From Eledone cirrhosa (Eukaryota): a stretch of 64,000 nt of DNA. How positions within the stretch are numbered: position 1 is the stretch's first letter; each line of letters starts with the position of its first letter. Where the stretch lies: contig OZ024740.1 of assembly GCA_964016885.1 (NCBI GenBank), positions 177,630,001 through 177,694,000 on the forward strand, in the 5' to 3' direction. Below, piece by piece: positions 1-64,000 of this stretch. The notes beneath the pieces are model-generated. The model did no database searches, was not told the origin of the DNA, and worked only from the letters and a program-made list of their open reading frames with translations. The position numbers and the translations under genes are program-made.

Positions 1-170
1 TGTGCTATATACTAGCATATTAGGCAAGTGCCTAAGTATTGCGAGTGAAATTTGGTAGATGATGACATAACATGGAAAGACACGGTAACACATGTTTCGT
101 TAAGAGAACTCATTATTAGTTGAGATCGCTCAAGGAAACGCGTGTTCCTGCGTTTCTCGCTGTAATGGCT

Positions 171-252
<82 letters not shown>

Positions 253-256
<4 letters not shown>

Positions 257-615
257 GAATTTAGCTTCGAACATAGGTGTATACAAATATATATTTGAAT
301 TTCGTATTTTTAAAGAAATACGGTATGTTTATAAATAAACATTTAGAAAGCCATAGCTATGAATAACACACTGGCAGCTAACGACACCAGGTGGTGTTCG
401 GCAGAAGCAAGGGGAATAATCGTCGATGCATTTCGAACTCAACTGGTGATCGTCAGGACGATCTCTCCCGTTTTTGCAGCTGCTTGGTCGCATTAGCTGT
501 GTTATTCATAGCTATGGCTTTGTAAATGTTTATTTATAAACATACCGTATTTATTTAGAAATACGAAATTGAAATGCATATTTGTATACAGCTATGTTCG
601 AAGCTAAATTTTAAT
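253..615. mobile_element. MITE-like foldback element with ~120-bp terminal inverted repeats
   Basis: 253-370 (attagaatttagcttcgaacata...gctatgaataacaca) is the imperfect reverse complement of ~497-615; (TA)n flanks the left side. Confidence 0.7.
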
Positions 616-734
616 TTAATTCTATTATAAGTTGAGCCAACTTATACAGCTTCATAAGCAAATGAGATTAATCACCTCATTTACACAGACGAGAAAACTA
701 AATATTTTCGCCTGTTTTCAAAGTCCGACAGTTG

Positions 735-911
735 CAAGAGCGAGAGAGATCGTCCTGACTCGAACCAGTTGCGTTCGAAATGCATCGACGATTGTCCTCC
801 TTGCTTCTGCCGGACACCGCCTGGTAGCGTTAGCTGCCAGTGTGTTATTCATAGCTATGGCTTTCTAAATGTTTATTTATAAACGTACCGTATTTCTTTT
901 GAAATACGAAA

Positions 912-914
<3 letters not shown>
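735..914 (-). repeat. Second, inverted partial copy of the 253-615 element
   Basis: 735-914 is a diverged reverse complement of ~296-478; it ends in (TA)n. Confidence 0.75.
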
Positions 915-958
<44 letters not shown>

Positions 959-1549
959 GAAAGGTATAGAAATTGTTGTAGTGAGAAGCTAACAGTATTC
1001 CATAACATATATGCGGCTATAGCGTCAAAATGGGAAAAATAGTTAACGTAAGATGTAGGAAAAATAATTCAAACTCATCTCAAAAGAGAATCAGGATATA
1101 AATTCATCCACAGAATTTAGTGAAATCCAGGGAAAAATCAATAGAGCCTTAACTCATGATAAAATAAAGTCTAAAATAGTTATCCTTCAATTTGGAAAAA
1201 CATCAAATGCTCTGTATAGTCTTAAAGACTATTTCATGAAAACTTTCAGTGGAGATGGTTACGGTTGGATTTCAATCGTCAGCAGAGCTCAACTCGATAA
1301 CCAGGACTCTCACAGATTTATAAGCCAAAAAGGGAATTTTAAAACTGGCTAGTTCACCATCATGCGTGATTATGAAAAATGCACATGAGGAAAAACGGGG
1401 CTAGTGACGTCAGAATGAGGCGAATGTTTGTTTACAAGAAACAACAGTCAAATACATTCCGAATAAAACTCTACAAAAGGAGTTCAGCAAAAAGCAATAT
1501 TATCGCAGTTTTTATTAAAAAAACCGGGATTAGTCACAAATAATTTAAG

Positions 1550-1632
<83 letters not shown>

Positions 1633-2134
1633 TATTTGTTTGTGTGTCTGTGTGTTTATGTCCCGTAACATCGCATTTCACCAAAGTCTGGTCGATAAAA
1701 TGAGTACTAGACTTGAAAAATAAGTAACGGAGGTAGTGCCTTAGCATGATTGTACTATAATGATTGAAACAAGTAAAAAGAAAAGGAATGGAAATAAATA
1801 TAAAGAAAATGTATAGGTTTTTACTCTCAATATTATGCCATTATTAATCCTTCACAGTCTTTTTTTTTTCTTTCCTTTTCAGGGTTTCATGTTTTTATGA
1901 TATGGAATTCTGAATCTCATTAGTCTACAGCAGATTTCAAAGATATATATGAAGCGGAGAATTTAACTTTTCCAGCCTTCGCCAAAGTCTTTAATTAAAT
2001 AGAAAGGAAGTTTGGTTAGTTATCAATTAAACCCTATGAACTCAATTACAAACCTCTCTTTTTATTATAGTACCGCAGTTCTAATTCAATTTTAATCATA
2101 TTCGTATTTTAAAGATATTCAAGAACATATATCG

Positions 2135-2346
2135 GTTTCTGATTTAGGCACAAGGCCAACGATTTGGGGGAGAGGAAAGTCGATTAAATCGACCCAATGC
2201 ATTACTGGTACTTAATTTGATCAACCTCTTCAGGATGAAAAGTAATTAACCTCGGTGGGATTTGAACTCAGAACGTAAAGGGACTTAACTATATAGCAAA
2301 AACGATGTTGTCTGAAACTCTACCTATACTGCCAATCCACCGCCCT
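2135..2346 (-). mobile_element. tRNA-derived SINE (MetaSINE-like central domain)
   Basis: Reverse strand has tggcagtataggtaga (A-box-like), gagttcaaatccc (B-box) and a ...tttcatcct...gtaccagt core; imperfect TSD tattcaagaa at ~2116 and ~2347. Confidence 0.85.
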
Positions 2347-2760
2347 TATTCAAGAATATTTATTTAAAACTCACCTACAGAAGATATATACAGAAAATAG
2401 GGTTGGCCCGTTATTGAGAGGAGCGTGTAATCCTATGATTCTTAGAATATATTTTAAAAGGTGAAATGAAATCCTGTATAAAGAAATATGAAAATAATAT
2501 AAACACGTTAACAATACTTCGCCCCCACACTAATCCCCCACCTAAAGAAGGTAGTTAATTGCAAAAGACGACAAGCTGTTGAACAATCGTACCTGCCACT
2601 TCTTGTATTAAAAAATAATTAAACTTCGATGAATAAAAAAAATCTCTTTATTGAAAATATAAATAAGATGGTCTATATTCATGTGCATTAATGAAGCGTA
2701 TATATACATAAATACCCAAACAACCAGTATTTATTCCCGAGTACAAAATGCTATAATATC

Positions 2761-2827
<67 letters not shown>

Positions 2828-3602
2828 GATACAGGTGGTATCGATAAACCAATACAACCTGTTGCATGATCGAGACGTCGGTAACTAAACCAGCAACCCC
2901 ACTAAGTCTGTTTGACGAGGAGGGTGTTTATGGGACATTGGACATAATGGAAAACGGAACTCATATAAAGACGCAGTAAATCATGCGAGTCAACGGCCAT
3001 CTAAAATTGGATACATGTGTTTGGGCATATATATACACATTGGTATGTCCATGTAGAAACACATGAGAAAAAAATATTCTTACTTAAAAGATGAGGTGTT
3101 CGTAATATGGCCATTTTGCGTTGTTTTTACCTATTGCTTCGGGCATTTAGAGGATTGTTTTAGTGCCACAAAAACATTTATCATTATACAATCTGACATA
3201 TAGAGACCGTTTTTATCTATATCTTGTCTTTGTTTCCCTTTTTACCCTTTACTCTACTCACTGCAAATCAGTACAAAACGTTTTTGGTACCATATGCAGT
3301 AGGTGGAGTATAATGCCCGTCTGCAACAATGATATACCACCACCTCTATTGATGTGTCACCTATAAGGTATAATATAGTTAAGAACAATCGTAATCCTAC
3401 AGTCCCACACGGTTCTACACTCTATGTTGTAGTATTGTCAATGTCGGACTCACATGTCCACACGCACATAACCACTCCCGCAAAATAAGTGTAATGAAAA
3501 GTCTGTTAACAGTCTGGAACTAGCTGTCGAAACGGCAAGGGCTCAGGCGTCAGGCCCCGAATCTTTCTTATACACATACATACATACATATATATATATA
3601 TA

Positions 3603-3906
3603 TGAAATATAAATTTAAATAAGTTTGAAAACCATACAATACATTAGAAAATTAAAGGTGTCAAGATAACAATAGAATCTTACTTTAGCAAATTTAATAA
3701 ACCCATAATCAAGGGAGTATCCCTCTGACGGTCTTAAAGGATCGATCGGAGTTGATGTGTTAGGAAGGTAGATTTAAGTTAAATGTAATGAAAAGACGTT
3801 AAAATTTTGAGCGTCCGCGTTGTGAAATGTCTGGGAAAAAGTGTATGATATATGCATGTGTGTGCGTGAATGTAAGTGTGCTTAGTGGGATGTATGTATG
3901 TGTATG
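3603..3906 (-). repeat. Left arm of a ~300-bp inverted repeat pair (partner 6289-6603), pLTR-like
   Basis: Diverged reverse complement of 6289-6603 over its whole length. Confidence 0.8.
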
Positions 3907-5480
3907 CAGATCACAACTCGCTACGCTAAGTAATCTCAGATCTAAACACCTCGTATACCTCCCATCGGACAAGGGAAAAGAGTTTTGCGTCATTACCAGA
4001 GAGGCCTACAACAACCTAGCCTACAAACATCTTAACTACGACAGTCACTGGAATTACATCCGCGCTGAGAGAGAACCGGATCAACAGCACCTGGACCAAC
4101 ATCTGTGACCGGTGAAGTCTCCAGAAAAGATTCTGATGCAATTACATAACGAGAAACAGCAGGTTGCCCAATTTAACGACTTGATCAAAATCCACAAAGA
4201 AGGACCCGACCTGAAAATTAGACCCACATTCTCCAATGTTGAAGGACCATCTTATAAAATCTTTTGGCTTCTGTCCAAGATCTTAAAGCCCCTATTGACA
4301 ACCTTCCCAGGCCACGTCTACAGCTCGGATGAAGTCATCCAGTGACTCAACCAAATCGAACTTGACACCCTCAAATCAAACAAGTACGTCTTCAGCCTAG
4401 ATGTAGTATTCCTCTACACATCGGTACCTGCAATCCCGGCTGTGGACCTACTCACTGAATCCACGACCTGGATTATTTCGGCCACACCACCACCGACATC
4501 CACCAACTCCTATCCATCGTTATCAACAACGCCTTTTTCAACTTCCTGGGACAAACCTACTGACAGACATCTGGACTACCCATGGGATCCAGCCTCTCAG
4601 GTTTACTGGCCAGTTCGTATATGAACAGACTAAAACGCCGAGAACTCAGCTCCTGCGACACCTGAGCTTTCTTCACTAGATATGTGGATGATTTACTCAG
4701 CCTCACATCAACTAAGGAGAATGCCAACAAGATTTGAATGCCAATAACATCAATTTCTGCATCGAACATCCAATCGACTCCGGGTTCCTCGCTCTACTTG
4801 ATTTCAGACTGAACATCTCTTATAGCTGTGAAATCCACACCGATTTCTAGCGCAAAGCGGCAGGCAGAGACCTGTTTGTACATTACACATCTGCCCCCCC
4901 CCTCCCCCCTCCACACACACACATACAAGAGCTCTAAAAGTGTGTACATCTTCAATGAAACGGCTCGCATACGCAACCGATGCAGCAACGCTGCTAATAG
5001 AGCCACCCATATCAGACGATTCCACAGGATGTTAGAGATGAATGGCTACCCAGCTTCCTTCTTCACCCCACGACGAAAACCCAGACCCAGAACCCGGACC
5101 AACACAAACAACAGTTGCTTCTTCAAGATCCCACATCTCAGCCAGGAAACCACCAACACCACACGCAAAGCCACCAGGAGAGTAACAAACTAACTCACTC
5201 TGGACCTTCCCTGCGAAGATGCCTCTCCTAAAGACAATGCCCTAACGAGGATAACGGATGCACCCTAACCAATTACCCTATCCGCAACACTAATTGTTGC
5301 CTACGTACCTACGTAGTATAGAGGTTAGAATGTAACAAGTGCAATCTATTCTACATGTACAACACTATTCGACCGCTACATCTCCGTATTAAAGAGCATG
5401 TTAACACCAACTCCTCTTCCTTCCGCCATCACATCATCAAATGCGGAAACCGGGATAACAACACAACAGAAATATTTCCC
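3907..5480 (+). pseudogene. Decayed Penelope-like retroelement (Penelope/Poseidon-type RT + C-terminal GIY-YIG endonuclease)
   Basis: Fragments across frames: LPSDKGKEFCVI, IKIHKEGPDLKIRP, FSLDVVFLYTSVP, GLPMGSSLSG, RYVDD (~4678), NGYP, YVVYRLECNKC and RPLHLRIKEH; many stops and frameshifts. Confidence 0.88.
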
Positions 5481-5550
5481 ATTAACCTTTTTTTTCTTTT
5501 CTTTTTTTTTTTTTTTTTTTTTTAGAGAATAAAATTATTTATTTTACATT

Positions 5551-5780
5551 AAAAATTTTCGCTCTACATGGCTGAATACAATAAATGTAATCTGAATTTT
5601 TCGAATATTAATATTAACATTCCATTCGTTTGCAATTATGCAAACAAGCCTCATTTGGCATGCCAACACAAGAGCAAGAATGAAGTTGTTCATTCTACTG
5701 ACATGGCTTTAAAAATGAGGCTTGTTTGCATAATTGCAAACGAATCGAATGTTATTATTAATATTCGAAAAATTCAGATT
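5551..5780. repeat. Foldback repeat with ~70-bp inverted arms; single-arm copies at ~58843-58945 and ~60971-61045
   Basis: aatctgaatttttcgaatattaat...gtttgcaattatgcaaacaagcctcattt (~5588-5656) is inverted at ~5713-5780; the same arm recurs twice later in the window. Confidence 0.75.
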
Positions 5781-6288
5781 AGATTAAAAAATATAAAGAT
5801 ATACGAAAAAGAGGGGTTATATGTCTTAATCCGTATTGTGAGCAAATGGGGTCCCACGTGCTGGCCTCCCCACAGCCCTGGCGGACAGGATGGAGAAGAC
5901 GTTTCCCCGGAGGATTGTAAGGGAGATGCGCTGGAAGAGCCATTCCAACTCGCGAGGCTCACACCTGCGGCTGGCCAGCTCAACCACAGTATTAGCAACC
6001 AAACGCAGTATAGGCACGCTGAGAATTAAGCTAGCCCTCTTGGTCAAGCAATTAAAACCTAGGACCAATAATCAAATGGAAAGAAATGCACCTGAAAGAA
6101 ATGCACCTGAATTTAAAAGCCTTTATTTCGACATAGCAGTTGCCCGTTTCCTTCTTTCTTTCAAATTAAATCTACGTCCTGACTAACCATACACACTTAG
6201 ACTCACACATACACACACACAAATATTTTTCCCTTTTTATTATGTACATATTCGCACACGCCTTTCACTACATAAACTTACATTCATC

Positions 6289-6603
6289 CATACACAAACA
6301 TCCCACTAAGTACACTTACATTTACGCACACACATGCATATATCATACACCTTTTCCCAGACATTTCATAGCTCGAAGTTTAACGTCTTTTCATTACATT
6401 TAACTTAAATCTGCCATCCTAACAAATCATCTCCGATTGATCCTTTAAGACCTTCACAGGGTTACTCCCTTGATAATGGGTTTTTAAACCCGAAAATATT
6501 TGCGATTATTAAATTTGGCAAAGTAAGATTCTATTGTTATCTTCTCACTTTCAATTTTCTAATGCATTGTATGGTTTTCAAAATTATTTAAATTTACATT
6601 TCC
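6289..6603 (+). repeat. Right arm of the inverted repeat pair; contains a degenerate hammerhead-like motif (ttgataat-ggg..ccc-gaaa, ~6470-6495)
   Basis: Reverse complement of 3603-3906, with an extra internal segment. Confidence 0.75.
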
Positions 6604-6640
6604 TATTCAATAATGCTTCAAGCAAACTGCAGTACTCTGT

Positions 6641-6794
<154 letters not shown>

Positions 6795-6864
6795 TGTGCG
6801 TGTGTGTGTGAGTGTGAGAGAGAGTGTGTGTGCGTGTGTGTGTGTATATATATATGTGTGTGTG

Positions 6865-6908
<44 letters not shown>

Positions 6909-8161
6909 TATTTAGAAGTGCGCCAACAGCCGAATTGTATGAAGCTATATCTATATAAATATAAAGCGTGTAACCGAGACTGCACCAATCTGTATATAAA
7001 AACACACATATCCAATATGTAGTCATTTGCCAGAAGAGACGAATTTCCCTGTAAATTGAAAAAAATTCTAATGAGCCAATTGGACTCTCATCAGAAGACG
7101 TGTATATCATCCAATGAACCACAAGGAAACATGTATTTGATGGATATATATATATATATACCCATTCGCTCTTAGAATTATACTGAAATGGATGTACTAA
7201 CTTGCATGAGGGTCTAATTGATCTGAATATCGATTAAAGATGTTTATCATGTTTTTAATTTACAGGGAAATTCCTATTTTCTGGCCTGTTTGCATGCCAA
7301 TACATGAAATACATCTTATAGTGATCTGCAGTGGAGCATATCGTTCTTGTTACTTGACAATAGATTCACATGTGTAACATATAGCCATAACTGCACTTGG
7401 TTGTGCAACAACAGACCTGCATAAAAACTCGGAAATCCTCAGTGTTATCAAGTATGTACAAACCAAACTAACAACCATCATTCAAATCCAAGCAATTAGT
7501 GGTATCATTGGGATTGGAGTTTCCTAGAATGACCATCTGCATGTAATTATATATGTTCATATTATGGCACCACCCCACACACATATACTTATGATATATA
7601 CAGACCTGTCAAATTTCCCTGTCGGACAAGATCTCCCACCCACTTTCGGGTCGGTGAGAGATGTCTTCTCTCGTGAAAATTCAATATTTCTCCCCGTTTT
7701 GGGGCACTTTTTTCTTGGTACTCCCCTTTTGGGTTTTTAGAGATTGGTAGGTCTGTATATATCCACTCATTACATGTGAGTAAGTACATCTACACATACA
7801 CCTACATGTGTGCACGATTTTACTAAATCGCTTATTTAACCCCGGAAGCAATCTTGACTAAAACAAATATGTATTATATTTTTTGTGACCGACATCAGTT
7901 GTGGGAAGAAAAATTAAATTTCAAAGAAAGACATGCATGCATGCACACATACATACATACATACATACATACATACATACATACATACATACATAGGCAT
8001 AACAAGTTACCCAACACACCTTTATAAAATTCGTTGAAGAGGCAGAAGCAGGAAGTAATATGCTTATATATGTAAGCATACATGCATATACATACACACA
8101 CACACACATATATATATACATACATATGCACACACACACATATATATATATACATACATAT

Positions 8162-8291
<130 letters not shown>

Positions 8292-8408
8292 AGCATGTAT
8301 TGAATTAGAAACTCAAAATTGTCTCATTACAGTAAAATTAGCTCTAGGAAAAGGGTTTGAACGCATACATGTATATGTCTGTGTTCGTTTTTCATTTTTG
8401 TTCAGTTT

Positions 8409-8484
<76 letters not shown>

Positions 8485-8487
8485 TAT

Positions 8488-8522
<35 letters not shown>

Positions 8523-8524
8523 TT

Positions 8525-9742
8525 ATTAATTTCGACGACTCTATTTGGATTAAAAAATCTAATAGTACCCCATTCGACGTGAGTAGGGGTGCCAGCGATT
8601 CTGCGGAGGTTACTGATCTTATCGATCTTTTCCTTCTTTTCTCTATCAAGGAAGAATTCCCCATCGTGGGCGGTGGTTTGTACCGTGACGACGGTCTTTT
8701 GACCATGACGAAGTGCGGCCCACGTGCTTGCGACAGGTTCAGAAAAGAACTCACAGCCTTCTTTAAAGGCTTCAACCTCTCCCTATAGGTTGAGGCCAAC
8801 CTCTCAGTCGTTAATTACCTCGACGTTACCCTCAATTTGTCGAATAGCTTGCACTACGCGTATAGAAAGCCGAATGATACGCATAATTACATAAGTAAGC
8901 ATTCTAACCATCCTGCCAGCATAACCAAGAACCTGGTAACAAACGTTTCTTTGAGGCTTTCCCGTCTATCTACTATCGAGCATATTTTCAACGACCATTC
9001 CACATATTACAATGAAGCTCTTGCTCGGAGTGGATTTGTCGATAAGGTAGCATATACAGAGTACGAGAATAGGCCTATGAAAAATAGATCGCGACGCATT
9101 ATATGGTATAACCCACCATATAATATGGAGGTGGCCACACCATTAGCTAAGATCTTTCTCTCCCTTATTATGAAGCATTTCCCCCCAGCACATAAATATA
9201 GTAAATTTTTTAATAGAAATACTATTAAAATGTCTTACTCTACGACTCCTAATCTTGCACATCACAGCTTCAAATTTAGCTAAACTACCTAGCCGTAGGA
9301 ACTCGTGCAACCCCGTAGCTAGTACTAACTGTAATTGTAAGAATCGGGTTGACTGCCCCCTATCCGGGAATTGCCCCTCTAGTAAGATTGTCTACAAATG
9401 TAAGGTTGAAACACCTACATAGGGTTAACCGCCAATAGATTCAAGCAGCGTCATTACATGGATACCCATTCTTTTCTTAACCTCTTAAGAAGGAATATAA
9501 CGTCACTTTCAGCTTATATTTGGAGTCTAAAAGACAACCACACTCAATATAAGTTACACTGGGAGATCCTAGCTAGGGCTAGATCGTATAACGGAAATAA
9601 AAGACCATGTGACCTCTGTGCCGCTGAAGCCCTGGAAATACTCTACGCCAAAGACCACATCTTAAACAAAAAATCTGAGGCAATTTCGGCTTGTAAACAT
9701 AAATTGCACAAAACTTTCCTGTATTACTGTCCCACATCCTAA
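8525..9742 (+). pseudogene. 5'-truncated Penelope-like element (YRDD-type RT, Cys-rich linker, GIY-YIG), probably Naiad-like
   Basis: FDVSRGASDSAEVTDL, GGLYRDDGL, NYLDVTL, YRKPNDTHNYISKHSNHP, WYNPPY, FNRNTIKMSYS, CNCKNRVDCPLSGNC, CDLCAAE and LNKKSE..SACKH; stops and frameshifts. Confidence 0.9.
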
Positions 9743-11034
<1,292 letters not shown>

Positions 11035-11147
11035 GTGGGTAATGATAAATGTTACCCAATTACAAGTAGGAATGGAATGGCACAATGTAAAATTCCAGGT
11101 ATGCTTCAGACCCGAAATACAATATAAATGATAATATACATACATAA

Positions 11148-11189
<42 letters not shown>

Positions 11190-11296
11190 ATACATTAACG
11201 GAGCCATAGACTCTCGCCGTTCCCTGTAAATACTGTGCTCAACGGAGTGGAAATCCCGGGCACTTTAGAACACAATATGTTGAAAAGGTAACATCC

Positions 11297-11552
11297 TAGA
11301 GAGATATACAGTGCGCCATCAATAAAACAGGGGAAAACCCCTAGTGTATGGAATCTATAACCCATGGAAGGCAGAATATAGATACGATAATTACAAATAT
11401 TTGTACGTGTGTTATATAGTTATAGAGGTATTTATTTACGATTTAATTTATATTTTTAATTATCGTGTCTATATTCTGCCTTCCATAGGTTATAGATTCC
11501 ATACAGTAGGGGTTTTCCCCCTGTTTTATTGATGGCGCACTGTATCTCTCTA
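11297..11552. mobile_element. MITE with ~85-95-bp TIRs; Tc1/mariner-like ends (TA|cagtg...cactg|TA at 11309-11542)
   Basis: cagtgcgccatcaataaaacaggggaaaacccc...gataatt is inverted at 11458-11542. Confidence 0.8.
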
Positions 11553-11655
11553 TATATATGCATATATATATATGTATATACGAATATATATAAATATATA
11601 TATATACATATATATATACATGTATATATACATACATATATATATATATATATAT

Positions 11656-11856
11656 AGTTTTATTATAGATGAGATTCTACAGGACTAGAACTGTTTCATT
11701 CATTAGAAATCATCAGGAATCAGTGATTCCTGATGATTTCTAATGAATGAAACAGTTCTAGTCCTGTAGAATCTCATCTATATTAAAACTGTTATACTCT
11801 GCTATGTATTGAGTACCTTACTTACTGTGGTTACCTCCGATTCAACCCGGAATAAC
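11656..11856. mobile_element. Non-autonomous PLE pLTR / retrozyme-like element: 135-bp head-to-head palindrome (11656-11790) plus tail, embedded in (TA)n
   Basis: 67-bp arms centred on 11723 with one mismatch; a homologous single copy lies at 17571-17710 on the - strand. Confidence 0.8.
11725..11773 (+). ncRNA. Type I hammerhead ribozyme (mirror copy on the - strand at 11673-11721)
   Basis: Stem I gattc/gaatc; CTGATGA at 11730-36; stem II ttc-taat-gaa; GAAA at 11749-52; stem III cag/ctg; GTA triplet at 11766-68. Confidence 0.8.
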
Positions 11857-11952
<96 letters not shown>

Positions 11953-12017
11953 GTATGTATCTCTATATATATATTTATGTAAATATATATATGTACATAT
12001 ATATGTATATTTGTATC

Positions 12018-12080
<63 letters not shown>

Positions 12081-12081
12081 G

Positions 12082-12128
<47 letters not shown>

Positions 12129-12129
12129 G

Positions 12130-12176
<47 letters not shown>

Positions 12177-12195
12177 ATATACACACGCACACACA

Positions 12196-12236
<41 letters not shown>

Positions 12237-12574
12237 TTACGTAACAGACATAACTGCACACATTTAAAATATACGAAGGTATACATACCTTAAGGCAAAT
12301 TCCTGGTCGTCATCATGCAGCAAGACAAAGCACCCAGTATATGCCTCGTTGAGCATATCTGAGGCACAACGAGCAGGCAGAGGGCACTAGGTTCATTCGT
12401 GCAGACACGCCTATATTTTACCTGTAGTTATCTGCGTTTACCTTATCTTAATCATGATGGCTGTTGCCGTGTTGGTGGCGGTCGTGGTGGTGCTGATTCT
12501 GATGTCGGCGGTGGTGGTAGATGTGGTGGTAGGGATGATGGTAATGGTTGTTATTAATATTATTATTATGTGGT

Positions 12575-13122
12575 TTGGCAGTATCAGGTAGAGCGCCGGA
12601 CAACATACTTTGTGGTATAGAGTTACGACCGCTTATAATTTGAGTTCGAATCACGCCGAAGTTAAAATTGCCTTTCATCATTACGGGGTCGATAAAACAA
12701 AGTACTAGTCAGGCACTGGGGTCGATTTAATCGACTTTCCCTTCCGCCAAAATTGCTGGCCTTGTTCTTATATAAGAAACAATTACTGAGTTCAAATCCC
12801 GTCGAGGTTAACTTTGCCTTTCATCCTTACGGGGTCGATAAAATGAAGTACCAGTAATGTACTGGTTATTTGCTGGCCTTGTGCCAAAAGTAGAAACAAT
12901 TATTATTATTATTGGCAGTATCGGTAGAGCCAAGGACAACATACTTTGTGGTATAGAGTTATGACTCTTTACGTTCTGAGTTCAAATCCCACCGAGGTTA
13001 GCTTTGCCTTTCATTCTTACGGGGTCGATAAAATAAAGCACCAGTAATGCACTGGGGTTGATTTAATCGATTTTCCCTCCCCTAAAATTGCTGGCCTTGT
13101 TCCTAAAGTAGAAACAATTATT
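12575..13122 (+). mobile_element. Tandem cluster of three tRNA-derived SINEs (full ~12575-12785, 5'-truncated ~12786-12902, full ~12912-13122)
   Basis: Repeated ggcagtatc.gtagag, gagttc(g/a)aatc, ttgcctttcatccttacggggtcgataaaa.aaagtaccagt and gctggccttgt..agaaacaatta. Confidence 0.88.
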
Positions 13123-13298
13123 ATTGTTTCTTTGGCGGTTGATGTGTACGGACGTGTTATTTTGGAGCTCTTGTAAATGTTGTTGATTTAACCTGTTACG
13201 TTTTACTTTTGTTGGACGTTTTTGTTTTAGAAGGGACATAAGGCGACCCAACAATATTTCCCTTCTACATTGATAATTTGTTGGGATTAGATTTTTTT

Positions 13299-15700
13299 AA
13301 TGGACGCAGAACCCATCTAAATCAGGTACGAGTGAAGAGATGATGTCACGCGACGGTCGAAAGACCGTCACCACCACCTCAACTCTCATCAGTGTCACGG
13401 ACACCAGGGCTGCCGTCGTCAACAACAGCAGCAACGGCAGCAACATCGGCAGCAACAGCTGATATGACATCGCCAGCAGCAGCGGCAAAAACAGGAGCAA
13501 CAGCGGTAACAACGGCAGCATCTGCAATGACAACGCCAGTAGCAGCAGCAACAGCAGAAGCAGCAACAGTGTCAATAACGACAACAACGACAGCAACAAT
13601 GAAAAGTTTTTCGCCGTGGTTTATTATAAAATGGATATTTCGGAAATAACTAACGCATCTGGCAGAGGCTAGAAAATTAAAAGATTTAAAAAAATAATAC
13701 GACACGCATAAATGTGCCCCCGGCGGTGTTGGCAGACATTGAAAGGTGCGTCATCACCTACAAACATATTGGCATTAAGTCCAGGAAGCCGGTACTGGTT
13801 CCACCATTACACGTAGAGGCATCTCTGAAGGACTTGATGCCAGACATAGAGCACATAGAGAAAGACTGGAAATATGCGTGCATCTCGATACTCTTCCGAA
13901 CCGAAGCCCTCGCAAGGAAACACTCAGTCCTTCCAGTGCAAGCGAAGGACTTCGTACCGTTCCCTTCCCACGGGGGAAGAAGAACAATAGCAATAACAAC
14001 CAGGATAGCCGGGATCCCGCCAAAAGTGGACATGTGGTTTGTCCTGGCAAGCATTTCACTGGAGGACGAAGAAACCCTCCTGAAGGTGAAAAGAACTCAG
14101 AGGGAATCCTGGTCAGTGACCTGTCTAGAACTACTGCTCCAGGTCAAACCGGAAAAACTCGATAGGATCCCGGACCTAATCCCCCTTTCGGGAGGTAGAG
14201 AAGTGAGGGTCTTCGAGGAATGAAATAGCCCCACTGTCATTTGTGTGATCAAACCACACACTGAAGAGCTTTCTGTTATCTGCAGAAGGCAGCGAGGGCC
14301 CACAGAACAGCTCGGCTACCAAAACCTGGGCCGCAACTGCAACAACAACAGAAGCAGTAAAAACAAACAACAACGGCAACAACCTCGGACGCAGCATCAA
14401 CACCAGCACCAGTACCTGCTAGACGAAAAACACCACCAATACCAAGAATAGCACCAGGTACAGAACCACTATCAGCAATAACACCAACAAAGACGACCAA
14501 AACCACCCAGGGAATCCCCCAAACAAACCCCTCAATCTTCCCTTCTTTCAAACACTCACATACACACCAATACTCACACACCCACAAAAACACTCATACT
14601 CGCATCTGATACTGAGTCACCAGACACTAGTTCCTCCTCATCCCCAAGTGAAGGTGAGGGACGACCCCCAAAACTCAAGAAAAGAAACACAAAAAGAAAA
14701 ATACATCTTCACACACAGCAACAGGCACACAAAACACATATACAACACCAAAACACAACCGTCAACAAAAACACAACCCCTAATAACAACACCGACATGG
14801 CTATTTGAAGAGAAAGTTGTTTAAAAGTACATGACCTGGGGTCGGCCTGGAGGCAAGGCCGCTTCCTCAACGACCTCAGGTCACTAGCGATGGATGTGAC
14901 AGCCGTCAACAAGACCAGGATTTCTGACATGCGCGCATTCGTCCCATCCGCAATGACCTTGAGATCTACGCGTCTCTTAGTCGATCAGGAATGGGATGTA
15001 GAGACGCAGTGTTGTTTAGGAAAGGCCTGGATCTCGAAGTACGGCCGATCTTCTTGGCCCCGGACGGTAAGTTTGTGGTCCTGGACGTGAGCAGCCTTCG
15101 ACTGAGGAGGGAAGGCCGGATTACTTCAGGCGTCTGGAAGCCTTTCTAGGAATGTCTCACCATTTACTGTTAGCGGGAACGGTATCTTGGACGCCCATTG
15201 TGGAGGCAGCCGATAAAAGCGGGGGGTACAAAAGCCTCAAGAACCTATCACACAGTTCCATCTCTCTGGCAGGCACCGACTAGATTTCCCGATTGCGCCA
15301 GTTCGGACCTGGCCAAACCACTGAGAGACATCTAGATCGTACTTAGATGGATTTTTCATTAGGTTAGTGGATTGGAAGTGTATATGGTGTCCACAATTCC
15401 AAACGATCGCCTATTCAGACCACGAATTTGTGAACTGCATGGAGACCGGATTAGCAAGTTAGTTAAGCACCAGGTAACAGGGGTCATCGTCAACAACAGA
15501 GCGATTAGAATAGAATCGATAGCGTTAGAAAAAATATAATGGAGGGGGAGTTAGTAGCTCAAGTAGACGAGGCGATTAGGAGTGGCATTGCGACCGGTGT
15601 GCTAGCTGCAAGAATGTCATTAGACCATTTCTTCAATGAGAAACACTAAGGTTGCAATGTCTGAGCTAAGGTGCGTGCTCAAAGAAACGAGGGAACGAAA
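13299..15700 (+). pseudogene. Decayed Tx1/L1-like LINE: ORF1 and APE endonuclease region, no RT seen
   Basis: ORF1 pieces (EALARKHSVLPV, IAGIPPKVDMWFVLA) match the 54544 element (EALAQKHSVTPV, IPPNINIWWILA); the endonuclease start WRQGRFLNDLRSLAMDV matches WKQGQLLNDLRSDGMDV; SRSYLD and SDH-like motifs at ~15330-15425. Confidence 0.75.
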
Positions 15701-15789
15701 ACTGTTCGATGGCCCAAGCGACAGAGGCGCAGTGTGACAATATATTAGATAAAGATATATATATATTACTGCTCCTTATAGCCTTCTTC

Positions 15790-16374
15790 TATGTCACCAA
15801 AGACTGTAATTTAGATGAAGAACTAAGAGTGAAAGTCTTTGAATCCAGGGAACTGACATCTGTGACTAAACTTAAAGTTTGTAACCAATGTGTGACTCCT
15901 CTTTTGTCGTATGGAAGTGAAATGTGGACTCTCCATCGTTACCACATTAGACAGTTAAGAACAGGTCAGCAACGGCATTTTAGGTTCATTCTCAGCATCA
16001 AATGGAATCACTTTGTCACACACGACGAGTTACTGAAACGTGCAAAGACTCCTGACATTAAAACTTTCCTCATAAGATGGGTTGGCCATGTCGTCCACAT
16101 GGATGATTGTAGAGCTATAAAGAAACTTCTTTTTGGTGAGCTTCAGAATGTTGTTCGACATGTAGGACACCCTCTCTTGGGGTATAAGGACACGATCAAA
16201 GATATTTTGAAAAAGATAACATTCTTCACTGCTGGAGACATTATGTGCGTTGACAAACCAATATGGCGGAAGCTAATCCATGATGTAAGGATCGACATTG
16301 AAAACCAAAGGAAGCAGGACAAGAAGCAGAAAAGGCAGAAACGACTCAATAACAGACCAGATCGACCAATATAA
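15790..16374 (+). pseudogene. 3' end of an RTE-clade LINE ORF
   Basis: LLSYGSEMWTL, FILSIKW and RWVGHVVHMDDCRAIKKLLFGEL..GHPLLGYKDTIK are typical of the RTE C-terminus. Confidence 0.85.
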
Positions 16375-16566
16375 TGAACGGACTTTGTCATGCTACTAAT
16401 ATAGACTTTTCTTTTCATATGTGTGTGTATATATATATATATAGAGAGAGAGAGGATAGCTTTCACCGTATTTTTTGAAAATATGGTGAAAGCACCGTAT
16501 TTTTTGAAAATACGGTTAAAGCTATTCTATTTTCTAATTTCAAACCTGCTCACTGTTTCAAAACAT

Positions 16567-16686
<120 letters not shown>

Positions 16687-17021
16687 CAAACTGGAATGAC
16701 GGTTTGATTGATATTCGGCAGAAACTCATCTTGTGAATTGTTGTTTGTCCGTATCCGGACTCGAGCAAATGGTGTGTGTGTGTATATATATATATATACA
16801 CACACACCATATATATATATATGTATGTGTGTGTGTGTGTGTGTATGTGTGTGTGTTTGCGTTTCTACCTTTTCTTCTCCGATATGTTCCGATGGAAGAC
16901 GAATGTCTGAAACACGAAGGCACTTTTCCTTCTATATTAAACGTTGAAATAATATATTTCATCTTTGTACTGTATTGTTCTCCTGTGTTGTTTTTCTTTG
17001 TTGACTTTTCGCATAGACTTG

Positions 17022-17095
<74 letters not shown>

Positions 17096-17465
17096 TGTGT
17101 GTGTGTGTGTGTGTGTGTGCATGTGTGCATGTGTGTGTGTGTGTGTGTGTTTTCTCTAATAAAACAATTGTCAACACCATTGACAGCTCGACTATACATA
17201 GCAACCACCAGGAGTGAATAGAGTGACAAGTGAGATATAAAGATACTAAAGAGACTAAAGAAACACCAGGTAGTTTTATTACAAAGGAAAAGTCAAAGAA
17301 ATAGAAAGAAATAGTAGACACATGATAAATAAACACGTATTTAACGTCGGCTACACCACTCCCACCACCACCTTCACCACTACCATCACCACCACCACAA
17401 TTATTACTACCAGCATTAAATATAACGATAGACAGACAGGTAGATAATTAAATGAATAAATAAAT

Positions 17466-17537
<72 letters not shown>

Positions 17538-17570
17538 GCGCGCACACACACAAAGATACATATATATATG

Positions 17571-17710
17571 TTTATTCCGGGTTCAATCGGTGGTAACCAC
17601 AGTAAATTAGGTACTCAATACATAGCAGAGTATAAATATTTAATATAGAAATGGCTTCCACAGGACTAGAACTGTTTCATTCGGGAGAAATCATCAGGAA
17701 GCCCAGATTT
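17571..17710 (-). ncRNA. Second copy of the 11724-11856 pLTR-like element; hammerhead at 17653-17703 with GTG at the cleavage triplet
   Basis: Reverse strand: ggcttc-CTGATGA-tttc-tccc-gaat-GAAA-cag...ctg-TG-gaagcc. Confidence 0.72.
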
Positions 17711-17719
17711 ATATATATA

Positions 17720-19669
17720 CTAGCAGAAGTACCCGGCGTTGCCCGGGTGTAAGTCGACCTTTGCTCTGTTGTTAAAATGTGTGAAAGTTACTTCCCGCGC
17801 ATCACAGGTGCAAAAACCTTCGAACCTCAAGGAAAAAAACAGAGGTTAGTAGACGCAGGTGTGTAATTGAGCATAAATAATGGATCAATTGTAGGTACAC
17901 AGTGTATCGTTGAAATTGTTCTTTGCACGTCTGACGGAAGTCAAATTCACTTGAAATTGAATTTTCAGTTGATTTTTAAAGCAGGGTGAAAAAGTCGATT
18001 TTTTCACTTTTTTTTATTTTTTATTTACAATTTTCGCGCTCACATGTGCAGAAGAAGAAACAAAGGGGACTTTATTTGAACCGCGACATAATGGCGAGTC
18101 TTTTGCGACAGTTTTCAAGAAAATAGGACGTTCCTGTATAAAGTTTTCCCATGTGCAACTTTGCCTTGTTTTTTGCGCAAAATCGAACCCCGTTTCAGTT
18201 TTATTGATTTTTTACATGAATGCGTGACCTCTGAAGTAGATTTGAGTAGCTAAAAACCTGTCCGGGTAAATTTACTATAGGTGAAAAAAAGTTGATCAAA
18301 ATTGTGTCTAGGGTTATTGCTCTTTGCAACAGCCTCAACGTGTCTTCAAGTATGGTTTGTTAATTTGTTGTCGAACTAAATCGACTTTCGTCAAATCGGA
18401 TCGAGGAAACAATGTTTCCATTTGTCTTTCTAACTGGTGTACCCGGTTACACTCGGGGTTAAAAGGCGCTGGATTTAAACGGGTCTGCGCTAAATTCCAG
18501 CAGGATGCTTTAACCGAAATAAATGAAGAACAAACGTTTCTTTTTGTGTTCCAATCTGTGATATTGGTATTTTGAAAAAATAGTCCACAAACTTCCATGG
18601 AGCATGTGTAACGAATGTATCAGGTTATGAGAAAAAGGGTTTTCGATTCTCCATTTATAAGATACCAAAAAATTGCACGCAAATAAACCGGGATTTTAAG
18701 GCACTGCCCAATTCATAACTGAAAGGTAAGAATCAAGTGGAATAATGTTTTGCGACATTGTCAAATGTACAACTGTACAAAAGCAAAGGATATAGCCATT
18801 GAAATCTAGGTAGACCAAATAATTTGGTGGGGTTGTATATCAGAGGATTGTTTTCCTTGTGATTCGCGTCTAGCCTACAAAGTGAAGTTAGATGATTATA
18901 GTCGGTGTTGTATCAATAAAAAATAAAAGAATACGGAAGACTGAATTAAGTGAAAATCACGTTGATATTCCTATCGGAACATGTGCCGAAGAACCTGACG
19001 GACTGTTGTGACAATATTGAAATCGTAGAAATTGCGAATCCCGACCTCTAAGATGTAATGGATAGGCCTTGGAGGTGAAGAGGAAGAATTGGTACAATTG
19101 TTTTGCTGAACATGTTGACCATTAATTTAAATAGACTTACGCAGCATCAGCGTGCGGTTTTGTTGTTTATGGCCTAGAATGGGGGCCGGTTAAACGCGGC
19201 AGAAAAATAAGCCATGCTGATGATGTTTAGGGGAGTCGCAGGGAATAGATGTGGCGTTGTGAGTCAATTGTGAGGACAGTGGAAGGCACGCTAATCGCTT
19301 GAGAAGACGCGATGCTACACAGGATGCTTCTCGGCCATAATTGACAGAAAGGCATGTCAGGAGAAATGAAAGAGTTGCTATTTATCCTTTGCTTAGCATG
19401 ATGAACATGTAATTAAAAAGATTTACCATGGACTATCGTGCACGTTAGTATTGTGTTTCGCCTGCGAAAGTCGGTGGTCAAATGGGGCAAAATACACACT
19501 TGCGTCGAGTTTCATCGAAATCGGACGATTTTTGAAAGTAGCCTATTCCAATCTACGGATCGAGTTTTATATATGTGTCTAGTTTCATGAAAATCGGATG
19601 AACGGTGTAGCCTGCAAGTTCGGGACACCAAACAAACAAACAAACAACGCCCAACTTCACTTTATATAT
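17720..19669 (-). mobile_element. Non-autonomous Helitron
   Basis: 3' end CTAG at 17720-23 with hairpin cccggcgttgcccggg at 17732-47; the 5' end region has (caaa)n and tttatatata, as in the other Helitron ends here. Confidence 0.7.
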
Positions 19670-19670
19670 A

Positions 19671-20685
<1,015 letters not shown>

Positions 20686-21142
20686 AAGAGAGAGAGAGAG
20701 ATTGGGAGAGAGAGAGAGAGTGATACCTAGCGACCTGAACGGAATGATTTTAAACAGAATGAACTCCAAATATTCTAATAAGCCTCACATTAAATCTAGT
20801 ATCACCCAAAAAGAGGACGGTACCGTCAACGTGATTTTCCGAGGTTTTTGTATGAAGAATCTACTTATGGTGTTGTCTGGACAGGTTGAACCAGGGACCA
20901 AGGGACTGTGAAGTGTATATCTTAATGCAGCGATGAGACATAGTAAACGAAGCAGTTTCTACGAGGTACCTCAACTTGCTAGAAATAGTACCCGAATCTC
21001 CCCACAAACCACACACTTTCGTCTTAAATAAGAACATGAGGCACTAAATGAGGTATATAAATGATATATACACTCAAAAGGATGTAGTGATCACGGTTGG
21101 AGTAATTTTGAACATTGGTTAACTTGCCACCATTATGTACAA

Positions 21143-24100
21143 CTAACAAAAGAACCGCCCTTCGGGCGGTTTTCTGCTAGCATGTATAGTGTGTATATTG
21201 ATATACGCAAATATATATGCACATAGATATAATACGTAGATTGTCAATATGCACATAAACTGAACAAAGACTGTGTTACACTTACTTCTGTAATCAGTAA
21301 AGTAATCCATGATACATTTTAAAAAAAAGCTATTACAGAGATGGAAATGCGATGAAACCGTTGACGGAAAATGTTCATGAATCTTCACTTGAGAATATCG
21401 ATGGGAAGCTTGAAGCAGTGAATTTGAAAATAGATGCTGCTGGTATGAATGAATGAATTACATTTACCAATATGACGAGTTGACATTCGCTATATTGTTG
21501 TTTTACTGTATTCACATATAGACTTCTTAAGTTTTTGTAGTGTCCCTTTTCTAGCAGTTAAAAAGAAACTGAAATGCATTTCAACTAAAAGAGAGTGATA
21601 GCTGTTTCACATCACTGTAGAATTTCTTTGTAGACATAATTGTCAGCAAACAGACCCCTTTCATTTAATATTTTTATATTTTCTTTTTTTGTAACTCGTG
21701 ATAACATACATCTGACCATGTGAGAAGAATTGTGTTGGTAGATATACACCTATCTTTTCAAATGTCTGCCCTTGTGCCTTGTTGCATGTAAGGGCAAAGG
21801 CTGGTTTGAGAGGAAATTGCTTGCGAGTAAAGGTGAAAGGGAACTCAAGCTCTTGAGATACATGTGGTATCCTTGGGATTAGCAACCTTGCTCCAGCATT
21901 GGGACCCAATGCCACTTCAGCTTCAATTACATAATTCTGTAAACTGATGATGATGTAGAGTGTACCATTGCAATGCTCGTTTAGAGGATCCAGATTTCTC
22001 AGAAGTATGATGCAACTGCCTTTCTTCAGTTTAAGCATGTGTGTTTGGAATCCTGATGGGGTAAGTTTGTTGATGAACTCAATTGGATATTGCAGTTCAT
22101 TATCTACTGTATCAGAGCTTCTGTAGATTATTTCATGACCAGGGAATTTGTTGACCATGAACTCATTCACCAATCTTGCTGCATCATTTGTTAGAGTGAT
22201 AATGGCTCTATTTGCAAGCCATAGTGTGTTTGTGTAGTTTCATGGAAGATTTGTATACACAAAATCACACAGTCCAGACACATTATCATATTCCAGACAT
22301 TGTTCATTTGGCAGAAGAATTGTGAATGCACCTACAGTTGGAACAGTTGGAATGTTACCATTTCCCACATCAAGAAGGTAGATTGCAAACTGTCTTTCAT
22401 CAGAATCCTCTGTATTAATTAACCGTTGATTGGTTGTCATTTCCATGGTTTCCACATAGTCCCAGAGATAGGATCTCTTGATGGTTGCCTCAACTATTTG
22501 TGGTCTAGCACCATGACGTACAACTGGAAGAATTTGCTTCCAGTCACCAGATAGTAATACTGTTAGACCACCAAATGGCTTTTTGCAATCTCGAACATCT
22601 TTTAAGCTCCTGTCAAGGCATTCAAAGATATGATTATGTCCCATACCTATCTCATCAATGATTAGCAGGTCAGCTTGCTGCATAAGTTTACCTGTGGCAT
22701 CCCTCTTTGTGAAGAAGCAAGTTGATTCAGCAGTCACATTGAGAGGAATCTTGCACTTGGAATGAAGAGTTCTACCTTTGTGAAGCAAAGTCGCTGCTAT
22801 TCCAGATATGGTAGTGGCAAGTGCAATTTATTTTTAGATCGGAGGTAATCCAATAGGATGTTTATGACATAGATCTTTCCTGTACCTGCACTTGCATTCA
22901 AGCAGAAAATTCTGCCTTCATTTTCATTTACAGGGGTGATTACTTTGTGAAAAATAACCAATTGCTCAGGATTCAATGTTGGCAGAAGTTCATTTATGTT
23001 TGCTTGCAGTTGGTGTGTATTGAACTAAGTTTCTGCCATAAGAACCCTGTTGATTTCTGGTATGACAACAATAGTTGGATCTGGCCGAGGAAGTCCATAG
23101 TTGGCATGAATGTCCAAGCCATCATGTTGAAGTCTTTGTTTGATCTTCTGTAGAACAATCTGCATGGTTTGCATGGACATGACTTGCTCACGACGTTCAT
23201 GCATGATATCCTCTGTAAGACAATTCTTCCATTTCTCCCAGAACTGCAGAGGGTCGTCATTTGGCATACAGTACAATAAAATGGTGCAGAAGATCTCTCG
23301 CAGCTGAGGACCAAGCGTAATGGATGAGGCCTCTTCCATAGCTTTGTATTTTCTCCATCTTCATCTAACAGACCAAGTTTCCTGCATGCTTCTTGGAATG
23401 TTGAAAATTCAACTCCTTCAATTGTCCTCAATTCTTTGTATGAAGTTGACCTAGTCTTGTGATCTAGGATCATCCTGAGGTAATATAATTCAGATTGATG
23501 TCTACTGAGTGATACTGTTGGAATGCGTCCAAGAGATTCACTCATAAATTGTTGATCACCATCCAGATGTCCCTTTTTTCTTCTTTGCCACTTTTTGTTT
23601 GTCCAAGTGAAATGTTTAGGAATATCAATATACAATGTTTTGTGCCAGTGGGTCTCTAATATTCAGTTGAAAATATTCCGTCAACTTAGTCATTTGCTGT
23701 CCTCTAGAAACAACACTTTCTTCCTGCCCTCGCTCATACACGACCATTTGTTCCCCAGGTAAATGGCAAGGCAACTTTTCAACTGGCGGTTTTCGATGAT
23801 GTAATGGAAATTTATAGATTCTCCAGAATGCTTCACTGGCTGAGATGTACCGTGCATTGATATAGGTCTCAATCTCATTTGCGCATGGACACAATTTCCT
23901 TGATCATTCTTAATAGTGAAAGTGATCTTTCTTGTCTTATCCTTTTGTGATGTACTTATATAAGTACTTAACAGCCTTGACACTGTGGACAACCTCACAA
24001 TTGATGTGGCACTGATATCTCAATGAGAGGAAAGGGATGTATGGAACAATCCAACGATTATCAACAGTAAATTCTTGACCTTTAAGTTGGATTGTATGGG

Positions 24101-26094
24101 TGTGACCACCATGCTGTCTATCCCTTCTTCTATACCCCGGAAAAGAATTTTCGGCAACAAATATGGTTTGTCTGAATGATTTGGGATAACCTTTTGAGCA
24201 ATGGTGTTGTTGACCTAGCCCTTCCATACATGGGCACATCATATTAGCTTGTCCACATGGGCCATGAATGTTGCAGGATGTGATGATCTTCTGCAGAATT
24301 TGATTGGTCTCTTTATCAGGAATCTCACAGTACACTACCTGATCAATGGCATCAGCAGTTTTGGGTTTCCTATTTTCAGCCATTATCAGCAGAATATGAG
24401 CATGAGTGAGGAATCGTTTCTGCCACTCTATCGTAGCAGAATGAGCCACAACTTTTCCTAGGACATATCTTTTCAGTATGTCATCCATGATGCTGTCATA
24501 CTTGATCTTGAAGACTCTTGCACAAATATCAGGACGATCTCTAGGTTCTTCACCAGGGTGCAAACTATTTTTTATTTCATCCCAGTTAGGGTTAATTGTT
24601 ACCGTGATAAAATAAGATGGCTTTGCCATGTGTCGAACCACAGTCATCGAATTCTGAAAGCACTCACTGTAGAAGCGAGGTGAACCATAGACTGGAGGAG
24701 GAAGAATAATTCTCCGGCCTGCATTTACTGAATCTCCTTCAGCCACAGCATCATACAAACCCTCATACTTTTCAGCTCGTATCATGGTTTGAATGTTGCG
24801 GGCCCATTTGAGGCGACAATGTTCTATTTTCGCCTGGGCATCTACAGTATATTGCTGCTTCAGCCGCCTGCTCTTCATGATAATGTTACAGTCACCTTGC
24901 CTAACCTGAAACCGATAACAGTCGAAATCAGTGGGTGTGAGTGTGTGGTTGTTGTCAATCCTTTTCAAACCAACCTGAAACCCATCATCCCCCCAAGGAA
25001 ACAGTAGCACATAATGTAGAGGATCATAAGAACGGTGCAACTGATGAATCCTCTGAAGACAACCATCTCTTTTATGAATGATGACATCCAAAAGACCTAA
25101 TGCTGTATCAGGTTGAATAACAGCAATCTCAGATGTCATGGGAAGATTATGTGTGCGACAATGAATATCAGTGGGTTTTACTTTGTCCTCATGTAGGACA
25201 ATATTCACATTTTCAGAGAGTGGCATTTCAATGACTGACTTGAGGCTTCTTATATAGGTGTTGCAATAGTGCAAGTCTTCTTGCAGGTCCTGCAGGACAG
25301 CAGCATCTAAATTATCATGATGCAAGCGATTCTGAAGTTCATGATCTGTATCATAGAAGTAAAGCTGCTCAAACTTGGGTGAAACATCACTTGGAAGTAC
25401 TGATCCAATAATATGACAAATCTTACCTTGGATCTTAAATGTGGGACTAAATCCTGGTGCTTTAATCTCTTTGGAACCAATCGAAGCTAAGGCAAGTACA
25501 TTGTTATATGCCCGTATCTTATGGAGAAAAAAATTTCCTGCTTGAACGATATCGAAATATTTCACTATATTTGGTGGAGGAGGAGGAAGTTGAGGGAGTT
25601 TCACTTTTCCCTGGAAGCAGCACAGAGATTTGGGTTCATGCGGCCAGCGATAAGCTTTGCAGTGCGGACAAACAGAGGCAAAGAGACTCTCTGCATTATG
25701 TTGTGGCATTATGGAAAGAACAGTTTGCTCTTGGAAAAGTTCATCTGTAGGATTCTTTGCCAGACCTTCAATTGACCTGTTCCTTCGTCTCTGAAAGTTT
25801 GGTGTATTTGTTGCAAGTTGTTGGTGTGTTAACTGAATTACATTTGTAGAAATTTGTTGGGATGTTGTAGAGCGATTATTGTTTGATTGATTTGCCCTCT
25901 TCTCTCTTTGTCGTTGTGCGTCTGCTGCCATGCGTTGGGATTTAGATGAGAAATGTTTTCTGCGTCCCATATTCACTCTCAGTCATGTATGTATAAATAT
26001 ATGTTATCTCTACGGTGAAATCTTAGAAATATATGTTAAAACAAAAAAATAAATAATCGCTTCATCTTTCTCTTTCACTCTCTCTCTCTATAGA
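21143..26094 (-). mobile_element. Helitron (boundaries approximate)
   Basis: Contains a RepHel pseudogene; GC hairpin aaccgccc-ttc-gggcggtt next to TTAG at the 3' end (21143-21171); possible A|TC 5' end at 26094. Confidence 0.7.
21661..25976 (-). pseudogene. Helitron RepHel (HUH Rep + Pif1-family helicase), frameshifted
   Basis: CPHCKA..CCFQGKV Zn motif, YDPLHYVLLFP, Rep motifs FITVTINPNW / IEWQKRFLTHAH / KYLYKYITKG, RYISASEAFWR, Walker A ASAGTGK (~22880), IIDEIGM, GDWKQILPV and QFPLKPAFALTCNKAQGQT. Confidence 0.95.
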
Positions 26095-26184
26095 TATACC
26101 GGAAGTATTGAAATATATGTTTAATCATGTGTTACGAATTTTAGTAGATAAATTATATATTCATTCATTATTTATTGAAAGTAA

Positions 26185-26370
26185 GGGGGCGGTGAATTGG
26201 CAGTATCAGTAGATGGTTGGACGCCATGCTTTCTAGTATAGTTACGTCCCTTTACGGTTTGAGTTCAAATCCCGTCGAGGTTAACTTTGCCTTTCATCCT
26301 TACGGGGTCGATAAAATAAAGTACCAGTAATGTACTGGTGATTGCTGGCCTTGTGCCAAAAGTAGAAACA
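26185..26370 (+). mobile_element. tRNA-derived SINE with 18-bp TSD
   Basis: A/B-box-like head and conserved core; attatttattgaaagtaa at 26167-26184 and 26371-26388. Confidence 0.92.
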
Positions 26371-26466
26371 ATTATTTATTGAAAGTAATGCAACTTATTT
26401 TACAAACGGGAATAAAAATTATATTCTAGATGCAGTCCCGCGCTCCTTGTTTTATTATAGTTTAGA

Positions 26467-27843
<1,377 letters not shown>

Positions 27844-28239
27844 TTATATTTGTTAGTGTTTTCGTTCTGTAACCATTACATTAAATGAGTTTTAAAAATA
27901 AAGAGTTAATAAATAAATAAAACGTTATACTTGTTTTACCCTAGGTAAATGTCAAACGTCAGGTGTTATGTATTTTTTGCTATAAAACTTTAAATGTATC
28001 ATGGGACTGACAGAACAGACTGTATCGTCGCCATTCCTGCCAGATACATTTTGGGGAATTCTGCTACCTCTATTTTCAATCTTTCAATTTTTCTTTCTAG
28101 TTTCATCGGCAAGAATCCCAGAATCCCATTTGAATAATTTTAGATAGAATGGAAATATTTTATACAAATTAATCGCTTCAAACTTAAGCTCAATACACAC
28201 TTCTTTCTTTTGTGTGAGAGACGTATTCGAGTAAATCAA

Positions 28240-28370
28240 CACCTATACGTGTCTAGCACTTTATCTTATCGATCTCGGAAGTATGAAAGGAAAAGCTGAC
28301 ATCATCGGGATTTGATCTCAAAATAAAATGGCTGTAACCAATTGCTGCACTGTAACTAATCCATCGCCCT
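28240..28370 (-). mobile_element. Degenerate SINE copy
   Basis: tatcgatctcggaagtatgaaaggaaaagctgac...cgggatttgatctca is a diverged reverse complement of the SINE core. Confidence 0.6.
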
Positions 28371-28526
28371 TATAGACACCACGCAATAATAACTGTTACA
28401 TGCTACCTTTTGCATGTGAAATAAAGATCTGTCTATTAAATAAAGATTGCTTCTATTATTTTCCTGCCCAGTGTGTCGATAAATAAATGTACCAATAATG
28501 TTTCCTCGATATTATTTATTAGGGAT

Positions 28527-28622
28527 TAACTTTGCCTTTCATCCTTATGGTGTCGATAAAATAAAGTACCAGTAATACACTGGCGTAATTGCTGGCCTTG
28601 TGCCAAAAGTAGAAACAATTAT
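28527..28622 (+). mobile_element. 5'-truncated SINE copy
   Basis: taactttgcctttcatccttatggtgtcgataaaataaagtaccagt...gctggccttgtgccaaaagtagaaacaatt. Confidence 0.85.
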
Positions 28623-29379
28623 TTATTAGACTGTATCAACCTAGAATGTCTTTGTGTGTTTTAAAGATTTACATTAAAGAATATGTGTATTGTGCTTGAT
28701 TAGAGAGATGTGTTGGCAACTGTCTTTTGAAGATCGTGCGAATTGCATTTGTACATACCAATGTAGAATCTCCTTTGACACTGAAGCAGTAATATTGAGT
28801 CCACGATTTCTTGGAGACTACTTTTGCTGGTCTGCATCAAGGAAAACCGAAAGTACATAGAAGTAATATTTTTGTGAAAAGAAAAATCTACATCTTTTGC
28901 CCGAACCCTTCTCGTTTACATTAAAAGAGCCATTGGAAAAAGAAAACATTAGAAGCGTTGTTTTCTTTTGAACATTACTATTATGAGTCAGTGATGACCC
29001 AGCTCCGATAGGAGTGGAAATCAGACCGCAGAAAGACAAATGAAAATAATAGTTTCTAAGATAAACTCAATAGTACATATATAAGGATGAGGCTTTTGTC
29101 GATTGAACTGACTAATATTTAATTAGTATTTATTCTAACCATTCTAGAAAAATATAATGCAAAGCCAACTGCGATAGGATATGAAATGGGACACGCATAT
29201 AAATAACGATACGATTCCTAAATCAAACTTACAATAACGATGAGTCAATGAGCATCGTTCTATGCAGTGGCTTTAACCTCTAAAAATAACAAACAAATCG
29301 CTCTCAAACAATGCTCTACTGTCTTCAAAATAGATTCACATTTAACGATGTTGTACATTGATTTATACTACGTATATCA

Positions 29380-29502
29380 TATTAACCCACGGGAGGATGA
29401 AAGTCCACTTTGACGTCGACGGGATTTGAAATCAGAATGTAAAGAACCGAAAATGAATGCCGTGAGGCATTTTGTCTGACACTCTACTGATATAGCCAAT
29501 CA
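29380..29502 (-). mobile_element. Degenerate SINE copy
   Basis: ggatgaaagtccactttgacgtcgacgggatttgaaatcagaatgtaaag...gccaat. Confidence 0.6.
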
Positions 29503-30149
29503 ACTATAATAAATAAAAACATTTAGTCTGGCGCATGGCAGTTTCCTACCACTCCCCAAACCATAATACCATGTCTTACATATTATTTTTATTGCTCAGT
29601 CTTTTGTCAATTTATTTTCTTTTTTATCATGGGTATACTTAGCTCGAAGTATTTTCCGATCAACAATAATCTCAAAGTTCTGTATGTAGCCTTAGAAACA
29701 TGTTTGTTTGCCTTTTATTGCTGATTTACTCTCTTAACATAAATTAGACAACCGACTGAATATAATCTTTCAAAAAGTAAAGTACATACACACAAACAAA
29801 CAAACACATACATACATACATACATGGTGGCTGCCAACTCGTTTTCGAGTACGGCCACTACTTTATATCCATGTAGGAGAACCCCTACCGATGCGCTGAA
29901 CGAGTGTGACTTTTTAGTCCAGCCAGCGACTTGAAAACTCTGGTACAAACACTACACTTGTGACAATTATTGACACATAGTGCTTTACCTTTGGTACCAT
30001 GTGACGACAAGTGCAGAGAGATCTCCAGATACAAAGCAATGCCTGTGCCGTGAAGCATTTATAGTGAGCAAAGGCACTGCACAAAGCCAGTCCCACTCTC
30101 TTAACCAAGATGATATTTACCAAAAAGAAGAACAAGTCAACATCATTGG

Positions 30150-30432
30150 ATACCATCAGGGTTGCAGGTGTTATAACAGAGTTTTCCTTCTCCTAGAATT
30201 CTGCCTTGACAAAGGCTAAGGGGTCATCTCTCCCAGTGATTTTGGATGGCCATTGACTCTTAAGAGCTCCTTTGCCCTTTGACAGGTTTTGTTTTTAGTC
30301 CTGCAGGATGTCCAAAGTCACCCTCCTCACCAAGAAACCTTGGTGGGGTTGCCAGTTTAGTCGCCAACGACCCGACCATGAGACAGGTTGTACTGGGATA
30401 CATGTTACCAGTAGCACCAAGTGGTGACCTGA
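30150..30432. repeat. Interspersed repeat, possibly a LINE (RTE-like) 5' UTR on the - strand; related copy at ~60490-60627
   Basis: ggttttgttttt...cagg.tgtccaa..tcac.ctcctc.ccaag...ggttgccagtttagtc.cc.acga.ccgacca is shared between the two loci. Confidence 0.55.
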
Positions 30433-30938
30433 CATAACATACATACATACATACATACATACATACATACATACATACATACATACATACATACATACAT
30501 ACATACATACGTATATACATACGTACGTACGTACGTATATAGATACATACGTACGTACGTATGTACATACATACGTACGTACGTACATGCATATATATAC
30601 ATACACATATGCACATGCATACACAAACACAAACACACACTTGCACATACACGCGTGCTCATATACATACATTTATACTCGCGTGCATGCACGCACACAC
30701 ATAGGGAGAGGGAGGGGAAGAGATATTCTGTTTTGTGTATTATGGAATAAACATTTAAATAGGGGTCATCAGGACTATCAGCCTACACCAAGCACATCGA
30801 CCTCAACACCTTTGCTGTGACTATCCTAAGACAAAGCAATACTGGAAACAACCCTACAGAATGTGGAGAACAGGAAACTCACAGGCCAAGACTTCGTGTC
30901 AGGGCTGTTTCCAATATGGCGTCGTCTATTTAATATTG

Positions 30939-31123
30939 TTTCTACTTTTGGCACAAGGCCAGCAATTATCCCAGTGTATTACTGGTATTTTATTTTATCG
31001 ACCCCGTAAGGATGAAAGGCAAAGTTAACCTCGGCGGGATTTGAACTCAGACCATAAAGGGCCGTAACTCTTTGCTGCAAAGCATATCGTCTGACCCTCT
31101 ACCGATACTGCCAATCCACCGCC
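30939..31123 (-). mobile_element. tRNA-derived SINE with ~13-bp TSD
   Basis: Conserved core; ctatttaatattg at 30926 and 31124. Confidence 0.92.
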
Positions 31124-32339
31124 CTATTTAATATTGCATGTATTCAACATGTTTGAAATAAACTTGATCTAGGTCTTCTATCTATACAACTTGCATGTTC
31201 AACACATTGTTTCATTCCCTTACAGTACTCCAGAAGCTCTCAACCTGGTGTATTTTACAGAGATTGATTTTCTACACTGAAGCTATGATAGACAGATTTG
31301 GTATCTCTGGAATTTAATACAATCAGCATTTGTCGTTTATATGATGTATTGGTTTTTGAGCAGTGTCTGTGAATTGCTATTTCAACTGATGTACTTTGAA
31401 GTTCAGCATTTTAATGATTCTCTTATATCTTTCTGATGCTGTATGAACTTGCTGTCATGTTGCATTTCATAATTATAAGGATCTGTGAGATACATCTTTG
31501 CAGGAATAAAACTATATTTTCTAAGTTGCGTGCTCACACTGGCTTGGGTTTCTTGATTATTTCTCGAATTCGTGGCTTTAGCTACTTGCGAGAGGCCAAC
31601 AATATCATAGCCGATATATGTATCAGAAGATTTATGGATTCGTATGTTGTTTTCATACCCCGAATTGTGTGGATTTTAGATAATTGCTTGTTATTTTATT
31701 TATTGCTTCCTGTTCTGTTTTAGAGGCTTTTTTAAAATATAATAGTAGTTTGTTACTGAAATTACGGTTTTGAAACTGCTGAAACAATCGTCCTACATCA
31801 CTTGTCAAGTGTTGACATGTTTTTAGTGCTCCTCTATTTGTACAGCAATGCCTTGAACTTCAGCTAAATTGTTGGTGATGTTTTTGGTTATTTCTAGGTT
31901 CAGTGGTCGTGACTGTCTATTTATCGCTGTTACTTTTGATTTGGTTATTGCATTGTCTGTTACTAGTAGTGAGAGACCTATGTTTCCTCTCTCCCCACCA
32001 TGTTCAAAGTGTCTCTCTTCATTGTTTACCAATAATCGATCAACTGGTTCAGTTATATGAGTCAATTTACTCATAATGATGTTTTACGTATTCATTTCGG
32101 TGTTGGGTGCTAAAGTCTAGCTCTGGTTGTTCCAAGTTCTATTATTTAGCTTTGCATAAAACCGAATCGTTTTCGCCTTACTTATATGCTTCATATAAAT
32201 CTTTGTTAAGGTGGTAGATCTTCAAATATATTATGATTTGGTCGAAGGAAATATATTTAATGTTGATAATTTTGTTTATTTGTATGTCATTTTTATTATA
32301 AACGATGTTATTCTATACAATATTCAACATATGATTGTC

Positions 32340-33560
32340 ACAATTATATTTATAGGTTGACCATAACCTGGGTATTATTTTCCTTCACAGTGTTATTAAT
32401 TCTACAACTATATTTAACCATGCTTAGCATTATGAGACAAGAGTTGCACCAGTCTATGCTAAACTGGTCATGGGATAATATGAATTGAAAATTTATAAAC
32501 AATACTCACAAATGTATGGGAATGATTTCAACTGTTGTATAAAAGAAAAGTAGAAATGATTCCTGGATTGATGTTTTATTTTACGGCGAAAACAGTCTTG
32601 ATAAACTGAACTTTCAAACTCCTCTCAATAATAAGTACCTAACATCCAATTCACCATGGAGTTAAATAATAGAAGATAAAACTTCTTAGGTATACTAATA
32701 ACAAGAATAATCATAAAAATAGAAACTGATACTTATTTCAAAGCTTTTTAAATCATTTGGCCCAAAGTACAACGAGTTTAACATTCCATTCAGTTTAGCT
32801 ATGGAACTACACAATCCCAACAACAAGAATCCACAAACTGGAAAAGATGAAACAATACTCATCAAGAGGTATATCCTATGAATTTAATCAATAACAGGAA
32901 ACAAAGAGCAAGACAAATTAAGCCCCAGTAACTCACAAAAGAAAAAAAAACATGATTAAACCATATATTTCGATTTTTAAAGCCCAAAATGCAAAAATAT
33001 ATATCCATATTCAAATGAACTTGCCGATTCCACTAAAGCCTCAAAAAGGATACACATCATACTGAAATACCAGATTTTAAACATTCAAAGGACAATATCA
33101 CTAAAAGAAAATATAGTGACGAATACCAACCACCATGCCATAATTGAATATTCTGAAGTTATTATTTGCATTCGATCAATCTGCCGATTAGGCAGTTACC
33201 TATTAAAATGTCTCTGAACTTTAATTCAAAATTAAAAACGCCTTTTTGCGCAACTTATTTAATTTAATATATATTATAACATGTAAAGTTGGCTATTAAA
33301 ACGATTTTCCTCAAATACGTGTAGAACTCCGATAAAGTATGACTATACACTGTCAACAAAATAGGAACCAATACACCAGAAAAATCTACCGATTCAACAT
33401 ACACAGATTTGCGCGGGACGAATCTTCACACATATGGACGTTTATCTATTATGTTAATGAAAACTACTTAACAAAAATAATCGTATCAATAAAGATATGT
33501 ATTTTATAACTAAATAGAAACCAAAATATAACTCGTTGTATGTCAGCTAAAATACTACGC
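32340..33560 (+). pseudogene. Highly decayed Penelope-like RT/EN remnant
   Basis: Short readable motifs: TRVAPVYAKLVMG (~32437), IQFTME (~32643) and NIPFSLA (~32781); heavily disrupted. Confidence 0.55.
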
Positions 33561-33599
33561 GAATCCCGTTCATATTGAAACTAGTTTTCTCCCTTGTCA

Positions 33600-36500
33600 T
33601 CTATATATATAAAACTGAGGATGCCTGTGTGTGTGTGTGTGAGTTTGAATCCTCAAAACTCGAAAAGCACCCAACCGATTGTTTTCAAACTTTACACATA
33701 TAATACTTATGTTTTGGGGAGTGTTCTGAGCAAAATTAAATTGAAATTTCAATGCCCTAGGGACCGCATTAGGCGATTTAGCGATCTATCTCTATAATTC
33801 TTAGTTTTTCTCTTTTTAAATACATACAAACATATAACGTCGCATCCTTATAATATCTATCTGTATGTCTGACTGTCTGCATTACGTCACTTCCCACAAT
33901 TCCATCTGCGTCCAGAACGCGCCCTTATAATATCTGTTTGTATGACTGGCTGTCTGCTGCCTCCGGTTATTTTGCCACCTTTGCTCAAGACAAATCTCAC
34001 ACTCATTCTCCAAACAGATGCTAAGTGCACACAACTTCTTCCTCACGTTTTAAGCCACAGTGTTGCTTACTTACGTACCACCAGACTCTTACTTCTTTGC
34101 CAGTCGTGGTTTTGGCAATACTAAGCTTAGCTAAGGCGGTTAAATATTTCACATAACACTAAAAATTAAAGCCGGTAAAGAAAAACATCGCTATAATAGC
34201 TTCAGTTTTCACAGTGTTGCTTACTTACGTGCCTTTACGAGAACAAAAGTTACTATTTTACCGCTTAGTATTGTAGAAAATCTCTCTATATATAAACCGA
34301 CTGTTTTCAAACTTTACACATGTAATACTTATGTTTCAGGGAGTGTTGTGAGCAAAAAGATTTTCAAATTTTCAATTCCCTAGTGACCGCATTAGGCGAT
34401 TTAGCGATAGATACATACATATAACGTTATTTTTTTGTGTAAATTTTATACTTTATAAGAATTATAAATGACTAGCAGACAAACCACCAACCCTCTGACA
34501 CCAGTTGCTCTGCCACCCCTGCTGAAGGCCAAATCTACCACTCATTCATCAGACATTTGGTAAGCACACACAGTTTCTCTCTCCAATTTTCACCTGATGC
34601 ACGTAGGCGCTAATGCCTACACTTTTTTACAGTGCTGCCCACAATCGTATAATTGACCTTTACTTCTTTTTTGGCCCCGGTTGTCGCAATGTTAAGCTTA
34701 CTGTTATCCCAATACCATGAGGGTAGTTAAGCAAGTTGCCTTGCCTTTAGGCCACATACCAGTAGACAAATCCATAGACACCTAATGCAAATCACTGACA
34801 GATTAGCCCTTGCTCTAAGAGTGAGTCTCACTGCCCTTCCTCCTAATTTTGGTTCATGCCTCGAACGAAGAGATACTCCATTGGACGAAAAACTGCAAAA
34901 GCTGCAATGTCAAGAGCAAGGCGGGCAAACGAATCATCAGAGGATTCTACTATCCGACGTCACAAGCTGTTGAACGTGGTGCCGTAAGAAGAGCACTCGA
35001 AACAGACGACCAACGAACCGCTCGCCGAACAACTATTGCCGTTTTGACTGCTACTGCAAGAGCTACAGAGAATGAAGACCAGCGTTGAAACCGCCATACC
35101 GCTAACGCGGCGTCAACGTCTGCTGCAAGAACTGCGGAGCCAGACCAACAGCGTAAACGTCGCCGAACCTCTGGTGCCGCGTCAACTTCTGCTTCACGGG
35201 CTGCGGAGAACGAAGAACAGCGCATTAGACGTCGGGCAACGGATGTTGCGAACACTGCTGCTGCTGCTCGAGTTTCCAAAACGGCGCAAGACCGCGATAA
35301 CCGTCTAGAAAGTAATGTCCAACGAAGAGCCCTTAGGCAAGGTATTTCAAAACCGCGCAGCTCACAATGGGCCTTCAAGGCTTTCGAGTACAGCCGCATC
35401 TTTCATTACGGCAGCCACCCAAACATGACAATTGGAAGTATGTCAAAAATGTGCTCATTTTGCAATGCTAAAAAGTGGTCGGGGGAACCACCTGGTATAT
35501 GCTGCTCAAACGGGAAGGTCAAATTGCACCCACTGGAGGACCCACCACAGCCACTGAAGACCCTCCTTTCAAAGCACTTTCTCAGTAATATCCGGAAGTA
35601 CAATTGCACCCTCCAGATGACATCTTTCGGGGAAAATGTTGTCAGTGAGGGTGGATTTATGCCCACATTTAAAGTATATCATAGAATCGGACCTCTCCAA
35701 CCTACTGCCAACGAAGATCCCCAGTTCTTCCAAATTTACTTCGTTGGGAATGTCAACGAACAGGTTGCATGCTGAACTCCATTTCACCTGGCACCAACCT
35801 TGACATTATCAGAAACCTACAAGTCATTTTGCACACATACAACAGCTATGTCATCAGCTTCAAGTACGCATTGGAAGCAGCTCCTGCATCAAATTTCAAT
35901 GTCGTAATTGATGCCTTGAAAAGACCTTCTGGCGAACATTCGGGCCGCTACAATTTACCTGCGTGCAACGAAATAGCTGTATTTCTTCACGGTTATCAGC
36001 ACAACCCTCAACATATTGTTCTACAGCGACGAGACAACCCCCTCCAACGTATAAGCGAAACGCACAGGTCTTATGACGCTCTTCAATATCCACTGCTGTT
36101 TGTGAAAGGAGAGGACGGCTACTGATATGGTATTCCTCAGGAATAAAACTGTTTCCTGCATGAGTTTTAACTCTTACCGCTTCATGATACGCCGCAAATC
36201 ATTCAACCACTTGCACCAATCAAGAGACCTCTTTCAGCAATTCGCCGTCGACATGTGTGCGAAAATGGAATCGGAAAGGTTGTGCTTCATCCAGTCACAC
36301 CAGAGGCAATTGCGGTCTGAGAGCTACATCCACCGCTGAGATGCCCTCATCAATGATGCAGCGCCAGCGTAGGAAAACTCTGTATCCTTCCATCCACTTT
36401 CACCGGAAGTCCGCGCTACATGCACGAGAGGACGCAAGATGCCATGACTTACGTTCAGCATTTGGCAGGCCCGACCTGTTCATCAATTTCACTTGCAATC

Positions 36501-39367
36501 CTAAGTGGAAGGAGATTGCTGCAGAACTGTTCCAAGGGCAATAGGCCAAAGACAGGCATGACCTCCTGGCCAGAGTATTTCGGCTGAAGCTTATCAACCT
36601 GATGGAGCACATCAAGAGAAGACAAGTCTTCGGATCAGTTATATGCGACATGTACACCGTCGAGTGGCAGAAGAGGGGCCTACCGCATGCCCATATCCTC
36701 ATCTGGCTGTCCGCAAGAATATCTCCAAACGACATTGACAAGGTCATCTCCGCTGAGCTTCCCGATCCGTCTGCGGCAAATACCTCTACGAAATAGTGAA
36801 GGCAAACATGGTCCATTGTCCATGTGGGCGGGGTTTCAATTTGAGCTCACCTTGCCTGAACAACAATGTCTGCAGCAAAAGGTTTACCCGAAAGTTTCTT
36901 AAAAAAACCCAGACTGGCGTGGACGGATACCCATTGTAGAGACGACGGCAACCCAGAAACGGTGGTTTCACAGCGACAGTTGGACAGCACGAGGTCGACA
37001 ACCGATGGATAGTGCCCTACTGCCCACTTCTTTCGAAGACCTTCGGTGCCAACATCAACGTGGAATTATGTAGCTCCGTCAAGTCCATCAAGTACATCTG
37101 CAACTACGTGAATAAGGGTTCAGACGCTACTATGTTCGGTCTACAGTAGGACAACAGCCGTGATGAGGTCTTGCAATACCAAGTTGGCCGTTACATCAGT
37201 AGCAACGAGGCTTTCTCGCGGACTTTTGGCTTCCCAATGCACCAAAGGCACCCTGCTATTGTACAGCTCGCGGTTCACCTTTAGAATGGTCGAAGGGTCT
37301 ACTTCACCGACGCTAATGCTGCCCAAATGATAGAGGACCCACGAGAAACAACCCTCACCGGGTTTTTTAAACTGTGTCGGACCGACTCTTTTGCACAGAC
37401 TCTGCTTTACCCCCAGGTGCCGTTCTACTACACTGGAATAAACAACAATGGGTGCGCAGAAAGGCAGGTCAATCTGTTGAAGGACACCCCGGCATAAAGT
37501 TTGACAGTTGCCTTGGGAGGGTTTATAGTGTGCACTCGAACCAGCACGAGTGCTTCTACCTTCGTCTTCTGCTGCAGGTGTTAGAGGACCCCAATCTTTT
37601 CAGGACCTCCGAAATTTTGACGGCTGCGTGTGCAGCACTTACAGGGAAGCTTGGCCTGCTGGAAGACGGTGCGCAGTGGGAAGCGACTTTGTTCGAAGCC
37701 TTTGCATTTCAATCGCCTATGCTTTTACGAGTCTATTTGCAGTAATGCTGCAGACTTGCGAACTAAGCAATCCTATGACTTTGTGGCTGCAGTTCAAAGA
37801 AGACTTATCCGAGGACTACAAACGCCGGGCGCAACTGCAGTACCCTCAAATGGAACGAACCAGCGATGAGGTCTTCAATTGTGCTTTGATTGACATTGAG
37901 GACAGAGTTGCATCACTCGGTGGAAATTATTTGCCGTCATATGGTCTGCCCCAAGCGCTCCGTACCGGGTCAAACGTACTTCCTACAGCTCTTCTTCAGG
38001 AAACATCCTACGACGTCGATGACCTTGCTAAGTGCGTCCGTGAAATTGAACCACAACTTCTTCCGGATCAACGTCATGTTTACACCATTGTTGCTTACCA
38101 TGTGCGCCAAAGAAAAGGAGGTATGTTCTTTCTGGATGCTCCTGGAGGGACGGGCAAAACATTTTTAACAAGGCTTCTCCTTGCAAAAGTCAGGATGCAC
38201 AATGATATTGCGGTTGCTGTGGCCTCTTCGGGGATTGCTGCAACTTTGCTGCCCAATGGCAGGACTACACACTCCACTTTTAAATTGCCCCTCAATTTAA
38301 CGAAGTCAGAAACACCCACTTGCAGCATCAGCAGGAATTCCGACCAAGACCAAGTCCTGAAATGGTGTCAACTCATTGTCTGGGATGAGTGCACCATGGC
38401 GCACAAAGAAGCTCTTGACGCATTGAACACAACCCTCCAGGATATCAGAGGCTACCAGTATCCGATGGAAGGTGTTACGCTTCTGCTTTCGGGTGACTTC
38501 AGGCAGACCCTCCCTGTAATTCCCAAAGGTACACGAACTGACGAGGTCCAAGCATGTCTGAAGTAATTTCCCCTTATGGCACATGTCAGAAACTGATTCT
38601 TACAACCAACATGAGGACTCAATTGCACGGTGACCAAACGTCCGCTGACTTTGCACGGGGCATTCTGAATCTTGGCAACGGCAACATGCCTCTTGATGCT
38701 GAAGGCGAACTGGAAGTGTGGCCATTTGCGACTTCTGTTAATTCTGCGGCAGAGCTCAAAGATAAACTGTTTCCGGAATTGAAACACCATTTCCAGGACT
38801 ACGCATGGTTGTACGAAAGAGCAGTGCTTGCTACAAAAAAACGCCACTGTTAACAATTTCAACGACCTACTACTGGATTCCCTTCCTGGTGCTCTTCGCA
38901 ACTACAAGTCTGTTGACACGGTGCCCGATCCAAATGAAGTGGTGAACTTTCCACCAAAATTCCTAAACTCTTTACAGCCTCCGGGACTACCGCCCCACAT
39001 GCTACACCTAAAAGTAGGTTAAACGTTTGTCCAGTTGCGTTTACTTACTAAGGTGCGGTGGACTCTTTCGAGAAGGCTCCACATACTGTCCGATTGCACG
39101 TCATGCTTTGCTCAAACATTGCATACTTCCCTCTGACATAAGTGGTGACATCTGTCCTGCTGACTCATGCCACTTTATTAAAGTACAAAAGCACCAAGCC
39201 GATTTTCTCCACGTGGAAATAGAAGCATACCTAATACTAATTGCATCAGAGTATTCGGTTTATTTTCTTTACATATTGTCGAGGCATGCAGTTTTTCCAC
39301 AATTAGTTCTGTTGGGGCCCACGTTCCAAAATAGCTTATCCCGGGCAACGCCGGGTACCACTGCTAG
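33600..39367 (+). mobile_element. Helitron with both canonical termini
   Basis: A|TC at 33599-33601; hairpin cccgg-gcaacg-ccggg at 39340-55; CTAG|T at 39364-68; no TSD; the 5' module is partly duplicated (~34285-34420). Confidence 0.92.
34790..39022 (+). pseudogene. Helitron RepHel pseudogene, helicase 3'-truncated
   Basis: 69-bp-period STPR-like repeats (34999-35290), CSFCNA..CCSNGKV, YDALQYPLLF, FINFTCNPKW, VEWQKRGLPHAH, VKSIKYICNYVNKG, DAPGGTGKT, WDECTM and GDFRQTLPV; ends at LPPHMLHLKVG. Confidence 0.95.
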
Positions 39368-40017
39368 TGACAACATAAACGCCGACAAGAATACATATAT
39401 TCACAACATTTAACGACACGTATTAAAGCATGACTCAAATACAACTCTAACCTTGAAAATGAAACTTGAAAATGAAACCAAATTAGAAAAACGTTAGTAT
39501 TTTTGCAACTCTACTTAATTTCTTTAAACAATAATATAATTTGTATAAACTAACTTCTTTTAGCAGTGTTCAGTAACTTGCATGTGGATATAAAGAAACA
39601 TTAGGTGCATTTTCAACTCTATATTATTATTTTTGTTATATAAATATATATGTATATATCTATATTTATATATATATATACATACATATATATATATATA
39701 TATAAATATAAATTCTGCGAGAATCACATTTCGGCGGGTAGAAAAAGCGAAACGAAACGCAAAATCACAGTTATGCTGGCAAGCGCTCCATAGTTAAAAA
39801 AAAACAGAGCTAAACATATGTTAAAACGCCATACAAACTGAAAAAGTGGTCAAGAAGACATTAACCACCTAAGCCAAAAAACAAGTCAAGCTAAACTGGT
39901 CAAACAAAATAAATGATAAAATCATATATATATATATACATATATAACTGAACTGAACCCATTGGAATTGATGGTAAAATCCAAATGCAGGGTTTCTATG
40001 ACACCTAAATCAATAAT

Positions 40018-40200
40018 TGTTTCTACTTTAGGCACAAGGCCAGCAATTACCCAGTACATTACTGGTACTTTATTTTATCGACCCCGTAAGGATGAAAGGC
40101 AAAGTTAACCTCGGCGGGATTTGAACTCAGACTGTAAAGGGACGTAACTATGCTAGAAAGCATGGCGTCCAACCCTCTACCGATACTGCCAATTCACCAC
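40018..40200 (-). mobile_element. tRNA-derived SINE with TSD
   Basis: Conserved core; ctaaatcaataat at 40005 and 40201. Confidence 0.92.
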
Positions 40201-40215
40201 CTAAATCAATAATAC

Positions 40216-40608
<393 letters not shown>

Positions 40609-41380
40609 GTCTGTGTGTATGTATGATATTTATGCATTTCCACATTTCTCTACCGATTTTGATGATTTTTTTCCAATGTGCTCCAAATTTACCAGGGCAG
40701 TCAACGCGTAATTATTTTTGCCAAATATTTCCTGCTTCTATGAAAAAAAAATCGATAAAACTAAATAAATGCTGTAACCCTCTCTCTTACACGCTTCATT
40801 TCTCTCACTACTACCATCAAAAATATATGAAACTAGATACATGTTGCAACTCTCTTTAAAAGGTTCATCCTTTCCTCTACTCCTCTCTCAATCTCCTCTG
40901 CAATTCTCTTTAAAAGGTTACTGCCTCCGTCTACTACTCTATCACCATTACAATTTAGAACAACGACAAAATTCTTTTGAAGGAACGCGACACAAACTTT
41001 GAAACCTAAGCAACACAACAACCATAGCTTTACTCTCTCCGTCGCTCTTCCCTCTCTCTACAATAGATTATTCCCCCTCTCTATAATTTAACTGCTTTAC
41101 TCTCTTCATGCTTCGAGGTTTAACACTACCTTCACTCTATCCGTCGCTCTTCTCTCTGTATATAATAGATCATTCCCCCTATTCGTTCGGGAACGCGAAA
41201 AAAACTTTGATAACTAAGCAACACATCATTTTATACAACAACAAACAGTCATAACGACACTCATACATCAAATATCAAAATTTAAAAAGCCGATAACACT
41301 AAATACATACTGCTCTCTCAACATTTTACATCAAATAACAAATATTCAAAAGCAACAGATAATTTATAAAACAACAAACA

Positions 41381-41643
41381 CTCTGTCGCTCTTCACTCCC
41401 TATATGACAACACTGCAGAGAGAGAAACAATGTATATGATCAAATGGAGCGTTCCGTATATTCCCCCTCTCTATAATTTAACTGCTTTACTCTCTCTGTC
41501 GCTCTTCACTCCCTATATGACAACACTGCACAGAGAGAAACAATGTATATGATCAAATGGAGCGTTCCGTATATTCCCCCTCTCTATAATTTAACTGCTT
41601 TACTCTCTCTGTCGTTCTTCACTCCCTATATGACAACACTGCA
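41381..41643 (+). repeat. 113-bp tandem repeat (~2.3 copies) upstream of a Helitron fragment
   Basis: ctctgtcg(c/t)tcttcactccctatatgacaacactgca starts at 41381, 41494 and 41607; sub-motifs also occur at 41025-41180. Confidence 0.85.
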
Positions 41644-41764
41644 GTGGAGCGTTCCGTATTGACATACGGCTTATCTGGGGCATTTTCAATCGGCTTATTG
41701 CAAATAACAACCCGCAAAATAACACTTCATATAACAGATTAATGCTATAGACATATGAATCGGA

Positions 41765-42676
41765 ATGTAACCCGTGAACCTTTTCCTGGGCAAAATTATT
41801 CGAACAGACATGACCTCATTGCCAGAGTGTTCAAACTGAAACTGGCTAAACTCATGGCTTTAATCAAAAAGGGTCAGGTATTTGGGGCTGTAAAATGTGA
41901 CATGTTCACCGTCTAATGGCAAAAACCAGGGCTGCCACATGCTCACATTTTGATTTGGTTAGCTGATAAAATCAATTCAAGTGCCATAGACAGCTTCATT
42001 TCGGCTGAAATCCCTAACGCAGCAACTGACCAGTAATTACATGACATCGTCAAAGGTAACATGATTCATGGTCCGTGTGCGTCGTGTCCTAATGGGCATC
42101 ACACGTGGCTGAAAGGGGGGTCGCGCAGTAAGAGATACCCCCAAAAATTTGTTGACCAGACTCCACAACAGTAAGGGGAGGTCAAGTCGACAATGGATGG
42201 GTGGTCCCTTACTGTCCGCTTCTCTTGAAGATGTTCAACGCCCACATCAACGTTGAGTTTTGCAACTCCGTCAAGTCGATAAAATACATATGCAAATATG
42301 TAAATAAGGGCTCTGATGCCTCAATGTTCGCATTTCAAGCTGAAAATAGCAGGGACGAGGTCACAGAATACCTGGCGGGGCGGTACATCAGTAGTAATGA
42401 AGCTTTTTGGCGCCTATTTGGTTTACCCCTACACCAACGTTATCCCGCCATCGTACAGCTTGCGGTGCATTTGGAAAATGGGCAAAGGATTTACTTTACG
42501 GACCAAACCGCCGCCAAGTTGGCCGCCGATCCGAAAGAGACCACTCTGACGGGTTTCTTCAAACTTTGCCAGTTCGATACATTTGCGCAAACAATTGTGT
42601 ACTCCCAGGTTCCATCCTACTTTATATGGTCGAAAAACACTTGGGTGCGAAGAAAGTCAGGTCAGACTTCTGAAAG
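41765..42676 (+). pseudogene. Helitron Rep-domain fragment, truncated by the inverted PLE arm
   Basis: RHDLIARVFKLKL, WQKPGLPHAHILIW, HGPC, VPYCPLLLKMFNAHINVEFCNSVKSIKYICKYVNKG and RYISSNEAFWR. Confidence 0.9.
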
Positions 42677-44912
42677 ACAAACAGCATGTGGTAGTAAAAA
42701 TAAATAAAACAAAATAAAATGAAATACAAAAACAAAAACAAAAAACAAAAACAAGCAAGTTACGAAGGTTTAACGATTTAAAATGTAAATATAGAAGATA
42801 TTATTATTCTAAACTAAAGAATTGAATAGAAAACCTTATTAAATTAATTAATATTTAAAATGCTTAAAAGATAGTATTGGTCCCTTCGAATAGAATAAAT
42901 TTTAAGTCATCAAAGTCGTATAAATTTAGGGTATTTTAATAAAAACTATAATTTAATATACATTATGATCCGTTCAGACGAATTACGTTATCAAAGAAAA
43001 AACTCTAAATAAAACTATGGTAGACCAATGGGAACAGAAATAAGTGAAACTATGGAGGATAGGAAGGATCGTAAAAGTAAAAATTAATATATAAAATAAT
43101 ATAATAAAAAGGAGTATGAAAGTAGAATTTATATATAATAAAATAAAAAGGGGCGAATATTAAGTGTGGAAGGGAGGAGGTTCGTTAGTTTTAGATGTAG
43201 GAGACTCAAAAATTAAACTATTCAATAAGATACAAACTTACAAGGCGATAATATTGAGTAAAAATGTAATAATGTTTAAGATGATAGATATGGTAAGGTA
43301 GCTAATAAGACAATGAAAACTAAAATTCGAAAATCGAGACAACCGTAAAAGATTAATAATAATGGTAATAATAATGAATTAAATCCAAAGAGATAGGGAA
43401 ATATAGCAGCTAATGGATACGGTTTAAACTACCAGAATTTTTAGGTCTATAATAGAAGAAAGAATTAGAAATGGCATGCGCACAGGAAGAAAATATCTCA
43501 GATTTTCTATTAAGCAATAAGCTCCTAGAGAAAATTATAGAATGGGTCTCTAGGACACAAAGATTACAGAATTTAGTGTGTGTTACTAGGTGATTAGAGT
43601 GTGCTACTATTCGCCAATTTAGGCTATATGGTATACCAGCCCCTTTTAAATCCCAGACGTGGTGTGCCAAAGAAGTAGAGTTCTTAAACTGGATGTGCTT
43701 AAAATTAGAAATACGTGAATTAAACCTAGTTTTAAAAGTATTAGAAGTGGAGCCTATATATGTGCTACAAGAAGAATTGGTCTTAAATTCACATGCATAA
43801 ACAATGTTCCTAGAGAGGCAGTGACCGTTTAAAGGGCAGTTATTATTTACTCTACAGTTATTACACTTCCGGGTACTAGTGGTTAGCTGATTACGCGGTG
43901 CATTATTCCTAGGGTTATTATAAGATAAGATCTGCTCGGGTGGTAAGTTATCAATAGAGCTATCTAGATTAGCAGTACGCAAAGAGGAGTAGCTATCCCT
44001 AATTTTCCTATTGTTAGTGCTAGCTAGATGAGAATTAATGTTAGGGGTGGTAGAGAAGGAGAGTTTAATTACGTTTTTATTAAATATACCATGATATATA
44101 TTAGTAGGAGGGAAATTTTTCTCTAAAATAGAAAAGAAAGACCTAGGGATATTAGATAATACTTCATGATCAAAGGGCGGGTTAAAGTAATTATTGAGTC
44201 TCCTCCTATTCTTACCTTTACTATCTCTACCGTGATCCGGTATCCTATTAATAGGATCAGGGTTAATACGAGGACCAGTTGAATTAACATTATTAGAAGC
44301 AGTTAAAACATTACCACTGGGTGAACGTTCAGAGTGCCTATCCTGCTCCCTAGAACTGATCTCGAAATGCGTACCATTAGACTCACTATTCCGACTACTA
44401 TTTCGGTAGCTAATCCTGGGGTTCGGTTTGGATATATTTGTAATATTTCTATGATTCCTATATTTTCTACTCCCATTCAAGGCCATATTATGGGATATTA
44501 CATTATTATGGGTAATCGGAGTCATTCCAAGGTTGTCCTCCTTATAATGTATTTTACCAGAGTAACCAGAGTTAGCTAGGGCGTTATTATAGTACTCTGC
44601 ATGTGAATTAAAGATTCCTATATCCTTGGAGAGTGTGGAGATTCTATTAGATACACCATTAATTATAGAACTAATCATAGATTTAGGGTGGTTGGAATTA
44701 GGATTAACGTAAGAGAGTGTCTCATTAGGCTTGTAGAAGGGTTTATAACTAATAGTGACCAAGTCTAATGTCACATCTAAAAAGTTGACTGCTCTATTGT
44801 TCTTATTAATCATGATCGAAAGGTTAAAATTTTTAAAAATTTATATAGTTTCTTCCTATTATGCTCAATGTTATTAGTGCTAGAGTCTATCACAAATAAT
44901 GCATCGTCACGA
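42677..44912 (-). mobile_element. Inverted, doubly truncated duplicate of the PLE segment 48319-50560
   Basis: ORF 43410-44813 is essentially identical to the C-terminal ~467 aa of ORF 47210-49822; the 3' UTR matches up to 50560; only scattered differences. Confidence 0.97.
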
Positions 44913-45191
44913 GAATAAGGGAATAATCTATATATGTATATTAATATAAGTTTCACTTTATGAATTTCAGTTTAAAATCAATTATAAGATAATCACCGAC
45001 AGAGGGCTAATATTTATAATTTTGGGTTATTTTCCACAATAAAGTGAAACTTATATTAATATACATAATCTTTGGGTATTTTCCACGAATTGGCATAACT
45101 AGCTCCCTGCCGGTCATTTCAATGCAGATATTGTTAAAGGTGAAATAACATAGTTCTAATTGATTTTAAACTGAAATTCTGAATAAAGAAA

Positions 45192-46179
45192 ATGCCTGGA
45201 CGTCCACCTGCACCAATTTTCATTGTTGAAAATGTTAATTCATCACAGCAGACGTTAAATATGGATTTGAAAATGAGAGAACTGGCGATTTTAACTGCAA
45301 ACAAACTCAGTATTATCGAATTTATGGCTCGGAACCGATTACTTTCAAACACTATGAACTGTCCTTCATGTAATATTTCCTGTTCATTTGTAAGTTACAA
45401 AGAAGGAATCGACCAATTTCGATGGAAATGTAAGGTATGCAGTTTAAGAAAATCTGTCCGCTCTGGGTCATTTTTTTTTTCGAGGCCACTTAGATTTACA
45501 TCAAATGATTTATATGATTTACTTCTGGTCAATTGGGTTCGAAAATATTATTATTGCTGACGAGATTCGGTGTAGTGAAAACACCATTATTGACTGGTGC
45601 AACTTTTTACGGGACGTGTGCAGTGAATGGGTGGATCGAAACCCATCAAAACTAGGTGGAATGGATGATGACGGAGTCCCAATAGTTGTACAAATCGATG
45701 AAAGTAAATACTTTCATCGAAAGTATGCTCGTGGGACCTGGCATGAAGGCCATTGGGTCATTGATGGGATCGATACCAATAATCCCAGAAAAAGTTTTCT
45801 TCGAGAAATCCCAGATCGCACTGCTGAGACCCTGCTACCCATTATACAAAACCATGTGCTGAGTGGATCCATGATACATACGGACCGATGGCGTGCGTAC
45901 AATCCCATACGACATATGCCTGTTAATTATCAGCACTCTACAGTGAATCATTCACTAAATTTTGTCGATCCGGTATCAGGAACGCATACCCAACATATTG
46001 AAGGACTCTGGTCTCATGCAAAAAAAATAAATAAATAAATAAACGGCACTAGCCGACCCATGTTTCAGTCATATTTGAATGAATTCATGTGGCGGTGGCG
46101 AAATGACAGCTTTATGAGTGGAGACGGTAGATGTTTCCCAAAGATTTTAAACTGTATATCGGAACAATATATTGTTTAA
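45192..46179 (+). pseudogene. Merlin (IS1016/ISXO2-like) DDE transposase with two frameshifts
   Basis: N-terminal CPSC...WKCKVC..SVRSGSFF, IIDWCNFLRDVC, VQIDESKYFHRKYARG, IHTDRWRAY, TVNHSLNFVDPVSGTHTQHIEGLW and YLNEFMWR; frameshifts at the T-run 45471-80 and A-run ~46020-27. Confidence 0.9.
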
Positions 46180-46405
46180 AGAAATATTTTTTTCTTTTTT
46201 ATTGTTGCGATATACAGTTTAAAATTTGCTTCCAAAAGTCCAAAAAGATATAAATCTTTAAAAAAATTATAATAATTCTTTATTATTATTTTCTTTTTCT
46301 GTAAATAATTATTTTTCTATATATCTCAAACCCTGCCAAACACCACATCTGTCCATCTGTAAATTTAAATGACTGTTCTTTCATACTTATCCTCTTCAAC
46401 TACAC

Positions 46406-46541
46406 ATGGACATTTGTCTTACTGTGGAGAAGGAATTAGAAACAATTTTATCAAAATTCACTGCTATTCGGGAACATACAAAGCGAACGTTGGGTGGCAT
46501 ACCAACTTCTGTTGATAATATAAGGAAAGAAATCAGTGAAG
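46406..46541 (+). pseudogene. RMND5: Isolated RMND5-like (CTLH/GID E3 ligase subunit) first coding exon
   Basis: MDICLTVEKELETILSKFTAIREHTKRTL..IRKEI resembles the recalled RMND5A/B N-terminus (MDQCVTVERELEKVLHKF...LKHEI); ends at a phase-1 donor G|GTATTT; no further exons recognised. Confidence 0.7.
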
Positions 46542-47209
46542 GTATTTATTACATTTTGATTGCATTTTTATTACAACCACTAATACTTACTATTATACCG
46601 AGGGGCCCTGCCCGTTCGGGAAAGGCTCTACAGACACGGATTCCGGGACGGAAACCCCTTGGAAAAGAAGTGTCCCAGATGCGTTTGCAACGAGGAAACT
46701 GTGGGGATATGTCGCCGGCCAACAAATGGTCCTCTTGGAGAAAAGGGCACTCAGTCCCAGCCAATTCCATGAAAGATGGGTGAAAGTAGCAATAATGGCC
46801 CGTGTACGTGGGCCATCTCTCTATATCGGCTTGTACAGGTAAGAGAAGAAGGGAGCACCCCCCTCTCTAATAAATCGCCAAAAGAAAATAATTAAAAAAA
46901 TCTATATTTCTTTTAACGGCTAAAAAAAGGGGGGAATGTAAATTTGTTGGAATAGCCTCATACATTGAAGTAAGCAGCAACTGCAGCAAGTAAGCGGCAT
47001 TTAGGCCGCTAAAATTGGATATCGCCGACTTTTGGTGTATTGAAGGCTTCTTTGTCTATTTTTATAATTTTTCGGCTCTGTTGTATTACATTGAGCTATA
47101 CCCTATACTGTCATTTCTATAATACGACGAGTGTGTTTTACTCAAAGAAACTCTCGTATTTTAATTCTTATTACGGCTCCCGATTGATTGAGCTTTTTCC
47201 TATATACTG

Positions 47210-49822
47210 GTGTTTCGGCCTTTATATATATCTGACAGTATGCTAACAAAGAGCTACTTGCCTTTATCTCTGAAGAATATTCCCATCCCCTCTAGAAATA
47301 CTTATGAAAAACTCTTGATTGCTAGCGTTAATTCATTCGTAAAAAGGATTAGATGGCGTGCTTTCCACTTTGATATTAATAAGAATAGGACTAACCCCCG
47401 GGATAAGACTCCCTTCAATAACTTCGGCTTCAAGACTTATAAAAGTCCACCACATAATGTTCTATTAGATAATTTCGAGAACGATTTACTTTCCCTTGTC
47501 AAAAATATAAAATATAAACCGCATAATAAATATGGTAACTATAATAAATTTGACAAGTTCCAGTCTAAACTTAGGAATATTGTTAAGGATTTTAAAGGGA
47601 ATAAGTCTATTCTTGTCCCGGCTGACAAGACTAAGAATCTTTACTCTATGGATTATATTACTTACCGTAGTTTTATTTATAAGGAGCTACATAAAAATTA
47701 CAAAAAGACAACGCAGGATAATTTGGATCAAATCAATAATGAGGGCCTCAAGATAGTTTCGGGTCTGGGTTTTGATAAGTATACCCAACCATATTACCCT
47801 AGGGAACCGAGATTCACGCTTAAGGATCATAAGATAGACTTCATAAGTAATCCTTCTGTTAGACTTATCAGTCCTTCTAAGTCTGATATAGTTATAATTA
47901 GTAAGAAAATCCTTGACCTGATTTTACCTACCGTTAGGGAAAAGGTTCCTTTTAATCTATGGGGAAATACTAAGGATGTTATAGATTGGTTCTCTGGTAT
48001 CAATAGACTTGAGTCTAGTAGGTTCATCCAATTTGATATTGACGCCTATTACACGTCAATTTCACCTATCCTCCTTAATAAGGCCTTAATAATGGCCATG
48101 CGAATGTCTAGTCTTACGCGACCCCAGATTGATATTATACTAGCCGCCCGTAGGACTATCATCAAATTCGAAGATAAACTTTGGACGCGTAAAAACACAC
48201 CCAACAATTTTGACGTTACAATGGGTTCGAGTGATTCGGCCCAGGTAACTGATCTTGTTGGGCTGTTCCTCTTGAACGAACTGTATGTCAGCTTTCCGCA
48301 CATTGAAGGAGGACTTTATCGTGACGATGCATTATTTGTGATAGACTCTAGCACTAATAACATTGAGCATAATAGGAAGAAACTATATAAATTTTTAACA
48401 AATTTTAACCTTTCGATCACGATTGATAAGAACAATAGAGCAGTCAACTTTTTAGATGTGACATTAGACTTGGTCACTATTAGTTATAAACCCTTCTACA
48501 AGCCTAATGAGACACTCTCTTACGTTAATCCTAATTCCAACCACCCTAAATCTATGATTAGTTCTATAATTAATGGTGTATCTAATAGAATCTCCACACT
48601 CTCCAAGGATATAGGAATCTTTAATTCACATGCAGAGTACTATAATAACGCCCTAGCTAACTCTGGTTACTCTGGTAAAATACATTATAAGGAGGACAAC
48701 CTTGGAATGACTCCGATTACCCATAATAACGTAATATCCCATAATATGGCCTTGAATGGGAGTAGAAAATATAGGAATCATAGAAATATTACAAATATAT
48801 CCAAACCGAACCCCAGGATTAGCTACCGAAATAGTAGTCGGAATAGTGAGTCTAATGGTACGCATTTCGAGATCAGTTCTAGGGAGCAGGATAGGCACTC
48901 TGAACGTTCACCCAGTGGTAATGTTTTAACTGCTTCTAATAATGTTAATTCAACTGGTCCTCGTATTAACCCTGATCCTATTAATAGGATACCGGATCAC
49001 GGTAGAGATAGTAAAGGTAAGAATAGGAGGAGACTCAATAATTACTTTAACCCGCCCTTTGATCATGAAGTATTACCTAATATCCCTAGGTCTTTCTTTT
49101 CTATTTTAGAGAAAAATTTCCCCCCTACTAATATATATCATGGTATATTTAATAAAAACGTAATTAAACTCTCCTTCTCTACCACCCCTAACATTAATTC
49201 TCATCTAGCTAGCACTAACAATAGGAAAATTAGGGATAGCTACTCCTCTTTGCGTACTGCTAATCTAGATAGCTCTATTGATAACTTACCACCCGAGCAG
49301 ATCTTATCTTATAATAACCCTAGGAATAATGCACCGCGTAATCAGCTAACCACTAGTACCCGGAAGTGTAATAACTGTAGAGTAAATAATAACTGCCCTT
49401 TAAACGGTCACTGCCTCTCTAGGAACATTGTTTATGCATGTGAATTTAAGACCAATTCTTCTTGTAGCACATATATAGGCTCCACTTCTAATACTTTTAA
49501 AACTAGGTTTAATTCACGTATTTCTAATTTTAAGCACATCCAGTTTAAGAACTCTACTTCTTTGGCACACCACGTCTGGGATTTAAAAGGGGCTGGTATA
49601 CCATATAGCCTAAATTGGCGAATAGTAGCACACTCTAATCACCTAGTAACACACACTAAATTCTGTAATCTTTGTGTCCTAGAGACCCATTCTATAATTT
49701 TCTCTAGGAGCTTATTGCTTAATAGAAAATCTGAGATATTTTCTTCCTGTGCGCATGCCATTTCTAATTCTTTCTTCTATTATAGACCTAAAAATTCTGG
49801 TAGTTTAAACCGTATCCATTAG
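47210..49822 (+). CDS. PLE polyprotein: reverse transcriptase + Cys-rich linker + GIY-YIG endonuclease (first ATG at 47240), probably Naiad-like
   Basis: SLKNIPIP, VPADKTKNLY, TLKDHK, RLISPSK, QFDIDAYYTSI, FDVTMGSSDSAQV, GLYRDD, NFLDVTL, FNPPF, CNNCRVNNNCPLNGHC, NIVY..TYIGST..FKTR, CNLC and LNRKSE..CAH; 870 codons without a stop. Confidence 0.95.
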   Translation: MFRPLYISDSMLTKSYLPLSLKNIPIPSRNTYEKLLIASVNSFVKRIRWRAFHFDINKNRTNPRDKTPFNNFGFKTYKSPPHNVLLDNFENDLLSLVKNIKYKPHNKYGNYNKFDKFQSKLRNIVKDFKGNKSILVPADKTKNLYSMDYITYRSFIYKELHKNYKKTTQDNLDQINNEGLKIVSGLGFDKYTQPYYPREPRFTLKDHKIDFISNPSVRLISPSKSDIVIISKKILDLILPTVREKVPFNLWGNTKDVIDWFSGINRLESSRFIQFDIDAYYTSISPILLNKALIMAMRMSSLTRPQIDIILAARRTIIKFEDKLWTRKNTPNNFDVTMGSSDSAQVTDLVGLFLLNELYVSFPHIEGGLYRDDALFVIDSSTNNIEHNRKKLYKFLTNFNLSITIDKNNRAVNFLDVTLDLVTISYKPFYKPNETLSYVNPNSNHPKSMISSIINGVSNRISTLSKDIGIFNSHAEYYNNALANSGYSGKIHYKEDNLGMTPITHNNVISHNMALNGSRKYRNHRNITNISKPNPRISYRNSSRNSESNGTHFEISSREQDRHSERSPSGNVLTASNNVNSTGPRINPDPINRIPDHGRDSKGKNRRRLNNYFNPPFDHEVLPNIPRSFFSILEKNFPPTNIYHGIFNKNVIKLSFSTTPNINSHLASTNNRKIRDSYSSLRTANLDSSIDNLPPEQILSYNNPRNNAPRNQLTTSTRKCNNCRVNNNCPLNGHCLSRNIVYACEFKTNSSCSTYIGSTSNTFKTRFNSRISNFKHIQFKNSTSLAHHVWDLKGAGIPYSLNWRIVAHSNHLVTHTKFCNLCVLETHSIIFSRSLLLNRKSEIFSSCAHAISNSFFYYRPKNSGSLNRIH

Positions 49823-51487
49823 CTGCTATATTTCCCTATCTCTTTGGATTTAATTCATTATTATTACCATTATTATTAATCTTTTACGGTTGTCTCGATT
49901 TTCGAATTTTAGTTTTCATTGTCTTATTAGCTACCTTACCATATCTATCATCTTAAACATTATTACATTTTTACTCAATATTATCGCCTTGTAAGTTTGT
50001 ATCTTATTGAATAGTTTAATTTTTGAGTCTCCTACATCTAAAACTAACGAACCTCCTCCCTTCCACACTTAATATTCGCCCCTTTTTATTTTATTATATA
50101 TAAATTCTACTTTCATACTCCTTTTTATTATATTATTTTATATATTAATTTTTACTTTTACGATCCTTCCTATCCTCCATAGTTTCACTTATTTCTGTTC
50201 CCATTGGTCTACCATAGTTTTATTTAGAGTTTTTTCTTTGATAACGTAATTCGTCTGAACGGATCATAATGTATATTAAATTATAGTTTTTATTAAAATA
50301 CCCTAAATTTATACGACTTTGATGACAAAATTTATTCCATTCGAAGGGACCAATAATATCTTTTAAGCATTTTAAATATTAATTAATTTAATAAGGTTTT
50401 CTATTCAATTCTTTAGTTTAGAATAATAATATCTTCTATATTTACATTTTAAATCGTTAAACCTTCGTAACTTGCTTGTTTTTGTTTTTTTGTTTTTGTT
50501 TTTGTTTTTGTATTTCATTTTATTTTGTTTTATTTATTTTTACTACCACATTCTGTTTGTTCTCCTATCATCATCATCATTATTTCTTTACTATCACTTG
50601 CTGTTCGTCTTCCTGTAATTTGCTTTGCATCATAACATGCCTCCCTATATTAATATATCAATCGCGTAAATATCTCTTAAACATTTTCCATTGGCTCTGT
50701 CTGTCTGCATTTATATACTTTTATATTATTATATTATTTATTATTATAATATTAACATTTATATATCATATTATTTCTATGTAATTGTATTATACGTATT
50801 GATATAAGTCAGATATTTAAGGTACTGTTTTGTAATATTTTGTAATATTTTATGAATGTAAAATCCATATACCTCTGTATATTTATTATCATTACTCTAT
50901 GTATTTATATATATAGATTTTTTTTCAACATACTTCAGCTTTATGATATTTTTTCTTACCCCGTGAAAAACTTTATGTACAATTTGTTGACAATAAGTGA
51001 TATGTATGATGTAGTTTTGTATATATTTTTTGATATCAGTAGATTATTCTATTATTTTTTGTTTAACTTATATTTTTTTGAATAGTTTATTTTTTGTATA
51101 GTGTATGCGCACCGTCAGGGTGTTTTTATATTGTAGAGAGTATATTTATACTTATTAAGTGTTAGTATGTGTTTGTGTAAGTGTGTATATATATATGGAT
51201 ATATATATACATATATTAAGCTTTATATTTCTTATTACCCATTATATTGTATTCTATATCATATTGTAATTCCCACATTGTATTACCATGTTGTATTTAA
51301 TTTATTTGTCTCATACTGTAATATCAACGTTGGTTTGACACTTTACTCACTTTATTGCCCTATAGTCTATATTTGTAACTGCATACTTTTTCCTTCATAT
51401 CTCTCATAAGCTTTCATGAATATGTATTCCCTATTCTTCTGAGTTTTGGCTAGTTTCTGGCCGTTAATGCTTCTTATCTGTTTACTT

Positions 51488-51528
51488 GCCCTGATGAGTC
51501 CTGATTAATGGGACGAAACATTGTAGGC
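51488..51528 (+). ncRNA. Minimal type I hammerhead ribozyme in the PLE pLTR
   Basis: Stem I gcc/ggc; CTGATGA at 51491-97; stem II gtcc/ggac; GAAA at 51515-18; very short stem III aca-t-tgt; GTA triplet at 51523-25; followed by aataaa. Confidence 0.88.
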
Positions 51529-51675
51529 TAATAAAGACTTTTGATGTATTGAAGGCTTCTTTGTCTATTTTTATAATTTTTCGGCTCTGTTGTATTACAT
51601 TGAGCTATACCCTATACTGTCATTTCTATAATACGACGAGTGTGTTTTACTCACAAGCACTCTAGTATTTTAATT

Positions 51676-51730
<55 letters not shown>

Positions 51731-51910
51731 ACTATCACACAGACATTCATATGAAATTCTCATAAACATTTGACAGATTCATGGGGAAATGTCATAGTTA
51801 TAAGACCGAGTACAAATAGTATTCAGAATATAGAGCATTGGCCTTGCAAATGTTTACTGTAAAGTTTCTAAAATTGATTTTTCCTTTTGCTGTGTATATG
51901 TTTGTGTGTA

Positions 51911-52079
<169 letters not shown>

Positions 52080-52159
52080 GTGCGCGTGTGTGTGTTTGTG
52101 TTGGTATGTGTGTGTTTGAATCGGCATTTGTACAAATATGCAGCTGCATTCACTGCTAT

Positions 52160-53605
52160 TATGTCATTCGAAATCATGGAAGTGAGGCTGTGACTGAAGT
52201 TCTTATCAAAATCTATAACAAAATCTGGCACACTGGAGATTGGCCATCACCGTGGACCCAGTCACCCATTATCACAATCCTCAATTAAGGCAATCTACAA
52301 CACTACCAAAATTATAGAACCATCAGCCTTATGAGACACACAAGCAAAGTGATGATAAAAGTCATTCTGAACAGACTTAAGTCACAAACTGAGGAAATCA
52401 TTGCGGAGGAGCAGGCTGGTTTCCGTTGCAGAAGGAGCATTACAGAGCAAATTTTCAATTTGGAAGTTCTATGTGAGAAGTACAGCCAACACCACCAGGA
52501 TCTGAACCATGTGTTTGTTGACTTCAAGAAAGCCTTTGACAGGGTAAGGTATGATGCGTTGTGGGCGACCATGAAGAAATATAACATGGGCCAAAAGAAA
52601 ATCCACACGATATAACAGCTGTATGCGAAAGCCTCAAGTGCGGTACTGGCCCAAGTCACGATGGGGGGATTGGTTCCATACGTGAATAGGAATCCGTTAG
52701 GCCTGTCTCCTCTCATCAACACTGTTCAACCTCTTCCTTGAGGGCAATTCCCGCTCAATCAGTGTAGGAGGACGAACTGTCACAAACTTAAGGTTCGCTG
52801 ATGACATCGATGTCTTACCTGGAAGTGAAGAAGAACTCGCCGAGCTGGTGAACCGCCTGGATATAACCTCTACTAGATACGGCAGGGAGATCCACGCTGA
52901 GAAAACCAAACTGATGACAAACATCTCACAGCCAACAGAAACAATGATCACCGTAAATGATCAAGATCTGGAGACTGTGACGCAGTTCAAGTGTTTTGGC
53001 GCCATCATCAGTGAAGAGAGATCAAAGCCAGAGGTCCTTGCAAGGAGTGCACTAATAGCCGCGGCACTTATTAAACTGAAACCATTCTGGAGAGGTAAAA
53101 CATATCACCCTCAAGTACAAAATATAACTCCTGCGTGTGTTGGCCATGTCCAATATTTTATACGCATGCGAGTCACGAAACCTAACTGATGAATTGCAAA
53201 GAAAGATACAAGCAGTGCAGATGAGATGTTTTAGGATAATCCTGGGAATCTCCTACACAGAACATATGTCGAAAGAGGAAGTCCACAAAAGAATCCCCAG
53301 CATGTGAGCGACTTTGAAGATCTGCTGACCACGGGGAAGAGGAGAAAGCTGGGGCGGTAGGGGCATTTAACAAGATCAGACGGACTCACAAAGATGATAC
53401 ATAAGGGAACAGTGTTGGGAAAGAGAACGCGAGGCAAACAGGGGAAGCGATGGACAGAAAACATAGCTGAGTGGACAGGAAAGAACTTTGCCACAACCCA
53501 AGTACTCGCCCATGACTGTCAGAGATGGAAGCAGTTGGTGCAACGTTCAACAGTGCAGTAACCCAACGACCCCGAAAAGGGTTAGGGGACCATGATGATG
53601 ATGAC
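52160..53605 (+). pseudogene. 5'-truncated RTE-clade LINE (RT region to 3' tail)
   Basis: NYRTISLMRHTSKV, EEQAGFR, FVDFKKAFDRV, NLRFADDI, EKTKLM and ILGISYTEH; (gat)n tail at ~53592. Confidence 0.9.
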
Positions 53606-54543
53606 ATAAATAAACATACATACATACATACATATTCATATACATGTGTTTGTGTCTGTATATATGTAGCGTTAGGTAAGAATGTTATAGTAAGCTTTTG
53701 TTTTCTTTTATGTTGTATTGTTCAGCAAAATATCTCAAGTCTTTAATATTAGAACAGAATTATTCTGATGACAAGACAAACGAATTTGCATTGCTATCCA
53801 GGCGAATGGAATTGCTCTAGTATTGGAAGTAGTATTGGAAGAGGACAACTGGGTGAAAGCGCTTGTCCTGGTGGTCAGAATGACCGTGGCTTTTCGTGGG
53901 CTTTCTCCACGAGTAACACTCGGTGGCCTCGCCCTTATGGGGGGAAATTTTCCTTCGTTTTTATTTCAAGTTTTGGGATATCATTTCTTTTTTTTTTTTA
54001 GACGCAGAATCCCGCAATGTACCGTCCTGTGCTGTCCTTGATGTATGTTTTTGTAAACACTTTGTGGTTAATAAAGAAAACATCATTATTATTATTATCA
54101 TCATTAAGTCTGACTTTGCATTTTATGTCCCAAGAATAAAAATGTCAAACGTAGTAGCAAAGTTAAAGTTTTCTTATGACACGTCACGTTTTCATGGCAT
54201 GAGAAGCTTATTGACAAAACACATAGAAACATAGAATGTGAATTTGGAAATATCTGTGACGTTTCAATGAGTGAATGAAACGCAATAAGACATTATATCT
54301 ATCTATCTATCTATCTACTCTCTCTGAATAAAGAAACATATCTATCTCTCTCTATATAGGACGTGCGGTAGAACGCTCGTAAGTGTTTGTAAAATTTTCA
54401 CTACAAAAACAGAATTCATTGTGTAAAATGTTATATTGTTTGATAGATTAACACCCAGGCTGAATTGTCAGCTGGGTGGCAATCTCAGTTTTCGCCCCGC
54501 AGGGGCGGAAATTTAATTTAAAAAAGTTGACAAGTTTTAAAAA

Positions 54544-56296
54544 ATGTTCCTAACTTTAACAATGTGTGACTTACAACGAACGCTAGACTGCGAGAAGAGA
54601 GGGAAAGAGACAGATATAAACGTTATATCTCCCTCTAGTTCCATAGAAGTATCTATGGAAACGAACAACAACAAAACTTCGTTTCGTAAAGAAATGGATA
54701 TTTACACAACAAATAATGAAAATAACAGCCGACAACAGACACCAAAAAATACAGAAAATGCAGAAATTGAAACAATTGACACAACTACAAACGAAAAAAC
54801 CAACAACAACAACAAAATCGAAAAAACAAGATTCGCACAGACTGTGATAAATAAAACAGTGTGCAAACACATCGACATAAGCAACTCCAAACAAATGTTG
54901 ACCGATGCAAAACAATTCATAACCTTTGAAGAAAAGGGTGGGTTTCATATAAACTCACCCTTGCAAATTAAACGAGAAACAGTTCGAAGGACTGTAACCT
55001 TCCGAACTGTTTCAAATCAAACAAAAAAACCGGTATTCATCAGTCAAGGAGAAATTGAAACAACCCTGAAAGAGGCTCTGCCGGACATTGATTTTATGCA
55101 GAGGGCCAGACTATATGGAAGTGTTTCGGTACATTTTACAAACGAGGCCCTCGCACAAAAGCATTCTGTTACACCAGTCATCACAAAAACACACACCTTT
55201 TTCCCTACTTACATGGGAAAAAGAACTCAAAAAATTTAAATAAATAATATACCACCAAACATCAACATTTGGTGGATCTTGGCCGGATTTATAGAGCCAG
55301 AAACTGATACAATTCTTTCGGTCAGGAAATCGACCAGACAAAGGTGGGCAGGGACAAATTTGGAAATTCTGATACAAATGACACCAGAAAGAATTTCCAA
55401 AATCCCCGAAAGAGTGCTGGTCGACAACCAGAACTACATCAACATCGTAACTTGGGGCAGAAAGCCTCACTGTTTTCGATGTGCAAGCACATCACACCTA
55501 AAAGCCTCCTGCCCTTTACAAACAAATCTTTTTTAAAAAAAGTACTTTTACCAACACCAACACCAAAACAATCACCACCACCACCACCACCACAACAACA
55601 ACAACAACAACAGACGAAACGAGCAAACACACAAAAACAAACAGCCACTCAACCACCAACAACAGGAAAAACAGAGACAACACCCCTGAAGAACACAGCC
55701 CCACCCCATCCGCTCCATCAAACACTAACACAAACACACACACCGAAACACCACCACCACACAACATACCCCTACCCCACACTCCTGACGATGATTATTC
55801 ATTGACGGATGAAGCTGCTTCTCCTTCTTTAAGTGAAGAAGAGGAAGAGCCGCGGCAATCTAAAAAACAAAAAAAAGACACCACAAAACCCCCAAAACTC
55901 CAATCACCAACACACAACCACAGACACAAACAACAACACAAACAACACCACAGTCAAACATCCCCCTTCCAGCAACCCCCCCCCCCAACACATGCACCCA
56001 CCATAAAAAGAAAACTCCCGGACGAACAACAAACTAAAACAACACAACAAAAACACAAACAACAATACGCATACATCAACACAAACAACAAGAGTTTGAT
56101 GGAAGTCATCTCCCAAAACCCCAAGGTGGAGATGGAGGGCAAAACTTTCGTCAAGGCAGAATCGTCTCCACACTTTAAACTTATAAGGGTTTCTATGGAA
56201 ACCTATAATGTCCTGAAAAATAAATTTTCACAGGACGTGGGCAACCCCTGCCAGAAACCCAACAACCGAGTCCTGTTAAAATGTTTCCCCACCTAA
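54544..56296 (+). pseudogene. Tx1/L1-like LINE ORF1 (frameshifted) with a CCHC zinc knuckle
   Basis: RRM-like segment YGSVSVHFTNEALA; HCFRCASTSHLKASCP (CX2CX4HX4C); low-complexity T/Q/K/P tail. Confidence 0.8.
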
Positions 56297-56399
56297 CACC
56301 CCATCCAGCACCCAAATGGAGATTGAACAACCCGATCTCCAGGAAACGAAAAGGTAAGTGAACCTTTTCGTCCTTTTTCTCCAACTTTTCTTCACCAAC

Positions 56400-56957
56400 A
56401 TGGCTAGTTTACGAGTTGGAAGCGTGAATGTGCGTGGCCTAGGGATGCCCTGGAAACAGGGCCAACTTTTAAACGACCTTAGGTCGGACGGTATGGATGT
56501 GATAGCCATCACCGAGCCCAGGATCCACAACAGGCAGCAACTAACGCCCATCTTCGACGACTTTGAGATCTACACATCTCTCTGTCAGCCAGGAGGTGGA
56601 GAGGGAGTGCCTGTCATGTTTCGGAAGAACCTGGACGTCGAAGTACAGCAAGTACACTTGGACCCGGAGGGTAGACTGGTAGTCCTAGACGTGAACAGTA
56701 TTGGAGGTGGAGCCTTCAGACTGGTGGCCGTTTATGCCCCGACCGGGCAATCGCAATCACGGCCAGACTTCTTTAAGCGTCTAGAGTCTTTTCTGGGAAC
56801 GTCTCACTCCTTACTTTTAGTGGGGGACTGGAATGGCATCCTAGATGCACGATGGGACTATATGGGAGCATGTCTCAGTAGAGAGAGGTGAAACAGCCTC
56901 AAAATTTTAATCGGCCAATTCCAACTGGCCGATAGGTATCGACTGGATTACCTGACT
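56400..56957 (+). pseudogene. Tx1/L1-like ORF2 APE endonuclease, 3'-truncated
   Basis: MASLRVGSVNVRGL, DVIAITEP, DPEGRLVVLDV, VAVYAPT and LLVGDWNGILD; stop at 56891; no RT downstream. Confidence 0.88.
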
Positions 56958-57251
56958 GATAAAATCCAGCATTTGGGTTTCTGCAACTCATAAATCAAGT
57001 ACTGTCTGCTTAGACAAATAATGTTAAGCTTTCGGTAAGATGATTGAACAAGGAAGTCACTTTCTCAACAGGCTTTTAGTTCAAGTGCCAAGCGAAGGAC
57101 TGACCGTTATCAAAACCCACGTGGGGCTCGACAAGTGGGGCAACCCTTAGTTTTGGTGGATAAATTCAGTATGTGTCTTATTATTGCAAAATTGCAAAAT
57201 ATCACAAAACGAATTAAGTTCTCAACAGAATGGTTTTAAAATTAAGAAAAG

Positions 57252-57286
<35 letters not shown>

Positions 57287-57563
57287 ATCAAAAGATGGTT
57301 AAAGGAGTTCCATGTATTTTATTATGCGCATTTCAAAAACAAACATCATCATGCAATAATATTTGTGTTTTCATCAGATAAAACAGGAGAACATGATATG
57401 AAGGCTAAAAAACATTTGTGGATAGTGCAGTTTTAAATCAACATATGCTGATTTAACCATCTTTTGATCTTATATATTATGTATACTCCAGTCCTACAAA
57501 CTGTAGAGTGCTTCTTATCCGATATCTGCATTGCTTTATTGTACTACAATAAAACTCATCTCC

Positions 57564-57609
<46 letters not shown>

Positions 57610-57614
<5 letters not shown>

Positions 57615-58819
57615 ATAATAATAAATTTGAAGACTAATATCCAAAGAGGGCTAGATAAGGATAAATATATATAAAATATATAAGAACCCTAGAGCAAATC
57701 TATATATCTAAAACAGAGGATATATGTCTGTCTGTCTGTCTGTCTGTCTGACTCCCTAAAACTCGAGAACTACCCAACTGATTTTGTTCAAACTTTACAC
57801 ATGTAATACTTATGGTCGTGTGAATGTTTTGAACAAAAAAATTTCAAAGTTTCAATGCCCTAGGGACCGCATTAGGCGATTTAGCGATCTCTCTCTGTTT
57901 TTCTTAGTCTGTCTTTTTACATAGATACATAGGTATAACGTCGCGCCCGTATAATATCTATCTGCTTTCACCCTTAACGGGATCTTCTGATACTAAAAAA
58001 ATCAATCTGGGAACGCAGAAGTAAATATTTCGAAAAACGTTACACACTATATATATATATAAACACACTATATATACATATATACACACACATATAGCGT
58101 CATAATGTCGTAATGCAGACAGCCAGACATACAGACAGATATTATAAGGGCGCAGCGTTATATCTATGTATCTATCTAAAAAGAAAGGCTAATAATTATA
58201 GAGAGATCGCTAAATCGCCTAATGCGGTCCCTAGTGCAATGAAAATTTGAAATTGTTTTTGTTCAACACACCCACAGGACCATAATTATTACATATGTAA
58301 AGTTTGAAAAAACTCGGTTGGGTGGTTCTCGAGCTTTAGGGAGACAGACAGACATTCTCTGTTTTAGTTATATAGATATATATATAATTATATATTCGTG
58401 TACAGATATTTTTGCATACACAATAACAAAATATAAACAAACGTATTTATTTCACGAGGCTCGACAGCAGCAAACCAACAACAAAAAAAGAGGGAACGCA
58501 ATTACATACTTTTGTAAAATCTTAATGAAAAATTATTTGCCTATTTACTTACCCAAGGCAACTTCACTTTTTATTAGGACTTCTACATCAATTGGTGAAC
58601 ATACGACGAAGCTGTTTCAGAAAGGAGGGATAAACATGCCAATCTATGTTTAGAATCCCGAGCAACGCCGGGCCATTCTGCTAGTATTTATTAAAATAAT
58701 AGATTAAAGTTTAAGCAAGGAATCGTTGCTTTCACCCTTAAGGGGATCTTCTGAAGATCCCGTTAAGGGCGAAAGCCGCGATTCTTTGCTTAAACATTAA
58801 TCTGTTATTTTAATAAATA
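57610..58819 (-). repeat. Penelope pLTR (family of 10740-10920) split by a Helitron and ending in a head-to-head hammerhead palindrome (58685-58819)
   Basis: 57610-57698 joined to 58685-58752 gives a contiguous reverse complement of the pLTR; the palindrome is centred at 58752. Confidence 0.82.
57699..58684 (+). mobile_element. Non-autonomous Helitron with an internal inverted Helitron-5'/pLTR module
   Basis: A|TC at 57698-700; hairpin cccgagcaacgccggg; CTAG|T at 58681-85; 57699-57960 is inverted at ~58130-58377. Confidence 0.85.
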
Positions 58820-59049
58820 TATATATTAGTATTATAAAAAAGAAAAATTTCGCTCTACATGGCTAAATACAATAAATGTAATCTGAGTTTTTCGAATATT
58901 AATAATAACATTCGATTCGTTTGCAATTATGCAAACAAGCCTCAATTTTATTACTGCATCTGCAGTTGCAAATAGCTTTTGTGTAAGATTAGCTAACTGA
59001 ATGTTCTCTTTCACTTATAAACTGCAAAATCTTATACATATATATATAT

Positions 59050-59980
59050 ATATCTTAAACGAAATACATAAGAACCTACCTTACCTTAACAGTGGCCTCT
59101 GCCGAGACGACGCACTTTTCCTCTTAGACTATAAAAAGTTCAATATAGAAAGAACTAGAAAACAATTACATAAAATATTTAAAAACTATAACTTAGGTAT
59201 CACTTTAGATAAAAACACCAACAATATTAACTTCCTGGATGTCACTCTCTACTTAGACTCTAAAAAATATACACCTTATCATAAACCTAATGAAAAACGT
59301 TTCTATGTTAATACCAACTCTAACCACCCTAAATTTGTACTGACCCAAATCATTAAAGGGGTATCTAATAGAATCTCCAGCCTTTCTTACAACGAGAATA
59401 CGTTTAATCGTAACTCCCAATACTATAATGAATCCTTAGCCCGTTCCGGCCATAGAGATAAAATTAAATTTAAACCTAAATCGTCAACCACCCATAGACA
59501 ACCTAATATAATTTCACACAACATGGCCATGAATAAAAGTAAATATGATCATAGCATTGAAAATCCCGACTCCTATACAGAGGGCACCATAAAAAAAGTT
59601 AAATCACACCACAGCAATAATCCTAAGAAAAACCACAGAAAGAAAAATATAGATAAGAAGGAACCTAACACCACACTAAACAGTAGTATGAATAACAACC
59701 ATAAGAAGAATAGAAGAAGTAACACATTTTTTAATTCGCCGTTCAACTTAAATGTATCAACAAACATACCTAAAGCTTTCTTCTCTATTCTAGACAAAAA
59801 CTTTCCAATTAACCATAAACACCACAACCTATTTAACAAAAACACAATTAAAATCTCCTACTCCACCACACCTAACATAGCAGACCATATAGCCAGCACC
59901 AACAAGAGAAAGATTAAAAATTACTTCAAATTACACCAAAGTAATAATGTCCAGCATAGAAATAAACTGAACAATAACAC
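59050..59980 (+). pseudogene. Internal fragment of a PLE related to the 47210 ORF
   Basis: GLCRDDALF, NFLDVTL, YHKPNE..YVNTNSNHP, ISHNMAMN, FFNSPF and FNKNTIKISYSTTPNI; bounded by microsatellites. Confidence 0.9.
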
Positions 59981-60044
59981 AGTGTGGGTGTGCGTGTGCG
60001 TGCGTGTATACATGTGTATATACATCTGCATATATATATATGTA

Positions 60045-60110
<66 letters not shown>

Positions 60111-60145
60111 CGTGCGTGTGTGTGTGTGTGTGTGTGCGTGCGTCC

Positions 60146-60219
<74 letters not shown>

Positions 60220-60225
60220 GTGTGA

Positions 60226-60450
60226 GAAGCGGGGCTCTTGAAGGTGTAAACCGTCAACCAAAAATGTTTCTCCTTTTGATGTGTTGATGGTCATGGCAAA
60301 ACTAAGATACACCGGAAATTGAAGTGGTTTGAACATCGAATGCATTTTCCTCAAAATAAGAACAGGTGTACGTCATTGGATGCAAACGAAGTCGCAGGTT
60401 TATGTCAGAGTGACCTTCTAGAGGGATGTATTAATGAAGACTAGGAGTCT
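60226..60450 (-). pseudogene. Helitron Pif1-helicase C-terminal fragment
   Basis: [38 protein letters not shown] matches the QFP..FAMTINK.QGQT..G..L..P.FSH motif. Confidence 0.8.
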
Positions 60451-60626
60451 CTCGCTTCAAATATAAAAAATAAATAAAAATAAATTTATTGGATGGGGCC
60501 GTTGACTCTCCTCAGTTCGTCTGCACTTTGACGGGTTTTGTTTTTCATCGCGCAGGGTGTCCAACATCACTCTCCTCTCCAAGCAGGCTTGGACGGGTTG
60601 CCAGTTTAGTCACCGACGATCCGACC

Positions 60627-60748
<122 letters not shown>

Positions 60749-60806
60749 GTTAATTCTGAAGGAAAAGCAAAGGAAAAAAGAGTACACTATGTATAGAACA
60801 GAGCAA

Positions 60807-60960
<154 letters not shown>

Positions 60961-61199
60961 CAATACTAATATAAATGTAATCAGATTTTTTCGAATATTA
61001 ATAATAACATTTGATTCGTTTGCAATTATGCAAACAAACCTAATTTGCATGTCACCTAATATAGGAATAATTAAACACTTGGCAACCTACTACACTAACC
61101 TGAACCTAAACCGCATGTATCTGTAACAACTGGAAAATATGCTCGAAAAGATTCATGACCGAAGTTAAAAATAGGCACGTATAGCGAAATAAATATAGC

Positions 61200-62230
61200 T
61201 AGTTTGACTTTAAAACCTGTGTCCCTTCTTTCCGATATACCAACTCCAGCAGTCCTTGATTGCAATTCTGATGTAATTCATGCCTTCCATCACTCATAAA
61301 CTGGACTTGATATAAGTGAAACTTTCGAACTGCTTTTGTTACTACTTCCACAGCGCATGTCAATCTTATCCATGAAAATTATGAAGACGATAGTTGAGAA
61401 TATGCACACATGGCGGAGTACCAAACCTACATTGACAGGCTTCAAAAACAAATAATATGACATTTTATAGAGACTTCAAGGTAACAAGAAGCTCTCCGTC
61501 GTTCCCGCACTCCTGCAGATATTCCACACTAATTCACATGGAACATGGTCGCATGTCTTTTCCAGGTCTACGAAATAAGCACACACTTCTTGGCAGTGCT
61601 CCCACTATTTCTGGAAGACCAGCCGTAGACTAATTATTTCGTCGACAGTGGTCTGTGGACGAAATTCTCCCGTCTAGTTTCCAGACACCTCGCACAGACT
61701 TTACTTGGGAAGTTTGACAAGGACACTCCTCTATAATTAGAGCAATCTCTCCTGTCTCCCTTTCTGAAAATTCTGATTATGACTCCCGATTGCTATTACT
61801 TTGCTGCTTTTCCAATCACCCAAGCCACATTGAACGCACAAGTCAGCTAGAGTGTACTTTCTCTATTTAAGGCCTTTAGCAACTCGGGCCGAATTTTATC
61901 CTTCCAAGAGATTTTGCCACATTTGAGGGCTTTAATTGCTCATGTGATCGCAGCTTTCGAGGAGTTTGTCTTTGACTCTAGATGCAACTCGATTACATCA
62001 AAATATTTCGAGACCAGATTTAAGAGATCATCAGAATGCATCTTCTTTCAGAGAGAACTCAAAGCGGGTTCCTGATTGTAGCCACAAAAGCCTTTCGTCC
62101 AGACGAGGCTTCAGGAGGCAATTCATCACTCTCAGTTGGGTCTATCCTCTCAGACATTCTGACAGCCGAGGATTTGTAAATATACCCAATCCCACTTGTG
62201 CAATCACTTATTTCACCTCTGAATAGTAGA
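61200..62230 (-). pseudogene. Decayed LINE RT fragment (RTE-like)
   Basis: Reverse strand gives NYRGVSLSNFPSKV (~61700-61738) and YFVDLEKTCDHVP (~61540-61580). Confidence 0.7.
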
Positions 62231-62619
62231 GTTGCTATTCTCCACCAATATCTACGGTACTATAGTCACCAAAGTCTACAGAACCAGTCAGATGTTATTA
62301 ACTAGATATAATTAGTAACATCTGTCTTCCTCCACTTGTTCCTGCTTCTGTAATATACCGTTCATGTTAACTGTAATAGTTATAACTTTCAAGTTACTAA
62401 TTTTTTATGTTTGCTCCTTTCTGGTCCTTTTTTGGTATCGCAGGATACACAACCGTTGTGTGTCGATACCATGCCTCTCGGGACATGTTGTATCGACATC
62501 TCTGGCTTGTGAGAGTTTTTTTTATTAATGTGTACAACATTGTTCAATATAACCTTTTTTTTTTCAAATTTAAGATACAGATTAAGGAATATTTTAAAAT
62601 TTAGGATGGGATTTATCTA

Positions 62620-63150
62620 ACTAAATAAATAAAAAGAAAAGGGGTTTTTGGTAAGAAATATCGTAAAACTGGAAGAAAGGGTGAACGAAGGAAAGAAAAA
62701 TAAGGAAATAACAAAAGGCAGAAAAAGAGGAATAAAGAAAGAGAGAATAAACAACAGAAAAGAATTAAGAAAGTAAGAAAATTAGAAAAAGGAAAAGAAA
62801 TATAGAAGTTAATAATGAATGAATGGAATGAAGGAAGGGAGAAAAAATTTATCGAGTAAAATAAACGGTAAAATGAAAGAAAGAATGAAAGAAAGAAAAA
62901 AAGAAAAAACATAAAGAAAGACAGGATGAAACGAAAGAAAAGAAAAAAAAACATAGAAAAGAAGGATGAATGAATGTAAGAAAAGAAAAAAAATATGCAA
63001 AGAAAGAATGAAGGAAAGAAAGGAATTAAAAAGAACTTTATTGAATCAAAATACGAATGAAATATAGGAAGGGAAGAGAATCTCCAAGAAAAATTGAAAG
63101 TAATGATGAACAGCAGAAAGTTAATTAAAAACAAACGAAAAAAATATAGA
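62620..63150. repeat. Purine-rich (GAAA-type) low-complexity tract
   Basis: Strong A/G strand bias with degenerate gaaa repeats. Confidence 0.85.
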
Positions 63151-63339
63151 CCTCGCAAAAATCTTTTTTTTTTTAATTAAAAAATAACCACGAAAGAATG
63201 TGAAAGAATAAATCCTCTCTCAACCATAGAGGCACATGATCTCGGAACTTATCTTGGTTTTATATGTGTTAAGCAACTGAAAGTACAAAGGTTCACCCTT
63301 GACCCGTTGCAATGTTTACCCTTAGCTTCTATTGCTGGT

Positions 63340-63770
63340 TTCAACGATGGTTTCAACGATGAGTATTCCAGTTGTTAGATCAATGGAGCAGCCTGCTCAT
63401 AAATTAACGTGTAAGTGACTGAGCATATCTCAGGCACGTGTACCATTAATGCAATTCTCATGGATGTTCAGTGCGACACAGTTGGTGAGAAGGCTGGCTC
63501 TTTTGAATTATAGGTACAGTCCATCCAACAGGCTTCAAAACAATTTCCACCCCCACCCCCACCCCAGTTTGGCTCACAAAGCATTGGTCGACCCGCAGTA
63601 GGATCGAACTGAAGACCCAACGATCGTGAAACAAACTTCTTAACTATTCGGTTATGTTGCATCCACACTGGAGAAATATCAAATGAAGAACTCAAGGTAC
63701 CACACAGTCCAGAAATCGGAACCACGACATTACGATCGTGAGCCTGATGCCCAAACCACTAACGTCTGTA
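63340..63770. mobile_element. SINE-like fragments of a second family, including tRNA-like heads on the - strand
   Basis: gatcaatggagcagcctgctc.taaattaacgtg.aagtg.ctgagca resembles a recalled octopus repeat; ggatcgaac and gaaatcggaacc are B-box reverse complements at ~63601 and ~63712. Confidence 0.55.
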
Positions 63771-64000
63771 CCTTCATAAAAAAATGAAAGAAGAAGAGAA
63801 AAAGTGAATGAAATTCGTCCAGATTTTCAGAAAAAAGTTTATGCTTAAATTTAGCATGGAAAAAAATTGAAGTGTATGCAAAAAAAAATTCGAAGTTGTT
63901 GAACAAAGGATTTTAAATGAGTTTTAATGGGTTATAGGTAAACTTGCTTAACTCTTTATGTATATCTTTCTTTCCTTCCCTTTTTCTTTCTTTCTATGCA

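What the first reader, a model, noticed from the sequence alone, without database searches (positions are those of the whole stretch)
42677..50560. 2.2-kb near-identical inverted Penelope arms enclosing unrelated cargo
Seen: 42677-44912 is an almost perfect inverted copy of 48319-50560. Between the inverted arm and the intact element's 5' end (44913-47026) lie a Merlin transposase, an RMND5-like exon and a GC-rich segment, and the left edge cuts a Helitron Rep gene. Known: PLEs often form 5' inverted duplications. Unusual here: the inverted arm lacks both the 5' end and the pLTR and is separated by 2.1 kb of foreign sequence. Inference: the block may be one template-switching insertion that captured cargo, and its transcript could form a long dsRNA hairpin.
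Basis: partly seen in the sequence, partly recalled or inferred. Interest (0 to 1): 0.72.

Follow-up and report, generated by a model that had tools for sequence, protein, structure and literature searches.

The report
Broken palindromic transposon inside Penelope retroelement
The supposed cargo is half of a common mirror-image DNA transposon sitting in the front end of an ordinary Penelope retroelement, and the inverted 2.2-kb copy next to it likely arose later, when that mirror broke at its centre and repair copied the neighbouring DNA backwards.

Summary
The arms are real in the assembly: 42677-44912 is an inverted copy of 48319-50560, with 8 substitutions and 3 indels. The 2.1 kb between them is not unrelated cargo. 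It is half of a multi-copy palindromic Merlin DNA transposon: 21 of 30 sibling regions have paired ends with 8-bp target duplications, and one is a whole 3.8-kb palindrome. Its terminus abuts the Penelope 5' pLTR where sibling tandems have the hammerhead. The RMND5 exon and GC-rich segment belong to this transposon. The window's copy breaks 67 bp from the palindrome centre; 13 of 15 siblings also break within 160 bp of it. Best reading (0.5): Penelope first, Merlin into it, then a centre break repaired by fold-back copying of Penelope with loss of the left-hand DNA. An ordinary Penelope inverted arm plus two deletions remains possible (0.27); one retro-insertion with cargo is unlikely (0.1). 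No read spans a junction, so misassembly is untested. The scan found this Merlin family before on other DNA of this genome. An ordinary nested rearrangement; low interest.

The parts
40578..42679 (+). 5' part of a high-copy Helitron (5' repeats and Rep fragment), cut at 42679; the roughly 2.2 kb that follow in siblings are missing
   Evidence: siblings 91-97% identical; 13 of 14 align up to 42679 and all 14 go on with Helitron sequence not found at the right flank
42677..42679 (.). outer junction: 3-bp microhomology shared by Helitron and Penelope arm
42677..44912 (-). inverted copy of Penelope 48319-50560; frameshifted near 44833; outer end about 1.0 kb short of the family's usual 3' ends
44913..44932 (.). 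20-bp junction filler; 13 bases match the Helitron 5' repeat at 41063-41075 on the other strand (suggestive only)
   Evidence: 13 or more matched by 10 of 1000 shuffles within 5 kb, 43 of 1000 window-wide
44933..47026 (+). right half of a palindromic Merlin DNA transposon: 29 bp of the lost left arm (44933-44961), 77-bp spacer (44962-45038), right arm of 1988 bp ending in the terminus at 47026
45192..46179 (+). Merlin transposase, broken by frameshifts near 45471 and 46020-46038; weak N-terminal zinc-ribbon match below cut-off
46252..46589 (+). captured piece of the host RMND5 gene (upstream, exon 1 at 46406-46543, start of intron), carried by the Merlin family
   Evidence: host copy at G000:C5:79536336, 88% DNA identity, no Merlin ends, CTLH exons 9-11 kb downstream
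46590..46868 (.). GC-rich segment; a shared part of the Merlin arm, origin not determined
47027..47034 (+). 8 bases following the Merlin terminus = inferred right target-site copy; they are pLTR sequence (same 8 bases at 51536)
47027..47171 (+). remnant of the Penelope 5' pLTR; its upstream part with the hammerhead is replaced by Merlin
47192..49822 (+). open Penelope-like ORF (876 codons stop to stop, first Met at 47240): RT motifs, N-rich middle, C-terminal GIY-YIG-like nuclease; Hydra-clade motifs
48319..50560 (+). right arm: the part of the resident Penelope copy that is duplicated
51487..51529 (+). hammerhead-like motif in the 3' pLTR (read by eye; not found by Rfam)
51536..51727 (+). 3' pLTR/tail to 51680 followed by a (TA)n tract; single-copy flank beyond

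Best explanation
The block is a Penelope retroelement with half of a palindromic Merlin DNA transposon at its 5' pLTR, and the inverted arm likely formed afterwards by DNA repair, not by retrotransposition. Step 1 (shown by anatomy): a Hydra-clade Penelope-like element lies in a (TA)n tract. Step 2 (strongly inferred, about 0.9): a roughly 4-kb palindromic Merlin transposed into its 5' pLTR, just past the hammerhead. Step 3 (inferred, about 0.55): the palindrome broke 67 bp from its centre; the free 3' end folded back on its own strand 3.4 kb away at 48319, after adding 20 bases of filler, copied 2.2 kb of Penelope, and joined the Helitron through 3 bases of microhomology. That one event would remove the left Merlin arm, the upstream pLTR and the rest of the Helitron. 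The product is predicted to be an inert relic: the copied arm is frameshifted and lacks both ends, and the Merlin has one terminus only.
For: Merlin family: 182 matches from 40 of 2327 candidates scored; 21 of 30 regions have both ends with an 8-bp duplication (at most 1 mismatch; chance 0.14% per pair); the C11 copy is a whole 3828-bp palindrome. The terminus abuts pLTR sequence exactly where sibling tandem copies have the hammerhead. Centre fragility: window -67; 13 of 15 siblings break within 160 bp of the centre, two of them at -68 and -69; 2 lack the centre. Unlike usual Penelope inversions: 22 of 34 sibling loci examined have an inverted piece, all 22 with about 25 bp or less foreign at the inner junction, and 19 of 22 with both outer ends at 51567-51680. 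No clean target: Helitron continuation absent from the window and 10 kb each side, right flank single-copy. No donor: junction pattern found once. Age hints: the arms share 16 locus-private ORF changes (12 N:4 S) against 5 arm-specific ones; the two pLTRs differ at 6/145, the arms at 8/2236; tree: arm tips 0.001 on a 0.015 stem. Human fold-back duplications have spacers of median 3,428 bp and some junction insertions (PMC3907307, passages).
Against: The dating is weak. With a wider panel the shared-private count drops to 9 (8 N:1 S), and a normal Penelope inversion (C4:789) looks alike: 7 shared, 3 arm-only; another (L153) has 5 N:1 S shared. Five of the six pLTR differences sit in one 11-bp cluster; counted as 2 events P=0.096. 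Merlin-older-than-arms is not significant (P=0.09). Three of 22 siblings also lack an outer end, by about 125-230 bp. The two siblings examined over 20 kb that lost the whole left arm (C18, C28:80) show no inverted duplication of their flank. The left terminus and left target copy are gone, so the insertion cannot be shown by a TSD pair (none within 55 kb upstream). No clear microhomology at the inner junction; the filler match has a 1-4% chance level. A 77-bp spacer should lower fragility (PMC7999016, passages).
Confidence: 0.5

Rival explanations
1. The inverted arm is an ordinary Penelope 5' inversion made at insertion. Merlin later jumped into the 5' pLTR; a centre-break deletion removed its left half up to the arm, and a separate deletion removed the arm's outer 1 kb with the rest of the Helitron.
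For: Inverted pieces are common in this family (22 of 34 loci examined). One-sided Merlin deletions are the rule. Outer ends are lost in 3 of 22 siblings. C4:789 and L147 have ordinary arms 99.4-99.7% alike.
Against: Needs two deletions. Needs the 0.015 stem to come from an unsampled source lineage or from gene conversion; shared changes are N-rich (12:4 vs 51% N among lineage-shared changes, P=0.044). In six siblings pLTR/tandem and inverted divergences are within about fourfold of each other; here elevenfold.
Confidence: 0.27
2. One retro-insertion: a donor Penelope already carrying Merlin in its pLTR was transcribed, reverse transcription stopped at the Merlin hairpin, and the cDNA folded back to copy 2.2 kb.
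For: Same strand geometry as the repair model. Penelope can move foreign DNA between pLTRs (PMC3846280, passages). The ORF is open.
Against: No donor in the assembly: the exact junction occurs once and no other copy above 97% was found among those scored. The insertion would also have to delete at least 2.2 kb of Helitron. The break site is shared with Merlin copies that have no Penelope.
Confidence: 0.1
3. Assembly or library artefact (chimeric read, amplification chimera or merged haplotypes).
For: No record bridging a junction was listed in the runs laid, but these lack the window's private letters and look like other individuals, so this is no test. Arm difference (0.36%) is of the size of allelic difference (general knowledge).
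Against: Both arms carry their own derived changes against 14-18 sibling copies. Two junctions with microhomology and filler, and a break at a family hotspot, fit a biological event. No N in the window.
Confidence: 0.08
4. Merlin transposase made the duplication by aberrant (alternative-end) transposition, or the block is the inside of a giant Merlin.
For: Earlier scan notes report giant cargo-carrying Merlin elements in this genome (not checked here).
Against: Neither arm end lies at a Merlin terminus; no left terminus or matching target copy within 55 kb upstream.
Confidence: 0.05

Closest known systems
Penelope-like elements, Hydra clade (Craig et al. 2021, PMC8557442; section 11 and passages read)
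   Same: Single ORF with RT and C-terminal nuclease, DKT motif, cysteine linker, CxxC and CxH motifs, hammerhead-like motif in the pLTR, partial tandems, (TA)n targets; inverted 5'-truncated copies are typical.
   Different: Typical inverted copies are immediately adjacent and end in the pLTR; here 2.1 kb of Merlin intervenes and the arm stops 1 kb short. RWK reads RWR; linker is CxxCx5C; ORF is longer than most relatives (876 vs about 700 aa) through N-rich stretches.
Merlin superfamily (IS1016/IS1595-related; PMC8101967, passages)
   Same: DDE_Tnp_IS1595 transposase, termini 5'-GG, 8-bp target duplication.
   Different: Described TIRs are 24-462 bp; here the arms are about 1.9 kb and each holds the transposase gene. 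The window's copy has one terminus only.
Fold-back inverted duplications with spacer (Hermetz et al. 2014, PMC3907307, passages); palindrome fragility (PMC7999016, passages)
   Same: Break, fold-back on the same strand, unduplicated spacer of a few kb, junction insertion, adjacent deletion.
   Different: The human cases are megabase terminal events through dicentric chromosomes; this one is a 2.2-kb interstitial tract, and no inverted microhomology is clear at the inner junction.
Multicopy animal Pack-TIRs such as Ssk-FB4 (Tan et al. 2021, PMC8277862, passages)
   Same: A TIR transposon that took a host gene piece and amplified it by transposition.
   Different: Merlin is not mentioned in that paper's main text (0 occurrences); here only exon 1 with flanks is carried.

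Membership tests
Merlin DNA transposon (44933-47026) | DDE_Tnp_IS1595 transposase | tested here: met
   PF12762 E=1.6e-13, above cut-off
Merlin DNA transposon (44933-47026) | termini beginning 5'-GG | tested here: met
   terminus at 47026 shared by siblings
Merlin DNA transposon (44933-47026) | 8-9 bp target duplication (family) | tested here: met
   21 of 30 regions; 5 lacked one or both ends, 4 had ends without a match
Merlin DNA transposon (44933-47026) | paired termini and TSD at this locus | tested here: not met
   left end and left target copy absent within 55 kb; read as lost
Penelope-like element, Hydra clade | RT plus C-terminal GIY-YIG nuclease in one ORF | tested here: inconclusive
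   motifs seen in sequence; whole-ORF Pfam and PDB blank; GIY-YIG E=0.026 below cut-off; 264 unnamed relatives, one of 120 listed with PF00078
Penelope-like element, Hydra clade | pLTRs, partial tandems, inverted truncated copies | tested here: met
Penelope-like element, Hydra clade | DKT, cysteine linker, CxxC/CxH, (TA)n targets | tested here: met
   sequence against section 11 of PMC8557442; RWK reads RWR, linker CxxCx5C; no phylogeny with named Hydra elements was run
Penelope-like element, Hydra clade | hammerhead in pLTR | tested here: inconclusive
   core motifs visible at 51487-51529 and in siblings; Rfam found none; cleavage not tested
Canonical Penelope 5' inversion | inverted copy immediately adjacent to the forward copy | tested here: not met
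   2114 bp foreign here; about 25 bp or less in 22 of 22 siblings
Canonical Penelope 5' inversion | outer end at the pLTR/tail | tested here: not met
   ends at 50560; 19 of 22 siblings end at 51567-51680 on both sides
Fold-back inverted duplication | unduplicated spacer and adjacent deletion | tested here: met
   3406-bp spacer; loss of Merlin left arm, upstream pLTR, Helitron 3' part
Fold-back inverted duplication | inverted microhomology or templated insert at the turn | tested here: inconclusive
   20-bp filler, 13-bp local match at 1-4% chance
Fold-back inverted duplication | ancestral allele without the duplication | not testable with these tools
   no second copy of the right flank in the assembly; runs did not hold the locus

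The most novel reading that the evidence does not exclude
The block is a frozen Penelope integration intermediate: the enzyme copied a read-through RNA from a lost donor that carried Merlin, stalled at the Merlin hairpin, and its cDNA folded back to prime the second strand. It would show directly how Penelope inverted arms form and that a retroelement can carry a DNA transposon with a host exon.
Probability: 0.1. Interest if true: 0.6.

Novelty: new member of a known kind. Interest (0 to 1): 0.25.

Why it matters
As it stands it is one nested, rearranged transposon locus. Its modest value: it suggests that this genome's palindromic Merlin elements are portable break sites that can delete and duplicate neighbouring DNA, and it warns that inverted Penelope arms need not come from retrotransposition. 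The Merlin family itself (2-kb arms, RMND5 exon in over 100 places) is more interesting than this locus, and the scan has noted it before.

Tried and rejected
Reads: no RNA holder listed. Contigs of four runs (two samples, one study) laid on 41700-48300 listed no record across a junction, but tables were cut and the runs lack the window's private letters. Three RAD-seq runs and one contig run laid on 46975-47124 listed no piece across 47026/47027. Neither tests the assembly. pLTR divergence as a clock: five of six differences are one cluster. The two-arm control failed for C4:789 (arm counted twice) and was redone. One search's private counts (9 N:1 S shared) were superseded. Pfam and PDB gave nothing for the whole Penelope ORF; the word-indexed protein search gave nothing for the exon; Rfam gave only chance hits. 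'44933 is the Merlin 5' end' rejected: siblings continue past it as the mirror arm. Empty-site or clean-insertion reading rejected. Literature: searches; one search (Merlin with gene-capture terms) listed 5 papers, none about Merlin capture by title or abstract; this is a thin search of an open-access library. Papers were read as passages, one section (PMC8557442 s.11) or part 1 of 4 (PMC11167929); no supplements were read.

Full report
Observation. The inverted match runs 42677-44915 against 50560-48316 at 99.15%. Trimming one mismatch that lies in junction filler gives arms 42677-44912 and 48319-50560 with 8 substitutions and 3 indels, 3406 bp apart. The forward element spans 47027-51680 with a 145-bp direct repeat at both ends and an open frame of 876 codons. 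The window lies at G000:C1:177630001-177694000 in a 3.0-Gb animal genome; the species was not determined here.

The Penelope element. Pfam and PDB do not name the ORF; the C-terminal part has a weak GIY-YIG match (E=0.026) and 264 unnamed relatives exist. It carries RT motifs, a DKT motif, a cysteine linker and CxxC/CxH motifs, and ends in (TA)n, as described for the Hydra clade (PMC8557442 section 11). A hammerhead-like motif sits at 51487-51529 (read by eye; Rfam blank). Siblings are 82-96% identical.

The cargo is one transposon. A search with 44916-47026 gave 182 matches from 40 of 2327 candidates scored, several nearly full length at 95-98%. In siblings the sequence ending at 47026 occurs on both sides, pointing outward. 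Of 30 regions examined, 21 have two such ends with an 8-bp duplication (at most 1 mismatch), 5 lack one or both ends and 4 have ends without a match; chance is 0.14% per pair. [quoted passage not shown] One copy (C11) is a whole 3828-bp palindrome with a transposase frame in each arm. The window keeps 29 bp of the left arm, the 77-bp spacer and the right arm. The RMND5-like piece is real: 24 relatives, profile hit to human RMND5A 1-45 at E=5.9e-8, a host copy on C5 with 88% identity over 46252-46589, no Merlin ends and CTLH exons 9-11 kb downstream. It is present in 25 of 31 family regions checked and gives 114 protein matches from 150 of 163 candidates scored, one being the host gene. So Merlin, not Penelope, carries it.

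Where Merlin sits. The eight bases after the terminus are pLTR sequence; in every sibling pLTR shown the same eight-base site is preceded by the hammerhead motif or a damaged form of it. A terminus flush against mid-pLTR is what transposition into the pLTR gives. The left end and left target copy are not within 55 kb upstream. The junction pattern has one exact hit, this locus; the other hit (1 mismatch) is a short Merlin without Penelope.

Junctions and flanks. The outer junction cuts a Helitron Rep with 3 shared bases; the 14 siblings go on with Helitron sequence that is not at the right flank, nor within 10 kb either side of the window. The right flank is single-copy. So this is no clean insertion: DNA was lost. 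The inner junction has 20 bases of filler, 13 of which match the Helitron 5' repeat 3.8 kb away on the other strand; shuffles reach that in 10 of 1000 nearby and 43 of 1000 window-wide. The Merlin break lies 67 bp from the palindrome centre. Thirteen of 15 transposase-bearing siblings break within 160 bp of the centre (two at -68 and -69, with different partners), 2 lack the centre. These siblings were picked by similarity to the window's half.

Comparison with normal Penelope inversions. Of 34 top-scoring sibling loci (14, 20), 22 have an opposite-strand piece (two of them look like copies of one insertion). From the maps, all 22 have about 25 bp or less of foreign DNA at the inner junction, and 19 have both outer ends at 51567-51680; 3 fall short by about 125-230 bp. 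The window has 2114 bp foreign and falls 1 kb short.

Order of events. Both arms have their own derived changes. In the ORF part they share 16 changes private to this locus (12 N:4 S; private changes elsewhere 74% N, lineage-shared 51% N, P=0.044) and differ by 5. With a wider panel the count is 9 (8 N:1 S). Tips are 0.001 on a 0.015 stem, median tip 0.013. Merlin has 6 private changes in 1397 bp. This order (Penelope, Merlin, arm) fits, but weakly: Merlin vs arms P=0.09; the pLTR contrast rests on one cluster; and the ordinary inversion at C4:789 shows 7 shared and 3 arm-only changes.

Mechanism. Best reading: break near the centre of the inserted palindrome; the bottom strand's free end adds 20 bases, folds back to 48319, copies to 50560 and joins the Helitron. 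One event explains the arm, the lost Merlin half, the lost upstream pLTR and the cut Helitron. It works like human fold-back duplications with spacers (median 3,428 bp; PMC3907307), at far smaller scale. Shown: anatomy, family membership, break clustering, lost DNA. Inferred: insertion into the pLTR (about 0.9), fold-back timing (about 0.55). The main rival is an ordinary inverted arm plus two deletions (0.27).

Reads and RNA. No RNA holder was listed, and the runs laid appear not to hold this locus, so misassembly and the hairpin transcript are untested. A transcript across 7.9 kb could pair the arms; whole Merlin palindromes with a 77-bp spacer would be easier dsRNA sources (inference).

Novelty. 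Each ingredient is known: nested transposons, palindrome breakage, fold-back repair, Pack-TIRs (PMC8277862). The Merlin family is unusual in arm length against the 24-462 bp reported, but earlier scan notes already describe it in this genome, consulted after my reading was fixed. Interest 0.25.

Noticed in passing
G000:C11:53551046-53554873 (L029/L030): A whole 3828-bp Merlin palindrome with perfect 8-bp duplication sits in the 3' UTR of a related (80%) Penelope copy: a second Merlin-in-Penelope insertion that kept both arms.
   Followed up: partly
window 46252-46589; host at G000:C5:79536336: Merlin family carries RMND5 exon 1 with flanks, often in both arms of 1.7-kb palindromes; over 100 matches.
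   Followed up: yes
window 45192-45557: Merlin transposase has an N-terminal IS1595-type zinc-ribbon match (E=0.002, below cut-off); PMC8101967 reports this in only a few eukaryotic proteins.
   Followed up: partly
window 48700-49400: Penelope ORF has Asn-rich stretches between RT and nuclease, as reported for Adineta elements (PMC3846280); most relatives are about 700 aa against 876.
   Followed up: no
window 41381-41644 and 42163: The Helitron copy has a 113-bp tandem duplication in its 5' region and lacks about 60 bp at 42163 relative to siblings.
   Followed up: no
window 21664-25982 (-) and 35089-38566 (+): Two further Helitron Rep/PIF1 elements; the second is about 69% identical to the cut one. 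Three Helitrons within 22 kb.
   Followed up: no
window 59156-59379: Fragment of a distant Penelope-like RT (67% to 48373-48596).
   Followed up: no
window 52250-53560 and 54541-56900: Decayed LINE RT fragment, and a LINE-like ORF1 with low-complexity region followed by an endonuclease fragment.
   Followed up: no
window 238-973, 57741-58354, 58685-58819: Short inverted-repeat pairs (MITE-like).
   Followed up: no
G000:C4:320063000-320073000 and C4:320538000-320548000: Two near-identical Penelope insertions in opposite orientation 475 kb apart: segmental duplication or duplicated haplotype.
   Followed up: no
G000:C2:221965440 and C1:208670444 regions: Two Merlin copies at different loci have the same 8-bp target duplication; possible target preference or insertion into a shared repeat.
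   Followed up: no
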